DNA from: Ignavibacteriota bacterium | GTDB lineage: Bacteria > Bacteroidota > Ignavibacteria > UBA10030 | DNA: 64,000 nt | Direction of reading: 5' to 3' | NCBI GenBank assembly: GCA_963701295.1 | Contig: OY969585.1 | Location: 2,720,001 to 2,784,000 of the forward strand | Part shown: positions 1 through 64,000 of the stretch, in pieces | Position numbering within the stretch: the first letter of the stretch is position 1 | How the letters are laid out: each line of letters opens with the position of its first letter | Notes under the pieces: model-generated | Database searches by the model: none | What the model was told of the DNA's origin: nothing | Seen by the model: only the letters and a program-made list of their open reading frames with translations | Program-made: the position numbers and the translations under genes

Positions 1-318
1 GCAGATCGTGGCATATTTATCATTTTCTGTCTGACAAACTGTGCAAAGAATCATAGGATTCAACACTTATATTCTACTTTTTATCTATATCGAAGTTAGG
101 AAGATTGTGCCACGGAAGCAACGCTTTTTTGAAAAGGATCGGAAGAAATTTTTCCCATCAAAGGATGCGAACAAATTTTCACATCGTCAGTTCCTTCTGA
201 ATAGAATCATTCGCAGACAATTGCTTGGCTGGAATATTTTATGGGTTGTGAACTTGATTGGCTCTGCAAATTTAATCTTGAATGGTGTAATAATCGTCTT
301 TTCGAAAAATCCTTTTCC

Positions 319-780
319 TCAGTTCTTTACCTTAAGCTCCCGAAGAAGACGCATAATTGGTCCCCAAGATTTATCAGTAAGGAGGTGATGATTCAAACGG
401 CCTCGAATAAATCCATTTTTATCAATCACATATGTAATTTTCCGTAAACCAAGTCCACGTAGCCAAAATGCATGATAGTTTCTGCACACTTCCAGAGTCG
501 GGTCAGAAGCGATTGGAAGAGTAAAGTTGTACAGCGCTAAAAGGTTTCGCAATTCATCAATATTCTTTGGACTGATCGTTACAACAATAGCGCCAAGCGT
601 TTGTGCTTTTTGGAGATGCTGGAGAAAAATATATGTGTCTTGTGTTTCAGCGTTTGAAAGACCATCAGGAAAGAAAGAAATTACTACATTACTCTTGCCA
701 TATAAATCTCGCAACCGAAATATTTCTCCGGTATTGAGCCTCAGTCTAAAATCTGGAGCTTTTGATCCAATAGCTAACAT
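319..780 (-). CDS. Peroxiredoxin (BCP/AhpC-TSA fold)-like protein lacking the peroxidatic Cys
   Basis: IGSKAPDF, VVISFFP, FTLPIASDP and TYVIDKNG match the BCP scaffold; PxxxT/SxxC reads PDGLSNAE. Confidence 0.8.
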   Translation of the reverse strand: MLAIGSKAPDFRLRLNTGEIFRLRDLYGKSNVVISFFPDGLSNAETQDTYIFLQHLQKAQTLGAIVVTISPKNIDELRNLLALYNFTLPIASDPTLEVCRNYHAFWLRGLGLRKITYVIDKNGFIRGRLNHHLLTDKSWGPIMRLLRELKVKN

Positions 781-812
781 CGTAGTTTATAAGTAGAATG
801 AATAATAAAAAT

Positions 813-1337
813 CTACTCTCTATCATATATAATCAACGAATAAACATCTTGCTCTTGCATGAGTTTCCTCCCTTGAAGGAAGGAGAGTTCAATGAGAAAG
901 GATACTCCGACAATCTTTGCTTGAAGTTTTTCAACAAGCTTGATAGCAGCACACATCGTACCTCCTGTTGCTAACAAGTCATCGTGCAATAAAACACGCT
1001 CGCCTGGCTGGATGGCATCAACATGCATTTCAACGGAATCAGTTCCGTATTCTAAAGCGTATCGCTCTGTGATAACCTCAGCTGGAAGTTTTCCTTTCTT
1101 TCGTACCGGAACAAAACCCGCCCCTAAATTAACTGCCAATGCTGATCCTATGATAAAACCGCGAGATTCAATACAGACAACCTTGTCAATTTTTGAGTTG
1201 CGATATTTTTCGGAGAAAAGATCTACAGCTTTTTTTAACGCATCAGCGTTTTTCAAAAGCGTTGTAATATCACGAAAGACTATTCCCCTTCTCGGGAAGT
1301 CTGGAATACTGCGAATTGAGTCAGAAAGTTGATTCAT
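813..1337 (-). CDS. apt: Adenine phosphoribosyltransferase
   Basis: IPDFP..GIVFRDITTLL, ESRGF, RKKGKLP, LEYGTD, DDLLATGGT; start moved to ATG at 1337. Confidence 0.97.
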   Translation of the reverse strand: MNQLSDSIRSIPDFPRRGIVFRDITTLLKNADALKKAVDLFSEKYRNSKIDKVVCIESRGFIIGSALAVNLGAGFVPVRKKGKLPAEVITERYALEYGTDSVEMHVDAIQPGERVLLHDDLLATGGTMCAAIKLVEKLQAKIVGVSFLIELSFLQGRKLMQEQDVYSLIIYDRE

Positions 1338-1354
1338 AGTCTCCAAAAAATGAA

Positions 1355-2137
1355 TTACCAATTAAAAGGTTTCGAATTTAAAAAAGCGTCAATACCTTTT
1401 TTACAATCATCGGTCATCCGAGTTAATGCATTGAGATGGGAGGCATATTCCAGTGCATCACTTGTTGCCATTCCATGCACACGAGCAAGTAATTCTTTGA
1501 TTAATCCCATAGAAGTGCCGCTATTACTGGTGATCAGGTCATTTGCAAGTTGTGCGCCTATTTTTTCCAATTCAATAGCTGGAACAACTTGGCTGATTAA
1601 TCCAAGATCAAAGGCCTCTTCAGCATTTATGATATTGCCTTGAAGTGCAAGTTCACGTGCACGGCCTTCACCAATACGACGCACTAAAAAGATCAATACA
1701 ATTGCCGGAATAAAACCAATTTGCGCTTCTGTATATCCGAATTTAGCAGTCTCACGGGCCGCTAGTATAAAATCGCATACAGTTGCCAGTCCACACCCTC
1801 CTGCAAGCGCGGTTCCTTGAACAAGAGCAATGACCGGTTTTCTTAATGTATAGATCTGTTGAAATAACTTCATGAGGTTTGTGGAATCCTGCAAATTCTG
1901 GCTGAAGTCATATTTTGAAATGCGTTGAAGATGTGATGGGTCAACACCTGAACAGAAGGAATCGCCTTCTGCACGCAGTATGACTGCATGAACTTGTGTG
2001 TCTCGTTGAGCCTGTATAAAAGCCTGTATCAGTTCAGATACCATCTGATCGTCAAGCGCATTATTTTTCTCGGGCCAGTTGAGTGTGATACAAGCAACTC
2101 GCTTTTGGACAGAGTATGTAACACGATAGAATTCCAA
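1355..2137 (-). CDS. Enoyl-CoA hydratase/isomerase family, methylglutaconyl-CoA hydratase-like
   Basis: LNWPEKNNAL, FCSGVD, AGGCGL, FGYTEAQIGFIP; TTG start at 2137 after AGGAGA. Confidence 0.88.
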   Translation of the reverse strand: MEFYRVTYSVQKRVACITLNWPEKNNALDDQMVSELIQAFIQAQRDTQVHAVILRAEGDSFCSGVDPSHLQRISKYDFSQNLQDSTNLMKLFQQIYTLRKPVIALVQGTALAGGCGLATVCDFILAARETAKFGYTEAQIGFIPAIVLIFLVRRIGEGRARELALQGNIINAEEAFDLGLISQVVPAIELEKIGAQLANDLITSNSGTSMGLIKELLARVHGMATSDALEYASHLNALTRMTDDCKKGIDAFLNSKPFNW

Positions 2138-2245
2138 TTGTCTCCTAGAATGCGTTGTGAAAGTAGCAAGAAGCGGACAGAAAAGCAAGGTTACAAATCA
2201 CAAAAATAGAACTTTGTCATATCTCAAAAGCAATCATTGGAGTGT

Positions 2246-2707
2246 TTATTTATTTGCTGTTATTTTTATATAGGTAGATTCTTTATGGGTTGAGAGTACA
2301 AGATTGGTTGAAGTTTTTTGTACTCCCTGCCAAGATTGAATTTTTGCCAATAATTTTTCCAATCCTTCTGTATTCTCTGTCCGCACCTTTAGCAAATGTG
2401 TGCCGTCTCCAGTAATCGCGTGACATTCCTGGATATCATCTGATTTGAGAATATGCTCGAGAAAGCCCGGGAAATGTTTTGAAGAATCAACCGTCACAAC
2501 AACAAATGCTGTGATATCTATTCCAAGTCTTTTGTGATCAAGACGTGTATAGTATCCCTGGACAATTCCTTCCTCTTCCAGTTTTCGTAATCGTTCGCTT
2601 ACGGCAGGAAGAGACAATCCGACTTTTTCTGCTAATTCGTTACGCTTCGTTCTGCCTTCTTGTTGCAGGATACTGAGCAATTCACAGTCTATTTTATCGA
2701 GCATCAT
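2246..2707 (-). CDS. Lrp/AsnC family transcriptional regulator
   Basis: LDKID..L..LQ.EGR, ELAEKVGLS..AV.ERLRKLE HTH; ECHAITGD RAM domain. Confidence 0.95.
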   Translation of the reverse strand: MMLDKIDCELLSILQQEGRTKRNELAEKVGLSLPAVSERLRKLEEEGIVQGYYTRLDHKRLGIDITAFVVVTVDSSKHFPGFLEHILKSDDIQECHAITGDGTHLLKVRTENTEGLEKLLAKIQSWQGVQKTSTNLVLSTHKESTYIKITANK

Positions 2708-2929
2708 GATTCATACCCTTCTTTCCTAAGGCATTCCTTAACTAAGACGATAATATATTAATAGCGGTCAAAAATTGACTTAGATATATTATAATTTACG
2801 TGAATAAGATGCAAGTGGCAATTCAAGAAACATAAAGATAGTGAGCACTTTGGGGTTAGGCAAAGCAGCCCTACTTTCTGATCGGTTGGAATGTTATAGG
2901 AAAAGATATGTTAAATTATGGAAATCAAT

Positions 2930-3598
2930 TTATTGCTGAGTCCTTTTCTTTGTTGCCGTTCGAAGTGATGAAATACCTGCTTGGATGGAATCTGCCTCAA
3001 AAATCGATGTTCCAGCAACAAGAACATTTGCCCCTACATCGATAACGTCTGCTGCTGTGTTTGGATCTATCCCTCCATCTACCTCCAAAAAAATTTCTTT
3101 TTTTGATAGGTTTATTATTTCTCGTATTTCTTGAATTTTTTCAAGAGAGTTCTGAATAAATTGCTGAGCACCAAAACCAGGTTCAACGGTCATTATAAGA
3201 ACAAGATCAATCAGTTTGACGATATTTTTAATAGTAGCGACCGGAGTCGCGGGATTGAGCGCAACTCCGGCTTTACTGCCGCTTTCTTTTATTGCGAGGA
3301 TCGTTCGGTACAAGTGCAAACACGACTCTTGATGTACCGTGATAATATCTGCACCTGCAGCACGAAAAGAACCAATAAATTTGTCCGCATCTTCAACCAT
3401 TAAATGTACATCTAACGGGAGTTTTGTATATTTCCGAATGGAACGAATAAGAGGTGGACCGAATGTGATATTAGGAACAAAATGTCCATCCATCACATCA
3501 AGATGAATCCAATCAGCCCCACCTTGTTCAACCTCAAAAATTTCTTTTGCAAGGTGACCAAAATCTGCGGCGAGTAATGAAGGTGCAATTCTTATCAT
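2930..3598 (-). CDS. rpe: Ribulose-phosphate 3-epimerase
   Basis: IAPSLLAADF, HLDVMDGHFVPNITFG, DVHLMV, EVDGG. Confidence 0.97.
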   Translation of the reverse strand: MIRIAPSLLAADFGHLAKEIFEVEQGGADWIHLDVMDGHFVPNITFGPPLIRSIRKYTKLPLDVHLMVEDADKFIGSFRAAGADIITVHQESCLHLYRTILAIKESGSKAGVALNPATPVATIKNIVKLIDLVLIMTVEPGFGAQQFIQNSLEKIQEIREIINLSKKEIFLEVDGGIDPNTAADVIDVGANVLVAGTSIFEADSIQAGISSLRTATKKRTQQ

Positions 3599-3602
3599 TC
3601 GT

Positions 3603-4364
3603 TCAATTCTCTGATTTCGTTTTCAATTCTGTTTTCTGTGCTACAAGAAGATCAATCACTGTTCCCAATTGCATAAGTACACCTGCATGAGGATTCTGTT
3701 CAAGAATCGTGTTTGGAAGTAAATCCAGGTTTATCTGGTATGTTATTTTACCAATTCGGAAACCTGTATTAGTGAGAACTTTTTCAGCTTCAATGAGAGT
3801 CTTTGATGAAACATCAGGCACTAAACGCAAGTCTGTCGATCGGCCTTGACTGACTATTATGTCAATTTGACTTCCACTTGTCACTTTTTTATTTGGCTGA
3901 ATTTCTTGCCGGATTATTGTATTGGGAAAGATATCTTCTGATGGTTCATAGGATATAGACCCAAGTTTAAGACCACATCGTTCGAGATTAAAAGCTGCTT
4001 CACGAATAGATTTGCCCCTTAAATTTGGAACATCAACGAGTTCTTCCCCACCACTAATGGTTAAATAAATACCTCTTCCATATTTTACTTTTGATTCAGC
4101 ATTGGGGTTTTGCACGATCACAGTGCCTATTTTATAACGTTTATCGGTTTTATACTCTGCTTCTTTGGGTTCAAGACCTATATCAAGAAGCTTTTTCTTC
4201 GCTTCTCCAATCGGTAGACCTATGACATCAGGTACTGTTGTTGTCTTTCCTCTTTGCACATAAAACGGCATAATGAAACTGTCTATGAGAACAATGAGAA
4301 TAAAGCAACTAACAACAATAATACCAAGAGGTTTTATTATTTTCTTAAGTTTCGTCGTTTTCAC
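3603..4364 (-). CDS. Membrane-anchored protein with three PASTA domains
   Basis: N-terminal TM segment, then repeats starting VPDVIG / VPNLRG / VPDVS with QNP..G motifs. Confidence 0.92.
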   Translation of the reverse strand: MKTTKLKKIIKPLGIIVVSCFILIVLIDSFIMPFYVQRGKTTTVPDVIGLPIGEAKKKLLDIGLEPKEAEYKTDKRYKIGTVIVQNPNAESKVKYGRGIYLTISGGEELVDVPNLRGKSIREAAFNLERCGLKLGSISYEPSEDIFPNTIIRQEIQPNKKVTSGSQIDIIVSQGRSTDLRLVPDVSSKTLIEAEKVLTNTGFRIGKITYQINLDLLPNTILEQNPHAGVLMQLGTVIDLLVAQKTELKTKSEN

Positions 4365-4700
4365 ATATCGATCAATATTATTATGTCAAATATAAAGATT
4401 AATGGACTAAATTACAATGAACTTCCCCTTCTTGATTTTTTTAGGTTTGCCAATAACATGTAAAATGTAAAAATTGAATGGTATCTCAGTTGTTGGGAAA
4501 GTAACATTTCCTGTAGAAATTGATTCAAGATGACACAAATCTCAACATTGCACATGGATGTATTCATAAACTATAAAAAGGATTGCATGCGGCAGAATCG
4601 GAAATGCAATTCTTTTGGTTGCAACTTCCATATAGAATTATCTTCTTGTATATTGTGGTTAATCTTTTTAGAATAAGTCTTTTATGTCCATCATGCAACA

Positions 4701-4729
4701 TTGCTTCTCATTCTAATCTTCTCTATATT
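4701..4729 (+). promoter_or_regulatory. Putative sigma70-type promoter of the cdd operon
   Basis: TTGCTT-17 bp-TATATT, 45 bp upstream of the cdd ATG; same pattern upstream of rimP. Confidence 0.55.
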
Positions 4730-4774
4730 TTTTCACAATTCTCGACAAAAATATAGTCTTCTATTGATAATACA

Positions 4775-5182
4775 ATGAAAAAAGAATATCGAGAACTTGC
4801 AGAAGCGGCTCAAAAAGCAAAACTCAATGCATATGCGCCTTTTTCGAAGTTTGGAGTCGGCGCTGCTCTTCTTACTGCTGATGATCAGATTTTCACAGGA
4901 TGCAATATTGAAAACAGCTCGTATGGCTTAACTATGTGCGCTGAACGTGTAGCAATCTTTAAGGCAATTTCTCAAGGTGCTTCGGAATTCAAGGCAATTG
5001 CACTTGTCTCAGATGATTCTGGTTTCACATTGCCTTGTGGTGCTTGCCGACAAGTATTATCCGACCTCACTGGTAATATCGATTTTGTTATGACGAATAG
5101 AAAAAAGCAATTCAAAATTATCAAACTTAACTCTCTTCTCCCCTTTGCTTTTACCAGAATTAACTTAAAGCAATCACCATAA
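4775..5182 (+). CDS. cdd: Cytidine deaminase (homotetrameric type)
   Basis: AYAPFSKFGVGAALL, GCNIENSSYGLTMCAER, PCGACRQ. Confidence 0.96.
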   Translation: MKKEYRELAEAAQKAKLNAYAPFSKFGVGAALLTADDQIFTGCNIENSSYGLTMCAERVAIFKAISQGASEFKAIALVSDDSGFTLPCGACRQVLSDLTGNIDFVMTNRKKQFKIIKLNSLLPFAFTRINLKQSP

Positions 5183-5196
5183 ACTATTTTTTATAA

Positions 5197-5771
5197 ATGG
5201 ATATCTCAGCTCTACATAATGCTCCACGCAACACTGGCTCGATTGAAGTTGTTTGTGGTTGTATGTTTAGTGGAAAAACGGAAGAACTCATTCGTCGGCT
5301 ACGACGGGCACAAATTGCCAAACGGAAGTTGGCAATCTTTAAGCCAAAAATCGACACTTGATGCAGTGCGGAATATATCACAAACCATAGTGAACAATTG
5401 CTCGTTGCTCAAGTTGTGGAAAATGCGGTGAAATTTTGAATGTTGCAAATGACGCTTAAGTCGTAGGGATTGACGAAGGACAATTCTTTAAAGTAAAAAT
5501 TGTTGACCTATGCGATCATTTAGCCAATCAAGGAAAGCGAGTTATCGTTGCAGGTCTCGATCAAGATTATACTGAAAAACCCTTTGAACCAATACCACAA
5601 CTCCTTGCTATAAAAGAATATATAACCAAGACCTTAGCAATTTGTGTAGTATGTGGAAATCCCGCTGATCGGACACAGCGTATAGTCAATCAACACGAAA
5701 GAGTTATCGTTGGTGCAAGTGATATCTATGAAGCAAGGTGTCGATATTGTCATGAACCTCTTCAAGAATGA
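5197..5771 (+). pseudogene. tdk: Thymidine kinase pseudogene (two nonsense codons and one frameshift)
   Basis: Hand translation: [26 protein letters not shown](TGA 5359)..frameshift near 5428..DA*(TAA 5457)[33 protein letters not shown]. Confidence 0.93.
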
Positions 5772-5789
5772 TTTGAGCTATTTCATTCA

Positions 5790-6638
5790 ATGACTGAATC
5801 TGTTTTGTTAAAAAAAAAAGAAGTCCTTGAAGCAATAAATTTCATTCGACAAGTTACCAATTTCCGACCTCGACTTGCATTGATTCTTGGGTCAGGTCTT
5901 AGTAATTTTATCGACAGAATCAACGCAATATCTACGATATGTTTTTCTGAAATCCCATATTATCCAGTTTCATCGGTTCAAAGTCATGCTGGAAAACTTA
6001 TTTTTGGATATTTGCAAAAAGACAACCTTCACTCAATGCCTTTACTTGTCTTTCAAGGTCGTGTTCATTTTTATGAGAGTGGGTCTATTGAACGAGTTGT
6101 TTTTCCAATAGCCTTCTCCCATCAACTCGGCATCAAGAAACTTATTATTACAAATGCAGCAGGTGGCATTAACAGTTGTTTCAATTCGGGTGATCTTATG
6201 CTAATTCAGGACATCCTTAATCTTGCAGTTATTCAGCTTCCCACAACACAAAACGTTTCAGTCTTGCCGAATCATAAATATCCAAATTATTTTGATATAG
6301 AAATGAAGCATAAAGTACTCCAATGTGCTTCACAAATCAAAATGCCATTGCAGCAAGGTACATACGGCTGGCTCAAGGGACCTTCCTATGAGACGCCAGC
6401 GGAGATCCAGATGCTCAAACGAATCGGTGTTGATGCAGTCGGTATGTCGACTGTTCCTGAAATATTTCTTGCACGCAGTCTAGGTATAAAAACCATTGGT
6501 ATTTCGCTCATTTCAAATTTAGCAGCTGGAATTTCTTCGGTAAAAATTTCTCATGCAGATGTAATGGAAATAGGGACTAAAGTAACCGGGCGTTTTTCCG
6601 AACTCATGGAGCAGCTTATTCTTTCTCTTAAGCAATAA
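5790..6638 (+). CDS. punA: Purine-nucleoside phosphorylase (trimeric, PNP I type)
   Basis: ILGSGL, HAGKL, QGRVHFYE, TNAAGG, GPSYETPAE, GMSTVPE. Confidence 0.93.
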   Translation: MTESVLLKKKEVLEAINFIRQVTNFRPRLALILGSGLSNFIDRINAISTICFSEIPYYPVSSVQSHAGKLIFGYLQKDNLHSMPLLVFQGRVHFYESGSIERVVFPIAFSHQLGIKKLIITNAAGGINSCFNSGDLMLIQDILNLAVIQLPTTQNVSVLPNHKYPNYFDIEMKHKVLQCASQIKMPLQQGTYGWLKGPSYETPAEIQMLKRIGVDAVGMSTVPEIFLARSLGIKTIGISLISNLAAGISSVKISHADVMEIGTKVTGRFSELMEQLILSLKQ

Positions 6639-6668
6639 TATGATTATAATACTCACACTTTTTCGAAC

Positions 6669-8318
6669 ATGCCTATGAACTATATCTCTTATAATGAACT
6701 TCAATCCGACGAAACAGGTTTCTCTCGCCTGTTTGTTGACTATGTGAATAACTATCCTCGTGTCAAAGATTTTTTTGTCGGTGATTTTCGTGATGAGAAA
6801 CGTTGGCGATTGAGCCTTGAGACAGTCTCACATCGAACAATTGACAGATCATCACTTGTTCAGGTTCTTTTAAATCAGAACCGTGATTATCATTGCGGTG
6901 TCAAGACCTTAGCGAACATCGACCTTCTTCTTAACGAGAACACAGTCGCAATCATTACTGGTCAACAGGTCGGCCTTTTCAGCGGACCACTTTATGCGCT
7001 TTACAAGACACTTACTGCACTTAAGCTTGCTGAGCGTCTCACTCAGCAATATCCTGATTATAACTTTGTTCCTGTTTTTTGGTTGGAAGGTGAAGATCAT
7101 GATATCGAAGAAGTATCCTCTTTCACACTTTTGAATTCTTCAAACGAACTTCTTCGTCTCCACTATCAATATGAAGATAAGACAGGTGGAAAAAATATCG
7201 GCGCTGTCGGTGAATTGTATTTTGATGATTCGATTGTAACATTATTCGACAGTCTTCGCCAAGCGCTGCTGCCGACAGAATTTTCTCCAAAGGTAATCGA
7301 GTTGTTCGAAACAGCATATCAGAAAGGAATGACATTTAGCCGAGCATTTATTCATCTCTTCAGTGTTTTACTTGAAGATTCGGGATTGATATTTTTCGAT
7401 CCACATAATTTAGCAACAAAGAAAATTCTCACTCCAATATTTGAGCAAGAACTAAAAAATGTTTCCCGCACATGCCAATTTGTCGTTGCTCAAAGTGAGC
7501 TTGTGGAACAACAATATCATGCTCAGGTGAAACCTCGATCCGTTAATCTTTTTATGTTTCATAATGGCGGTAGATATGCTTTAGAGCCTCATCCCGAAGG
7601 ATTTTCTCTCAAAGGTACACGGAAAACATTTTCAGTAGATGAGGTAATTGGCTTTTTGCACACTGATCCGAATTTGTTTAGTCCCAATGTTGTTCTGCGG
7701 CCAATCTGCCAGGATTACCTTTTTCCAACATTGGCATATGTTGCAGGTCCATCCGAAGTTGCCTATTTCGCTCAGTTTAAGTTACTCTATGAACACTTTG
7801 GTATTTCTGAGCCAATTATCTACCCACGAGCTAGTGCGACCATCGTAGAAGAACGAATTCGGAAAGTGATCGAAAAATTTGCTCTTCGAATCGAAGATTT
7901 CTTTGGCGACATTGATCTTTTGAAGGGAAGAGTTGCAAATACGATCTCTGATTTCAAAGTGGAAGAATTGTTTTCAAATACATTCGGGACTGTATCAGAA
8001 AGCCTGACAAGTTTAAAAGGTGGTTTAGAATCGATAGACCCGACGCTCGTTCCTGTGTTGGAAAACACTCTTACTCGAATGCAATCAGCTCTCAATACCC
8101 TAAAAGAAAAGACTATTGCTGCACAAAAAAGACAACACGATATATCTCTGAGACAATTGGACAAGGTATCAACAAATTTATTTCCTCATGCAAATTTACA
8201 GGAAAGGGAAATGAACCTTATCTATTATTTGAATAAATATGGGTTAGAATTTTTGCGCTGGCTTCGAGGTGAGCTTGTTATTGACAAGTTTATGCATCAA
8301 ATCATTAACATAGAATAA
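6669..8318 (+). CDS. bshC: Bacillithiol biosynthesis cysteine-adding enzyme
   Basis: TGQQVGLFSGPLY..YK, PVFWLEGEDHD, FSPNVVLRP, YVAGPSEVAYFAQ, LQER. Confidence 0.95.
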   Translation: MPMNYISYNELQSDETGFSRLFVDYVNNYPRVKDFFVGDFRDEKRWRLSLETVSHRTIDRSSLVQVLLNQNRDYHCGVKTLANIDLLLNENTVAIITGQQVGLFSGPLYALYKTLTALKLAERLTQQYPDYNFVPVFWLEGEDHDIEEVSSFTLLNSSNELLRLHYQYEDKTGGKNIGAVGELYFDDSIVTLFDSLRQALLPTEFSPKVIELFETAYQKGMTFSRAFIHLFSVLLEDSGLIFFDPHNLATKKILTPIFEQELKNVSRTCQFVVAQSELVEQQYHAQVKPRSVNLFMFHNGGRYALEPHPEGFSLKGTRKTFSVDEVIGFLHTDPNLFSPNVVLRPICQDYLFPTLAYVAGPSEVAYFAQFKLLYEHFGISEPIIYPRASATIVEERIRKVIEKFALRIEDFFGDIDLLKGRVANTISDFKVEELFSNTFGTVSESLTSLKGGLESIDPTLVPVLENTLTRMQSALNTLKEKTIAAQKRQHDISLRQLDKVSTNLFPHANLQEREMNLIYYLNKYGLEFLRWLRGELVIDKFMHQIINIE

Positions 8319-8374
8319 AAACAGCGTTACTATGTAGCGTGCTGTTACTCCACATTCGGTTATTTTCGGAATAT

Positions 8375-9658
8375 CTACACTTTTGCAGATGCCAATAATT
8401 CTTTCCAAAATCCCGGGAAAGAAATATCAACACATTCCGTATCCTGGATTGTAACATTTTGAATCCGAATGCCAGCGATACCGAACGCCATTGCAATTCG
8501 ATGATCACCGTAACTAGGAAGTATGCTGCCAGTATATTTCTTCCTGCCTTCAAATGAAAAACCATCTTCGTACTCTTCTACTTCACACCCAAGCAAACGT
8601 AAATTATTGACTATTGCCGATATTCTATCTGTCTCTTTCATCCGCAGTTCTCGTGCATCGCAAATTCGAAAACTCCCTTCAGCAAAAAGTGCAGTCACAG
8701 AAAGAATCGGGATCTCATCGATGAGATCGACAACTTCTGCACCGTGAAGTTCAAGATTACTTTTCAATTCTGAATATCGAACAATAAGATCACCAATCGG
8801 CTCGCCCTCAATTATTCTTTCATTTTCGATCTGAATGCTACCACCCATTGTCCTAAATATATCTAAGATGCGTCTGCGAGTTGGATTGAGTCCAATATTT
8901 GGAATCCTGAGATTTGATCCAGGTATAATTAATCCCGCTGAAAGTAAAAATGAAGCTGCCGATATATCTCCTGGAATAAAGAATCGCTTTCCTTCTATTT
9001 TCACATCAGAATGCACATCAACTACAAATGAACCATTTTCGTACTTTGTCTGAAGACCGAGCATACGCTCTGTATGATCTCTTGTCTGCGTTTTCTCAAG
9101 GATAGACGTAGTATCATCGGCATAAAGACCAGCAAAAATGAGAGAAGATTTGACTTGTGCACTCGGTATTGGAAGAGTATAATGAATTGCGTGAAGTTTA
9201 TCAACTGGTTCAACTTTTATCGGAGCTGTATTTTTATCGGTTCCATGAATGTGCGCACCCATAAGTCGGAGAGGGTCCATAATCCTTTTCATTGGTCGTT
9301 GAGAGAGCGATGAATCACCCACGATGACAGAAGAGAAACGCTGACCTGCAAGAATTCCGGAAAGCAAGCGCATCGTGGTTCCAGAATTTCCTGCATCTAA
9401 AGGTGCGGATGGCATTTGCAAACCACGTCGACCATTTCCATAGATGACTATTTGCTTGCCAAGGTCTTCGATTTTCAGGCCAAGCTGCCTGATGCAAGAT
9501 AGCGTGCTCATCGGATCGGCTGCGCGTGAACAGAAACTTATTTCTGAAACACCATTAGCAATAGCTCCGATCATAAGAGCACGATGAGAAATAGATTTAT
9601 CGCCAGGAACATGCCTTGTTCCTTGAAGATGAGTGATTTGCGGTATGGAAAGATTCAT
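8375..9658 (-). CDS. aroA: EPSP synthase
   Basis: PGDKSISHRA, GNSGTTMRL, SAQVKS, RDHTER, KETDRI, DHRIAM; ATG at 9658 follows GAGG. Confidence 0.97.
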   Translation of the reverse strand: MNLSIPQITHLQGTRHVPGDKSISHRALMIGAIANGVSEISFCSRAADPMSTLSCIRQLGLKIEDLGKQIVIYGNGRRGLQMPSAPLDAGNSGTTMRLLSGILAGQRFSSVIVGDSSLSQRPMKRIMDPLRLMGAHIHGTDKNTAPIKVEPVDKLHAIHYTLPIPSAQVKSSLIFAGLYADDTTSILEKTQTRDHTERMLGLQTKYENGSFVVDVHSDVKIEGKRFFIPGDISAASFLLSAGLIIPGSNLRIPNIGLNPTRRRILDIFRTMGGSIQIENERIIEGEPIGDLIVRYSELKSNLELHGAEVVDLIDEIPILSVTALFAEGSFRICDARELRMKETDRISAIVNNLRLLGCEVEEYEDGFSFEGRKKYTGSILPSYGDHRIAMAFGIAGIRIQNVTIQDTECVDISFPGFWKELLASAKV

Positions 9659-9727
9659 AATAATAATCCTCACACCGCGATTCTGTCTCTCGTGATGTAA
9701 GGATATGTATTCAATGAAGTTTAAAAA

Positions 9728-11917
9728 TTAATGACGTGGACGAGAATGCCTATCGTCTCTACCTCCACGGCTATCTGTTTTCTTACGTTCACGTGAACGC
9801 TTCATTTCCTCATGAGCATTTTCTCCACCCGGCAATAATGCCTTATGACTCAGACTCATTTTTCCATCCGCATCAATATGCATTAACTTGACTTCAATCA
9901 CATCTCCAATTTTGATAAAGTTCTCAACTTTTTCGACACGTTGTACATCGAGTTGAGAAACATGAACTAAACCTTCTTTGCCTGGTAGAATTTCTACAAA
10001 TGCGCCGAAATCTGTGATTTTTTTAACTGTTGCTTTGTACACTTTATCTACTTCGGGTAATTCAGCAAGACCACGAATATACAGCATTGCTTTATCTGCA
10101 GATTCCTTTTCAACTGCTGCAACTGTTACTGTCCCATCATCTTCAACATTGATCTCTGCACCGCTGTCCTTGACGAGTTGACGAATATTCTTACCGCCTG
10201 GTCCAATGAGAGCACCAATCATATCAACAGGAATTTTGATGGTCTGAAGGCGAGGAGCGTATTGAGATAACTCTGCTCGCGCAGTAGGAAGAGTTTTTGC
10301 CATAATATCAAGAATATGCATTCGTCCGTCTCTCGCTTGTGCTAACGCATTTTCCAGGATCTGCAATGAAATCCCTTTAATCTTGATATCCATTTGAAAT
10401 GCTGTGATTCCCTTACTTGTTCCCGCAACCTTGAAATCCATATCACCCAGATGATCTTCGTTCCCGAGAATATCGCTCAGGATAGCTACTTGATTTGATT
10501 CTTTTACCAATCCCATCGCAATACCCGCAACTGGACGAGGCATCGGAACGCCTGCATCAAATAGTGCAAGCGTACCTGCGCATACAGTCGCCATTGATGA
10601 AGAACCATTCGATTCGAGGATATCAGAGACAATCCGAACGGTATAAGGGAAGTCCGTCTCTGCAGGGATCAACCGCTTCAATGAGCGTTCAGCAAGATTA
10701 CCATGGCCGATCTCACGTCTACCGGTCGAACCTACCCGTCCAACTTCTCCAACACTAAATGGCGGGAAATTGTAATGCAACATAAAGCGTTTTGTTGTTT
10801 CAGGTAAAAGACCTTCGAGAACTTGTTCGTCCATCTTCGTACCGAGTGTTGCCGATGTGAGACTTTGTGTTTCACCGCGAGTAAAAAGCGCCGAGCCATG
10901 TGTGCGCGGCAAGACGCCTACTTCGCAAGTAATCGGCCGAATATCTGTTAAACCACGTCCATCAAGGCGCTTGCCATCATTGAGAATGGTTGAGCGCATT
11001 GCATCGCGTTCAATATTATGCAGCAATTCATCGATGATGAGTTCTTTTTCCGTGTATTTCTCTGCTAAAGATGCTTTTACCTCGTCGCATACTTTGTGTG
11101 TAGCTTCCGATCGTTCTTCTTTCGTCATGACAGTATGGCTCAATTGTCTCAGCTTTGCTTCCGCAAGATTCTTCACGCTTTCGCTCAGATCAGTTGGAAT
11201 CTCAAATAAAACCATGTCTCGCTTCGGCTTATTGATCTCTTTTGCGAGGTTAATCTGAATATTGCACAGATTTTTGATTGCTTCATGTCCCACACGTAAC
11301 GCTTCAAGTAAGTCTGCTTCAGAAGACTCAGCAGATTCACCCTCGACCATAACGATCGAGTCAATCGTTCCGGCAACGGTAATATCCAAATCACTTTTTT
11401 CTAATTCTTTGAATGTTGGATTCAGAGTATATTTTCCGTTTACGCGTCCTACGCGTACTTCTGCAATGGGTCCGTCAAACGGAATATCCGACACCATCAA
11501 CGCAGCGGAGGCGGCGCATGCTCCGAGTACATCTCCATCATGCTCCATATCGGAAGAATAGACCGTTACAAGAACCTGAGTCTCATTCATATATCCCTTT
11601 GGGAACATCGGACGTATCGGTCGATCAATCAAACGGGAGGAAATTATTTCCTTTTCAGTTGGACGGCCTTCGCGTTTAAAAAAACCACCTGGTATTTTTC
11701 CAGCAGCAGCTGTTTTTTCTCTGTACTCAACTTGAAGCGGAAAGAAATCTTGACTTTCGTTCGCCTCATATTCGCTCACCACTGTTGCCAGGACCATCGT
11801 ATCACCATAGCGAACCATAACAGCGCCGTGTGCCTGTTTGGCAAATCTGCCTGTTTCGAGTGAAAATATTTTTCCGTTGAGTTCTATTTCCTTTGTAACC
11901 TTCATAGGTGCCTGCAT
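9728..11917 (-). CDS. pnp: Polyribonucleotide nucleotidyltransferase (PNPase)
   Basis: GKIPGGFFKREGRP, RREIGHG, SNGSSSMA, GDMDFKVAG; KH and S1 domains. Confidence 0.99.
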   Translation of the reverse strand: MQAPMKVTKEIELNGKIFSLETGRFAKQAHGAVMVRYGDTMVLATVVSEYEANESQDFFPLQVEYREKTAAAGKIPGGFFKREGRPTEKEIISSRLIDRPIRPMFPKGYMNETQVLVTVYSSDMEHDGDVLGACAASAALMVSDIPFDGPIAEVRVGRVNGKYTLNPTFKELEKSDLDITVAGTIDSIVMVEGESAESSEADLLEALRVGHEAIKNLCNIQINLAKEINKPKRDMVLFEIPTDLSESVKNLAEAKLRQLSHTVMTKEERSEATHKVCDEVKASLAEKYTEKELIIDELLHNIERDAMRSTILNDGKRLDGRGLTDIRPITCEVGVLPRTHGSALFTRGETQSLTSATLGTKMDEQVLEGLLPETTKRFMLHYNFPPFSVGEVGRVGSTGRREIGHGNLAERSLKRLIPAETDFPYTVRIVSDILESNGSSSMATVCAGTLALFDAGVPMPRPVAGIAMGLVKESNQVAILSDILGNEDHLGDMDFKVAGTSKGITAFQMDIKIKGISLQILENALAQARDGRMHILDIMAKTLPTARAELSQYAPRLQTIKIPVDMIGALIGPGGKNIRQLVKDSGAEINVEDDGTVTVAAVEKESADKAMLYIRGLAELPEVDKVYKATVKKITDFGAFVEILPGKEGLVHVSQLDVQRVEKVENFIKIGDVIEVKLMHIDADGKMSLSHKALLPGGENAHEEMKRSRERKKTDSRGGRDDRHSRPRH

Positions 11918-11971
11918 CTTTCTTTTTAAAAACTTCGTACAAACAAATGCTACTGAACTTGCCGCAGTAAT

Positions 11972-12241
11972 TTATTTTCGTATTTCAAGCTCTTGAATAA
12001 TCTTGCGATAACGGCCAATATCTTTCTTCGTTAAATAATCTAATAACCGACGTCTCTTGCCGACCATTTTCAACAATCCCAATCGCGCATGATGGTCTTT
12101 TTTCAATGCATCAAAATGTGGAGTAAGGCTATTGATGGTTGCTGTGAGTATAGCAATTTGTACTTCCGGCGTTCCCGTATCAGAAGGATTTTTGCCGTAT
12201 TTATGGATGAGTTCCTTTTTTTGTTCTGATGTAAGTGGCAT
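11972..12241 (-). CDS. rpsO: 30S ribosomal protein S15
   Basis: [30 protein letters not shown]. Confidence 0.99.
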
Positions 12242-12277
12242 TGTAGCTCCTTGTAAATATGATTGTCCAATAAATAA

Positions 12278-13225
12278 TTATGTTAAACTTTGATACTTAT
12301 ATTGCAATTCACGACTTACCTCTTCGTCATGATGCATTTGTTGAATAAGTTTGTCTACGGAGTCGAACTTCCATTCATCCCTTAATCGTTGTAAGAAGTC
12401 GATCCGAAGATCGAATCCATAAATACTCTGGCTGAAATCAAGAATATTTACTTCAAGAATACACTTTCCATCCGTATGAAACGTTGGACGTATACCAATG
12501 CTTGCCATCCCAAAGTATCTGTTTTCACGAACTCGAACCTGCACAAAGTAGATGCCATTCTTTGGCACGATTTTTTTTTGTGAAGCAAGTTCTACATTTG
12601 CAGTAGGATAACCAAGAGATCGTCCTCTCCGATCACCCGGAACGACTTTCCCAAACAACGCATAAGGTCGGCCTAAAAACCCAGCACCTACTTCTACAGA
12701 TCCATTCAGCAATTCATTTCGGATCATAGAGCTATTCACTGGAATACCGTTATGCTGAAACTGCTCAATATGTACGACCTCAAATTCATATTCTTTTCCA
12801 AGTTGTACAAGCGCTTCAATATTTCCTTCGCGATTTCTTCCCCAGTGATGATCATATCCTTCCACAATAACGCTGATACCTATTCCGCCAATAAGATATT
12901 TCACGTAAAAATCACGAAAACCTTGCTGCGAAAACACTTTGTTAAATTCAATCACAAAAAGCCAATCTGCCCCTAATTGGTCACATAACTCTTGTCGCTC
13001 CTGCAATGTTGTGAGGAGTTTCATATCCATGCTTGCCGTATCCAGTACTTCACGCGGATGCGGTTCGAAAGTCACAACAACACTTCGGCCCTGACGTCTC
13101 TTTGCAAGCTCTACAGCTTTCCCGATTATTTTTTGATGAGCAAGATGCACACCATCAAATGTTCCGACTGTTAAAATAGAATTTTTATCAAACGGAATAT
13201 CTTCAATGTGTCGAACAAGCTTCAT
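12278..13225 (-). CDS. ribF: Bifunctional riboflavin kinase/FAD synthetase
   Basis: GTFDGVHLAHQ, TFEPHP, GRSLGYPTAN, G.RPTF. Confidence 0.97.
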   Translation of the reverse strand: MKLVRHIEDIPFDKNSILTVGTFDGVHLAHQKIIGKAVELAKRRQGRSVVVTFEPHPREVLDTASMDMKLLTTLQERQELCDQLGADWLFVIEFNKVFSQQGFRDFYVKYLIGGIGISVIVEGYDHHWGRNREGNIEALVQLGKEYEFEVVHIEQFQHNGIPVNSSMIRNELLNGSVEVGAGFLGRPYALFGKVVPGDRRGRSLGYPTANVELASQKKIVPKNGIYFVQVRVRENRYFGMASIGIRPTFHTDGKCILEVNILDFSQSIYGFDLRIDFLQRLRDEWKFDSVDKLIQQMHHDEEVSRELQYKYQSLT

Positions 13226-13937
13226 GTGCTCTCTGCTCTTGCTTGAAGTGAGTATTCCGCCATTCGATTAATTGTTCAATTGTCTTTGCTTTTGCAAGGG
13301 TATATTCACCTATACGAGTCCGTCTCAAGGCAGTCAGTGCTGCACCACAGCCTAAACGAATGCCCAATTCATCAACCAAAGACCGAATATACGTACCTTT
13401 TGAACACACAATACAAAAATCTACATAAGGAGCATGAACTTTGAGAATTTCAAACTTAGCAATTTCTATCACGCGCTCGGTTCGCTCCACTGTCCTTCCG
13501 GAACGGGCATATTGATATAACGGTTTCCCACCATATTTTACCGCCGAATACATCGGCGGCATTTGTAATTGTTTGCCGAAAAAACTTTTAGCTACATTTT
13601 CAATTTGTTGTTCAGTTATTGCTGTAGAATCCTTAAATTCGCTCACCGCAGTTTCCATATCGAAACTCGGTGTTTTCACACCCATCTCACATATACCAAT
13701 ATATTCTTTTTCTAATCCTACAAATTGTTCGATATTTTTTGTTTTTTTTCCTGTGCAAACAATCATCAATCCGGTCGCTTGAGGATCAAGTGTCCCTGCA
13801 TGTCCAACTTTTCGCACATCGAAGAGTGCACGTACCTTCTTGACGACATCAAAGGATGTCCAATGCAAAGATTTATCGATGAAGAGAACTACACCTTCGC
13901 CTGAATAATCATAACTCTGTACATACGGTTCACTCAT
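13203..13937 (-). CDS. truB: tRNA pseudouridine(55) synthase
   Basis: KVGHAGTLDP.ATG, PPMYSAVK, SKGTYIRSL. Confidence 0.98.
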   Translation of the reverse strand: MSEPYVQSYDYSGEGVVLFIDKSLHWTSFDVVKKVRALFDVRKVGHAGTLDPQATGLMIVCTGKKTKNIEQFVGLEKEYIGICEMGVKTPSFDMETAVSEFKDSTAITEQQIENVAKSFFGKQLQMPPMYSAVKYGGKPLYQYARSGRTVERTERVIEIAKFEILKVHAPYVDFCIVCSKGTYIRSLVDELGIRLGCGAALTALRRTRIGEYTLAKAKTIEQLIEWRNTHFKQEQRAHEACSTH

Positions 13938-14314
13938 GCATCTGCAGAATTGCTCTGCTCTTCTTTTTTTAATTCTTGTTCATGAATTTTACGAAAAATA
14001 TTTTCAAGTTTCAGTGCCTTTTCTACCGTTTCATCTAAGTAAAAGATGATCTCCGGCGTATAGCGTAATCGTACGGTATGACCAAGCATTGAACGTATGG
14101 AGGGTTTATGAGCTTCCAGCATAGCAAAACTTTTCTTTTTCCGTTCAGTATCACCATACACACTAATATACACTTTTGCGACTTTGAGATCGGGGCTCAT
14201 AATGACTTCTGTCACGGTTAAAAATCCATACTCCGACATGCTAAAGTTGCGTTGAAACAACACACTCAGCTCTTCCTTAATGAGTGACCCAACTTTCTGA
14301 GTTCGAACTGACAT
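13934..14314 (-). CDS. rbfA: Ribosome-binding factor A
   Basis: TVTEV.MSPDLK.AKVY, LRYTPEI.F; position after infB. Confidence 0.97.
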   Translation of the reverse strand: MSVRTQKVGSLIKEELSVLFQRNFSMSEYGFLTVTEVIMSPDLKVAKVYISVYGDTERKKKSFAMLEAHKPSIRSMLGHTVRLRYTPEIIFYLDETVEKALKLENIFRKIHEQELKKEEQSNSADA

Positions 14315-14324
14315 GGTTTATCCT

Positions 14325-17012
14325 TTAATCCAATTTACGTTTTGTTTCAACGGTCTTATATGCTTCAATGACATCGCCATTCTTGATATCGTTGTAATTT
14401 TCAAGACCTATACCACATTCGAATCCTTGCTCTACCTCTCGCACATCTTCTTTAAACCGTTTAAGGGATGCTATCGTTCCATCAAATACTTCGATACCAT
14501 CACGCACCAGTCGTACATGATTATTGCGCATGATTTTGCCATCGCGGACATGGCAGCCAGCTATTGTTCCAATTCTTGATATCTTAAATACATCCCGAAC
14601 ATCTATGGTTGCAGTAACCTCTTCTGTTATTGTTGGAGCCAGCATGCCTTCAAGTGCATTCTTTACTTCGTTGATTGCATCATAGATGATACTATAAATT
14701 CGGATGTCAACATCTTCTTTTTGTGCCAATTGCCTTGCTTTAAGGTTGGGACGGACATGGAATCCAATAATCACCGCACTCGAAGCCATTGCAAGTAAGA
14801 CGTCCGATTCTGAAATACCGCCAACACCTTTGTAAATAACTTGCACTTTGACTTCATTGGTTGAAAGTTTCATCAATGAATCTGATAGAGCTTCGGCAGA
14901 ACCATCTACATCCGCTTTGACGATAACAGGCAGATCACGTACTTGGCCATTTTTGATATGTTGTGAAATATCATCAAGCGTAACACGTCGGCTTTGACGG
15001 AAATCTTGTTCTCGTTTCAATTGTTGTCGTGTGAGACTGATTTCTCGCGCCTGGCGCTCATCTTCAATACCGATCAAATCATCACCAGCCTGTGGAATAC
15101 CATCAAATCCAATGACTTGAACCGGCTGTGAAGGTGTTGCAGCTTCCACTCGTTGACCTCGTTCATTAAACATTGCACGAACGCGTCCACTCCAAACACC
15201 GCAGACAAACGAATCACCAATGCGCAGAGTCCCTTTTTGAACGAGAATGGTTGCGATAATTCCTTTTCCTTTGTCTAATTCTGCTTCGACGAGAGTTCCA
15301 CGTGCTTCCCGATTTGGATTTGCTCGGAAATTAAGCATCTCTGCTTCAAGTAAGATTTTTTCGAGAAGTAGATGTACATTCGTTCCCTTTTTTGCAGAAA
15401 GTTCTACTGCCTGATGTTTCCCGCCGTACTCTTCCACCAGTAATCCGCGTTCAGCTAATTGCTGCTTGATGCGCTCAGGATTGGAATCCGGTTTATCAAT
15501 TTTATTAATGGCGACAACGATTGGCACATTTGCTGCTTGTGCATGGCTGATGGCTTCTACTGTCTGAGGCATCACACTGTCATCCGCCGCAATCACAAGC
15601 ACGACGATGTCTGTCATCTGTGCACCTCTTGCTCGCATTGCTGTGAATGCCTCGTGACCTGGAGTATCGAGAAATGTGATTTGTTTTCCATTGCTTACAG
15701 TGACTTCGTAGGCACCGATGTGCTGAGTGATTCCGCCTGATTCACCGGCAACAACATTTGTATTTCGAATATTATCTAGTAAAGAAGTTTTTCCATGATC
15801 GACATGACCCATAATAGTGACAACCGGCGGTCGTGGGAGAAGCGACTTTTCATCATCTTCGATATCCGAAAGCGCCTCTGATGTAAATTCCTCTTCAAAA
15901 TCGACTAAGAATCCAAATTCATCCGAAACGAGAGTAATGGTGTCTTTATCTAAGCGCTGGTTGATAGAAACCATAATTCCAAGACCCATCACTTTCTGTA
16001 TCACCTCGGCAACAGAGACTCTCATCAGATTAGCGAGTTCACCAACGGTAACAAATTCTGTTGCCTTAATCCGCATCCGATCATGCTCAAGTTGATCAAG
16101 CTTTTTCTGCTCTTCTTCCTCTCTTTTTTCCTTTTTCTTTTTTCGAATAGCAGCGCGTGCAATTGCCAACTCGTCTCCGGAATCAGCCAGGGTTTCACGG
16201 ATAGCTTTGGCAACTTCATCCTCATTAACTTCAGCCCGACGAACACGTTTACGTTTTCGTGTTTTTAATTCTTCTTCATCTTCCGTTTTCGCCGGCGATG
16301 TTTTTGTTCTCTTGACTTCTTCTCGAACTTTTTTCTTTTTCTTTTTTCTTTTCTTTTCTTCTTCTAATTCAGGCTTTTGAACACTTTTTGCAGGTGTTAA
16401 ATCAATTTTACCTTTGATTGTTAGTCCGCGTTGCGGGCGGGCAAGAGCAGCCTCCAATGGAGATTGCATCGCTCGTTTTTTTGAGGGTAATTGTTTTTCT
16501 TTATTAACCTGTTCCTCTACCGATTTCTCAAGTTTCCCGTGCTTTTCTTTTTCAAGAACAATGAGTTCAGGTTGAGCTTGCACCTCTGCTGTTTCCTGAA
16601 AAACGGATTCGTCGGTTTGTCCTTTTTCTTTTTTCTCTTCTTGTAAACGTGGAATCTCTTCAATCGATATTACTTCTGTTTCTTCTATCGATGGTTTTTC
16701 TTCATCAATAACTGGTAGGAGTACCTCATCTTTCGTAGGAGATTTAGTCTCTACTTTCTCTGTTTTTTCAGGAGATTCTTTTTTTCGAGTCGATCGGAAT
16801 TCTTGCAATTTACGTTGATGCCGATCTGCTACTTCCTTATCTTTCTTAAAATGTCCCATGATGACCGGCATCATCTCGTCAGTCACAATAGACATATGGG
16901 ATTTTATATCAAAGTCCTTCTTTCTCAGAAAGTCAATGATCGTCTCGCTTGATAAATTCAACTCTTTCGCGAGATTAAAGACCTTAATTTTTTTAGATCC
17001 TTGTTCGGACAT
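14325..17012 (-). CDS. infB: Translation initiation factor IF-2
   Basis: [35 protein letters not shown]. Confidence 0.99.
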
Positions 17013-17051
17013 TCTTATCTTCTCTCATTGTCCACGACAATATACCAATCG

Positions 17052-18473
17052 TTAATCACTTTCTGGCTTTACTTCTTCTGCTTTCTCAGGCAGCACTTCT
17101 TCTGTTTTCTCAGTCAGTGTTTCTTCTACCGTCTTCAACTTTGAAGAGGTTTCAATGGTATCTGTGCTTTCAGATTTTCCCGATCCTTCAAGCTCAGCTA
17201 ACAATTCATCCACTTCTTCTTCGTTTTCTACTTCTGCTTCTTCAAAACCTTTCTTCAACATAGCAAGGATCTCTTCGACTTTATTCTGCTCAATACCAAG
17301 CGTACTAACGAGTTCTTCTTTTGAAGTCTTAAGGATGTCACGCACTGATTTGAAATTCTCATCGAAGAATTTATGAAAGAGAACATCCCCAAGTTCTTCG
17401 CGGAATTCTGAAAGATCCATGTCATACTCTTCCTCTTCACCACCCTCTTTCTGAACAATTAACTCAAATCCGGTCAACTTGGAAGCCAAGCGAACATTCT
17501 GCCCACCCTTCCCGATTGCGAGCGACACTTGATCGTTCGCTACAAGAATAGTTGCCTTCTTATTTTCTAAATCCATTTGAATTTCTTTAAGCTTTGCCGG
17601 CGATAATGCACGCTGGATGAAGACCATGTGGTCCTCGGAAAAATTGATAACGTCGATATTCTCATTATTCAATTCGCGAACAATGGCATGAATACGTACG
17701 CCCTTCATTCCGACACATGCGCCCACAGCATCGATTCGTTCATCGTGTGAAAGCACTGCTACTTTTGCCCGATCTCCCGGTTCACGCGCAATCCGTTTGA
17801 TTTCAATGATGCCATCATATACTTCCGGAATTTCGATTTCAAACAAGCGCATGAGGAATCCTGGATCTGTTCGCGAAATGATGACCGTCGGATTCCCTGC
17901 TCCTTTGCGAACTTCTTTTACAATAGCTCGGATCGTGTCGCCTTTTTTGTAGCGCTCTTTGTAAATTTGTTCAGTTCTGGGAAGAAGCAATTCGTTTTTA
18001 TTATGTATCACAAGAATTTCGCCTTTTCCTTTTCGGATCTGATAAATCTCACCGACGACGATCTCGCCTATTGAATTAGTGTATTCGTTGAAAATTGCAT
18101 CGCGTTCAATTTCTTTAATTCGTTGATTTAAATTCTGTTTCGCACTTATCACAAGGCGTCTGCCAAAATCTATAAGCGGAACGATTTCAACAAACTCTTC
18201 GCCGGCCGTTAAATCGTCACCGGATTTCTTGCGGGCTTCTGCAACAGATATTTGTGTAGAAGGATCTTCTACTATATTCACGACTTCTTTTTCGATATAA
18301 ATTTCAATATCACCTTTATCCATATTGACGACAACATCATGTTTCGTGTTGGGCCCATATTTTTTCTTTACCATCATACCAAAAATATCTTCTACAATGC
18401 CGATGAGAATATCTTTGTCGATCCCTTTTTCTCGGACCATTTGAGCGAATGATTCAACAATCTCGTGATTCAT
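17052..18473 (-). CDS. nusA: Transcription termination/antitermination factor NusA
   Basis: EIPEVYDG, AREPGDRAK.AV, GACVGMKG.RI, AIGKGGQNVRLA. Confidence 0.98.
   Translation of the reverse strand: MNHEIVESFAQMVREKGIDKDILIGIVEDIFGMMVKKKYGPNTKHDVVVNMDKGDIEIYIEKEVVNIVEDPSTQISVAEARKKSGDDLTAGEEFVEIVPLIDFGRRLVISAKQNLNQRIKEIERDAIFNEYTNSIGEIVVGEIYQIRKGKGEILVIHNKNELLLPRTEQIYKERYKKGDTIRAIVKEVRKGAGNPTVIISRTDPGFLMRLFEIEIPEVYDGIIEIKRIAREPGDRAKVAVLSHDERIDAVGACVGMKGVRIHAIVRELNNENIDVINFSEDHMVFIQRALSPAKLKEIQMDLENKKATILVANDQVSLAIGKGGQNVRLASKLTGFELIVQKEGGEEEEYDMDLSEFREELGDVLFHKFFDENFKSVRDILKTSKEELVSTLGIEQNKVEEILAMLKKGFEEAEVENEEEVDELLAELEGSGKSESTDTIETSSKLKTVEETLTEKTEEVLPEKAEEVKPESD
17071..17118. repeat. 24-bp tandem duplication in the nusA 3' tail
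   Basis: acttcttctgctttctcaggcagc / acttcttctgttttctcagtcagt, encoding TEKTEEVL-PEKAEEVK. Confidence 0.75.
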
Positions 18474-18508
18474 CTTACCTCCATGCTACAGAGCTTTCAT
18501 CCTGTTAG

Positions 18509-18961
18509 TTACCAGGGAAGCTCCTCTATTGATTCAATAATCTCATTGAATAGAATTGTATAGTTTTCGTTTTTACCGTTGACAAATGTCAAAAGTTCGT
18601 TTTCCACTCCGGTAAGTTTTGCAAGAATCTCTCCAACTCCATCATCTTTTCTAAAACGTACTCGAAATTGCCGACCGACATTTTTTCGATATTGCCTTAT
18701 TAATTTGAGCGGTTTTATTAATCCAGGTGAAGATACTTCCAAAATATATGAACTCGGAAAAACATTCTGAAGTTCGAGAGCATCACTTAATTGGCGACTT
18801 AATTCTGAGCATTGTCCTATGGTGATGCCTGTATCGGTATCTATGTACAGTTGCACGACTTTTCCCTTTTCACTCGGCACAATTTGAATATCGACGATGA
18901 ACGCATCAATCAGATGAAGGAGGGGTGCCGACAATTCTTCGATTTTGTGCTGTAAATCCAT
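18509..18961 (-). CDS. rimP: Ribosome maturation factor RimP
   Basis: YIDTDTGITI.QC..LSR, Y.LEVSSPG; first gene of the nusA-infB operon. Confidence 0.95.
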   Translation of the reverse strand: MDLQHKIEELSAPLLHLIDAFIVDIQIVPSEKGKVVQLYIDTDTGITIGQCSELSRQLSDALELQNVFPSSYILEVSSPGLIKPLKLIRQYRKNVGRQFRVRFRKDDGVGEILAKLTGVENELLTFVNGKNENYTILFNEIIESIEELPW

Positions 18962-18975
18962 CAATTCTCAAGTTC

Positions 18976-19005
18976 AAAAAAAATAGCCCGTTTACATCGG
19001 GCTAT
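18976..19005 (-). terminator. Premature terminator/attenuator in the rimP leader
   Basis: ATAGCCCG-atgtaaa-CGGGCTAT then a T-tract, about 15 nt before the rimP start. Confidence 0.75.
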
Positions 19006-19021
19006 CAACATCCACTAATAC

Positions 19022-19050
19022 AATATACATAATGCCTTTTGAAGAAGCAA
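19022..19050 (-). promoter_or_regulatory. Putative rimP operon promoter
   Basis: TTGCTT-17 bp-TATATT on the minus strand just upstream of the leader hairpin. Confidence 0.6.
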
Positions 19051-19088
19051 GAAAATTTCCTATTGCGAAAGAATATCGGCAAAACAAT

Positions 19089-19817
19089 CTAAAAATTCGT
19101 TGTCATCACGCGTTTCAGATAAAAATCTGCAATGATGGTAGCTGCTTCAACTGGGTCATCCGTAACGTGAAAGAGACTCAGATCGTCCGGAGAAATCATT
19201 TTCTCGTTTACAAGAACCGATTTAATCCAATCAACAAGTACCTTCCAGTAATCTGATCCCATAGGTACAATGGGAAACGGGTCTGTTTTTTTCGTTTGTA
19301 CAAGAGTAATTGCTTCAAACAGTTCATCGAGTGTGCCAAATCCTCCAGGCATCACGATAAAACCATGGGCATATTTCACAAACATAACTTTTCTAACAAA
19401 AAAGTGTCTGAAAGTCTGAAGCCGACCTTTATCAATAAACTTGTTCGAGCATTCTTCGTGCGGTAATTCTATAGCGACACCAACCGATGCTCCCTTTTGC
19501 TCCTGTGCGCCTTTATTTGCAGCTTCCATAATTCCTGGACCACCACCTGTGAGAACATTAAATCCTCGTTTCACTAATTCTTTTGATACTTGTACCGCAA
19601 GCTGATAATATGGATGGTCAGATTTTAATCGGGCGGAACCAAATACAGAAACAAGATTCTTCTGTCTTGACATCATCGAGAAGCCTTCGACAAATTCTGC
19701 CATAACGCGAAAAACACGCCACACGTCTTCTTGTGCTGAGAGAAGCCCTCTGAGCTGTTGATCTTGGCGTACATCATACTCTGTTCGTTGTAGATGATTG
19801 TTTATATTGTTCTCCAT
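19089..19817 (-). CDS. LOG family (TIGR00730-like) Rossmann-fold nucleotide phosphoribohydrolase
   Basis: VFGSAR, TGGGPGIMEAANKGA, FFVRKVMF, PGGFGTLDE. Confidence 0.93.
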   Translation of the reverse strand: MENNINNHLQRTEYDVRQDQQLRGLLSAQEDVWRVFRVMAEFVEGFSMMSRQKNLVSVFGSARLKSDHPYYQLAVQVSKELVKRGFNVLTGGGPGIMEAANKGAQEQKGASVGVAIELPHEECSNKFIDKGRLQTFRHFFVRKVMFVKYAHGFIVMPGGFGTLDELFEAITLVQTKKTDPFPIVPMGSDYWKVLVDWIKSVLVNEKMISPDDLSLFHVTDDPVEAATIIADFYLKRVMTTNF

Positions 19818-19825
19818 AAAGGCTC

Positions 19826-20863
19826 CTATCTTGTACCAAGAACTGACCTAATAATATCTGCTGCATTATTTATCTGTTCCATACTCACATCAAGATGTGT
19901 TACAGCACGGAGAGTTGAAAAGCCCATTTCTGAAAGCAGTACGCCCTTTGTTTTCAACTGAGCTAAAATATCTCCAGAACTCTCCTTTCTTTCTCTTATA
20001 TCGATTACAACAATATTTGTCTGGACATATTCTTGGTTAATATAAATCCTGTTAACTCTTTGAAGTCGTTCTGCCAACAGCTTCGCTTTTTTGTGATCTT
20101 CCTTAAGTCGTTCTACATTATGGTCAAGAGCGAACAACGCACCAGCAGCAAGAATTCCAGCTTGACGCATACCGCCGCCAAATATTTTTCTGTACTTACG
20201 TGCCTTCTCGATTTTTTTCCGTGTACCTGCAAGAGCAGAACCGACAGGAGCTCCTAATCCTTTTGAAAAACAGACTGAGACCGTATCGAAAAATCGGGCG
20301 TATTCTTTCGGCATAATACCGCTTGCGACAGATGCATTCCAAAGACGTGCGCCGTCTAAATGAAGTGCAATACTTCGATTTCTTGCCAACTCAGAAATAT
20401 TTTTAATCTCTTCAAGTGGATAGACCGTTCCACCTGCTTTGTTATGGGTATTTTCGAGACACACGAGAGATGTTTTTGGATTGTAATAAATCGAGGATCG
20501 GATTGATTGAGAAATTTGTTCAGCATTGAGGATTCCATAGTTTCCTCTTACAGTTTGCAACTGGACGTTGGAAAGAAAAGCAGCTCCAGCCGTTTCATAA
20601 TTAAAAATATGCGAATCGCTTTCTACAATGACTTCATCGCCGGGTTGAGTGTGTGTTTTGATGGCAAGCTGGTTAGCCATAACACCTGACGGAACAAAAA
20701 GTGCAGCTTCTTTCCCAAGCATATCTGCGGTTTTATCCTGAAGAAGATTCACCGTCGGATCTTCGCCATATACATCATCGCCTACTTCTGCGGCAGCCAT
20801 CAATTCTCGCATTTCATGCGAAGGTTTTGTTACAGTATCGCTTCGGAGATCAATCCAATTCAT
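19826..20863 (-). CDS. ltaE: Low-specificity L-threonine aldolase
   Basis: [41 protein letters not shown]; start moved to 20863. Confidence 0.95.
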
Positions 20864-22520
20864 TCGAAATCCTTTTCTTTTTTTGCACAACTGCTGCAAT
20901 GAGAATCATCAAAGAAGCTGTAAGGCACAACTGTGCTATAATATCTCCATACTTTACGTAAAACGTCTTTTCTGATCTTAAAAATATATCACTGACGAAC
21001 TGTGTCTTGCTATATAAGCTTGTTGCCACGTGCATAATGCCTGCAGGATCGACAATCATCGAAATGCCGCCATTGGCACACTGAACCACCCAGCGGCGTG
21101 TCTCCACGGCTCTCAGCGATGCAAATGAAGCATGCTGATATGCACCAGAAGTATTCCCCCACCAGCTATCATTTGTAATAATTACCAGAAATTCTGCGCC
21201 GCGCTTCACAAATTCTCTTACATAGTTGGGAAAGGCCGATTCATAACAAATCATTCCGGAAAATTTTGATATACCTCTATTGTTTAGGGGAAGCGTATAT
21301 GTCAATGTATCCTCACCTTTTCCCCAGCTTGATATTCCTACATTCCACTTAAGAGGTTCGATCAGAAATCGAAATGTCTCTGCGTATGGGATACGTTCCG
21401 CAAATGGTACCAGAATGGACTTTTTATGAATAGGTCCCGGCATACACTTTGGTTGGATGAAAATTGCAGAGTTGTATGATTCTGCAAAGATTTCAGTTCC
21501 GCTAATCCTTTGTGCTGTTGCTGGTGCATTCAATGAATCGAAATATTCTATCGTAGGTAATCCGGAAAAAATCGGAAGCTGCAACGTGTCGACTAGTAAT
21601 TGGAGGGTTGAAAGGTATGCTAAATATCTTGGCAGGAGGATGTGAAATGGAATAGCCGTCTCTGGCCAAAGAATAATATCCGGATTGTACCGTGCCAGTT
21701 TCTTTGTTTCTTCGATATAGGTATTGAACTGATAAAAGTAGGAATCCCATTTATTTCTCGAGCCTTCACCCCATTTATCCCACGGATCAAAGTTAGGTTG
21801 AATGACGCCAACACAAACAGTTTTTCCTAATTCAACCGATTCTTTTTTGATGATCCATTTTCCATAGAGAACAGGTCCAAAATAAAGAACCATTAGGAGA
21901 ATCAAGGCAGCGGATACAGACAGCGATCGAAGTTTCCAATTGTTGATTGCCATTTTCCAGAGCAATAAAAAAGCAAAAATATTAAATGCAAATATCAGAA
22001 GTGTCAATCCGTAGATTGATGAATATTCTATTATCTGAATACGATTTAAATCATATGCTTGGCTATTTCCAATGGTAAGCCAAGGAAAAGAGTATTCTCC
22101 AAGTGAATGGAGATATTCAAACGAAGTCCAGAACAAGGCGAACGCAATAAGACCGGAACATAGCCCAAGTCTTTTCCGTATAAAAAATGAGACTAGAATA
22201 AATGGTAGGAAGAGCATCGGATGAATGAATATGACCGCTGCCCCCGCTGTCATCATCCATAGATCTTTTCCGACAGAATATCCGCCAGTCCAATACACTG
22301 TTAGAAGATGGAATACGAGCAGAAACAGATATGAATATTTTACTATCTGATTATACGAGCCAAAGTGTGCAAAAAGATAAAACAGTGGAATAAATGCTAC
22401 GTATGCAAGCGAATAGAATGGCGAAGGAGGAAAAGAAAAACCAAGAAGAAGTCCGGATGTAACCGCAAGACACAATCGAAACAATGTTCTTTCATGAAGA
22501 GGATGTTCTCTCGATGGCAT
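20850..22520 (-). CDS. lnt: Apolipoprotein N-acyltransferase
   Basis: Multi-TM N-terminus, FPW, WPETA, K..LVPFAE, ICYE, TNDSWW nitrilase triad motifs. Confidence 0.95.
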
Positions 22521-22522
22521 TA

Positions 22523-23110
22523 TCAAGAACTTCCTTTCTGTAACTTACGGTGTATCGCCCGATACCAAAGATTTTCTAATCCGAGGAAAACAAGCAACAC
22601 ACAGCCGCTGCATATTAAACCAATCACTCCACCACCAATCACATCGGATGGATAATGCACACCGACGTAGACGCGAGAGAATGCAATGGTTGCTGCAAGT
22701 CCGAAGAACCACCATTTGGCTCGTGGCAGAAAGAACGACAAGATAAGTGCACCTGCAAAGTTATTGACCGCATGAGAAGATGGGAATGAATATCCACTTC
22801 CGCAACTGACAAGAAGATGAATATCATGTAATATATAGCAAGGTCGTTGGCGCAGCAACCAAAACTTGATGAATGAACTATTTATTTTATCGCTTATAAT
22901 GATCGTGACAATAAGCAAAATGGCTGCTAATCGAATTGAACGGTTTCCTCGTATAATCATCCAAAGAAGCAACGTTGCAACTATAACAAGCACGATACGC
23001 TGTTTATTTAAGTCGGTTAGAAATGGCATTACAACATCAAATATCGGATTACTCAATGAACCATTTATGAAATGAAACAACGCAGTGTCAATCGTATTTA
23101 ATTGTTCCAA
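22523..23110 (-). CDS. PAP2 family membrane phosphatase
   Basis: K....R.RP, SFPSSHA, SRVYVGVHYPSDV. Confidence 0.93.
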   Translation of the reverse strand: MEQLNTIDTALFHFINGSLSNPIFDVVMPFLTDLNKQRIVLVIVATLLLWMIIRGNRSIRLAAILLIVTIIISDKINSSFIKFWLLRQRPCYILHDIHLLVSCGSGYSFPSSHAVNNFAGALILSFFLPRAKWWFFGLAATIAFSRVYVGVHYPSDVIGGGVIGLICSGCVLLVFLGLENLWYRAIHRKLQKGSS

Positions 23111-23113
23111 CGG

Positions 23114-23644
23114 TTATTTCCCACTGGCAGTTACAATAGAAACAATTGCAAAAGCAGCACATCCCTCCGCTCTGCCCAATGTGCCGAGTCCTTCGTGCGT
23201 CGTGGCTTTGACAGAGACTTGATGAGGAGAAATATGCAATGCTCTTCCAATTCGCAGGCACATAAGGTCAACATACTTTGCAATTTTAGGGCGTTCGAGT
23301 ATAATGGTAGAATCTATGTTGCCGATTTTATATCCTTGCTTCTGCAGAAAGATAGCAACAGAGCCGAGAAGTTTAATGCTTGAAATATCGCGAAATGCTT
23401 CATCAGTATCAGGGAAATGTTTCCCAATGTCTCCTAAAGCGGCTGCGCCAAGAAGCGCATCGCAGATTGCATGGAGGAGCACATCGGCATCAGAATGTCC
23501 AAGCAGTCCAATCTCCGAAGGTATACGAACTCCACCCAAGATAAGCGTGCGTCCTTCTACAAGGCGATGAACATCGTATCCCAATCCAAATCGGATCAAT
23601 GCTGTTTTTTGTTTTTTTGCGCGTATGTTTTGTTTTGATTTCAT
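23114..23644 (-). CDS. ispF: 2-C-methyl-D-erythritol 2,4-cyclodiphosphate synthase
   Basis: GYDVH, GHSDADVLLHA, DIGKHFPD, KATT.EGLG. Confidence 0.97.
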   Translation of the reverse strand: MKSKQNIRAKKQKTALIRFGLGYDVHRLVEGRTLILGGVRIPSEIGLLGHSDADVLLHAICDALLGAAALGDIGKHFPDTDEAFRDISSIKLLGSVAIFLQKQGYKIGNIDSTIILERPKIAKYVDLMCLRIGRALHISPHQVSVKATTHEGLGTLGRAEGCAAFAIVSIVTASGK

Positions 23645-23917
23645 CTATTGCACATCAAAACCTGAATGTGTTTCAGTGCACTTGATCCATTCTATTTCCA
23701 TATCCGCAACATGCGCGGCACGTGGACCAACTTTTACTTGTTTAATAAACTCTTCAACCAACGAGCGATCACCTTCAGCCTCAATTTCCACATCACCCGA
23801 AAAGAGATTCCTTACATACCCCGTAAGAGTAAGACTTTTTGCCTTATTGTAAACAAAATATCGAAATCCCACGCCCTGTACTAATCCTCTTACTAAAACG
23901 TGAACTCTTACTTTCAT
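23645..23917 (-). CDS. acyP: Acylphosphatase
   Basis: G.VQGVGFR, GYVRN..GDVE; start moved to 23917. Confidence 0.94.
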   Translation of the reverse strand: MKVRVHVLVRGLVQGVGFRYFVYNKAKSLTLTGYVRNLFSGDVEIEAEGDRSLVEEFIKQVKVGPRAAHVADMEIEWIKCTETHSGFDVQ

Positions 23918-23973
23918 AGTTCTTGCCAAAGTACGAGGATTGCGTTTGAAATGCAATGAAAAGGAGGATTAAG

Positions 23974-24002
23974 AAAAAGGGACGATTCAATGCCGTCCCT
24001 TT
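23974..24002 (-). terminator. Intrinsic terminator after the tRNA pair
   Basis: AAAGGGACG-loop-CGTCCCTTT followed by T residues on the minus strand. Confidence 0.75.
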
Positions 24003-24007
24003 GTTTG

Positions 24008-24091
24008 TGCCCGAAGCGAGACTTGAACTCGCATGCCCTTTCGGGCGCCACCCCCTCAAGATGGTGTGTCTGCCAGTTCCACCATTCGGGC
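24008..24091 (-). tRNA. tRNA-Leu(GAG)
   Basis: GCCCGAA/TTCGGGC acceptor, CCATC-TTGAGGG-GGTGG anticodon arm, long variable arm, GTTCAAGTC T-loop; CCA not encoded. Confidence 0.95.
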
Positions 24092-24100
24092 AAATGAATG

Positions 24101-24172
24101 TGAGCGTGGGTGGGCTCGAACCACCGACCCTCTGCTTAAAAGGCAGATGCTCTACCCCTGAGCTACACGCTC
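24101..24172 (-). tRNA. tRNA-Lys(TTT)
   Basis: GAGCGTG/CACGCTC acceptor, TCTGC-CTTTTAA-GCAGA, GGTTCGAGCC. Confidence 0.96.
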
Positions 24173-24231
24173 GCACATTTTCAAAACCTACTCGCAACAC
24201 ACGAGCATGTTCTGTTTCATTCAACAATTAC

Positions 24232-24260
24232 AATATACCAAACAGAGCGCCAAAATTCAA
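24232..24260 (-). promoter_or_regulatory. Putative tRNA-Lys/Leu promoter
   Basis: TTGAAT-17 bp-TATATT. Confidence 0.6.
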
Positions 24261-24302
24261 TGTGAATTTTCTGGCCGCTGTTCCAGAGGTTGTGTTGTTC
24301 CT

Positions 24303-24548
24303 TCAGGTACTAGTACGTCTGCGAAAAAGAATCCCAATCGGAATCAAGACACAGTACCCGAGTACTAACAGAATTGGCGCAACGACGAGCGGCATCGTTC
24401 CATTCCACGGTTCTTGTGCGAGAGCGATATACCCAAGAAGGATGCATAAGAGGCCGCCACCAAGAATTTGATAGTTCGATTTGGTGAATGGAAGTGCTGC
24501 AACGAAAGTTTTTTGTTTGGTTGCGATGCGTTTTTCTATTCGAGCCAT
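24303..24548 (-). CDS. Small two-TM membrane protein, DUF3098-like
   Basis: LPFTKSNY..L..G...I.LGY, APILLVLGY..LIP.GI; GGAG RBS. Confidence 0.75.
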   Translation of the reverse strand: MARIEKRIATKQKTFVAALPFTKSNYQILGGGLLCILLGYIALAQEPWNGTMPLVVAPILLVLGYCVLIPIGILFRRRTST

Positions 24549-24569
24549 TTTCTCTCCAATTTATAGTAT

Positions 24570-24652
24570 AAAAAAAAGCCCGACATCGGGGGGAACGTCG
24601 GGCCTGACCGTTTGTTGAGCAATAGTCAGGGGAGTTACTATTGCTCGGGTCT
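24570..24652 (-). ncRNA. Candidate small RNA or attenuator: two hairpins with C-rich loops and a U-tract
   Basis: GAGCAATAGT-AACTCCCCTG-ACTATTGCTC; GCCCGACGT-TCCCCCCG-ATGTCGGGC-T8; upstream TTGACA-16-TAAATT (24687-24660). Confidence 0.55.
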
Positions 24653-24704
24653 AATGAGTAATTTACGGCATTTCTTTTCAATGTCAAGTCCTGTGAAAAA
24701 AAAA

Positions 24705-25397
24705 TTATCTTGCAACACTGAGTTTTCCTTCGGAAAGTTTGAGAACACGATTAGCACGACGTGTCAGGTCAATATTGTGCGTTGCTACAACAAAGGTCAT
24801 TCCAAATGATTCAGAGAGATGCACCAATAATCGATGCAAACTCAATCCGTTTTCTTCATCAAGATTTCCCGATGGCTCATCTGCAAGAACAAGCTGGGGG
24901 TTATTCATAAGCGCTCGTGCTACGGCGACACGCTGTTGTTCACCGCCTGAGAGTTCATTCGGCTTATGATGAAGGCGATCTGAAAGTCCAACTTGTTCTA
25001 ATAATATTTGTCCGCGTGGTGTTGCTTCTTTAATGGTTTTTCCGGCGATGAAGGCAGGCATACAAACGTTTTCCAGAGCATTAAATTCCGGAAGAAGATG
25101 ATGAAATTGGAAAATGAATCCTAATGATCGATTGCGGAAAATCGCCAATTGTTCTTCTGTTTGCGCGAATACGTTCTGTTCCCCAAGCTTTATGATGCCG
25201 TCGGTTGGTCGATCGAGTCCGCCTAATAAATGAAGCAATGTGCTTTTTCCCGATCCCGAGGGTCCGACAATCACGACAAACTCTCCTTGTCGTATTTCGA
25301 TATCAACACCTTTAAGAACCTGAAGAGCTTGGTTCTTCCCCATTGGATATTCTTTCCATATATTTTCTCCAGTCAGGAGAATAGCGCGACGTGTCAT
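24705..25397 (-). CDS. lolD: Lipoprotein-releasing ABC transporter ATPase
   Basis: [36 protein letters not shown]; follows two LolC/E-like permeases. Confidence 0.9.
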
Positions 25398-26620
25398 TCC
25401 CATCGTATGGCTTCCACAGGATCGAGAGAAGCCGCCCGTTTAGCCGGGAGGCGTGAAGCGAGCGAACATAATCCAAGTGCGGCGATGGCAACAACCACGA
25501 TATCAACTATATGCACTTCAACTGGCATTGCAGGGATAATATAGATCGTGGTATCCAGCGCAACTAAATGGTACCGTTCTTGAAGATACACAATAAGCAA
25601 TCCAAGTACAGAACCGACTATAGTTCCGACAATACCCACATAAAAACCTTGCAGACTGAAAATCTTTTTTATGCTTTCAGTGGTAGCACCCATCGATTTG
25701 AGGATACCGATATCACGTCGTTTCTCAATGACGGTCATTGTCAAAGAACTCAGAAGATTAAATGATGCGACTGCAATAATGAGACAGAGGACGATGTACG
25801 CACACCAACGTTCGATCTGCATGACGGTATACAATTCACGATGCAAGTCGTACCAAGTCAAATACCGAAAAGCGGTTCCATATTTCTTCTGGAGTTCATT
25901 CCGAAAACTTTCTGCCTTATCAACGTGATCAAATCGGATATCAACCCCATCGATTTGGCCTGTCCGACCAAAGAGCGATTGAGCATCTATTAAGTTCGTA
26001 AAGGCAAAATAACCATCGTACTCTTTATTGTTCGATTCATAAATTCCTACGATACGAAAACGCCTGATGAGCGGCAATCCAAGTTGCATGGCTGCCAATT
26101 CAGCACCCGATGGGCTAACTACAGAAATCGTATCACCAACAACTACACCTAATCTGTCTGCAAGAATTAATCCGAGAACAATTCCATTTCTTCGATCTTC
26201 TCTCAAATCGATTGAACCGAGAACAATTTTATCCGATAATCCAGAGACCAGAGGAATACTTTTGGCTTCAAGCCCTCTGATATTAACAACTCGATTGATA
26301 TTTCGAGAAACGATGAGAGCTTTGCCGCCAACGAATGGTGAGCATCCTTTGACTTCTGGCCTGTGAGAAAGATCGTCAAGAATTGATTGATAACCGACCG
26401 AATCTATGTGTGTTATGCTTTCGATACGAAGGTGTGGGTCGAAGTCGATGAGAATAGAAGAAACCAGGCTCCCAAATCCATTGAATACAGATAGTACCAC
26501 AATAAGAGCAGCGACACCAATAGTAACACCGGTAACAGAAATGGCTGAGATGATCGAGACAAACTTCACGCTCTTCTTACTCAATAAATATCGAAGTGCT
26601 ATGTAACGTTCGTATCTCAT
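25394..26620 (-). CDS. LolC/LolE-family (FtsX-like) ABC permease
   Basis: YIALRYL, GVAALIVVLSVFNGF, EKRRDIGILKSMG, AASLDPVEAIR; ATGA overlap with upstream gene. Confidence 0.9.
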   Translation of the reverse strand: MRYERYIALRYLLSKKSVKFVSIISAISVTGVTIGVAALIVVLSVFNGFGSLVSSILIDFDPHLRIESITHIDSVGYQSILDDLSHRPEVKGCSPFVGGKALIVSRNINRVVNIRGLEAKSIPLVSGLSDKIVLGSIDLREDRRNGIVLGLILADRLGVVVGDTISVVSPSGAELAAMQLGLPLIRRFRIVGIYESNNKEYDGYFAFTNLIDAQSLFGRTGQIDGVDIRFDHVDKAESFRNELQKKYGTAFRYLTWYDLHRELYTVMQIERWCAYIVLCLIIAVASFNLLSSLTMTVIEKRRDIGILKSMGATTESIKKIFSLQGFYVGIVGTIVGSVLGLLIVYLQERYHLVALDTTIYIIPAMPVEVHIVDIVVVAIAALGLCSLASRLPAKRAASLDPVEAIRWE

Positions 26621-27861
26621 GATGCAAAGCGAATAAGTTTGATCGGATCCATCTTCGCTGAAAGTCTTGAAGGTATCCACGACGCAATGAAACTCATACC
26701 AAGTGCGGCTATAGTCACGCTGAGGAAATTGAGGATGGTAAGATCAATTGGTACGTGAGTCATGAAATAAATTCCGGAGGGAAGCAGAAAGAATCGATAA
26801 TGTAACTCTAACCAACAAAGAAGCAGAGCAATCAGGTTCCCTAATACTGTTCCAACAATTCCGATAAGCATTCCTTGCTTGAGAAATACGCTCACAATAT
26901 CTTTCCGTCCCATTCCTATCGTGATCAACGTACCAATCTCCCTTGACTTTCCAAGAATCAGCATCAAGAGTGTTCCAAGAATATTTACTGTTGCTACGAT
27001 GATGATGAGCGCCAAAATGATCATCACTGGAATTCTTTGGAGATCGACCCAAGCAAAAAGATTTCTATACTGCTGAAACATTGTTCTTGCATAATAAGGA
27101 TATCCAAGGTATTCCGGAATTTGCTGTGCGAGTGCTGTAACACTGTCAATGTTTGAAACCAAGATATCAAACCCAGAAACAATATTTCCCACTTGAAACA
27201 ATCTTTGCGCATTTCTTAGATTGATATAAATGACACTTCCATCGTAATCTGCCATCCCTGTTTCATAAATGCCGCTAATTTCAAATTGCATGATCCGAGT
27301 TTGCGAGAGCGAAAGAGTTGTTCCGCCAAGGGCGTACATCAGAACACGATCATGAAGTTGGACATTCAATTTTTCTACTAATCGTTTTCCAAGAATGACC
27401 TGTTGAACACCTGATTTTCGTTCCTCAAGATCATATGTACCTTCAATAAGTCTGTGTTTTGCAGCTGAAATATCATTGTTCGGATCAACTCCTTTGATAA
27501 GAATACCGTCGATATCATTTTTTGATCGAATCATACCTTCGCGAGAAAGATAGGGAGCCATTTCAAGCACTTCAGGATATTGAGCAATAACTTTTTGAAT
27601 TGTTCGTTCCTGATCAGGCAGTAAATCGTTCTCAAAAGCGAACAATTGCATATGAGCGGTGAAACTCACAACATTTTCTTTGATGGTTTTTTCAAATCCA
27701 CTGAGAATAGAAAGTGTGATGTCTAAACTCGCAACACCTAATGTAACACCGATGATCGCAATAAACGTAATGAAAGAAACAAACCCTTTGTTGTGTCTTG
27801 ATGTAAGGTGCCGGACGGCGATAAAGTCCGTCACATTGAACTTTTTCAATCTTAGCTGCAC
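26617..27861 (-). CDS. LolC/LolE-family (FtsX-like) ABC permease
   Basis: FIAVRHL, IAIIGVTLGV, EISGIYETG, REIGTL..IG. Confidence 0.9.
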   Translation of the reverse strand: MQLRLKKFNVTDFIAVRHLTSRHNKGFVSFITFIAIIGVTLGVASLDITLSILSGFEKTIKENVVSFTAHMQLFAFENDLLPDQERTIQKVIAQYPEVLEMAPYLSREGMIRSKNDIDGILIKGVDPNNDISAAKHRLIEGTYDLEERKSGVQQVILGKRLVEKLNVQLHDRVLMYALGGTTLSLSQTRIMQFEISGIYETGMADYDGSVIYINLRNAQRLFQVGNIVSGFDILVSNIDSVTALAQQIPEYLGYPYYARTMFQQYRNLFAWVDLQRIPVMIILALIIIVATVNILGTLLMLILGKSREIGTLITIGMGRKDIVSVFLKQGMLIGIVGTVLGNLIALLLCWLELHYRFFLLPSGIYFMTHVPIDLTILNFLSVTIAALGMSFIASWIPSRLSAKMDPIKLIRFAS

Positions 27862-27878
27862 ATGAATTCCATTGATCT

Positions 27879-28983
27879 TTACTTTGAAGAATATTCGAGT
27901 AGATAACTTTTTATAAATTCATCGATCGCGCCGTCCATCACTGCCTGCACATCCCCTTTTTCTGTTCCAGTGCGGTGATCCTTGACAAGTTGGTACGGTT
28001 GAAAGGTATATGAACGAATCTGGCTTCCCCATTCAATTCTTTTCTTGGTGCTCTCAATCGCGCTCAGCCGGGCTTCTTCTTCTTCACGTCGTTTTTGATA
28101 CAGTCGGGATTTCAGCATCTTCATTGCACGTTCTCGATTTTGGAATTGGGACCTCTCCTGCTGACATGCTACTACTATTCCTGTTGGAGTATGTGTAATG
28201 CGGACTGCAGTTTCGACCTTGTTCACATTCTGTCCACCTTTGCCGCCTGAGCGGTACGTGTCAATCTTCAGGTCTACAGGATTGATTTCAATCTCGACAT
28301 CATCTTCTACTTCCGGATACACATAGACCGAGGAAAATGAAGTATGTCTTCGAGCATTTGAATCAAAAGGAGAGATACGAACGAGCCGATGCACACCGCT
28401 TTCCGCTTTTAGATACCCGTAGGCATATTTGCCTACAATTTCAATGGTGACACTCTTAATTCCGGCGCCTTCACCTTCAAGCATGTCTGCCAGAAATACT
28501 TTTAATCCATGACGTTCGCACCAGCGAGAATACATGCGCAATAACATTTCAGCCCAGTCTTGCGCCTCTGTGCCACCAGCTCCTGAGTGAATCGTTAAAA
28601 TCGCATTCTTCTCATCATCTGGACCACTCAACATATTTTTCAGTTCGAGGTTTTCAATCTCATTGCGAAGTATTTCGATATCACGCTCAACCTCTTTCTC
28701 GAAACTCACTTCTTGTGCTTCCTCTGCCATCTCGATTAGCAACTTTGTATCGCAGTACAATACATCGAGTGAATTCCATGCATCACTCCATTCTCTTCGT
28801 CCGTTGATTTGTTGAATGATCTTCTGCGCTGCTACGTTATCATTCCAAAATCCATCTATGGTTGTCCGTGCCTGAAATTCCTTGAGTTCTTTTTCCTTTG
28901 TATCGAGGTCAAAGATACCCCCGAAGTGCGTCGATGCGTTTCCGCTGCTCTTCTAATTGTATTCGTAAATCAGAAAAACTCAA
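27879..28983 (-). CDS. prfB: Peptide chain release factor 2 with programmed +1 frameshift
   Basis: TTG start at 28983 after AAGGAGG; GGGGG-TAT-CTT-TGA-C at 28922-28908; SPF and GGQ motifs in the downstream frame. Confidence 0.97.
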
Positions 28984-29046
28984 TGATCCTCCTTAGTAAT
29001 TGCCTGTATGCTGAAAATCGGAATACATCTTTCTTCTTTCAATACT

Positions 29047-30813
29047 CTATTTAATTTTGATATGTAGCTCATCCAATTGCTTCACGTCCACTGTTGAAGG
29101 GGCATCATCCATTAATGACATACCGCTCGCTGTTTTCGGGAAAGCAATAACTTCACGAATAGATTTACTCCCGGTCATTAACATAATAATACGATCAAAT
29201 CCGAATGCAATGCCCCCATGCGGTGGTGCCCCGTATTTAAATGCATCAAGCAGGAACCCAAATTTCCGCTGAGCCTCTTCTGTACCAATGCCCATAAGGC
29301 TGAACATCTTGCTTTGCACCTCTTGTGTATGATTGCGGATGCTGCCGCCTGCGATTTCGTTTCCGTTGAGAACCAAATCGTATGCCCGCGCTCGCGCCTT
29401 ATCCGGATCAGTTTCCAGCAGCGGCATATCTTCCGATTTTGGTGCTGTAAAAGGATGGTGGACTGCAACGAACCGCTTTTCTTCTGCACTGAACTCCAAC
29501 AAAGGGAAATCTGTTACCCAAAGGAAATTCCATTTTTTTTCCTGAATGAGATTGAGGCGCTGTGCCATCTCAAGGCGTAAAGTTCCGAGTATTGTTAATG
29601 CTTTTTGCCAGGCGCCAGAGATCAAGAGAATAAGATCTCCCGGTTTCGACTCGAACTTTTTGGCAATTGCAATGGATTCATCTTCTGAAATAAATTTACT
29701 GGCAGAACATTCTATCTTATCAGTATTCACTCGAAGATAGACCAGTCCACCGGCACCAAGAGACTTCACATAATCCGTTAAGATATCAAGTTGGCTTCTT
29801 GTGTATGAGGCAAGGCCAGAGACATTGATCCCTGCGACAATTCCCTTCTTTTTGATTACATCGCTGAAAACTCGAAATCCCGAGTGTTGCGCGATTTCCG
29901 AACAGTTTCTAATTTCCAAACCAAAGCGTGTATCTGGTTTATCACTGCCAAAGCGTTCCATCGCTTCCTTGTAGGTTATTTTTGGAAACGGCTGCTGAAC
30001 AGCAATATTCAAGATCGTCTTGAAAATATCTACGATTGCTCCTTCCGTTATCTGTTGAATATCCTCTTCATCCACAAATGACATTTCAACATCGATTTGC
30101 GTAAACTCTGGCTGTCTGTCGGCACGTAGATCTTCATCTCGGAAACATTTTACAATTTGAAAATAGCGGTCAAATCCCGATACCATAAGGATCTGCTTGT
30201 ACGTTTGTGGTGATTGCGGTAACGCATAAAATTTTCCGTGATGCAATCGGCTTGGAACAAGAAAGTCACGTGCACCTTCCGGTGTGCTCTTCATCAGAAT
30301 TGGTGTTTCAATTTCTAAGAATCCTTTCTGGTCGAAGTATTGTCTTGTTACTTGATATGCACGATGCCGCACAATGAGATTATTCTGTGCTGATGGGCGG
30401 CGTAAATCAAGGTACCGATATTTCAGACGCAGGTCTTCATTGACATCTCCATAGTCATCCATGGGAAATGGCGGTGTTTCCGATTTATTGAGAATTGTTA
30501 GTTCATGAATATCAACTTCGATTTCTCCTGTCGTTATTTCTGGATTGACCGTTTCTTCTGGTCGCGTTCTCACAACACCCGTAGCAGACAGTACATATTC
30601 TGACCGCAACGACTTTGCAATTTCATGTGCGCCTTCGTGTCGTTCCGGTGAAAATACAATCTGTGTCTTCCCATATCGATCGCGCAGATCGATGAATATC
30701 AATCCTCCAAGATCTCGACGCTTATCCACCCATCCAGTAAGTGTTATGGTCTTTCCGACATGATTCTTTCGTAATTCTCCGCATGTAGCCGTTCTTTTTT
30801 TGAATGTACTCAA
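29047..30813 (-). CDS. aspS: Aspartate--tRNA ligase
   Basis: RRDLGG.IFIDLRDR, STPEGARDF, LPQSPQ, FRDEDLRADRQPEF, GAPPHGG; TTG start at 30813. Confidence 0.98.
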   Translation of the reverse strand: MSTFKKRTATCGELRKNHVGKTITLTGWVDKRRDLGGLIFIDLRDRYGKTQIVFSPERHEGAHEIAKSLRSEYVLSATGVVRTRPEETVNPEITTGEIEVDIHELTILNKSETPPFPMDDYGDVNEDLRLKYRYLDLRRPSAQNNLIVRHRAYQVTRQYFDQKGFLEIETPILMKSTPEGARDFLVPSRLHHGKFYALPQSPQTYKQILMVSGFDRYFQIVKCFRDEDLRADRQPEFTQIDVEMSFVDEEDIQQITEGAIVDIFKTILNIAVQQPFPKITYKEAMERFGSDKPDTRFGLEIRNCSEIAQHSGFRVFSDVIKKKGIVAGINVSGLASYTRSQLDILTDYVKSLGAGGLVYLRVNTDKIECSASKFISEDESIAIAKKFESKPGDLILLISGAWQKALTILGTLRLEMAQRLNLIQEKKWNFLWVTDFPLLEFSAEEKRFVAVHHPFTAPKSEDMPLLETDPDKARARAYDLVLNGNEIAGGSIRNHTQEVQSKMFSLMGIGTEEAQRKFGFLLDAFKYGAPPHGGIAFGFDRIIMLMTGSKSIREVIAFPKTASGMSLMDDAPSTVDVKQLDELHIKIK

Positions 30814-30840
30814 GCCCGTCCTCTTCTTTCGCCGATTTAT

Positions 30841-30886
30841 AAAAATAAAAAAGCGAGAATTATCGCTGATGTGCAACGTTCTCGCC
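30841..30886 (-). terminator. Terminator after trxA
   Basis: GGCGAGAA...TTCTCGC followed by TTTTTTATTTTT. Confidence 0.65.
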
Positions 30887-30904
30887 CATATCACTTCTCT
30901 TGCT

Positions 30905-31228
30905 TCAATTTAGATGTTTCGATAATTTCTCCAGCAATGTTTTCTTGGGTGCCGCACCAACAATTTGCTCTACCACTTTTCCGCCTTTGAATAAAAGAAG
31001 TGTCGGAATACTGCGAATACCGTATTGCATAGCGATCTTTTGATTATTATCCACATCCACTTTGCCGATTTTCAACTTGCTTTCGTATTCAGTTGCGAGT
31101 TCTTCGACAATTGGTGCTATCATTTTGCAGGGTCCGCACCATGCTGCCCAAAAATCGACGAGCACTGGCATAGTTTCTTTTAATACTTCCTGTTCAAAAG
31201 ATTCCTCTGTCAATTCCAATAGTTTCAT
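30905..31228 (-). CDS. trxA: Thioredoxin
   Basis: VDFWAAWCGPCK, IRSIPT. Confidence 0.98.
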   Translation of the reverse strand: MKLLELTEESFEQEVLKETMPVLVDFWAAWCGPCKMIAPIVEELATEYESKLKIGKVDVDNNQKIAMQYGIRSIPTLLLFKGGKVVEQIVGAAPKKTLLEKLSKHLN

Positions 31229-31248
31229 ATAATCTCTTCCTTCTCTTC

Positions 31249-34200
31249 TTATCCCCTTAATCGCACTGCATATTGTCCCAACAATTGCTTCACAGCATCA
31301 GTGAATTGTCGGTTGGGATCAACGGTATATTTTCTTGTTAAATATATCGAATTGTTAGATAATCCGCTACCGGAGAGATTTAAAAGACACTGACAACTTC
31401 CCTTATGCCGCTCGATCAGTTTGACCAATTCAAATGCGTCTTTCTCACTGGTGGTGTCAAGATTAAGATTGATAATGACCCCTTTTGAAAACTTTTTTCG
31501 CACTTCTTCGATACCGATAATTTCATTGACAATGACTTTGATTGCTTCTTCATTTCCGTCGTTCTTACCGGTCATCATGACAATAGAACCGACCTGAAGA
31601 ATAGCGCTGTATTTTTGAAATGCATCGGCAAAGACAATGCAATCTGCCTTTCCTGTAAAATCTTCAATCGAAACGAACGCCATCGTCTTGCCCCGTTTAT
31701 CAATTTTCTTTTTAATGTCTGAAATGATGCCACAGATACGCACTGTAGAATTCGGTTTTACAAGTTGCGCTTCATTCAACTTGGCTGTTGCCAAACCTTC
31801 GATTTCATCGCGGTACTTTAAAAGCGGATGACCTGATACGTAGAACCCTAAAACCGATTTTTCTCGAGAAAGCTTTTCTATCTCCATCCAATCTGCTACC
31901 GTATGCAGCATAGGTCTGTGAAATACTTTCGCGCCGCCAAGATCGAATAGATTTGATTGCCCCTTTATGATTTGTTCCTGCATATCCTGTCCGTACGAAA
32001 TGGCAGCTTCCACATTATTAAACAACTGCGCTCGATTACTATGAAGAGAATCAAATGCACCTGCTTGAATAAGACCCTCAAGAGTTTTCTTATTCGCCAG
32101 CCGCAAATCAACGCGCATACAGAAATCGAAGATATCCATGAATCGTCCCTTTTCAATTCGCGCTTTCACTATCTGCTCCACCGCACCGACACCTACATTT
32201 TTGATTGCACTCAAACCGAATCGAATTCCTTTTGGTATAACAACAAAATTCACTCCGCTTTCGTTCACGTCAGGGGCAAGGACATCGATTCCGAGTTTGC
32301 GACATTCATCGATGAGAACAACAATCTTGTCGGTGTTGTCCATTTCACTCGAAAGTGTTGCTGCCATATACTCTGCTGGATAATGTGCTTTGAGATATGC
32401 GGTTTGATAAGCAAGCACCGAATACGCAACGCTGTGCGATTTGTTAAAACCATATGATGCAAACTTCTCGATCAAATCAAATATTTCGGCTGCGACTTTG
32501 CGCTCAACATGTTTTTCGACAGCGCTTTCGACGAATTCTTTTTTCTGCTTTGCCATTAACTCTTTGTCTTTTTTTCCCATTGCTCGGCGGAGCAAATCAG
32601 CTTGTGCAAGACTTAATCCCCCAATTTCGCTAGCGATCTTTATTACTTGTTCTTGATAAACGATGACGCCGTATGTTTCTTTCAGGATCGATTCAAGTTT
32701 CGGATGCAAATAGGTAATCTTTTGCTTCCCGTTTTTTCGATCAATGAAATCAGGGATATTTTCCATTGGTCCCGGTCGATACAGTGCGTTCATTGCAACC
32801 AGGTCATGAATCGAGGATGGTTTGAGCTTCCGTAAATAATCCTGCATTCCTGAACTTTCAAACTGAAACAATGCAACAGTTTGACCGCGTGAAAACATTT
32901 CAAGTGTTTTTGTATCAGCTTCCGGAAGACGATCTAAATCAATCTTCACATTGTGCCCTTGCTCAATCATTTCCAAAGCATCATCGATTACTGTTAACGT
33001 TCTTAGTCCGAGAAAGTCCATCTTCAACAAACCGGCATCTTCAAGGTCTTTCATGTTGTATTGCGTCATTGAATCTGTTTGAGGAGTTTTATACATTGGG
33101 ACATATTCGGTTATGTCTCCCGGTGCGATAACAACGCCAGCCGCATGCGTTGAAACATTCCTATTCATCCCTTCGAGAACTTTCGCCGTATCGATGAGAA
33201 GTTTTATCTTCTCATCCGGACTCTCGTTGATCCATTTCAGGTCAGAAACTGATTTTAACGCTTCCTCAATGGGAGTTACTCTTCCCTGAAAAACTGGAAT
33301 TTTTTTTGTAATTGAATCAATGACAGAAAGTTGGATACCGAGAACGCGTCCGACATCTTTCAATGCGGCACGTGCAGACATTGTTCCAAACGTGACAATC
33401 TGCGCAACGGAATGCTCACCGTACTTCTTTTTAACATATTCAATCACTCGCTCGCGTTTATTATCAGCAAAATCAATGTCTATATCAGGCATAGAGATTC
33501 GATCGGGATTGAGGAATCGCTCAAAAAGCAAATCGTATTGTAATGGATCAACATTCGTTATCCCAAGTGCATACGATACAATACTTCCAGCAGCACTCCC
33601 TCTTCCCGGCCCTACACGCACTCCCATTTCGCGCGCAGCGTTGATAAAATCTTGAACTATGAGAAAATACCCTGAATATCCCATTTTCTGAATGACACCA
33701 ATCTCTTGGTTAACACGTTTTTCAATTTCTGGAGTGACATGAGAATATCGCTTTCTAATTCCCTCGTGCACCAACTTTTCGAAATATTTATTCGGATCGG
33801 CTATACCTGATTCTGCCGGGATGGGAAACGCAGGCATATGGTTCTTCTTTAATTCGATTTGAAGATTGCACTTGTCTGCAATTTCCAATGTTGATGCAAT
33901 TGCTTCCGGATAGTCTTTGAAGAGAGCGATCATTTCGCTGGAAGATTTGAAAAAAAGTTGATCAGTTTGATACCTCAACGTCAGATAGTCAGATGTATTG
34001 GTACTGCTTGCCTCAGGAATGTAGAGCATGATATTATGCGGAATGGCATGCTCTTGCTTGATGTAATGGCAGTCATTTGTCGCTACCAGCTTGATACCAA
34101 GCTCATGTGCAATCTTTGGAGCACCGGCAAGGATCGTTTCTTCGCTTTTCAACCCGTGATTTTGAATCTCAATGTAAAAATCCTCGCCGAAAATATCCCG

Positions 34201-34710
34201 ATAGATAGTTGCGAATTCCATAGCTTCCTGAAATTCACCATCCACAAGCTGTTTGCCGATGATACCTCCCGGGCATGCTGAAGTTGCGATTAGTCCTTCG
34301 CGATACTGTGAAAGGATTTCTACATCGATACGAGGTTTAAAGTAATAGCCCTCCGTATGTCCAAGTGTGCAGAGCTTCATAAGATTTTTGTAACCGATAG
34401 AATTCTTTGCAAGAAGAATGATATGATGATAAATTCCTCTGCCCTGCCCTTTGCTTAACCGATTCGCATCTACTGTTTTTTCAAATCGACTTCCTTTTGT
34501 TACAATGTATGCCTCACAGCCGATGATGGGTTTAATACCGGCTTTTATGGCACGTTTGTAGAATTCGATCGCTCCGAAGAGCACGCCATGATCGGTAATC
34601 GCAACTGCGGGCATATTATTCGCAACAGCAGCATTTACAAGACTTTGAACAGTTGCCGCACCATCAAGGAGGCTGTAGTGTGTATGATTATGGAGATGAA
34701 CAAACTGCAT
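31249..34710 (-). CDS. dnaE: DNA polymerase III alpha subunit
   Basis: FVHLHNHT.YSLLDG PHP domain, GRGSAAGS, MPDIDID, KMDFLGL, YGFNKSH; no intein apparent. Confidence 0.99.
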   Translation of the reverse strand: MQFVHLHNHTHYSLLDGAATVQSLVNAAVANNMPAVAITDHGVLFGAIEFYKRAIKAGIKPIIGCEAYIVTKGSRFEKTVDANRLSKGQGRGIYHHIILLAKNSIGYKNLMKLCTLGHTEGYYFKPRIDVEILSQYREGLIATSACPGGIIGKQLVDGEFQEAMEFATIYRDIFGEDFYIEIQNHGLKSEETILAGAPKIAHELGIKLVATNDCHYIKQEHAIPHNIMLYIPEASSTNTSDYLTLRYQTDQLFFKSSSEMIALFKDYPEAIASTLEIADKCNLQIELKKNHMPAFPIPAESGIADPNKYFEKLVHEGIRKRYSHVTPEIEKRVNQEIGVIQKMGYSGYFLIVQDFINAAREMGVRVGPGRGSAAGSIVSYALGITNVDPLQYDLLFERFLNPDRISMPDIDIDFADNKRERVIEYVKKKYGEHSVAQIVTFGTMSARAALKDVGRVLGIQLSVIDSITKKIPVFQGRVTPIEEALKSVSDLKWINESPDEKIKLLIDTAKVLEGMNRNVSTHAAGVVIAPGDITEYVPMYKTPQTDSMTQYNMKDLEDAGLLKMDFLGLRTLTVIDDALEMIEQGHNVKIDLDRLPEADTKTLEMFSRGQTVALFQFESSGMQDYLRKLKPSSIHDLVAMNALYRPGPMENIPDFIDRKNGKQKITYLHPKLESILKETYGVIVYQEQVIKIASEIGGLSLAQADLLRRAMGKKDKELMAKQKKEFVESAVEKHVERKVAAEIFDLIEKFASYGFNKSHSVAYSVLAYQTAYLKAHYPAEYMAATLSSEMDNTDKIVVLIDECRKLGIDVLAPDVNESGVNFVVIPKGIRFGLSAIKNVGVGAVEQIVKARIEKGRFMDIFDFCMRVDLRLANKKTLEGLIQAGAFDSLHSNRAQLFNNVEAAISYGQDMQEQIIKGQSNLFDLGGAKVFHRPMLHTVADWMEIEKLSREKSVLGFYVSGHPLLKYRDEIEGLATAKLNEAQLVKPNSTVRICGIISDIKKKIDKRGKTMAFVSIEDFTGKADCIVFADAFQKYSAILQVGSIVMMTGKNDGNEEAIKVIVNEIIGIEEVRKKFSKGVIINLNLDTTSEKDAFELVKLIERHKGSCQCLLNLSGSGLSNNSIYLTRKYTVDPNRQFTDAVKQLLGQYAVRLRG

Positions 34711-34830
34711 GGAATTCAATTTCAAATTACAAATAATATTCATATTCTAAAAACAAATCAGCTACTGAAAGTTCATAAGTGAAACTTGTTTGTAATTTGT
34801 TTTTATGAAGTTTGAGTTGTTCGTTATTAT

Positions 34831-36525
34831 CTATTCTGCTAAAAGTTTTTGCACTTCAGAAACTGCGTCAGGAAGTTTCACCATAATCCGCTCGCCGGTT
34901 CTTCGCCGCTTAATTTCGACCTGACCATTTTTTAAACCCTTGTCTCCAACAATCACATGAAACGGCATTCCGAGTAAATCTGCATCTTTAAATTTGAAGC
35001 CGGGTGACATATTTGTACGATCATCAAAAAGCACTTCAATTTGTGCATCAATCATACGATCATAAATCTGATTTGATGCAGCCTCAACATCTTTACTATT
35101 CATGTTCACAGCAATAAGATGGATTTCGTATGGTGCCAGCGATTTATTCCAGATGATACCATCCTTGTCATTATTCTGTTCAATATAACATGCAACTATG
35201 CGATCTATTCCAATTCCATAGCTTCCCATAATCACCGGTTTAGCCTGACCACCTTCATCAAGATAGGTGATATTGAGGGAATTTGAATATTTTGTTCCGA
35301 GCTTGAAGATATGGCCAAGTTCAATTGCATTTGATATTTTCAACGGAGCTGTGCATTGCGGGCAAGGCTCACCTGCTTCAATGGATCGCAAATCAAAATA
35401 AGCATCAATCTTTGTATCACGTGCCAGGTCTATGTTCGCAATGTGATAGTCATTCCGGTTGGCACCGCTGATAAGTCCGTTAGCACCTTCCAAACGATTA
35501 TCTGCAATAATACGAAATCCTTCCAGATTGACAGGACCGATTGAACCGCCATCTGCACCTGTGAGCGCCAAAAGATCATCTGCTCCCATTGGAGAAATAT
35601 CTCCGCCGCCTAATGCGACAGTCAGTTTAGATTCATTGAGTTGATCATTTCCCATCATCAAAATAAGTAATGGTTTGCCACTATGACGATATACGAGTGA
35701 CTTTGCAAGCCGAGAATGATCCACTTTTAAAAACTCAACAAGATCAGAGATTGTCTTGATATTAGGAGTGTGAATATCCTTAAGGAGTTCACTATTCTCA
35801 ATACGCCCTCCTTTTGGAACACTTGAAGTAGCTACTTCTAAGTTTGCTGCATATCCGCATGTTGGACACAAAGCGGTTGTATCTTCACCAAACTCGGATT
35901 CAATCATGAATTCTTGCGAACCCGTACCACCCATTGCACCGCTGGAAGCTCCGACAATGAAAAATTTGATGCCGCAACGTGCAAAGATTTTCTTATATGC
36001 CTCTGCCTGCAAATCATAACTCTTATCCAGATCTTCCCACGAACGATCCAGAGAATACGCGTCCTTCATTATAAACTGACGCCCACGAAGGACCCCTGAT
36101 CTAGGTCTTGGCTCATTCCGGAATTTCGTTTGAATCTGATACCAAATTTGAGGCAGGTCTTTATAAGATTGAATATGCATACTCGCAATGTAGCCGATGA
36201 CTTCCTCATGTGTTGGTGCTAGTACCAAATCCCGTTCTTTGATGCTCAAGATAAAGTTTGGTATGTTGCGTCTGCCCGATAGTACCCAGAGTGATTCCGG
36301 ATTTAAAGCAGGCAAGAGTAATTCCTGCCCGCCGAGGGCATTCATTTCTTCCCGGACGATGTTCATTGCTTTCATTATTACGCGATAACCAAGTGGTAAG
36401 TAGGAATAAACACCAGAAGTTAATTGGCGCATAAAACCTGCCCGAAGCATTAACTTGTGACTTGGTATAGTTGCATCTGCTGGAACTTCTTTAAGTGTGG
36501 GAATAAATGCTTTGCTCAGTCGCAT
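34831..36525 (-). CDS. proS: Proline--tRNA ligase (bacterial type with editing insertion)
   Basis: SHKLMLRAG, LAPTHEE, KFRNE.RPR.G.LRGR, IELGHIFKLG, MGSYGIG. Confidence 0.98.
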   Translation of the reverse strand: MRLSKAFIPTLKEVPADATIPSHKLMLRAGFMRQLTSGVYSYLPLGYRVIMKAMNIVREEMNALGGQELLLPALNPESLWVLSGRRNIPNFILSIKERDLVLAPTHEEVIGYIASMHIQSYKDLPQIWYQIQTKFRNEPRPRSGVLRGRQFIMKDAYSLDRSWEDLDKSYDLQAEAYKKIFARCGIKFFIVGASSGAMGGTGSQEFMIESEFGEDTTALCPTCGYAANLEVATSSVPKGGRIENSELLKDIHTPNIKTISDLVEFLKVDHSRLAKSLVYRHSGKPLLILMMGNDQLNESKLTVALGGGDISPMGADDLLALTGADGGSIGPVNLEGFRIIADNRLEGANGLISGANRNDYHIANIDLARDTKIDAYFDLRSIEAGEPCPQCTAPLKISNAIELGHIFKLGTKYSNSLNITYLDEGGQAKPVIMGSYGIGIDRIVACYIEQNNDKDGIIWNKSLAPYEIHLIAVNMNSKDVEAASNQIYDRMIDAQIEVLFDDRTNMSPGFKFKDADLLGMPFHVIVGDKGLKNGQVEIKRRRTGERIMVKLPDAVSEVQKLLAE

Positions 36526-36573
36526 AAAACTAATCTTCGTTTGTGAGACATTCGATTATTAGACTAAATACAT

Positions 36574-36620
36574 AAAAGCCAATCCCGGTGCGCGTTGAAT
36601 ATCTGCTACTGGAAATTGGC
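36574..36620 (-). terminator. Possible terminator downstream of tRNA-Arg
   Basis: GCCAATTTC...GGGATTGGC followed by TTTT. Confidence 0.45.
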
Positions 36621-36678
36621 AATAAAACATTCATCCGTCATAATTTTAGACGGGAGAAACCAACTCAAGGAACTTCAG

Positions 36679-36752
36679 TACCCCCGAGAGGATTCGAACC
36701 TCCGACAAACGGTTTAGGAAACCGCTGCTCTATCCATCTGAGCTACGGGGGC
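36679..36752 (-). tRNA. tRNA-Arg(CCT)
   Basis: GCCCCCG/CGGGGGT acceptor, GCGGT-TTCCTAA-ACCGT, GGTTCGAATCC. Confidence 0.96.
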
Positions 36753-36820
36753 GTTTATTTATTTTGATTTCTTTCTAAATTCGCTGATTATTTTTCAACT
36801 TGGATATATTCAATCACCAT

Positions 36821-36862
36821 TAGTACCAAGGTTGGCAAGTATAGTGCCAACTTTAGTGCCAA
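36821..36862. repeat. Three TAGTRCCAA direct repeats, integrase arm-site-like
   Basis: TAGTACCAA 36821, TAGTGCCAA 36842 and 36854, partial inverted TTGGCA 36832; between the tRNA and the integrase remnant. Confidence 0.65.
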
Positions 36863-37128
36863 GTGTAATTCTTCTCTTCACCTCAAATACAATAGCTCAT
36901 CAAGTCATCCTGGCATTCCGAAGCCCTGCAATTCAAGATGAACTATTTGTCTGAAATTTGTTTAAAGTATATGGAATTTTTGAATGATTTCATTGCTATT
37001 AAAAAATACGAAACTTTACTCCCCTTTGCAAGCTAATCCAAGATACAATAGATTTGTCATTCAGTTTATCTCTTAAAAGGCTTTTAAAGAGATTTCTGAT
37101 ATCTTTCCTAAAAAAAATCTTCCCTGAT

Positions 37129-37232
37129 AAAGCATTCATTTCTTTTCGGAGGTGCTGAGGCATTGGGTGTGCATAAATTTCTATCGTTTAACTCGAACTA
37201 TGGCCTAATAATTTTGAGACCGCATATAACCC
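37129..37232 (-). pseudogene. Tyrosine recombinase/integrase C-terminal remnant
   Basis: Reads GLYAVSKLLGHSSS*TIEIYAHPMPQHLRKEMNAL, the box II LLGH...Y motif broken by TAA at 37190-37188. Confidence 0.8.
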
Positions 37233-37698
37233 TCTTATAAACCTGTCATTCAGACCTTTCGTTCTATTATATGTAATGATTTCTTCAAATTTATCAATAT
37301 CTGCAGGCGTGATTGGCCCCTGTGTAACATAGGGCTCAGAAAGAAGCTTATTGGTATTGAATCCAATAAGATAAAAGAAAATATTCCATTTACGCATGGG
37401 TCAGATCCTATTTCTTGAGAATGTGTTATTCAACGATATTCGAGTACTACATATTGACAATGCCTCATCGAAATACTGATAGATATTAATCATATTTGCT
37501 CCTATGGTTTACACATCAAGGTTGTCGCTTCTATCTGCAGGGTAAGATGCATATTAGTCGATTGTTCCAAATACTCATCTTCTTCAACAGGACTTTTTAT
37601 CTCTACTGACTCAACTTCAAGTCCCTTTAGACCAAGCTCGCTCTTTAAAATCGGTGTAATAGTATTAGAAGTCTTTGAGAGAATGGTAACGAAGGCTG

Positions 37699-38069
37699 CT
37701 ATTCTGGATCAACCAGTGAAACAAATTGCACGGGATTTTCCTGGCGTTCTTTTCTTGTTGCAACCCTTCTCCGAATCGTTTCAATTGTCTCTCTCATCTC
37801 TTGAGCTCTGACAGGATTGGCTGAATGAATATCCATCTCTTCCGGCGGAATGAAATTACTAATATAGACCTGTTCCTCAATCCAATTCAACACCCTAAAC
37901 CCTTCATTGTTTGAATCATGATCAGCGAGATCGTTATCCAGAGTTAATTCCGTACTAGTCCGGTTTCAAGCAGTGTTACGACTTCTTTCACGCTCATGAC
38001 CCGGATCCAGCCATCATCAGCTGAATGTTCTGCATCAAGTGGTCTTGCATCATCCAAATAAACTTTCAT
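37699..38069 (-). pseudogene. Frameshifted cyclic-phosphate-processing receiver-domain gene
   Basis: MKVYLDDAR..GWIRV..EV..LL.G.V / frameshift near 37953 / ELTLDNDL..G..VLNWIEE..HSANP...M; GAAAGGA RBS. Confidence 0.75.
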
Positions 38070-38108
38070 CGCATTATTCCTTTCATTTTAATATCGCCTA
38101 TGAAACAC

Positions 38109-38142
38109 AAAAGGCACTAGATGATAATCTTAGTGCCTTTTT
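38109..38142. terminator. Perfect 11-bp inverted repeat; bidirectional terminator or operator
   Basis: AAAAGGCACTA-11 nt-TAGTGCCTTTT. Confidence 0.5.
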
Positions 38143-38361
38143 ATAGATTTTTAGAGTCACATCGTGCAATCACTTAAGAATTTACACGAATGTGAATATA
38201 TTTTATTTCGTTATTGAATGACTGTTATTAGATTAACAATCCTTTCTAAAAGTAAATTTCAATTATTCTTTTTATTTAATATACGAACGAATTTTTAGTT
38301 AGGCAAACAACTCTATTAAGAACAATAAATACGGGCATAAATTAAATTCTTTAATTATCGG

Positions 38362-38448
38362 TTTTAACAAACCGCACACGAACGAATCCTCCAGGCGAAC
38401 AGGCACATTCGGATTATTCGTTCCGTCGGCTTGAGCGCTTAGTTAGGT
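38362..38448 (-). mobile_element. attC-like site with intact R''/L'' arm and degraded L'/R' arm
   Basis: Minus strand ACCTAAC-TAAGC-GCTCAAGC-CGAC just after the C45 stop; internal stem AACGAAT/ATTCGTT. Confidence 0.7.
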
Positions 38449-38486
38449 GGCATGCGGCACAACATTTTTCATTTCTTTTAATCTAT

Positions 38487-40250
38487 TTATTTTATAATCT
38501 TTTCGAGCTTCTGAATTCTCTCATTCATGTAATCCGGTATCCAGTACCGTCTATGAATATCGAGTGCCTTTTTTGCAAACTCAGCAGCACGATCCATATT
38601 CCCGAGGGAATGATATATGAGTGCAAGATGTTCATCTGTCTCGACCTGATAATATTCGCATTGGATATTGCTTTCAAGAGCGCGCAAATATTCAACGACC
38701 GCCTCGTCATATTTCTTCTCAGCTTCGAGTGCACGACCTTTATTATAATGACCCGTTATAATATCCGGGTATTTTTCAATCAGCTTATCAACATAGACCA
38801 TTGACTCGGATGGAAGTTTATAGTAATCACGATACGTCCAGGCCAAAAAGTCCAGGCTAAAATAATTCTCAATCTTTGAGTTACCAATGGAAGTTACCAA
38901 AGATCGGACATCGGTACTGTCTCGCCAATCACACGCTTCGATTTTTTCATATAGTTCATTCAACTTAGAAATAAATGGATCATTCAATCTTGAATCGGCT
39001 TCTTTATAGATGCTCACTTCACCAGTAATGTAATTATACTTTAACCATCTATTCCATGCAGCAAAGTGAGCATAGCAGGTAAAGTAAATCGTGGAATCAG
39101 CTAGATCAAAGATTACGGATTGATCCGTCTCATAATTGTGAAGAGATTCAAGATATACAGGTATACTATCGGTATAATGATAAAAATCGGTATTACTCAG
39201 GATGCCAATCGCTTCATTAACCATATTCGTGTCCGTGGTATCGATCAATTCGGCGAATTTGATTTCTCTGCACACATCATGAAATTGACCGGAATAAATT
39301 GTTTCACTCTTTTTTCCCAAATCTTTCGAGACAGTTCTATTTGCAACAAATTGATAATCGTTGATGTGAGTTGTTGCTTTCGTGGGCCCAATAAAATCAC
39401 AAACGACAGCTTGTTGTTCCTTGCTGCTTGATATTGTATATATTAAGCCAATGGGAAATGAAATAGTATGAATGAGCGAATCAACTTCTTTGAGATTATG
39501 TGTTTCTGTAATTAATTTACTTTTCTCCGAATAAAGGCTACAATGAGTTTTATCGAATCCATATGGATTATTATTACCGTTCTCCGATAGCGATATTCCG
39601 GATTCATTGAATGCAGTTGTAATCATCAATACAGAAACAAACCCAACATCCGTGAACTTTTGCTTTCCTGTTATAGCATAATTTACAACGACTGGATATT
39701 TTGAAATCAAGTTCAAAGGCATCGGTTGGTCAAGATTGTGACAATGATATATGTGGCGACCTTTTTTAATCACGATCGCTTCACAACGGTTAGAATACAG
39801 ATCAGAGATGACTTGAATTTCCCGGAAGAAAGATTCCGGCATGCCGGAACCTTCCGCTGCGCCCCGTATTTGATCATTTATATCAGCAGGGAGCCGGTCC
39901 GCGTATGTATTGATCTTGTGTCTCCATACAATTCCGCCGAACAGATTGGCAAATATTTTTTGGTACCAAGGGAGGTAATGAATCTCGTTCTCCATCATGT
40001 GTTCTTTGAATTTCTCGAACTCCTTATGCATTGCTACGAGTTCGCTTTTTAAGAGCGTGCCGTATTGCAAACCTATTTCGTAATTAGTTCCTTGAAGATA
40101 GAGAAACGGAATTCCATAGTGAATCTCTTTGTAGCCGTGTCCAAGACGGATTGTTTTAGTGGAATCTTCTTGCGCCTTCCCATGATGAATGAATGTGAGA
40201 CTTATTAAGAATATGTATAGATAATACATACGATGCGTTGTTATAGTCAT
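38487..40250 (-). CDS. Secreted C45-family Ntn hydrolase/acyltransferase with C-terminal TPRs
   Basis: Signal peptide; L.L.G..YEIG.QYG; N-R-C-EAIV putative autoproteolysis Cys; HNLD; NESGIS; TPR-like helices; start moved to 40250. Confidence 0.75.
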   Translation of the reverse strand: MTITTHRMYYLYIFLISLTFIHHGKAQEDSTKTIRLGHGYKEIHYGIPFLYLQGTNYEIGLQYGTLLKSELVAMHKEFEKFKEHMMENEIHYLPWYQKIFANLFGGIVWRHKINTYADRLPADINDQIRGAAEGSGMPESFFREIQVISDLYSNRCEAIVIKKGRHIYHCHNLDQPMPLNLISKYPVVVNYAITGKQKFTDVGFVSVLMITTAFNESGISLSENGNNNPYGFDKTHCSLYSEKSKLITETHNLKEVDSLIHTISFPIGLIYTISSSKEQQAVVCDFIGPTKATTHINDYQFVANRTVSKDLGKKSETIYSGQFHDVCREIKFAELIDTTDTNMVNEAIGILSNTDFYHYTDSIPVYLESLHNYETDQSVIFDLADSTIYFTCYAHFAAWNRWLKYNYITGEVSIYKEADSRLNDPFISKLNELYEKIEACDWRDSTDVRSLVTSIGNSKIENYFSLDFLAWTYRDYYKLPSESMVYVDKLIEKYPDIITGHYNKGRALEAEKKYDEAVVEYLRALESNIQCEYYQVETDEHLALIYHSLGNMDRAAEFAKKALDIHRRYWIPDYMNERIQKLEKIIK

Positions 40251-40305
40251 TGTTTTTAACTTACCGATGTTCAATAATTTACTGATTGTTATGCCGCATG
40301 ATGCC

Positions 40306-40335
40306 ACCTAACGGATTGGCGCTAAGCTGCAGCGC
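40306..40335 (-). mobile_element. attC L'/R' half-site at the 5' boundary of the C45 cassette
   Basis: Minus strand GCA-GCTTAGC-GCCAATCC-GTTAGGT (GTTRRRY). Confidence 0.7.
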
Positions 40336-40375
40336 TGCAAACTTTCAAAATGCACAAACGCCACGCCCTGTGTTT

Positions 40376-41149
40376 CTAAATGCCGAAGATTTTATAGGAG
40401 TAACCTACTGAAATTATCAGATTTCCTGTGTGACTCGTTCCATCTTGGGCATAGTTCTGCACGTTGGTTAATCCGTAGAGTCCGCGCACGTTCAACGAAA
40501 CACTTGCTCGGAGCGTGACAGGGAGAATGATGCCTGCGCCTCCCGTAATACCGGCATTCACTTTATGGATACTGCTTGTTACGTCGTTGCTCGCATCGAA
40601 GGATTCAGGCGGCACCTGAATATATCCGCCGTTTCCGTCGGGCATGACCAACGGAGTTCCATTCTTGTCGATATAAATTGAGCTGGTCCCACTCGTCTTC
40701 TCGGTTGCGCTCAGTAGGAACCCAACATACGGCCCGCCATTTATATCGAATGAGATATCACCAAGTCCGAAGGTGTACTTAGCCAGTACAGGTATCTCGA
40801 TGTAGTTGAGGATCGACATATTTTTGAAATTCGAGTAATAATAGCCACCGGAGGGTAAAGGCGGAAGATTAGTAGAAGTTATGGGTTGGATTCCATTTCT
40901 CTGTCCACCTTGTCCGTCGAAATTAATTTGCGGCTCTATAGAAAAATTGTCGGCCATTGCAAACTCGAAAGTTATTCCGAAGTTAGGCGCAAGTCGTGAC
41001 GTATAGCCCTGGCTGATTTCGTTGTTTCCTCCGCTGAGATCTGGAACACTTAAGCCGCTTTGAATGCCGATTTCCACTTGCGCAGGAGATGTTTGAAACA
41101 TTAAAATGTAAATTATTATGAACAGGATAAACGAGATCGATCTTTTCAT
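40376..41149 (-). CDS. Outer-membrane beta-barrel (porin/PorT-like) protein
   Basis: Signal peptide, LNYIEIPVLAKY, GGPYVGFLL, C-terminal ISVGYSY strand. Confidence 0.85.
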   Translation of the reverse strand: MKRSISFILFIIIYILMFQTSPAQVEIGIQSGLSVPDLSGGNNEISQGYTSRLAPNFGITFEFAMADNFSIEPQINFDGQGGQRNGIQPITSTNLPPLPSGGYYYSNFKNMSILNYIEIPVLAKYTFGLGDISFDINGGPYVGFLLSATEKTSGTSSIYIDKNGTPLVMPDGNGGYIQVPPESFDASNDVTSSIHKVNAGITGGAGIILPVTLRASVSLNVRGLYGLTNVQNYAQDGTSHTGNLIISVGYSYKIFGI

Positions 41150-41225
41150 ATAGAAATCCCTTTATTTGTATCCCCAATTCATGCTTTGATTGATTCAATT
41201 TAGGCAACTGTGGTGTTATCCACAA

Positions 41226-41362
41226 TAAAAAAATAGACCCGACGCACTACATAACGTCGGGTAATGGGAATGGGAGTAAACAATCACCGCGCGCCAACAC
41301 AGTGATGCTACTGAAAAATAGCCTTGATATCTTCGGGGGAGGGATATCAACTTACCCCCTTT
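41226..41362 (-). ncRNA. Candidate structured RNA ending in a terminator between the YncE and OMP genes
   Basis: TTGATATC-CCTCCCCCGAA-GATATCAA; ATCACTGTG..CGCGGTGAT; ACCCGACG-loop-CGTCGGGT then T-tract. Confidence 0.45.
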
Positions 41363-41378
41363 TCAATTCAATCAGGTA

Positions 41379-42407
41379 TCAATGCTTTATAACAATGAGA
41401 TATGCGCCTATGACCGGCCCGCGTGGACGGTGGCCATTTCGATCCAACAGTGCATCTGGCGCAGGAGGGCCGTATTGTGGTTGGAACAGATACGCCACAT
41501 GCTTTATTGTATCGACGGAAATTGTTTTTGCACCAGTCATAGAGGTAACAGTAGCAACGACACTGTATCGGTCAGGTGAATCTTCGTGAACGATTGTTAC
41601 ATTGCTATCGCGGCCAGCTGGAATATATATTAACTTTTCGGACGGATCCCAGCCAAGTGCGTCAACACCTTCGCCATTTGGTATTAGCGCTACGATCTTG
41701 CCGGTTTTTGGATTCACTACTGCCGACATTTTACTGCAACCGGAAAAGATCCTGTCTGTAGACCGATCATATGCGATTCCAGTCGGTCCTTCGCAAGAAT
41801 CTAACGGCCACGAGCCGAGAGCTTTCATTGTTTTGGCGTCGATCACCTGGATTGTGTTCTTTCTTTCATTGTTTACGAAAAGTTTCCCTTTCCCATCGCT
41901 TGCAGCACCTTCAGGTGCATTATCTTCAAGCCGGGCTTCTCCTGTAATAACTCCAGTGTTTGGATCGACCGCTGTAGCCGTGCCGATAGTACTATGATTG
42001 GTCAAAATGAGGCGGTCTGAGAAGTCATCGTACATGATTCCATCCAGTCCGCCAGCCGGAATCTTGATTTTCTTGATAGTGGCAAGTGTTGTAAGATCAA
42101 ACATCGTGACTGTAGAATCACCACGGTTGGTTGTGAACCCGTGATTGTATTTTGCAACAAGTGCGATTCCGTGAGTGCCCGGTGTTTCTGGAATATCGGC
42201 GATCATTGTGCCAGTGTTTCCGTCTATTACCATAACATGTGAACCACGTGAGACAAAGACCCGTCCGGTACCGGGTTCAGCAGTTAGATAGTCCGTACCC
42301 CCTTCACCGCCGATGCTGTATTTCTGAACCGTAAAGGTTTGTGATTGCAGAATTCCACTGATACAACTCCCGAAAAAAAGGGTAGCAAACATAAAGAATT
42401 TTTTCAT
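41379..42407 (-). CDS. Secreted YncE/YVTN-type beta-propeller
   Basis: Signal peptide MKKFFMF; DYL..EP..GRVFVSR, HGIAL, GFTTN, PEGAASDGKG, PTGIAYD repeats. Confidence 0.85.
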   Translation of the reverse strand: MKKFFMFATLFFGSCISGILQSQTFTVQKYSIGGEGGTDYLTAEPGTGRVFVSRGSHVMVIDGNTGTMIADIPETPGTHGIALVAKYNHGFTTNRGDSTVTMFDLTTLATIKKIKIPAGGLDGIMYDDFSDRLILTNHSTIGTATAVDPNTGVITGEARLEDNAPEGAASDGKGKLFVNNERKNTIQVIDAKTMKALGSWPLDSCEGPTGIAYDRSTDRIFSGCSKMSAVVNPKTGKIVALIPNGEGVDALGWDPSEKLIYIPAGRDSNVTIVHEDSPDRYSVVATVTSMTGAKTISVDTIKHVAYLFQPQYGPPAPDALLDRNGHRPRGPVIGAYLIVIKH

Positions 42408-42489
42408 ATCATCCTCTTTCGTTAATTGTAAATTGTTTAATGCAAACATCTTTTTATCAACGTGGACACTCCGTCTATGTCAAACCATG

Positions 42490-42741
42490 TTACTTCGATT
42501 CTTTCTTGCCTTGAATATTCAAGAGAGGCGTCAATTTTTGGTCGTACGGCAAAATGATTGTCAAGTTATTGGGGCTATTCACTACGTCTTTGAGCTGGGA
42601 GATGTAATACCATTGCAGATAATTCTGCGTCAGTCCATTGCCAATTATTTTTTGAGCATTCGAAATGCCCTGAGCCTCAATTGCTTTTCTTTGAGCCTCC
42701 TTCTGAGCATATTGTATGGTATATTCCATTTGTTGCGCTTC
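42490..42741 (-). pseudogene. Prohibitin/SPFH-family C-terminal fragment
   Basis: EAQQMEY...AQKEAQRKAIEAQGI..AQKII..GLT..YLQW......L...SPN; SPFH core is missing. Confidence 0.7.
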
Positions 42742-42912
42742 CGGCTTTGGTTCTTCCATACTGATCCTTATATTTCTTCTGTTCTGATGCTTCCTCTGCG
42801 GTCATCTTTTTCATCTCCGCATTAATTACCAAAAGTGTAAGCCTTCGTTTGGTCACCTTCAGTTAATACACTTTCATTGCTGGAACAGACTCATATAATT
42901 TGAAAAACAAAG

Positions 42913-44145
42913 CTACGCCCATAATGCCTGTAGCGGAACGGCATAAAGATTCTTATCAAAGGGAATGACTTCCTTTCCATCGTACAGCACGATGCCGCGC
43001 AGAAACTTCTTCTTCATTTCAGCTTCCAGCATCTTCATCGTTTTAAATGATGATGCATCGACCTTTTGACCGCTTTTGACTTCAATACAAACTATACTGC
43101 CATCGCGGCGTTCAAGTAGAAAATCAATTTCTTGCCCGGTTTGTGTCCGGAAATGATGTATCTGCGGCTGCGTCTTACTCCACGAGATCAGTTTCAACAA
43201 TTCATTGAGAACAAATGATTCTACAGCTTTTCCCATGATCTCTCCATCAGACCGAAGCCGTTGCACATCCGCTCCAAGAAGATACAGCATCAATCCGGTA
43301 TCTGTCAGGTACAGCTTCGGTGTCTTAATGAGACGTTTGCTCAGATTCTTAGACCACGGCATTACCAATCGCACAAGGAACGTGGTTTCAAGCAGAGTCA
43401 TGTATCTTTTTAAGGTTGTCTGCGGAATAGTACTGCTATTGGACAACTCTGCGAAATTCAACAAAGACCCTGAACGGCTGGCGAGAAGAGCAAGCAGCCG
43501 TGGAAGCGCTGTTAATCCTTCGATGTGCATGAGATCTCGGATATCACGCTGCAAGATGGTAGTTACATACGAACTGAACCAGGAATTCCTGCGAGCCGGA
43601 TCATTGCGCTGCAATGCTTCAAAATATCCACCTTTTATCATCCGTTCATTCAATGGAGGCCGGTTGATATTTTTTACGGAATATCTGGGCATTTTCTCTA
43701 CAAAGATGTCCTCTGCAAATGACCCCTTTGTTTCTTCGATCTCACTTTGTGAACATGGGTACAAGGAAAGTATCTCCATTCGCCCTGCAAGCGACTCAGA
43801 AAGTTTCGGAATGAGTAGTACGTTTGCCGACCCCGTTAAAAGAAATTGGCCTGCCCTCCTTTTTTTATCTATAGAAGCCTTCAATGCGAGAAATATTTCC
43901 GGTGCCCGTTGGACTTCATCGATAATGAGCGGCTCTTGATAACCGGCTAAAAATCCTTCCGGATTATTATGCACGGCGGAGAGAACCACCGCATCGTCCA
44001 ATGTGACATATCGAGCAGTATGCCCATGCGATGATAGCCACTCCACCAATGTGCTTTTTCCTACCTGCCGGGCTCCATTGAGCAAGACAACAGGACTATC
44101 CTTGAGAGCATTAAGTAAATTCGGTGTAATAGTACGCTGTATCAT
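42913..44145 (-). CDS. AAA+ ATPase with DUF4143 and PD-(D/E)xK-like C-terminus
   Basis: GARQVGKST, IDEVQRAP, LTGSA, ESLAGR, K.PKLY.TDTG, EIDFLLE..CIEVK; start moved to 44145. Confidence 0.92.
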   Translation of the reverse strand: MIQRTITPNLLNALKDSPVVLLNGARQVGKSTLVEWLSSHGHTARYVTLDDAVVLSAVHNNPEGFLAGYQEPLIIDEVQRAPEIFLALKASIDKKRRAGQFLLTGSANVLLIPKLSESLAGRMEILSLYPCSQSEIEETKGSFAEDIFVEKMPRYSVKNINRPPLNERMIKGGYFEALQRNDPARRNSWFSSYVTTILQRDIRDLMHIEGLTALPRLLALLASRSGSLLNFAELSNSSTIPQTTLKRYMTLLETTFLVRLVMPWSKNLSKRLIKTPKLYLTDTGLMLYLLGADVQRLRSDGEIMGKAVESFVLNELLKLISWSKTQPQIHHFRTQTGQEIDFLLERRDGSIVCIEVKSGQKVDASSFKTMKMLEAEMKKKFLRGIVLYDGKEVIPFDKNLYAVPLQALWA

Positions 44146-44151
44146 AACTGA

Positions 44152-44217
44152 AACGTAACAATTTGTATTGAAATAATCAACCACTAAATGGCTGATAATC
44201 ATCCATACAATGGACGA
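44152..44217 (-). promoter_or_regulatory. Putative leaderless promoter overlapped by two 22-bp palindromic repeats
   Basis: TTGATT-17-TACGTT with TGn extension, 6 nt before ATG; repeats at 44174-44195 and 44196-44217. Confidence 0.55.
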
Positions 44218-44443
44218 ATGCACATCCACACCGGTTTCGCCAAATCACGGAAGAACTTAAAATAAGGAGGGGCGTTATTTTAACTTCTTCTATTAGCCTA
44301 AAATAAGGATTTTCATCAAGCGGCAGGGGGCAAAGACTATCTTTGTTTTTCATCGGAAATCCCTGAAAGGAGCTTCAAATATTTAATATTAATTCCGAGA
44401 AATTTTATCTAGCGGTATTTCTATGACGTGATGCAATGTTGAG

Positions 44444-44539
44444 AGTAGAGATAAGTGCGGGCCCCCGCTACACTTTTGGCTGATTCTGAAAAGATTCGGC
44501 CTTTTATCTTATAATCTCGACTTGAACCTGACGTTAGGA
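44444..44539 (-). mobile_element. Degenerate attC-like site
   Basis: Minus strand TCCTAAC-GTCAG-GTTCAAGT-CGA ... GC-ACTTATC; R' absent; 23 bp after the stop at 44563. Confidence 0.5.
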
Positions 44540-44562
44540 ACTTTAGCAGTCAGTAAAAAAAG

Positions 44563-45555
44563 TTATCTCTGAAGTTCTCCGTTGTTAGGATTTCCAGGAT
44601 CGTCAAGCAATTGGATGTATGTGCATGGTCCTAAATCCGGATTTTCCCATGAAGACAATGCCCACACCACTTTCTTTTCCGGTGTTACTTCAAAAACCTG
44701 TACTGTACCTTTCCATTCTTCTGTTTTTGGATTACCCGCGCACCAATTGCAGATAACTGTATTTCCATTGGAAAGCCTATTGGCAGTCTGGTTGTTGAAT
44801 AATTTGAAAGGTACATCGGCTTGAGTAAGTTCCCACACTGTCTCCCCTTTCATGTTTACTTCTCGTGTATAACTCGACCAATCGCCGGAGATCAGTGTAT
44901 TCTCGTTATGCAATCGAATTACAGACCATGGAGATTTTGCATTCACCGACCACACCTCTTTGCCATCCAAAGTATACTCAACCACTTTGTTTTCTGATAA
45001 TAATGGTACTATAAGCGTACGATTTTGTGTGATTCTTACATGACGAAATTGTCCGTGAGTTCCTGTAGTGGTTGTTGGGATTAAAATCTCCTTCATAATT
45101 TTATTTTCTGCGGTATTAATGATTAACACTTTTGCTGGATTGGCGTTGAGAACCATCAATACGCTGTCTTTCCCTATTGGCTGGCATGAATGCGATTCAG
45201 TTCCTTTAGGACAAGAGAATTTCCAAATTATCTTTTTATCCGGAGTGATAATCCCTGCGCCTGACATACAAGCATACACAATGTTACCGTTTGAAAGCAT
45301 TGTTATATCATCAAATTCCTGATTACTTACTGAATCCGGATGCATAGGTATTGAATATTTCCAGACTACTTTACCATCGCGGACAAGAAACATCGATTGT
45401 GCTTCGGGATGACGTGTATCCCATTCACCAACATATAAAAAAGGATGCTGGCGTAATCCGTTCCCTGGAAATTTGTTGTCATTATTTAGTATATGAGCGT
45501 TTGGAGTGAAAGATAAGAAGAAGAAAATGAATGAAAGAAACATATTTATTCTCAT
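44563..45555 (-). CDS. Secreted beta-propeller protein (LxNGN repeats), function unknown
   Basis: Signal peptide; LSNGNIVY, LHNENTLI, LSNGNTVI; G/K.VVW blade ends. Confidence 0.75.
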   Translation of the reverse strand: MRINMFLSFIFFFLSFTPNAHILNNDNKFPGNGLRQHPFLYVGEWDTRHPEAQSMFLVRDGKVVWKYSIPMHPDSVSNQEFDDITMLSNGNIVYACMSGAGIITPDKKIIWKFSCPKGTESHSCQPIGKDSVLMVLNANPAKVLIINTAENKIMKEILIPTTTTGTHGQFRHVRITQNRTLIVPLLSENKVVEYTLDGKEVWSVNAKSPWSVIRLHNENTLISGDWSSYTREVNMKGETVWELTQADVPFKLFNNQTANRLSNGNTVICNWCAGNPKTEEWKGTVQVFEVTPEKKVVWALSSWENPDLGPCTYIQLLDDPGNPNNGELQR

Positions 45556-45605
45556 TGAACGTCCTCGTTCTATAAAAATTTTATATTGGTTTTATTGAAT
45601 TATTA

Positions 45606-46970
45606 TTACTGAACTTTAATGAGTTCGATACCTTTACCGTTTGGATCGAGATTTCTGCTATATTGTTTTTTATCGGAATTATTCCAATGCTCATGTACAC
45701 CGAGGCTTGATAGTCTTACCCCGTCAGGTTGATAAATTGTTTTTGACGGTGGGTCGTTTGCCAATGCTGCTTCATACATATATGTATCGGCAGGCGCACC
45801 GCTGCTTTTTCCCAATCTATCGCCAAATTCAGAACGTAAAAAGTCGTAACCGACTCCATCGATTGCCACTGGATCCTGAGACATAAAAATACTTGAAAGC
45901 CATTGGCCATTGAAGAGATTATTCCAAGCAGCAAACTCTTTGCTCACAATATCATTAACATCGCGGATGCCGTACAAGCCATCTATAATATAGAGGATGG
46001 TTTTCCCACCAAGATATTTCGAACCGATAAGGTCGACAAATGGATGATACACACCCGGGTTGTACCATGGATGATCCTGTGCATTAATTGAACCGTAATG
46101 ATTTTTTGCTGTAAGGCTTATACCCATTGAAATATGCCCTTTCATTAAAGACATATTAATGAGGTATGATGCTTCAAATACCTTTTGAGGAATCGAAGTA
46201 CCACATTTTGTTTCACCGGAATAATGAAGGGCATGTTCGTGCCAGACTACAGGCAGCCGGCCGTTTTCATTGTTCCCCTTGGAATCCATCCATAATACAC
46301 CTGGAAATTCCTGATGACAAGGCTCGTAAATCCGATCTGGGATAACCCGGATAGCTTCGTAAAACATAATTTTATACTGTGGCACTCCGGCATAATTGAC
46401 TAACTGTCTTATAAGTGCAAGTACAGTTTGTTTGGATGCATCAATTTGATTATCAACATCGCCATATCCTTCATAGGCATTATTACAATTGATTTTAACG
46501 GCGACCAGTTCGCCAGATTGATAGCCCTTTTCGCCTCTGTTGTTTGTTGAATTATAGTAAGAGAATATTTTGTTCCATGCTTCTTTTTCATTAGAATCAC
46601 CTGTGAGCCTGCAAATATTTTTCGACATCATCTTATCGACAACATCCTGTTTTGTTGAGTTATCATCCCACCAATGTCCTGTAACACCGTCCCAGAGTGT
46701 GGCGGTAGTATCCCGGCACCATACAACCCTGCCCGGAAAAATTCCTTTGCCAACGCCAATCGAGCAATTGGCGGAATCTTTCGGCACCCAAACTTTAGAG
46801 GTTTTTCCCTGTATATCAGAATTACCGTCATAAGAACTGAATCCATACACGGCAAAAAGAACCGCACTACAGATGCTTGCAAATAGCAAAATCTTGTAAC
46901 CAGAAACGGAGATGATATCCCAAGTGCAGACTCGTATTTTCCTAATTCTTGTTTCTTTTTGAATTTTCAT
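45606..46970 (-). CDS. DUF362-domain protein with N-terminal signal/TM
   Basis: G.GKGIFPGRVVW, VAVKINCN, YLIN...MKGH..GISLTAKNHYG, LYIIDGL, S.DPVAID. Confidence 0.8.
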   Translation of the reverse strand: MKIQKETRIRKIRVCTWDIISVSGYKILLFASICSAVLFAVYGFSSYDGNSDIQGKTSKVWVPKDSANCSIGVGKGIFPGRVVWCRDTTATLWDGVTGHWWDDNSTKQDVVDKMMSKNICRLTGDSNEKEAWNKIFSYYNSTNNRGEKGYQSGELVAVKINCNNAYEGYGDVDNQIDASKQTVLALIRQLVNYAGVPQYKIMFYEAIRVIPDRIYEPCHQEFPGVLWMDSKGNNENGRLPVVWHEHALHYSGETKCGTSIPQKVFEASYLINMSLMKGHISMGISLTAKNHYGSINAQDHPWYNPGVYHPFVDLIGSKYLGGKTILYIIDGLYGIRDVNDIVSKEFAAWNNLFNGQWLSSIFMSQDPVAIDGVGYDFLRSEFGDRLGKSSGAPADTYMYEAALANDPPSKTIYQPDGVRLSSLGVHEHWNNSDKKQYSRNLDPNGKGIELIKVQ

Positions 46971-47018
46971 TTTTACCCTATTCGTCCTTTCGATTTTAGC
47001 AATTTGATTTCATACTAT

Positions 47019-47948
47019 TCAATGAAATATTCTGCCAATAGTATAATCGGCATCTGTATCTATTATCTGTATACTCGACATAGTTTTTAAGAAAGTCGTA
47101 TCCTTATAAATCCAAATAACCTTTTTATCTCGCGTAACCTCGAATGCATGAGGGGCTTTCCCAAATTGGTTATGGCCTAACCAATTGGTCAACAGTAAAT
47201 TTCCATTCGGAAGACATTGCATTCCGGCCATAAATTTTAATTCAATGCCCGGAAGTTCATTTTTCGATAATTGCCAGACAAACATTCCCTTTGTATCCAC
47301 TTCGACAATCCGGGGATCGCCGTTATGGTCGGAACAGGCAATCAACGTATTTCCATTTGGCAAACGGATTACAGAATGCGGCCCGCCGGTTATAGGTATT
47401 TCCATGATCTTCTTGCCGGATGAATCGTATTCACACACGTTATCAAGTCCGTAATGTGCGACAAGGTAATTGCCATTTTCAAGTTTTCGGGCGTTCCGCA
47501 TGAAGGAGTGTCCGCCATCGACGGTATCGGGCAGAAGTTTTATTTCTTTTATTATTCTACCAACCGGATTCACTTCCAGCAGACGTCCTGAATTGCATTC
47601 ACCGATAAATGTATTGCTATTTGGAAGACGCTGACAGGCATATATTTCACTTTTCGATTCATAGGAGAACACTACTTTTTTATCCCGCGTAACTTCTTTC
47701 ACTCCATTGCCGGTATTGAATAAAATATTCCCATCGGACAACGCCCAAACATCATTACAACGTTCAGCCGGATATTGCCATACTAATTTACCTTCATCCG
47801 AAATTATACAGACAATCCCCTGAGTATAATCGGCGCAGAGAAAGGTATGGCACACTTTTCCGGTCTGGCTCGTTTGTGCCGTAGCAGAATTGAAAAGAAT
47901 TGATATAAGTGATATGAAAAAACCGAGTCGATACTTTGAGGTTTTCAT
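47019..47948 (-). CDS. Secreted beta-propeller protein, paralog of 44563-45555
   Basis: LSDGNILF, LENGNYLV, LPNGNTLI, LPNGNLLL, FEVTRDKKVIW; ATGA overlap with the GH97 stop. Confidence 0.75.
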   Translation of the reverse strand: MKTSKYRLGFFISLISILFNSATAQTSQTGKVCHTFLCADYTQGIVCIISDEGKLVWQYPAERCNDVWALSDGNILFNTGNGVKEVTRDKKVVFSYESKSEIYACQRLPNSNTFIGECNSGRLLEVNPVGRIIKEIKLLPDTVDGGHSFMRNARKLENGNYLVAHYGLDNVCEYDSSGKKIMEIPITGGPHSVIRLPNGNTLIACSDHNGDPRIVEVDTKGMFVWQLSKNELPGIELKFMAGMQCLPNGNLLLTNWLGHNQFGKAPHAFEVTRDKKVIWIYKDTTFLKTMSSIQIIDTDADYTIGRIFH

Positions 47949-49933
47949 TTTACCTTTTTGATTCGAGCCGCCCAACCACCGCCAGGTGCAAGTTGTATTT
48001 TCAATTTATCACTTGAAGAAATTTTGATTGTTTCCTTTTTATAGTCAGTAGCTTCTCGATCTGCATTGATTCCGTCTTTGAAAATTACCGCTTCATATTT
48101 TCCATCACTCAGGAAGGAAAAGTCAAGCGTTATGTCCCGTGCATTCCAATTAGTCATTGCCCCAATATACCAGGTATCTCCTTTTCTTCGGGCAAGCGCT
48201 ACATATTCTCCGACCACTCCATCCAGCGGAACAGTCTCGTCGAATGTTGTGGGAACTCTGACAATAAAATCGGTGCACTCTTGCTCTTTTATATATGTAG
48301 TTGGATTATCCGAAAGCATTTGAAGCGGCGCCTCGAAAACAACGTACATTGCTAATTGCTGGCAGCGGGTGCCCTGACTCATCGGATTCGCTCCGATCGG
48401 CCTGAAGTCTTCCTTGACAGCATTTCTCATCGCGCCAGGAGTGTAATCCATCGGGCCGGCCATCATCCGTATGTAGGGAATGCTGACAACATAGCGTGGC
48501 TGATCTTCGATAGCCCATTTATAATTCTCCAACCCCTTTACTCCTTCATAACCGATGACGTTGGGATACGTCCGCTGAAGACCGGTTGGTTTGAATACAC
48601 CATGGTAATCGACAAGCAGGTGATACTCTGCTGCTTTCTTTGCTATTTCATACAACGAAGCAACTGCTATTTGATCATCACGATCGACGAAATCAATTTT
48701 AAATCCTTTCACACCCATTTTAGAATACATAGGAAAAACTTTATCCATTTGCTGAGTAACAGCATACCATGAAGCCCAAAGAATTACATCCACACCTTTT
48801 TGTTTACCATAATCTAATATTTCCTGAAGATTGATTTCCGGAACGACTTTCGTCAGGTCTAACACCTCAGACCATCCTCTGTCCATGATGATATAAGGAA
48901 TTTTATTTGCCGCGGCAAAATCGATATAATACTTGTAGGTTGGAGTGTTGATGCCAGCTTTAAAATCCACATGAGAGATATTCCAATTATTCCACCAATC
49001 CCATGCTACTTGTCCCGGTTTTATCCAAGATATGTCGGTAAGTCTTGGAGGCGATGCTAACTTTTGCACAATGTCATTGTTCAATAATTCTTTGTCGCAC
49101 TGGCTGATGGCAATCACCCGCCATGGAAAATTTCGGGTACCGTAAGTTTTTGCAATATAGTCAGCTCTTTTCGTTGGAATGTAATTGATGCCTCCAAATC
49201 CGCCTAACTGTGCTTCTAAGGGATAGGGCGCGTATACCCCCATAAATCCTTTGCGCGTTTTATTAATATTGAGATACATACCTGGATAATTTTCGACGTC
49301 TGCCTCCAGAATTACAACTTTTTTATTACTACCTACATCGATCAACGCAGGCAGAAACGCCAGAGAGTCTTTTAAAAATTGAGAGATATTGATTTCTCGA
49401 TACAGGGCTTCAAAAGAAGAGTTAAATATTTTCCCACCTCTATAATCCCACGTAAAAGGAATGAATGCTTTATAATCATCCGTAAAATTGAAATTGGCTT
49501 CTTCATTCTTTATGATGAGATCACCTTCTTTCTTTGTAAAGAATCGATATGTAACTGCATCATTGTAGACTCTGAAGATAAATCCGTAATCACCCTGGCA
49601 ATCAATCGTGATCTGATTACACTGATCGGGAATAGATGCTTTCCTATAATTGATTGGAGTAATCACCTGATCAATTTTTTCGGTTTTGGTATTTGTGATT
49701 GTGACATTGTTACCCAACGCTTCGCCATTCTCCAATTGCATTGAGCTTGTGGATGGAGCAATGATCTGCATTCCTTCGCATTGAACAGACCAGATCATTT
49801 TAGATCCAACTTCAAGCCTTAAGGTAATTTTATTGTCTGGAGATTTGACCTCAAAGTTTTTGCTTTTTTGTGCATTCACTATTGCTGAATTCAACAATAG
49901 TGCTATGACTAATCCAATTCGTATAATTTTCAT
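47945..49933 (-). CDS. GH97 glycoside hydrolase, probably retaining subgroup
   Basis: SWIKPG.VAWDWW, GFKIDF, YEGVKGLE, RMMAGPMDYTPG; start moved to 49933. Confidence 0.93.
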   Translation of the reverse strand: MKIIRIGLVIALLLNSAIVNAQKSKNFEVKSPDNKITLRLEVGSKMIWSVQCEGMQIIAPSTSSMQLENGEALGNNVTITNTKTEKIDQVITPINYRKASIPDQCNQITIDCQGDYGFIFRVYNDAVTYRFFTKKEGDLIIKNEEANFNFTDDYKAFIPFTWDYRGGKIFNSSFEALYREINISQFLKDSLAFLPALIDVGSNKKVVILEADVENYPGMYLNINKTRKGFMGVYAPYPLEAQLGGFGGINYIPTKRADYIAKTYGTRNFPWRVIAISQCDKELLNNDIVQKLASPPRLTDISWIKPGQVAWDWWNNWNISHVDFKAGINTPTYKYYIDFAAANKIPYIIMDRGWSEVLDLTKVVPEINLQEILDYGKQKGVDVILWASWYAVTQQMDKVFPMYSKMGVKGFKIDFVDRDDQIAVASLYEIAKKAAEYHLLVDYHGVFKPTGLQRTYPNVIGYEGVKGLENYKWAIEDQPRYVVSIPYIRMMAGPMDYTPGAMRNAVKEDFRPIGANPMSQGTRCQQLAMYVVFEAPLQMLSDNPTTYIKEQECTDFIVRVPTTFDETVPLDGVVGEYVALARRKGDTWYIGAMTNWNARDITLDFSFLSDGKYEAVIFKDGINADREATDYKKETIKISSSDKLKIQLAPGGGWAARIKKVK

Positions 49934-50081
49934 TTCACCCTCATTGGTAGAAATATAATTTAACCATCGAATGCTCTTTCGAAGGCACTTGTTCAATCTA
50001 AGCTTTGGTGGCCAGAGAAGAATGGTCGCGTCGAGTAATCCTTTCTCCATTTGAATTATAACGATCGAATCCGCCGACCAT

Positions 50082-51716
50082 TTATCGTATAATCAATGTT
50101 GTATGAAGTACGACTGGAACGGCGCCGATGCGAGGCCCGCCCCAATCAGTTTCGTCGCCATTACGAATACGTAAAAGCTTGAATGTTCCATTTTCATACT
50201 TGCCTTCTTCAACTTTCAAGTATTGCCAGGCTTTTCCAGCATTGGCTCCAAGAGGTTGAAAGGTAAAATGGCAATGTGTTCCTGCCATGAGAAACTCGTT
50301 TTCACCTAGTTGTACTATCATGGCTTTGCCGATCGGACGGGCATTTGTTTTTATTTCGCGCCAGGATGACATACCGAATTTTACTATGGCCTGCCATGAG
50401 CCAAGATCTATTGTCTGTTCAGCATGATCCTCACGCTCTACAACAGATTTGATCTTACCTTCAAAACTCCATTGTGCTAATTCTCTCATCATAGGAGTTG
50501 CCATGGCGTATTCCTGTGCAAGAGGAGCGAGCCGGGCTTCGGTTTCAGCTTTTGCTTCCCCGCGACCATTATCGTCGATTCCAAATGGTGAAAAGCCTAT
50601 TCCACCATGTGCAAGAACCGAATACAAGTATCTCGTGTATTCTTCGTTTGAACCTATCTCAGGCACGAATAGCGGATTGTCCGGACGATCATAGAGCTCA
50701 ATCACCTTGAGTGCCTTTTCGCTTTCAGGCATATATATATCCGGAGCCAATAAGTCGATGGCTGGTGCTGCCGCTTTCCAAATTGGAATTATATTGTCCG
50801 TCGCACCACCGCTTTCATACGTTGATGCACTAGGGTTACTAATCGGGTCGCGTAGTGCAGCGTTTACGTACAGTGGTAATAGATTCACTGCTTTACCCTC
50901 CGCTGCAATGTAACCAATGTAATGCGCAACCGACCATGCATGGAAATATTCATCAGCATCATTTCCGAATACTTGCTTCCATGTCCCTTTGGCAACGACA
51001 GATTTCTTCAAAGCTTTTAGTATCTCCGGCTTGAGCAGTTCTTCAGGTACCTTTCCTTCGAATAGTTTTTGTGCTTCTTTGGAAAAATCGCGGACACTGT
51101 TCCATGCACCGGGTTCGTTTTCAACCTGAACCATAAGTACCGTGTGCTGTGGATCGGCATCCTTCAAATATTTCATGACTGCTGTGAATGCCTTGGCATC
51201 AGCTTCCATCGCAGCTTGCGTATGTGGCGAGGGCGAATCGACTGGCTGCCCGTTTTTTCCTGTGATATTTGGATACTTCAAAGCATCACGCTTCATCCAT
51301 TCTGGCATGTAATGATTGCTGCCGTTTTTCCATGTGGCAAACCATAAAATCACAAGATGAACATTGTGTTCACGTGCTTGGACGAGCAAAGTATCTACCA
51401 GCGAAAAATCAAACTTCCCTGGTTGCACTTCAATCTGTTCCCAGTAAATAGGCACTTCGAGCGTGTTAGCGTGTATCGTTTCAATTGCCAACCATAGTTG
51501 TGGTAACATGCCTGGCCAACCACTGGAATTGTGTGCCTGTCCACCAAGCATTAGAAACGGTTGCCCATCCACCAGAAGAGCATGACGGCCATTTTTTTCA
51601 ATAATCTGCGGCATCGTTCCAATACTGGTTTGGCTCCAGATAATTCCAAATGTCGATAAAGTAATTAAAAACCACGCACCGACTATTCGTCTCATTTTCA
51701 TTATTGCGTTCTTCAT
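50082..51716 (-). CDS. GH35 beta-galactosidase-like protein with DUF5597 C-terminus
   Basis: VDGQPFLMLGG..HNSS, WF.TWKNG, MVQVENE, APDIY, LFVPE, NGDE. Confidence 0.88.
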   Translation of the reverse strand: MKNAIMKMRRIVGAWFLITLSTFGIIWSQTSIGTMPQIIEKNGRHALLVDGQPFLMLGGQAHNSSGWPGMLPQLWLAIETIHANTLEVPIYWEQIEVQPGKFDFSLVDTLLVQAREHNVHLVILWFATWKNGSNHYMPEWMKRDALKYPNITGKNGQPVDSPSPHTQAAMEADAKAFTAVMKYLKDADPQHTVLMVQVENEPGAWNSVRDFSKEAQKLFEGKVPEELLKPEILKALKKSVVAKGTWKQVFGNDADEYFHAWSVAHYIGYIAAEGKAVNLLPLYVNAALRDPISNPSASTYESGGATDNIIPIWKAAAPAIDLLAPDIYMPESEKALKVIELYDRPDNPLFVPEIGSNEEYTRYLYSVLAHGGIGFSPFGIDDNGRGEAKAETEARLAPLAQEYAMATPMMRELAQWSFEGKIKSVVEREDHAEQTIDLGSWQAIVKFGMSSWREIKTNARPIGKAMIVQLGENEFLMAGTHCHFTFQPLGANAGKAWQYLKVEEGKYENGTFKLLRIRNGDETDWGGPRIGAVPVVLHTTLIIR

Positions 51717-51752
51717 ATTAATATCTTTCAAATTGTTATGACTGGTCTGTAT

Positions 51753-54164
51753 TTATTTAACTTGTAGTACTCCGGTTGTCAATTCTGGTGCAATAGCCGT
51801 AAGTTGAATTTTGCCTGTTGGTGAAGTCCGTTTTACCGTAACAAGAAGACTTCCCTGATAAGCATTGCGTGTATTGGTCTTATACGGACCAATATAGTCA
51901 AGTTCACCGTTGTCGATGCCGATAAGTTGACCTGCACCTTCAACCTGTATAGTGATCGCATTAGTTGCATCAATCACTTTTAAACCGGCTTCGTCAGTCA
52001 CATTTATTTCGTATAAGAGGATATCACTAGTAGTAAGCAATTGCAGTGAAGCGATCTGGAGTTTCGTTGCCGGGCCAGTGGTGAGCAATTTTGAAGAGGC
52101 AACCTGTTGACCTTTAATATATCCGGCCGCTTTGAGTTCGCCCGGGATATAGCCTACATTCCAGTCGCATGAGTAAGCATCACGAGATACGCGCTTTCGT
52201 CCAAGCGAATGATCATTGAGAAATAATTCCACTTCATCGCAATTGGTTGCAGCGCGAACTGTGATCTCTGCTTTTTCCAGCCAGTTCCATTTGAGCGATG
52301 CAGGTGTTGAATACCATGTGTGTTTGGGTTTATCACCTGTCAGTACAAAAATCTGCACCACCGGGTCGTCGCGCCAGTATGCTGCTCGTTGATAGAAACT
52401 GGGTTTCTTTCCGCCAGCAAGGTCCAGAAAACCGGAATTGTTTCCACGGCTTGGCAAACTTCCTGTCTCTCCGAGATAGTCAATGCCTGTCCAAATAAAA
52501 TCACCGATAACATAATTATTATCGCGAACACCGAGCCAGTAATGGATTTGATCACTGGTTTCAGTTCCCAGGAAGAGACGGTGAGGAAAACGTCTATGAT
52601 CGGGTACGTAGGTGCTGTCGCCATAAAGGCGGTCAATATAATTGTAACCGGCGATATCAAGTTGATCCATAAAACCGTTGCGAGAAGAAACGAATGACTG
52701 GTCGCATGCAGAAGTTGCCAGTCGTGATGGATCTTCTTCATGACAGATGTCAATTAGTTTTTTTGAAAGTTTCCAACCATCATCATTGAATTGATCAGGT
52801 ACTTCGTTACCGATACTGTAGAGGATTACACATGGATGATTTCGATCGCGTCGCAACATAGAGCGGAGATCGGCTTCAGACCACTGGTTAAAATAAAGAT
52901 GATAACCAAATTTCGCCTTGCCGCGCGGATTTTCAGAGAAGTTATATGGCCAGTCGCGCGTCCACTCGTCGAAGGCTTCATCAAAAACATAAATACCAAG
53001 TTGATCGCAAAGATCGTAAAATTCTGGTGCAAACGGATGATGACTTGTACGAATGGCATTGCAGCCCATTTCCTTTAACAGACCAAGGCGATAAGCCCAA
53101 ATTGCTTTGGGTACTGCATTACCGAATGACCCTCCATCCTGATGTAAACAAACGCCCTTGAGTTTGGTGGACTTGCCGTTAACAAAAAGTCCGTGATCGG
53201 GAATGAATTCGAGTTTACGAATTCCAAATGTTGTAGTGGTTTCGTCAAGTGTGCGTCCATCCAGTATCAAGGTGCTACGCAATTGGTAGAGGTTAGGAAT
53301 ACCGTCAGACCAAAGGCGAGGGTTCGGAATAGAAATTTGTTGAGTAGCATGTTGACCAGGATGCATGCTTTGGAATGCTAGTTTTGATTCAGCAGATGCA
53401 ACAATTTTGCCATCCAAAGTCAACACGCAACTTCGCAATGTGATATCCTTAGTTTGAGGTTTAACTTTCCAAGGATCTTTTACCCATGCTTGCTGTTCCT
53501 GTTCAGTAAAGAAATTTGGATCTATAATGTAATCTGTTTTGACAATAGCTTTCTCTGCTGAAATCTCGGGCGTTGAGATGCTGATACCGCCATCGAGATG
53601 AAAATGAGTATATCCTGTGGCAATTAAACGTACATGCCTATAAATGCCGGATCCAGCATACCAGCGTAACGAAGGTTCAGCCGAATCATCGACACGAACC
53701 GCAATGACATTGGGCGAGCCATCTTTATTAATGTACTCGGTAATATCATAACGAAAGCCGATAAAACCGTAGGGCCTGCGACCGAGAAATTGGCCGTTAA
53801 TCCAGACTTCGCTATTCATGTAAATCCCGTCGAACTCAATAACAACTTTTTTAAGAGTGTCGGGAGATGTAAAACTTTTTCGGTACCATCCGATGCCATG
53901 AGTAAAGTATCCACCGTTATTCTCGCCAGAGGGAGGCGGATTGACGGGACTTTCGATACTCCAATCGTGCGGAAGATTCAAGATACGCCAGCGAGTATCA
54001 TCGAAGTTGGGCTGTTTAGCAGCCGGATCATCGCCTAGCCAGAAACGCCATCCTTCATCAAATGGAATAATCTCTCGTCCTGCCTTACTTTCTGAAAATG
54101 TGGAGTCAGCGGCAGCAAGAATCTGAATTAAAACAAGATTGAGAATTAATAAGTATTTTTTCAT
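51753..54164 (-). CDS. GH2 beta-galactosidase-like glycoside hydrolase
   Basis: LPHDWSIE, RWYAGSGIYR, KGVCLH, NAIRTSH, DRNHP, SIGNE, GTE. Confidence 0.93.
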   Translation of the reverse strand: MKKYLLILNLVLIQILAAADSTFSESKAGREIIPFDEGWRFWLGDDPAAKQPNFDDTRWRILNLPHDWSIESPVNPPPSGENNGGYFTHGIGWYRKSFTSPDTLKKVVIEFDGIYMNSEVWINGQFLGRRPYGFIGFRYDITEYINKDGSPNVIAVRVDDSAEPSLRWYAGSGIYRHVRLIATGYTHFHLDGGISISTPEISAEKAIVKTDYIIDPNFFTEQEQQAWVKDPWKVKPQTKDITLRSCVLTLDGKIVASAESKLAFQSMHPGQHATQQISIPNPRLWSDGIPNLYQLRSTLILDGRTLDETTTTFGIRKLEFIPDHGLFVNGKSTKLKGVCLHQDGGSFGNAVPKAIWAYRLGLLKEMGCNAIRTSHHPFAPEFYDLCDQLGIYVFDEAFDEWTRDWPYNFSENPRGKAKFGYHLYFNQWSEADLRSMLRRDRNHPCVILYSIGNEVPDQFNDDGWKLSKKLIDICHEEDPSRLATSACDQSFVSSRNGFMDQLDIAGYNYIDRLYGDSTYVPDHRRFPHRLFLGTETSDQIHYWLGVRDNNYVIGDFIWTGIDYLGETGSLPSRGNNSGFLDLAGGKKPSFYQRAAYWRDDPVVQIFVLTGDKPKHTWYSTPASLKWNWLEKAEITVRAATNCDEVELFLNDHSLGRKRVSRDAYSCDWNVGYIPGELKAAGYIKGQQVASSKLLTTGPATKLQIASLQLLTTSDILLYEINVTDEAGLKVIDATNAITIQVEGAGQLIGIDNGELDYIGPYKTNTRNAYQGSLLVTVKRTSPTGKIQLTAIAPELTTGVLQVK

Positions 54165-54192
54165 TTGCTAAAATTTTATTTAAACGTATTTA

Positions 54193-56061
54193 TTATTCGA
54201 ATCTGTACACATTGTATGTTCGAGGTTGTTGCAACACTTCAAAAACAGTTGTTGCTCCATTCACATAGCCGTACAACTCTTGACCTGAAATAACATCGAA
54301 TAGTTTTGCGCCGGCTTTTTTAATCACGATGTTGTATCTTGCCGGGTAGGGTTGATATGACTGGGCAATGAATGTGTTATTGTTGTATGCGAACAGACAT
54401 ATCTGGCTTGGACTGTCAAGATAAACAGGAATTTCATCCATCATAACTCTTCTGATCTGAGAAAGCACTTCCTTGGGGAGATGGTACAGATCATCAAAAC
54501 TTTCAGGTATTGTAAGAATATATAATTTGCCTTTTTTCAATCCTCTGACTTGAATGAGCATGGAATAGCGGTTATTGCCCTTGTAAATTGCTTGAATAAT
54601 ATCTTCAGAAGTTACCAGTCCGTACGCCAACTCCGGAATAAGAATTTCGGTATCAGAGAAGTAGATGTTCGCAGGCTCTTCATCCATGAATCGACGAAAA
54701 GTAAATTGGTTTACCAATGCTTTCCGTCCTGTGTACTCAACCTCTATAATTTTCTCAATCCCTTTTCCTTGTAACGCCTTAAGGAGTCCTGTAGTAATGA
54801 TGATCGTTTTGTCTTCGTTGAGATGATTCACAATCTTATTAACGATATTAGGATCAAACTTCGCATGTTCGGTAAGAAATATTGTCCCGCGGTCGTCTGG
54901 AAAATCGGGATACAAATCCATAGGTATACCAACCATTCCAACGTAGTTATGAATGTACATTTCACCCGAAGAATGATACGGTTTATAAGCAGCGACACCG
55001 TATGGTTCTCCGAGTTTTCCAAGAAAAGCATCCAATTTATCGAATGTATACCCGGCGACCTCAGCAATAGGACTAAGCATTTTTGTTTTTCCATCAGGGT
55101 AATTTATTGTCTCGACTAAACTTCCGTAGCTCCAATGGATGATTGCCTTTGGCTTGGCAAATAAAGTGTTCTCAAGTTGTTCCGTATACCGGTTCAGCGT
55201 CTGACGCGCTCCGACATCGACCCAGCCGCCGCCAAATTTACCGGGTTTAATGTGTTCGAAGTATCGCATGATACCATAGCTTTGATACTGTTGAAGGTAT
55301 TGCGTTGTGTTTTCCGGATCCCGTGTTTCAGTGCCGGCCCAGATTTCATCGAACACTTTGGGTTGCGATTCAAGGTTGTATCCGCAGAACTGATATTGTT
55401 CATACCAATTGGGTGGTTTGAAAATGAGATGGATCTTCGGATTAACACTCCGGGCATTTTTGACGACAAGGTCTTCTCCGACCTCCTTCATAACTTTCAG
55501 ACGATATTCTTCCCACGTCATGTTTCCTTTTGCCTTTTGGCACAAATCGCATCGGCAGTTGAAAATGAACAGGTCGTCGAAAATAATTTCATCGAAAAGG
55601 GAAGCAGTATACGTTAAAATTTTTCGGAATTTTTCCCGGTCAATAGGATTCGAGTAGCAGAACCCGTTGAGACGATCACCGGGAGGACCGGCAACTGACG
55701 CCATAATACCGCCTGATACCTTGACGCCTTTGCCGGTGAAGAAAATTTTAAGTTTCTTGACATCTGCTTCTGGCAGTGTTTCATTATCCCTGTATGTCTC
55801 AACATACACTTTCTCAATCTTGATGGAACGCGTGATGAGGTTCCAACTCTCTTCAAGCCATTGAGGATCAGCTATCATTTTTTGCTCATCCTGAATGCAG
55901 CAAAATACCTCGACGTTGAAGTTCCGATAGCTTGTTGAATCTCCTTTCGCTTCTATTTTTTCTTGTGCGAAAGCTAACATAACTGCATGTGTAAGGATCA
56001 GAATAATAAGGACAGAGAATCTAATTTCTCTCCCAAAATTTGTAAGCTTTATGTTGAGCAT
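54193..56061 (-). CDS. Secreted uncharacterised protein, predicted glycoside-hydrolase-like
   Basis: Signal-like hydrophobic stretch; FDEIIFDD, CRCDLC, PNWYE, GTETRD; embedded among CAZymes; start uncertain. Confidence 0.6.
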   Translation of the reverse strand: MLNIKLTNFGREIRFSVLIILILTHAVMLAFAQEKIEAKGDSTSYRNFNVEVFCCIQDEQKMIADPQWLEESWNLITRSIKIEKVYVETYRDNETLPEADVKKLKIFFTGKGVKVSGGIMASVAGPPGDRLNGFCYSNPIDREKFRKILTYTASLFDEIIFDDLFIFNCRCDLCQKAKGNMTWEEYRLKVMKEVGEDLVVKNARSVNPKIHLIFKPPNWYEQYQFCGYNLESQPKVFDEIWAGTETRDPENTTQYLQQYQSYGIMRYFEHIKPGKFGGGWVDVGARQTLNRYTEQLENTLFAKPKAIIHWSYGSLVETINYPDGKTKMLSPIAEVAGYTFDKLDAFLGKLGEPYGVAAYKPYHSSGEMYIHNYVGMVGIPMDLYPDFPDDRGTIFLTEHAKFDPNIVNKIVNHLNEDKTIIITTGLLKALQGKGIEKIIEVEYTGRKALVNQFTFRRFMDEEPANIYFSDTEILIPELAYGLVTSEDIIQAIYKGNNRYSMLIQVRGLKKGKLYILTIPESFDDLYHLPKEVLSQIRRVMMDEIPVYLDSPSQICLFAYNNNTFIAQSYQPYPARYNIVIKKAGAKLFDVISGQELYGYVNGATTVFEVLQQPRTYNVYRFE

Positions 56062-56128
56062 GTTTCTATCCCTTAAATGGTTTATTCTAAAGGTATTGTA
56101 AAAACTATTTTTAGAAGACAAGCGTCTC

Positions 56129-58246
56129 CTATTTTTTAACCAGTTTATATATTGGAAAAACTTTTTCTGAATACGTAGTCGGACTTGGATGATTTTCTTT
56201 AATAAGGTTGATCATGAGATTATCGAAAAGTGCAACATTACTTGTTCTATCTTTACTGCCAGTAACGAGACCAACCATACCTTCTGAAAACGTAGAGTCA
56301 GTAACGGTGATTACCTGTTTTTTATTTACAAAACCAGTGATGGTCGTTCCTGAAAATCTGAGTGTAAGAGTGTTCCATCGATTCGCTGCAATATTGGCGG
56401 CTTTGCCTGTTGATAAAAGAGTGCCCATTTCAGCTTTTTCATCCTGCTTGGAAACGTACAACGAGCATGTACCATCTGCGGACATATTCATATAATACCC
56501 ATTTGGCTTGCATCCATATCCGGTTCCTGTACCGATGACACGGCCCATTACGCCGGCCCAGCCTTCTTTATTGAGATACACATCTGTACTGACTTCATAG
56601 TCTTTCCAATATCGATCTCCAAGAATTGTATACGGCATCCATTCAGGTGCCCAGCTTTGCGCGCCTGCTTCAACAACCTGGCGCAAACATTTACCTTTAT
56701 GATCTGGTCGATCTGCAATTTCGAATATCCCTGCTATATCCGCAGTATAGTGAGGCAAGTATCCCCAAGACTTTGCATCTGTATATTCATCAAATGTTTC
56801 ATAATAAGGGAATGGGAATGGTTTGGAAGAGGGAATAGCTACAAACGATCCCTTCTGCTGTCCTGTGGTTGTAGAGAGTGAGTAAATAGATTGAGGTTCT
56901 AAAGTAATTTCAAATTTGCCATTTACAGGAGTAATGTCTTCCAACTTGACAAACTGCTCTTGACCATTGCTTCGCCACAAACAAAGTTTACCGGCAGAGA
57001 GTCCGCCGCTGATTGCGAAGGAAATATTCTGATTAGCCTTAGCATCCTTTGTTTCAATAATAATACTGTAATCAGTCCCCGGCGATTTTAATGTTACATA
57101 GGTTCCTTCCCCAGCGAGTTTACCGCAAGCCCCGTTTACATATTGCCAACCTGGTTGGCAGAACTGTCCATAATGCGCATATCCCCAAAGCACCTCGCGG
57201 GTATAATAATTTCCGCTCCAGGGTTCACGTGCGATCATAATGGCAGGATCTTCCGGAAATGGTTCGATGCTGTAAGTTGAAGCAACAAGGAACCAATTCA
57301 CAATCATGGTAGCGCCGCTTTCAATGAAGTTTTTATTAAATGATTCCACCATACTTATTTCGCAGTCAAACCCTTTCATATAAATATGTTCTTCCGAATT
57401 CCAAATAGGTTTGCCCAATTCTTCGCTCAGTTTTATTATATCCGGAGGTGTAGGCAGCTCATTCATCGTATGCGCGCTCATGATATCCACTGCAGCTTTT
57501 AAAACCGAATCGGTTCTCATGTCTTTGCACCACTCGAATTTTTTATCTCCCCAATTATCAAAAGCATGGATTTTAACTTTTGATAGGCCATTCTTTTTAA
57601 GTGTAGACCTGAACATTTTTACAAAATCTTCATTCACACCTTTTTCATTTCGGCAGCCAATGGCGTCCAAATCGAGACCATAAACATTTTTCAACCCTTT
57701 GATCCAAGAGGCATAATAATCGCACATGTCCTGCGACCAGAAATTATTATTGCCTATCCACTTAGGGCAGCCCCAGGCATTGGCATCGAGCATAATGGCT
57801 GGATTTCGTTTTCTGGCCTCGCTCATGATCCACCATTCATAACCCCTGCTGTAGTTCAAATCGTTTCTGGAATGCATGTGACTTGGCTCCGAACCCTGAG
57901 TTGAATTACCATCTCCGGGAACTTCGACCAACAATGCTGAGATGGAAGCTCCAAACTTGGGTTTGAACAGTAAATCCAATATCTGACTTCGTTGAGGCTC
58001 CGGATAATCTTTTAATAAAGCCGACGTAGCTCCACCGCCGCTTACGGCACCAATTCCATCAAATCGTTTGCCGCCGGCTTTTCCGTCGATATTGACAGTT
58101 TGACTGTTTAATGTGGCCACAAAAAAGTCCAACAGAATGAAACAGCAGGTTGAGCGCAAAGTTATATCAAAGTATGAAGATTTGAAAAATAATTTTATTG
58201 ATCTCATCAATGCATCTGTTTTGATTAATGATAGAAGACGTTTCAT
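56129..58246 (-). CDS. GH59 galactocerebrosidase-like beta-galactosidase with C-terminal lectin-like domain
   Basis: FDGIGAVSGGGATS.LL.DYPEP.RSQILD.LFKP.FGA, RGYEWW, RNE, WNSE. Confidence 0.92.
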   Translation of the reverse strand: MKRLLSLIKTDALMRSIKLFFKSSYFDITLRSTCCFILLDFFVATLNSQTVNIDGKAGGKRFDGIGAVSGGGATSALLKDYPEPQRSQILDLLFKPKFGASISALLVEVPGDGNSTQGSEPSHMHSRNDLNYSRGYEWWIMSEARKRNPAIMLDANAWGCPKWIGNNNFWSQDMCDYYASWIKGLKNVYGLDLDAIGCRNEKGVNEDFVKMFRSTLKKNGLSKVKIHAFDNWGDKKFEWCKDMRTDSVLKAAVDIMSAHTMNELPTPPDIIKLSEELGKPIWNSEEHIYMKGFDCEISMVESFNKNFIESGATMIVNWFLVASTYSIEPFPEDPAIMIAREPWSGNYYTREVLWGYAHYGQFCQPGWQYVNGACGKLAGEGTYVTLKSPGTDYSIIIETKDAKANQNISFAISGGLSAGKLCLWRSNGQEQFVKLEDITPVNGKFEITLEPQSIYSLSTTTGQQKGSFVAIPSSKPFPFPYYETFDEYTDAKSWGYLPHYTADIAGIFEIADRPDHKGKCLRQVVEAGAQSWAPEWMPYTILGDRYWKDYEVSTDVYLNKEGWAGVMGRVIGTGTGYGCKPNGYYMNMSADGTCSLYVSKQDEKAEMGTLLSTGKAANIAANRWNTLTLRFSGTTITGFVNKKQVITVTDSTFSEGMVGLVTGSKDRTSNVALFDNLMINLIKENHPSPTTYSEKVFPIYKLVKK

Positions 58247-59784
58247 TTAAGTTCTTTCTGCTTTATGGTATTCAATTTTACATCTTCAATGCCGGCACTT
58301 TGAAGAATACTGAAATTATTAACATTCTTGAGAATAATAGCTTTTGAATTCTCCGTGCGTTGAATCGTTACATTTTGCAGATCAACACCGTCAACATCAT
58401 CAAATATCAATCCGGGGCGATCATCAGGTGCTAACAATTTAAACTCAATATCATGTATTTTAATATCTTTTGCATGTCGAACAAATAGACCGTAAGCCGG
58501 TGCTTTGCCGAACATTCCGGGTTCAGGATAACTATTTGGATTTTCTGGGACATCCCTTTCAGCTTGTTCTTTTGTGCCTTCCCCTTTATAATAAATCCGG
58601 ATGTTACTCAAATGAATACCTTCGATAGGATGACCCGGCAATCCAGAAATCGTGCAAGCAAATGATGAATCCGCTCTGTAAACAATCACATTGCTAATAT
58701 TGATTCTTCTGAGTGTACCAACAGGCACTCCGTCCGGTCCGCGCAACCTTGCTCCAAGCCGTAGAAAGATGGGATCATTCACAATATCTCTCATCGTGAT
58801 ATTTGTGATGGTGACATCTTCCAGAGTCCCTCCATCGACTGTTTCTAACGCAAACCCTCTGCAATAATCAAACACACAATTGGAAATCGTAATATTTTTA
58901 AATCCACCGTTGGATTCTGTACCGAATTTAATTCTTCCGGTCGGATGATAACCGTATTCAGGATTATTCGAACGTCCGTACGTTCCATCCAACAAAGTGC
59001 CTTCATCATAACCGCTTAACTGGCAATTTGTGATCGTGACATTTTCAGTAGCACGGGCAAACCCTAAAGCGAAGGTGCTTTTCAAACAAATGCCATCGTC
59101 AAACGGAGAATTGACTGTGCAATTCGTGACGCGAACATTCCGGCAGCAATCTATGTCTATACCGTCACGATTCGTGTCTATTTTTAAATTGTCGATCGTC
59201 AAATTATCTATCCCTGTTGCAAGTATTGCAAACCAACCTCCGTGAATAATCGTCACATCGCGCAGAATGACATTACGGCATCGGTATAGACTAATGGCCT
59301 TGTTCGCGTTTTGTTTCGAACCTTTTACCCAATCCTTATAAAGATTTTTTCCATTGATCCAACCGGCTCCTATGAGAGAGACATTTTGAATGTCGTAACC
59401 CCAGATGAGACTGCTTTTCCAGTGACTGTGCCCGGAATCCTGATATTTCACGCTGATGCTTTCTTCTTCATCATCATAACCGTTTTCGGTACTTACAGGT
59501 GCAGCGATGATCGTAGCGCCTTGATCGATGTATAACGTGATGTCGCTTTTCAGGCGTATGGATCCGCTTAAATAATTTCCGGCGGGAATATAAACAGTGC
59601 CTCCACCGGCATGCGAAGCGGTGTCGATAGCTGCATTTATTGCTTTGCTGTCGAGGTTTTTTCCATCGCCAAGTGCTCCATAATTTTTCACATTAAAAAA
59701 AGCAGATCCTTCGCTTGCAAAGCATGAAATTGAAGGCAGTACAACAACGGAAAAGAAAAGTAATGACCAACCTGATTTTTTCAT
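58243..59784 (-). CDS. GH28 pectin-lyase-fold glycoside hydrolase
   Basis: FNVKNYGA.GDG, YLSGSI.LKS, NRDGIDID, DDGICLK, RIKFGTESNGGF. Confidence 0.9.
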   Translation of the reverse strand: MKKSGWSLLFFSVVVLPSISCFASEGSAFFNVKNYGALGDGKNLDSKAINAAIDTASHAGGGTVYIPAGNYLSGSIRLKSDITLYIDQGATIIAAPVSTENGYDDEEESISVKYQDSGHSHWKSSLIWGYDIQNVSLIGAGWINGKNLYKDWVKGSKQNANKAISLYRCRNVILRDVTIIHGGWFAILATGIDNLTIDNLKIDTNRDGIDIDCCRNVRVTNCTVNSPFDDGICLKSTFALGFARATENVTITNCQLSGYDEGTLLDGTYGRSNNPEYGYHPTGRIKFGTESNGGFKNITISNCVFDYCRGFALETVDGGTLEDVTITNITMRDIVNDPIFLRLGARLRGPDGVPVGTLRRINISNVIVYRADSSFACTISGLPGHPIEGIHLSNIRIYYKGEGTKEQAERDVPENPNSYPEPGMFGKAPAYGLFVRHAKDIKIHDIEFKLLAPDDRPGLIFDDVDGVDLQNVTIQRTENSKAIILKNVNNFSILQSAGIEDVKLNTIKQKELK

Positions 59785-59852
59785 GTATTGGCTTTCATGC
59801 AATCATTTAAATGATAAAAGAATTATGTGTTTTCATCTTTAGCTGTTTGTTT

Positions 59853-63035
<3,183 letters not shown>

Positions 63036-63104
63036 CTAATAAATGATGTGCTAATTCTTAACAACCAAATCTATAAGAAAAGAGAAGAAAGAATTTAGAA
63101 AGTC

Positions 63105-64000
63105 TTAATTATTCTTAAATTTTTCTATGATACCTGTGCCGATGATAAAAGAACCGAACGCAGCATAAGTACTGACTTCCTTTGGCTGCATGATATAATC
63201 CTGATAACTATTTTGAATCCCGATACTACTGCAATCAATTAGATCGATAAATCCTTTTTCATTCAATTTAGTTTTCTTGATAATGCCTTCATATGCCTTC
63301 TTTACGACCGGAGAATATTCTTCGGAACTGATGTATCCTTTATCAATCGATTTTTTCAATAAGTATAAAAACATACCGGTACCCGAAGTCTCATTCCAAT
63401 TCCCCGGTTGATCACATTTATCAACCACCTGACACCACATACCGGTTTTTTGATCTTGAACGTTTTTCAACCCTTTACAAAGATTCTTGAGTGCAGACAT
63501 GAGATATTGATAGTCGGAATGAGATTTTGGTAAAAAATCAAAAACGTCTGCCATTAAAACAGCATACCAACCAAGACCTTCGCTCCACACTTCGGAAGCT
63601 AATCCGGTTTCTTTATTTGCCCAGCTTGCTTCTTTCGATTCATCCCAGCCATGCAATAAGAGCCCGTTTGGTTTTATGCAATGCTTCAATATTAGTTTCA
63701 TCTGGTTTGTCACTTCCTCGAATGCATAGGCGCTATCGCCTATAACACTCCCGTATCTGGCAAGGAACATTTGTCCCATGAAAACACCATCGACCCACAT
63801 TTGATGTTTTGCCCAGGTTGCATGCCAAAAACCACCGTCGGAATTCCTTGGATACTTGATAAATCCATCACGGATTTTCGTTGCAGCTCGCTTGTACTTT
63901 TCAAGGTGCGTGTGCTCATACATAAAAATAATTGCGTATCCGGGAAGAAAATTATCAAGTGCGGTAGGAGAAAAATCAGGAATGTTCCCAAGTTTGTCAA
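63105..64000 (-). CDS. GH105/GH88 unsaturated glycuronyl hydrolase, 5' part outside the window
   Basis: LDNF.PG, GGFWH, QMWVDG.FM, GLL.HGWDES, G.GWY, G.W.QVVD, ETSGT.MF; frame open to the window edge. Confidence 0.9.
   Translation of the reverse strand, partial: DKLGNIPDFSPTALDNFLPGYAIIFMYEHTHLEKYKRAATKIRDGFIKYPRNSDGGFWHATWAKHQMWVDGVFMGQMFLARYGSVIGDSAYAFEEVTNQMKLILKHCIKPNGLLLHGWDESKEASWANKETGLASEVWSEGLGWYAVLMADVFDFLPKSHSDYQYLMSALKNLCKGLKNVQDQKTGMWCQVVDKCDQPGNWNETSGTGMFLYLLKKSIDKGYISSEEYSPVVKKAYEGIIKKTKLNEKGFIDLIDCSSIGIQNSYQDYIMQPKEVSTYAAFGSFIIGTGIIEKFKNN

Follow-up and report, generated by a model that had tools for sequence, protein, structure and literature searches.

How did a single gene, bordered by integron-type motifs and lacking a complete recombination site on either side, come to lie at the edge of a tRNA island, and could it still move? 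The gene lies in a 64,000-nucleotide stretch of DNA, hereafter the window, from an Ignavibacteriota bacterium (contig OY969585.1, positions 2,720,001 to 2,784,000). The host genome (G000) is one contig of 3,643,693 bases; coordinates preceded by C1 refer to the contig, all others to the window. From the letters alone, the initial annotation had proposed an orphan 1.9-kb cassette carrying a C45-TPR gene and stranded in a tRNA island.

Anatomy of the cassette and its cut sites

The features of the locus are as follows.

36678..36752, minus strand: tRNA-Arg(CCT), target of the island
36712..37040, minus strand: island end, made of the att core (5' ~41 nt of the tRNA) and a conserved arm region
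37125..37229, minus strand: C-terminal remnant of the island tyrosine integrase, with an internal stop (tblastn)
37947..38069, minus strand: short piece of a former gene for a cyclic-phosphate-processing receiver domain (PF20274 over 32/88 positions, E 1.4e-4, under the cut-off)
38362..38417, minus strand: DNA with hairpin potential that adjoins the cut attC, for the most part an unrelated repeat and not attC (z -2.15)
38418..38448, minus strand: 5' remnant of the cassette's own attC, with R'', spacer and L'' kept and the rest, including L', absent (nhmmer)
38442..38464, minus strand: 3' arm of the extended terminal inverted repeat, pairing with 40287-40312
38442..40312, minus strand: integron gene cassette of 1,871 bp, delimited by the G of R' and the C of R''
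38487..40250, minus strand: intact 587-aa gene, with a predicted N-terminal hydrophobic helix, C45/NAAA-type Ntn-hydrolase domain and C-terminal TPRs
40287..40312, minus strand: 5' arm of the extended terminal inverted repeat, made of R' and ~16 more paired bases, with a 3-nt bulge
40306..40360, minus strand: 3' remnant of the preceding cassette's attC, made of the end of the variable region, L', spacer and R' (nhmmer)
40376..41149, minus strand: outer-membrane beta-barrel gene (PF13568), not a cassette, 125 nt upstream of the cassette gene

The L'/R' pair reported before the gene, and the R''/L'' pair with an extrahelical C reported after it, are all in place. On the minus strand, the upstream end consists of L' GCTTAGC (40321-40327), an 8-nt spacer and R' GTTAGGT (40306-40312); the downstream end consists of R'' ACCTAAC (38442-38448), a 5-nt spacer and L'' GCTCAAGC (38429-38436), which contains the extra C. 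The cores fit R' GTTRRRY at the start and the complementary R'' RYYYAAC at the end. Of the two L boxes with the extrahelical base, the downstream L'' is the cassette's own and the upstream L' comes from a neighbour. A single gene fills the cassette in the same direction as the att sites; its ATG lies 62 nt past the G of R', and 38 nt separate the stop codon from R''.

Both flanking attC sites had been described as incomplete, and only their inner halves were found. Upstream, similarity to the attC family stops at 40360-40366 (BLAST), leaving ~55 nt of attC, with the crossover point between 40312 and 40311. Downstream, similarity stops at 38417-38418, leaving ~30 nt of attC after R''. No L' follows on this side, and a complete, foldable attC of the cassette's own is not present at the locus. 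Joined in silico, the two halves form a canonical bottom-strand attC stem with a single-base bulge, like the complete site of the homologous locus L054; folded with its own downstream DNA, the cassette pairs at R and forms no L box. The two sites folded alone gave z values of -2.15 (downstream) and 0.01 (upstream). A stretch resembling 38362..38417 is present without attC in a relative, G019, and a 17-nt match occurs at C1:2,503,934. We considered and rejected the downstream DNA as a short attC missing only L': 8/10 arm positions match (shuffle p 0.035), and the same stretch is attC-less in G019.

The cassette ends are complementary past the core, over a longer stretch than the initial annotation had claimed: ~23 bp, with a 3-nt bulge and one wobble. 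The inner part of this stem is conserved in cassette homologs, at 63% protein identity and across attC families. Among 94 cassettes of the genome delimited by strict motifs, the median pairing score was 26 for own ends and 12 for mismatched ends (1,500 pairs), and 54/94 reached a score of at least 24. The window cassette ranks 4th, as its own ends score 34 and the best score against any other cassette end is 24 (n=186). Since own ends outscore other ends, the end pairing is genuine, and its extension beyond the core is the norm in this attC family. Eleven of the 94 cassettes are as long as the window cassette or longer. Two further ideas about the stem were set aside, the first as speculation. 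The reading of its inner part as a second, inward R''/R' pair, with the gene in the attC loop, has the AAC/GTT ends but no following L boxes, and the same test is passed by 3/78 cassettes, two of them AT-rich. A link to a "clamped" empty-cassette family was rejected, because the stems there differ in sequence.

The integron system of the genome

A related attC family was looked for in the genome, its absence having been named at the outset as an argument against a cassette. Among the sites yielded by pattern scans, 74 were complete and 82 looked partial. Of the complete ones, 72 (140-235 nt; the window halves were not in the training set) were used to build a profile, which gave 191 matches at E<=1, and 182 attC sites in 33 loci at E<=0.02 after split matches were merged. 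The upstream half matches this profile with E 6.1e-11 (positions 107-158 of 159) and the downstream half with E 0.0053 (positions 2-32; nhmmer). Covariation is seen between the bases next to the L boxes of complete sites, with 44/72 sites belonging to three fully paired types. Rfam returned the tRNA and one weak chance match only, and no attC family. The reading as an integrated gene cassette is supported by this genome-wide family, by a cognate intI and by homologs of near-identical length lying between complete attC sites.

The claim that the window lacks intI is confirmed, and no intI or attI match, nor any intI pseudogene (tblastn), was found near it. The genome carries one intI (C1:3,566,706-3,567,662; TIGR02249, 453 bits against a cut-off of 265; no stops), located 806 kb from the window cassette; 13/16 genomes of the genus have intI. 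The term "orphan" consequently holds locally but not for the genome, which has an intI and, in the same island, an attI-headed array 59-74 kb away.

In the complete integron, a site containing repeats precedes the first cassette and is assigned as attI by its position. Copies of attI without intI occur at six places, each heading an array (C1:224,156; 1,796,957; 2,464,805; 2,834,102; 3,172,044 and 3,446,563, the last shortened), and three worn copies map to C1:1,210,419, 1,406,890 and 2,388,010. Two satellite copies retain ~270-300 bp of the intI-attI spacer. An identical 1,786-bp cassette is found in the 224-kb and 2,465-kb arrays next to different neighbours, and identical 251- and 271-bp units likewise occur in different arrays (145 inter-site stretches compared). 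The attI motif is present in 7/15 genus relatives; three stretches from G009 and G008 (L090-L092) feature the motif and attC matches, with no intI match within the stretch. The attI is described as undetermined for most integrons and was left out of the search of one survey (PMC4889954). CALINs can be mobilised in trans (10.1101/2025.06.18.660453), and integrons have already been reported in Ignavibacteriae (10.1101/2022.02.28.482270). Our literature search, mostly outside subscription journals, returned no description of multiple attI per integrase.

Most attC loci (27/33, adjacent loci not being independent) are oriented with replication, the origin being set at dnaA (977 kb); such array orientation has been described for sedentary integrons (PMC11023631). 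The sole large array against replication, C1:224,000-262,000, lies in locally reversed GC skew; we take it to have been inverted or to have arrived recently, which would make it a natural case for testing the orientation rule. Of the 19 merged attC regions, 7 have a tRNA within 5 kb, against 3.4 expected (p 0.03). A tRNA-Met 3' fragment and a conserved hairpin occur just beyond array ends at C1:1,811,437, 2,400,906, 2,419,950, 2,440,894, 2,819,480 and 3,133,053, which suggests that an element targeting tRNA-Met bounds the arrays or moves them. Two other observations concern isolated pieces of the system. A 45-aa piece 98% identical to the IntI C-terminus lies far from the integron (C1:581,744-581,878), and a second solo cassette of 471 bp, with the same right-half and left-half flanks as the window cassette, is found at C1:2,271,092-2,271,671.

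Homologs and encoded protein

The cassette protein has 74 homologs of similar length. The distribution of the gene is patchy: 10/251 genomes of the order carry it, G000 counted, and 1/12 genus relatives. When the same gene was looked for in other arrays, it was found there, flanked by complete attC sites; the closest homologs (82-89% protein identity) lie between complete sites in arrays. Our scan covered 24 homolog loci and, in addition, L038 and L039 (26 in all), several of which are near-copies and some of which end at a contig edge. The attC family of G000 occurs beside the gene in five of them, L054, L064, L066, L067 and L038, and complete sites are present in L054 and L067. L054 encodes a protein 86% identical to that of the window, has attC on both sides, and features a 1,870-bp cassette with 83% DNA identity over the aligned span; L066 is its near-copy. 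L064 has four attC sites upstream, L067 has five downstream, and L038, from G010, has seven (63% protein identity). In L063 (63%), the gene is flanked by attC-like sites that, judged by eye, belong to another family. The other 20 of the 26 loci gave no attC match. In L038, short GC-rich palindromic inserts interrupt the L boxes of both flanking attC sites (L038:10330-10388 and ~12280-12310), which we regard as a different means by which the same cassette can be locked.

A tree of 22 rows (17 family loci and 5 outgroup proteins, the partial L064 and L067 being left out) interleaves the four cassette copies with attC-less copies. The window copy and L054 are nested among four attC-less copies with support 96/97, in a tree with a weakly supported backbone. 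By eye, L047-L049 keep worn versions of the cassette end motifs. These patterns would fit an old cassette that lost its sites several times, repeated capture being the alternative reading. The window gene is intact, and its dN/dS against L054 is 0.15, a value that spans the whole shared history and not the period after stranding alone.

Homolog alignment favours ATG 40250 over GTG 40307 as the start of the gene. The AlphaFold model, based on a 32-row alignment, has a pLDDT of 89, and the top ten Foldseek matches are isopenicillin-N acyltransferase (IAT), acid ceramidase and NAAA (IAT 2x1d, E 6.2e-14). In alignment, Cys156 corresponds to the residue that opens the NAAA beta chain, and Asp174 to NAAA Asp145; Cys156, Asn172, Asp174 and Asn215 are invariant in all 32 aligned proteins. 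The initial label of C45-TPR gene is upheld by the predicted Ntn fold and by the homologs: PF03417 is matched by 13 of the 32 alignment members, though not by the window protein at E<=0.1. The model supports a C45/NAAA-fold Ntn hydrolase with a TPR tail. Like peptidase C45/IAT (PDB 2X1C-E), NAAA (6DXW) and acid ceramidase (5U81), the protein has the Ntn fold, an alpha chain before the invariant Cys and N-x-D; it differs from them in its identity of 11-16%, in the His at the position equivalent to Arg142, and in the added hydrophobic helix and TPRs. A triad of Cys, Arg and Asp has been proposed for NAAA (PMC3432061). Here the Arg142 position is occupied by His171, as it is by His in 14/32 aligned proteins, so that the activity of this predicted hydrolase is unproven. 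The His-for-Arg change in the GRN-x-D motif of Cys-type Ntn hydrolases marks a whole sub-branch (14/32), in which neither the Cys nor the Asp varies. The protein is predicted to be exported, to cleave itself and to act on acyl amides; by likeness to NAAA and IAT, we would guess at a fatty-acyl amide as substrate. Our literature search, mostly outside subscription journals, returned no relevant match on bacterial C45-TPR proteins.

Origin and fate of the locus

The claim that a 1.9-kb cassette is stranded in a tRNA island is borne out by two findings: the 5' half of the tRNA is repeated, and the site is empty in G004 and G010. The 5' ~41 nt of tRNA-Arg are repeated at C1:2,839,283 (near-perfect) and C1:2,884,842 (worn), and in G004 and G010 the tRNA runs straight into DNA matching C1:2,884,842 onward. 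These empty sites indicate that ~128 kb were inserted in G000, as two blocks of ~83 and ~45 kb; the stretches of five other relatives carry different DNA at the tRNA-Arg site. The composite island extends from window position 36712, inside the 5' half of tRNA-Arg(CCT), to C1:2,884,881, with the cassette at its edge. The island end at 36712..37040 is 69% identical to C1:2,839,283-2,839,562 and 75-79% identical to G007, G009 and G011. The integrase remnant matches the island integrase over 36 aa (56%, E 5.9e-7, tblastn); an intact integrase occupies its position in G007 and G009, and an intact 351-aa tyrosine recombinase is encoded at C1:2,838,109-2,839,164. The island is rich in glycoside hydrolases and TonB-type genes. 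Its first block holds the window's glycoside-hydrolase genes and a 10-site array (C1:2,819,652-2,834,102) with its own attI at 2,834,102. Tandem accretion, tRNA direct repeats, integrases and an empty site in relatives are all shared with known tRNA-targeting tyrosine-integrase islands. In contrast to typical ones, the repeat is the tRNA 5' half, the island lies upstream of the intact tRNA, and the integrase near the end is a remnant.

The 1.7 kb separating the cassette from the tRNA contain gene remnants only. On the other side, no profile match to attC was found upstream of the beta-barrel gene, and no terminator-like match lies between this gene and the cassette gene. A promoter scan was at chance (11 found against 11.9 expected), Bacteroidota-type promoters being outside the scan. 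Read-through transcription from the beta-barrel gene into the cassette is possible, as judged from this arrangement. No RNA run is among the listed sequencing runs that contain the sequence. In G019 (L036:2400-18700), 16 kb separate this beta-barrel gene from tRNA-Arg, and a run of small co-directional accessory genes lies in between; several of these resemble genes near G000 arrays, and none of the stretch matches this attC family.

By descent, 38442-40312 is an integron cassette, and its attC family is that of the genome itself; without a complete attC, it is likely immobile. It is probably all that remains of a small array that deletions eroded at the margin of the tRNA-Arg island, and it is predicted to be immobile there. 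The crossover in IntI recombination falls after the G of R'; apart from this offset, the attC travels whole with its cassette. An excised cassette therefore brings only the bases 3' of the R' G, and the 55 nt of upstream attC must come from another cassette. The integron recombination pathway is outlined elsewhere (PMC4889954). This L' arm of a former neighbour argues for an array remnant and against a lone insertion by IntI at a secondary site (attG), which would have produced a SALIN whose distal attC was lost later.

The array remnant would have formed as follows. The gene would have arrived in, or as part of, an array, with IntI acting in trans or inside the island. Deletions from both sides would then have ended inside two attC sites, removing the neighbours. 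Without the downstream L' and the upstream R''/L'', no recombinogenic bottom-strand hairpin should form locally. The intact gene may be reached by read-through transcription from the beta-barrel gene and its product exported; the protein may undergo self-cleavage ahead of Cys156, its chemistry may be that of an acyl-amide hydrolase or an acyltransferase, and its TPRs may bind a partner. Truncation of terminal sites is common in G000. The 3' end is missing from the last site in 11/23 loci, compared with 8/135 internal sites, a crude count, with 4 of these 11 "left-only" sites extending as far as profile position 117-144; the first site of attI-less loci lacks its 5' end in 6/14 cases, compared with 11/135. 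As a deletion from outside can leave only inner halves, cut terminal sites show erosion and not a special mechanism. The same array was not found at this place in any relative examined, so the lost neighbours and the order of events are reconstructions.

The cassette might instead be the far end of the attI-headed array C1:2,819,652-2,834,102, split by a 59-kb block (mostly glycoside-hydrolase genes) that entered one attC. Both lie in the same island and on the same strand, and that array ends left-only while the window's upstream site is right-only. We consider this unlikely, since 76 nt of a 231-nt site type and ~60 nt here would leave ~95 nt missing, the left half there is followed by a tRNA-Met-type remnant present at five other array-side places, and in G019 the distance from the beta-barrel gene to tRNA-Arg is already 16 kb, taken up by other cargo.

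A lone attG insertion is still less probable. IntI is present in trans, and attG insertions have been shown experimentally and SALINs reported as common (10.1101/2022.09.11.507474). Upstream of the crossover G, however, L' and ~40 more nt of the family attC are found (E 6.1e-11), which is not expected of attG. Insertion into an older stranded attC would be needed, which amounts to the array model; the upstream L' arm largely refutes the attG reading.

Just as doubtful is the idea that the gene and its two inner half-sites are a unit moved other than by normal IntI recombination, either by recombination in AT-rich attC interiors or through a long stem formed across the gene. The second solo cassette with matching flanks (C1:2,271,092) speaks for such a unit, as does the unusually long terminal stem, the inner part of which is conserved as described above. 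On the other hand, G000 has no second copy of the window cassette, none of the 26 homolog loci has matching half-site flanks, breakpoints vary among half-sites, and no target duplication was seen.

It is scarcely credible that the junctions are an assembly artefact or the motifs products of chance: no independent read or contig bridges either junction (eight short identical pieces among the matches listed for one DNA run, none bridging), but G000 is one contig, 99.3% complete, in which the cassette is single-copy, and chance is excluded by the profile E-values, the end pairing and the homologs in arrays.

Among known systems, the locus shares with sedentary chromosomal integrons the R'/R'' cores, the L boxes with an extra base and one gene per cassette, and the genome shares with them a homogeneous, genome-specific attC family with a cognate intI. 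In sedentary integrons the bottom strand is on the leading-strand template (PMC11023631), as it is here. In contrast, the window locus has no complete attC, its intI is 806 kb and the nearest attI 74 kb away, and the attC sites of the family are long (~150-230 nt). A complete integron needs intI and attI beside the array, and neither is present. A CALIN is made up of two or more attC sites within 4 kb, away from any intI; with the profile used here, the locus shows two partial attC sites 1.9 kb apart with no intI nearby. Like CALINs, it has attC-derived sites without a nearby intI in a genome with IntI elsewhere; it differs in having only two sites, both partial. An isolated cassette far from intI also characterizes SALIN/attG insertions, which as described (10.1101/2022.09.11.507474) have a genomic GWT upstream junction, whereas the junction here is an attC remnant and the downstream attC is incomplete.

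The cassette is likely settling in as an ordinary gene, the ordinary outcome of a known process; our literature search, mostly outside subscription journals, returned no relevant match on cassette domestication by attC loss. Taken alone, it is one more example among thousands of isolated cassettes. Its value is that of a test case for whether integrase-less cassettes lead to stable genes, an open point in PMC4889954, where such cassettes are proposed as a step between integron capture and genome stabilisation. The C45-TPR series comprises complete cassettes in arrays of two attC families, the half-site orphan described here and attC-less residents with worn end motifs, so that a single gene family spans the mobile, half-stranded and attC-less states. 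Arrays headed by an intI-less attI and sharing identical cassettes point to a route to CALINs through platform duplication and service in trans; because IntegronFinder matches only class 1-3 attI, this route is invisible to it. The satellite attI network lies outside the window, and the genome context is a better lead than the cassette itself. Tentatively, the locus may be a snapshot of domestication in a distributed integron, in which one IntI would serve at least six integrase-less attI platforms, and cassettes would leak into tRNA islands, lose their outer attC halves and end up as fixed genes. Beyond the cassette itself, the leads to follow are the domestication series and the network of satellite attI sites.

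What the first reader, a model, noticed from the sequence alone, without database searches (positions are those of the whole stretch)
44563..47948. Uncharacterised propeller-DUF362-propeller module ending a pectin/galactan operon
Seen: two paralogous exported propellers (LxNGN blades, shared NW..G and FEVT..KKV.W ends, basic GQFRHVR / HSFMRNAR patch) flank an exported DUF362 protein with KGH..KNH motifs. Gaps are about 50 bp and the first gene is ATGA-coupled to GH97. None matches a CAZy family I recognise. Inference: an undescribed periplasmic glycan or uronate-processing system. I recall DUF362 being grouped with the LarA racemase fold (unverified), which would suggest sugar-acid epimerase or redox chemistry.
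Basis: partly seen in the sequence, partly recalled or inferred. Interest (0 to 1): 0.7.

Follow-up and report, generated by a model that had tools for sequence, protein, structure and literature searches.

The report
Exported DUF362–propeller sugar-acid enzyme module
Three uncharacterised genes close a plant-glycan-degrading operon; two of them recur as one fused protein in many bacteria and likely form an undescribed exported enzyme pair acting on sugar acids, while the third may be the glycan-cutting lyase that this genome otherwise appears to lack.

Summary
(1) DUF362 plus propeller B: fused in 50 of 120 listed long relatives of propeller B, in both orders and in at least three DUF362 clades. 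They occur in pectin/galactan and also alpha-mannan loci. Elsewhere the same DUF362 clade is fused to two known lactonase families. (2) Propeller A travels with a YteR-like GH105 (34 of 83 loci). This single-contig genome has one GH105 and no match to ten lyase Pfam families. DUF362 has the LarA N-terminal fold (Z 14.6) and keeps matches to His174, Lys184 and probably His200. It is probably not nickel-pincer dependent: LarC is missing in 5 of 15 near-complete host genomes, and no lar gene lies in 80 loci. Both propellers belong to the uncharacterised PDB 3NO2 / PF22701 family. Best guess (0.35): propeller B opens sugar lactones, DUF362 acts at the alpha-carbon of the resulting acid, and propeller A is a new lyase. 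No activity is shown. The exact triad is rare (2 of 83 loci). I found no functional description in print; this scan noted the same module before on other DNA.

The parts
47019..47948 (-). Propeller A, 309 aa: predicted exported six-bladed beta-propeller (PF22701; PDB 3NO2 family), the GH105-associated subtype. Predicted top-face residues D40, Y41, N65, D66, E101, Y103, E117, H147, R151, H165, Y166, H191, H208, W256, H259.
   Evidence: (pLDDT 89.9)
45606..46970 (-). Long-form DUF362 protein, 454 aa, with one N-terminal hydrophobic helix (about residues 25-43) and the LarA N-terminal-domain fold.
   Evidence: (pLDDT 91.0)
46071..46142 (-). DUF362 K277-G-H279...K289-N290...H300 segment. H279 and K289 register with LarA His174 and Lys184; H300 is the candidate for His200.
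   Evidence: profile match not significant; H279 84/84, K289 84/84, H300 83/84
44563..45555 (-). Propeller B, 330 aa: predicted exported paralogue of propeller A and the subtype fused to DUF362 elsewhere. E44, E80, D82, D83, E120, H122, H167, R171, H172, W210, Q256 and W271 are invariant in its close subtype.
   Evidence: 46/46 for each residue listed; E188 45/46
47945..50050 (-). GH97 glycoside hydrolase; its TGA overlaps the propeller A ATG (context).
50082..63017 (-). Rest of the operon (context): GH35-like 50082-51731, GH2 51753-54164, unannotated 642-aa protein 54193-56121, GH59 56129-58246, GH28 58243-59802, GH2 59853-63017.
63105..64000 (-). GH105 (YteR-like) running off the window; the only GH88/105 found in the genome (context).

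Best explanation
The three genes end a glycan-utilisation operon and encode two separable, predicted exported units: DUF362 plus propeller B, which likely work together on sugar acids (propeller B likely opening sugar lactones, DUF362 likely acting at the alpha-carbon of the open acid), and propeller A, which is likely a new kind of polysaccharide lyase feeding the operon's GH105. Shown: gene order, folds, fusions, neighbourhoods and residue conservation. Inferred for propeller B: lactone hydrolysis by a His122/Arg171/Glu188 site. Inferred for DUF362: C2 epimerisation or dehydration of an aldonate or uronate, with His279 as base and Lys159/Lys289/His300 and acidic residues holding the carboxylate or a bare divalent metal instead of the nickel-pincer cofactor. 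Inferred for propeller A: beta-elimination with a His/Tyr catalyst and Arg151 as charge neutraliser. My odds by step: functional DUF362-propeller B link 0.9; both act on carbohydrates 0.8; NPN-independent 0.8; lactonase-type propeller B 0.35-0.4; lyase-type propeller A 0.3-0.35.
For: Fusions: among 120 listed long relatives of propeller B, 28 are DUF362-propeller, 19 propeller-DUF362 and 3 DUF362-propeller-propeller. P0010 fuses close orthologues (70% and 63% identity) in the window's order. The link appears in at least three separate clades of a 95-sequence DUF362 tree (FastTree, midpoint root). DUF362 is adjacent or fused in 6 of 12 regions centred on B-like propellers (34-75% identity) from Bacteroidales-order genomes. 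Lactonase swap: among 253 long DUF362 domains, 20 carry a C-terminal SMP-30/gluconolactonase domain and 1 a PF10282 lactonase, the latter nested inside the SGL clade. Propeller B His122, Arg171 and Glu188 sit at the same blade registers and spacings (49, 17) as the His/Arg/Glu of that PF10282 domain and of CMLE His148/Arg196/Glu212 (PMC1360075 legend); they are 46/46, 46/46 and 45/46 conserved. LarA homologues epimerise gluconate/mannonate (PMC11770544 passage). DUF362 fold: Z 14.6, rmsd 2.9, 208 aligned, with the next non-LarA hit at Z 4.6. Other long DUF362 proteins carry CBM6, CBM35, CBM32-type and dockerin domains (CBM9-dockerin in PMC5742341). Propeller A: GH105 in 34 of 83 loci, within 1.5 kb in 29, and 10 of 25 after clustering at 80%; fused to GH88/105 in L153, P0265 and L261. 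The locus GH105 is closest to YteR (E 2e-66) and is the only one found in the genome. No match in this genome to PF00544, PF14683, PF22842, PF09492, PF18370, PF14583, PF19501, PF15892, PF07940 or PF05426. R151, H165, Y166, H191, H208, W256 and H259 are each 70/70 in a sample of 70 of 204 close A-type domains. Arg/His/Tyr is the residue set of propeller lyases PL24, PL25 and PL42 (PMC8377490 passages).
Against: No activity is shown. Most long DUF362 genes have no propeller nearby: of 80 GTDB loci, 1 has a clear one and 1 a weak one within the flanks (only 42 loci are 15 kb or longer). Of the 120 nearest DUF362 homologues only P0010 is a propeller fusion. The 50/120 figure comes from a search limited to long proteins, so it is a share of fusions, not of the family. 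The SGL fusions are one clade and may be a single event. No consistent lactone-producing oxidoreductase was seen in the loci. The His-Arg-Glu likeness is a sequence-register comparison, not a superposition; CMLE/Pgl are seven-bladed, and their second Arg has no counterpart (Gln256). Lactonases rank at Z about 20, below 3NO2 (32) and unrelated propellers (23-24), and no PL24/25/42 chain is among the 50 rows shown. The propellers fuse to at least a dozen unrelated enzymes, which also fits a binding module. The three class relatives with propeller A show none of the window's GH families or DUF362 within 10 kb (L086-L088), and one of them lacks a close YteR-like GH105 (G082). GH105 could use lyase products made by other organisms; PL3, PL6/7, PL8 and PL27 were not searched. 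The profile match to LarA is not significant (probability 0.3, E 0.2).
Confidence: 0.35

Rival explanations
1. The propellers are non-catalytic glycan-binding or targeting modules (a new CBM-like family), and DUF362 is the only enzyme, acting on polymer or oligomer as an esterase, lyase or reducing-end epimerase.
For: Propeller B is appended, mostly C-terminally, to GH88/105, GH28, GH29, GH97, GH5, GH27, GH3, GH2, GH127, CE15, PF00756 esterase, PF05426 and ThuA proteins; 15 of 120 long relatives are double propellers. DUF362 also carries CBM6, CBM35 and dockerin domains, so the propeller may fill a CBM slot. Aromatic top-face residues are conserved.
Against: The pocket holds many invariant His, Arg, Glu and Asp residues. 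Stand-alone copies have their own hydrophobic N-terminus and no lipobox, and up to three paralogues co-occur in one locus (L115, L140).
Confidence: 0.25
2. Both propellers are polysaccharide lyases of one new family, and DUF362 processes the unsaturated uronate that GH105 releases.
For: His167/His147 and Arg171/Arg151 are shared by both subtypes (100%/83% and 100%/95%). GH105 fusions occur with B-like propellers too (8 of 120). No known lyase family was found in this genome or, apart from one weak alginate-lyase hit, among the neighbours scanned.
Against: B-like propellers with or without DUF362 sit in GH76/GH92/GH125/GH38 alpha-mannan loci that show no uronate enzymes (L254, L258). GH105 is present in only 1 of those 12 B-centred regions.
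Confidence: 0.15
3. DUF362 is a nickel-pincer (NPN) enzyme outside the cytoplasm that oxidises or disproportionates sugars to aldonolactones, which the propeller then hydrolyses.
For: H279/K289 register with LarA His174/Lys184, and H300 is 83/84 conserved. This genome has LarB, LarC and LarE. An NPN enzyme that disproportionates sugars is known (NphT, PMC13524815 abstract). The lactonase fusions fit this reading.
Against: LarC was found in 10 of 15 near-complete genomes with long DUF362, against 17 of 20 related genomes without it. It was not found in 22 of 50 further hosts, including two chromosome-level records (completeness not given). No larA/B/C/E lies in 80 DUF362 loci (1.18 Mb). A Tat-like motif is present in 1 of 84 proteins, and dockerin-bearing forms exist.
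Confidence: 0.12
4. The propellers are arylsulfate-sulfotransferase-like enzymes that move or remove sulfate.
For: Propeller A passes the PF05935 cut-off on a 74-residue stretch. ASST (3ELQ, Z 23.1) and Cpz4 (Z 22.9) are the top enzymes in the fold search.
Against: The match covers positions 57-142 of 374 only. The profile hit to 3ELQ is E 9e-4, weaker than generic propellers. I identified no sulfatase among the recurring neighbours of the close subtypes.
Confidence: 0.05
5. The three genes are neighbours by mosaic assembly and share no pathway.
For: All three genes co-occur in only 2 of 83 loci. Propeller A was found in 4 of 251 class genomes and in 0 of 5 sampled same-genus genomes. The genome has five other long DUF362 genes with no propeller.
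Against: Repeated fusion in both orders and adjacency involving different DUF362 clades.
Confidence: 0.05

Closest known systems
[quoted passage not shown]
   Same: N-terminal-domain fold (Z 14.6, rmsd 2.9, 208 residues, chain range 33-266), same clan (PMC11770544), and His/Lys in register with His174/Lys184.
   Different: The top matches align mainly to the N-terminal domain, and no LarA C-terminal domain is evident. No clear His108 equivalent by eye. Predicted exported. Several hosts lack LarC. Sequence identity 9-15%.
BACCAC_01654 (PDB 3NO2, Bacteroides caccae, function unknown); Pfam PF22701 Mala_s_1-like
   Same: Same six-bladed propeller family (E 2.8e-32, TM 0.77, Z 32) with the shared His-x3-Arg motif.
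   Different: About 29% identity. The window carries two specialised subtypes with distinct invariant pockets. No function is known for either.
Propeller lactonases and cycloisomerases: SMP-30/gluconolactonase (PF08450) and Pgl/CMLE (PF10282)
   Same: They occupy the same C-terminal slot on long DUF362. Propeller B has His-Arg-Glu at comparable blade registers.
   Different: No Pfam match to either family. Six blades against seven for Pgl/CMLE (recalled; Pfam name). The second Arg is absent, and SMP-30-type metal ligands are not evident.
Propeller polysaccharide lyases PL24, PL25, PL42
   Same: Conserved Arg, His and Tyr on the predicted top face; partner GH105 consumes lyase products.
   Different: Those are seven-bladed (PMC8377490). 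No sequence match, and none among the 50 fold rows shown.
Short Tat/Fe-S DUF362 proteins (generic PF04015)
   Same: Pfam match and the K-x-H, K-N, D-P-V-A-x-D motifs.
   Different: The long clade has about 400 core residues, a C-terminal HEHW motif, a Tat-like motif in 1 of 84 and CxxCxxC in 0 of 84, and is fused to glycan-related domains.

Membership tests
DUF362 (PF04015) | Pfam score above the gathering cut-off | tested here: met
   44.9 bits against 24
LarA superfamily | N-terminal alpha/beta domain fold | tested here: met
   VIA Z 12.4-14.6 for all 12 LarA entries listed; next hit 4.6
LarA superfamily | Pfam Lar_N / LarA two-domain sequence signature | tested here: not met
   No Lar_N hit at E 0.1; no LarA chain in the PDB sequence search at E 10; hhalign probability 0.3
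LarA superfamily | His174, Lys184 (NPN tether) and His200 (Ni ligand) | tested here: inconclusive
LarA superfamily | Second catalytic His (His108) | tested here: inconclusive
   No conserved His in the expected region (E/D205 and R208 instead); the equivalence is by eye
NPN-dependent enzymes | Host encodes LarC (with LarB and LarE) | tested here: not met
   Met in this genome but not for the clade: LarC not found in 5 of 15 hosts of 99-100% completeness and 22 of 50 others
NPN-dependent enzymes | Covalent NPN adduct and nickel-dependent activity | not testable with these tools
   Needs intact-mass MS and assay
PF22701 / PDB 3NO2 propeller family | Pfam cut-off and fold match | tested here: met
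   77.1 and 58.4 bits against 27.5; Z 32 and TM 0.77 for propeller A; propeller B was not modelled on its own
PL24/PL25/PL42 lyases | Seven-bladed propeller | tested here: not met
   The propeller A model has six blades; those families have seven (PMC8377490)
PL24/PL25/PL42 lyases | Top-face Arg neutraliser with His/Tyr catalyst | tested here: inconclusive
   Invariant Arg/His/Tyr are present; no superposition was possible, and absence from the 50 fold rows is not exclusion
Pgl/CMLE lactonases (PF10282) | Pfam match | tested here: not met
   No PF10282 hit at E 0.1
Pgl/CMLE lactonases (PF10282) | His-Arg-Glu-Arg catalytic set | tested here: inconclusive
   His122/Arg171/Glu188 are at like registers; the fourth residue is absent
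SMP-30/gluconolactonase (PF08450) | Pfam match | tested here: not met
   No hit for either propeller; fold Z about 20 only
Arylsulfate sulfotransferase (PF05935) | Full-length match and catalytic His/Asn/Arg set | tested here: inconclusive
   Partial hit, 57-142 of 374, for A only; 3ELQ E 9e-4; catalytic residues not mapped
Any CAZy activity | Measured activity on a glycan | not testable with these tools
   Needs assays

The most novel reading that the evidence does not exclude
The window holds founding members of two undescribed carbohydrate-active enzyme families: a six-bladed propeller family whose A subtype is a new polysaccharide lyase (the missing partner of GH105) and whose B subtype is a new lactonase, plus a secreted LarA-fold enzyme that performs sugar-acid alpha-carbon chemistry without the nickel-pincer cofactor. 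Together they would form an unrecognised extracytoplasmic sugar-acid step in glycan utilisation loci of Bacteroidota, Verrucomicrobiota and Planctomycetota, and give the first function for DUF362 and for PDB 3NO2.
Probability: 0.25. Interest if true: 0.85.

Novelty: new variant of a known kind. Interest (0 to 1): 0.6.

Why it matters
DUF362 and the 3NO2 propeller family are large: at least 5,689 and 5,670 relatives among about 8,000 scored candidates each. I found no assigned function for either. The fusions, the lactonase swap and the GH105-without-lyase pattern turn them into three cheap assays. A positive result would add new CAZy-type families and show that the LarA fold can work outside the cell without its organometallic cofactor.

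Tried and rejected
Complex prediction of DUF362 (58-454) with propeller B (28-330): no verdict (score 0.00, controls not folded); not used as evidence either way. PDB sequence search of DUF362: nothing. NCBIfam: only sub-threshold hits for the three genes. ESM Atlas: only unnamed DUF362 and PQQ/ASST-like clusters. Promoter and terminator scan: no excess over shuffles and no terminator-like site after propeller B. RNA: one metatranscriptome with share 0.07; its contigs are mostly under 90% alike and none of the listed pieces spans the triad, so nothing is shown on expression. The pdb_via_wide search was not run for DUF362. Other beta-helix proteins of the genome were read and, by eye, are not PL1/PL9-like (PF22842 and PF00544 negative). 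Literature: searches for DUF362 (14 papers), COG2006/COG2768/PF04015/IPR007160/CL0471 (14), BACCAC_01654/3NO2/PF22701 (148 papers, swamped by chemistry; one listed, none relevant), a five-term lyase query (0) and Mala s 1 gave no functional description. The library lacks most subscription journals. PMC13524815 has no DUF362 mention in its text or in 12 of 17 supplementary files; 5 were not searched. An earlier scan note's claim that relatives sit beside lar genes was not reproduced in my loci.
Full report
1. Observation. The minus strand carries GH105 (runs off the window), GH2, GH28, GH59, an unannotated 642-aa gene, GH2, a GH35-like gene, GH97, propeller A (47948-47019), DUF362 (46970-45606) and propeller B (45555-44563). 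The gaps are 48 and 50 bp with an ATGA overlap. The propellers are 31% identical, and every motif named is present. All three proteins have a hydrophobic N-terminus with no Tat motif or lipobox, so export is a prediction. The genome is one 3.64-Mb contig, 99.3% complete. It has no other propeller of this family and five more long DUF362 genes. About 50 kb upstream of the triad lie further glycoside hydrolases and a LacI regulator.

2. The propellers. Both pass PF22701. The model of A (pLDDT 89.9) has six blades. Its clear match is 3NO2, a Bacteroides caccae protein of unknown function (E 2.8e-32; TM 0.77; Z 32, next 24.3). The family is large (1,726 representatives at E 1e-10). Beyond blade-repeat residues, D66/D83, E101/E120, H147/H167, R151/R171 and W256/W271 are shared across 119 A-like and 27 B-like non-redundant domains. 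Within subtypes the predicted top face is almost invariant: in A, R151, H165, Y166, H191, H208, W256 and H259 are 70/70 (a random 70 of 204 domains); in B, E80, D82, D83, E120, H122, H167, R171, W210, Q256 and W271 are 46/46 and E188 is 45/46. These sets are redundant by construction (55% or more identity to the query). The face assignment comes from blade register, not from coordinates.

3. DUF362. The model (pLDDT 91.0) matches only LarA-family chains: Z 12.4-14.6, about 208 residues, mainly LarA's N-terminal domain, with the next hit at Z 4.6. PMC11770544 (passages) places DUF362 and LarA in clan CL0471, uses DUF362 only as an outgroup, and names His108/His174 (catalytic), Lys184 and Arg75 (cofactor) and His200 (nickel). 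PMC12611868 (passages) assigns cofactor binding to the N-domain and substrate binding to the C-domain. A profile comparison was not significant (probability 0.3), but its best segment puts H279 and K289 on His174 and Lys184 without gaps. In 84 non-redundant long DUF362 domains, K159, N161, H279, K289, D366, D376, E400, E427 and W429 are invariant and H300 is 83/84.

4. Cofactor test. This genome has larB, larC, larE and a divergent Lar_N protein, none near the locus. Across 401 phylum genomes, 16 (including this one) carry long DUF362. LarC was found in 10 of the 15 others, against 17 of 20 related genomes without it; the five lacking it are 99-100% complete. It was not found in 22 of 50 further hosts (50 of my 80 loci; completeness not given; two are chromosome-level records). 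No larA/B/C/E lies in the 80 loci (1.18 Mb). One of 84 proteins has a Tat-like motif. Four of five paralogues here end in a YPNPFNP-type secretion tail (recognised by eye), and one homologue carries CBM6/35 and a dockerin. NPN dependence is therefore unlikely for this clade.

5. Linkage of DUF362 and propeller B. Among 120 listed (of 137) long relatives of B, 50 are DUF362 fusions: 28 with DUF362 first, 19 with the propeller first and 3 with two propellers. Fifteen are double propellers and 8 are GH105 fusions; the rest join GH28, GH29, GH97, GH5, GH27, GH3, GH2, GH127, CE15, esterases, ThuA or unassigned domains. That search returns only long proteins. In a FastTree of 95 DUF362 domains the link appears in at least three separate clades (no formal test of independence). 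In a sample of 401 genomes from the order of a Bacteroidaceae record, 28 had a propeller. I fetched 20 regions chosen by score and contig length from the 41 places listed. DUF362 is adjacent or fused in 6 of the 12 centred on B-like genes (34-75% identity to B). Several of these are alpha-mannan loci with GH76, GH92, GH125 or GH38, so the pair is not pectin-specific. The reverse link is weak: 1 of 80 GTDB DUF362 loci has a clear propeller nearby and 1 a weak one (most are 36-54% relatives and many contigs are short). In those loci DUF362 is instead fused to an SMP-30 gluconolactonase (20 domains), a PF10282 lactonase (1, nested in the SGL clade), beta-helices (8) or CBMs.

6. Linkage of propeller A. 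In 83 loci (80 metagenomic, 3 genomic), GH105 occurs in 34, GH2 in 22, propeller B in 16, DUF362 in 15, GH97 in 15, GH28 in 10 and GH59 in 7. After clustering at 90% the counts are GH105 25, DUF362 14 and B 13 of 71; at 80% they are 10, 2 and 4 of 25. GH105 is within 1.5 kb in 29 of 83. All three genes occur together in 2 loci (L089 in the window's order, L096 rearranged). A-type domains fuse to GH88/105, FAD oxidoreductases, 3-keto-disaccharide hydrolase, ThuA and GH62 (30 proteins scanned). [quoted passage not shown] Ten lyase-associated Pfam families gave no match in this genome (each rang in at least one control genome). The Pfam-to-PL correspondences are recalled, except PF15892 = PL42 (PMC8377490). 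Scans of neighbour representatives found one weak alginate-lyase hit and no pectate or RG lyase (one search covered 65 of 116 selected rare neighbours plus 2 cluster representatives). Against this: the three class relatives have A with none of the window's GH families or DUF362 within 10 kb, and cross-feeding could supply GH105.

7. Mechanism. I commit to two units. Propeller B likely opens sugar lactones: it fills the slot that two known lactonase families fill on the same DUF362 clade, and His122/Arg171/Glu188 mirror the register and spacing of Pgl/CMLE His148/Arg196/Glu212 (PMC1360075 legend). DUF362 likely acts at the alpha-carbon of the open 2-hydroxy acid, as LarA homologues do on gluconate and mannonate, but with a His base and probably a bare metal. 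Propeller A likely cleaves a uronate-containing glycan by beta-elimination, using the Arg/His/Tyr set typical of propeller lyases (PMC8377490 passages). All chemistry is inferred; joint confidence is 0.35. The main rival is a non-catalytic binding role for the propellers (0.25). The weakest point is the source of lactones.

8. Known and new. The proteins are members of PF04015 and PF22701. They are not members of LarA proper, PL24/25/42, PF10282 or PF08450 by the tests listed. In print I found only the clan link and a DUF362-CBM9-dockerin remark (PMC5742341 passages); PMC7955657 passages concern nested Fe-S motifs. PMC13524815 (abstract, section 6, term search, 12 of 17 supplementary files) concerns aldo-keto reductases and does not mention DUF362. 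The searches are listed under Tried and rejected. This scan noted the same module on other DNA (e1-5027421, e1-2230225). What this report adds is the split into two units, the lactonase swap, the missing-lyase test and the evidence against NPN. Verdict: real, undescribed in what I could search, testable, mechanism unproven. Interest 0.6.

Noticed in passing
window 54193-56121 (-): A 642-aa predicted exported protein inside the operon with no Pfam, NCBIfam or PDB match. It has a CRCDLC cysteine cluster, two paralogues in the genome (43% and 26%), and one homologue fused to a B-type propeller (P0492). It is a candidate new glycoside hydrolase or an alternative missing lyase.
   Followed up: partly
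G000:C1:1534412-1536445, 2295743-2297728, 2299858-2301759, 2388374-2390599, 2867346-2868899: The five other long DUF362 paralogues start with an unusual hydrophobic N-terminal region containing a conserved RVIPKPxRAxYPC-like loop (a PKPSR-like motif in 52 of 84 clade members). The window's protein lacks it. Its role is unexplained.
   Followed up: partly
G000:C1:3179350-3180618 (L169): A divergent Lar_N protein beside a gene that looks like 6-phosphogluconate dehydrogenase (by eye) and a GH2-like gene. It keeps His/His/Lys/His in alignment with LarA and is a plausible sugar-acid epimerase and user of the genome's larBCE.
   Followed up: partly
G000:C1:2550743-2553226: A short DUF362 with a Tat-like N-terminus directly upstream of a membrane protein with a CxxxCP motif; this is the separate DUF362 type noted in earlier scan findings.
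   Followed up: no
G000:C1:2784314-2785846 (L171:1314-2846): The GH3 gene upstream of GH105 is in two ORFs and lacks most of its N-terminal domain; it appears broken.
   Followed up: no
L262, L264, L265, L267, L268; P0275, P0281, P0285, P0298: More distant A-like propellers sit beside or are fused to large HZS_alpha / FGE-sulfatase-domain proteins, often with DeoC-like aldolases or a dihydroxyacetone kinase. This looks like a third, different system.
   Followed up: no
L115, L140, L127, L139, L142: A third propeller subtype (about 44% identical to B) co-occurs with A, and in L115 and L140 also with B, in the same loci.
   Followed up: partly
window 42913-44229 (-): An AAA_14 + DUF4143 gene follows the operon after a 333-bp gap; the same family also lies near a propeller-DUF362 fusion in L260. 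Probably incidental.
   Followed up: no
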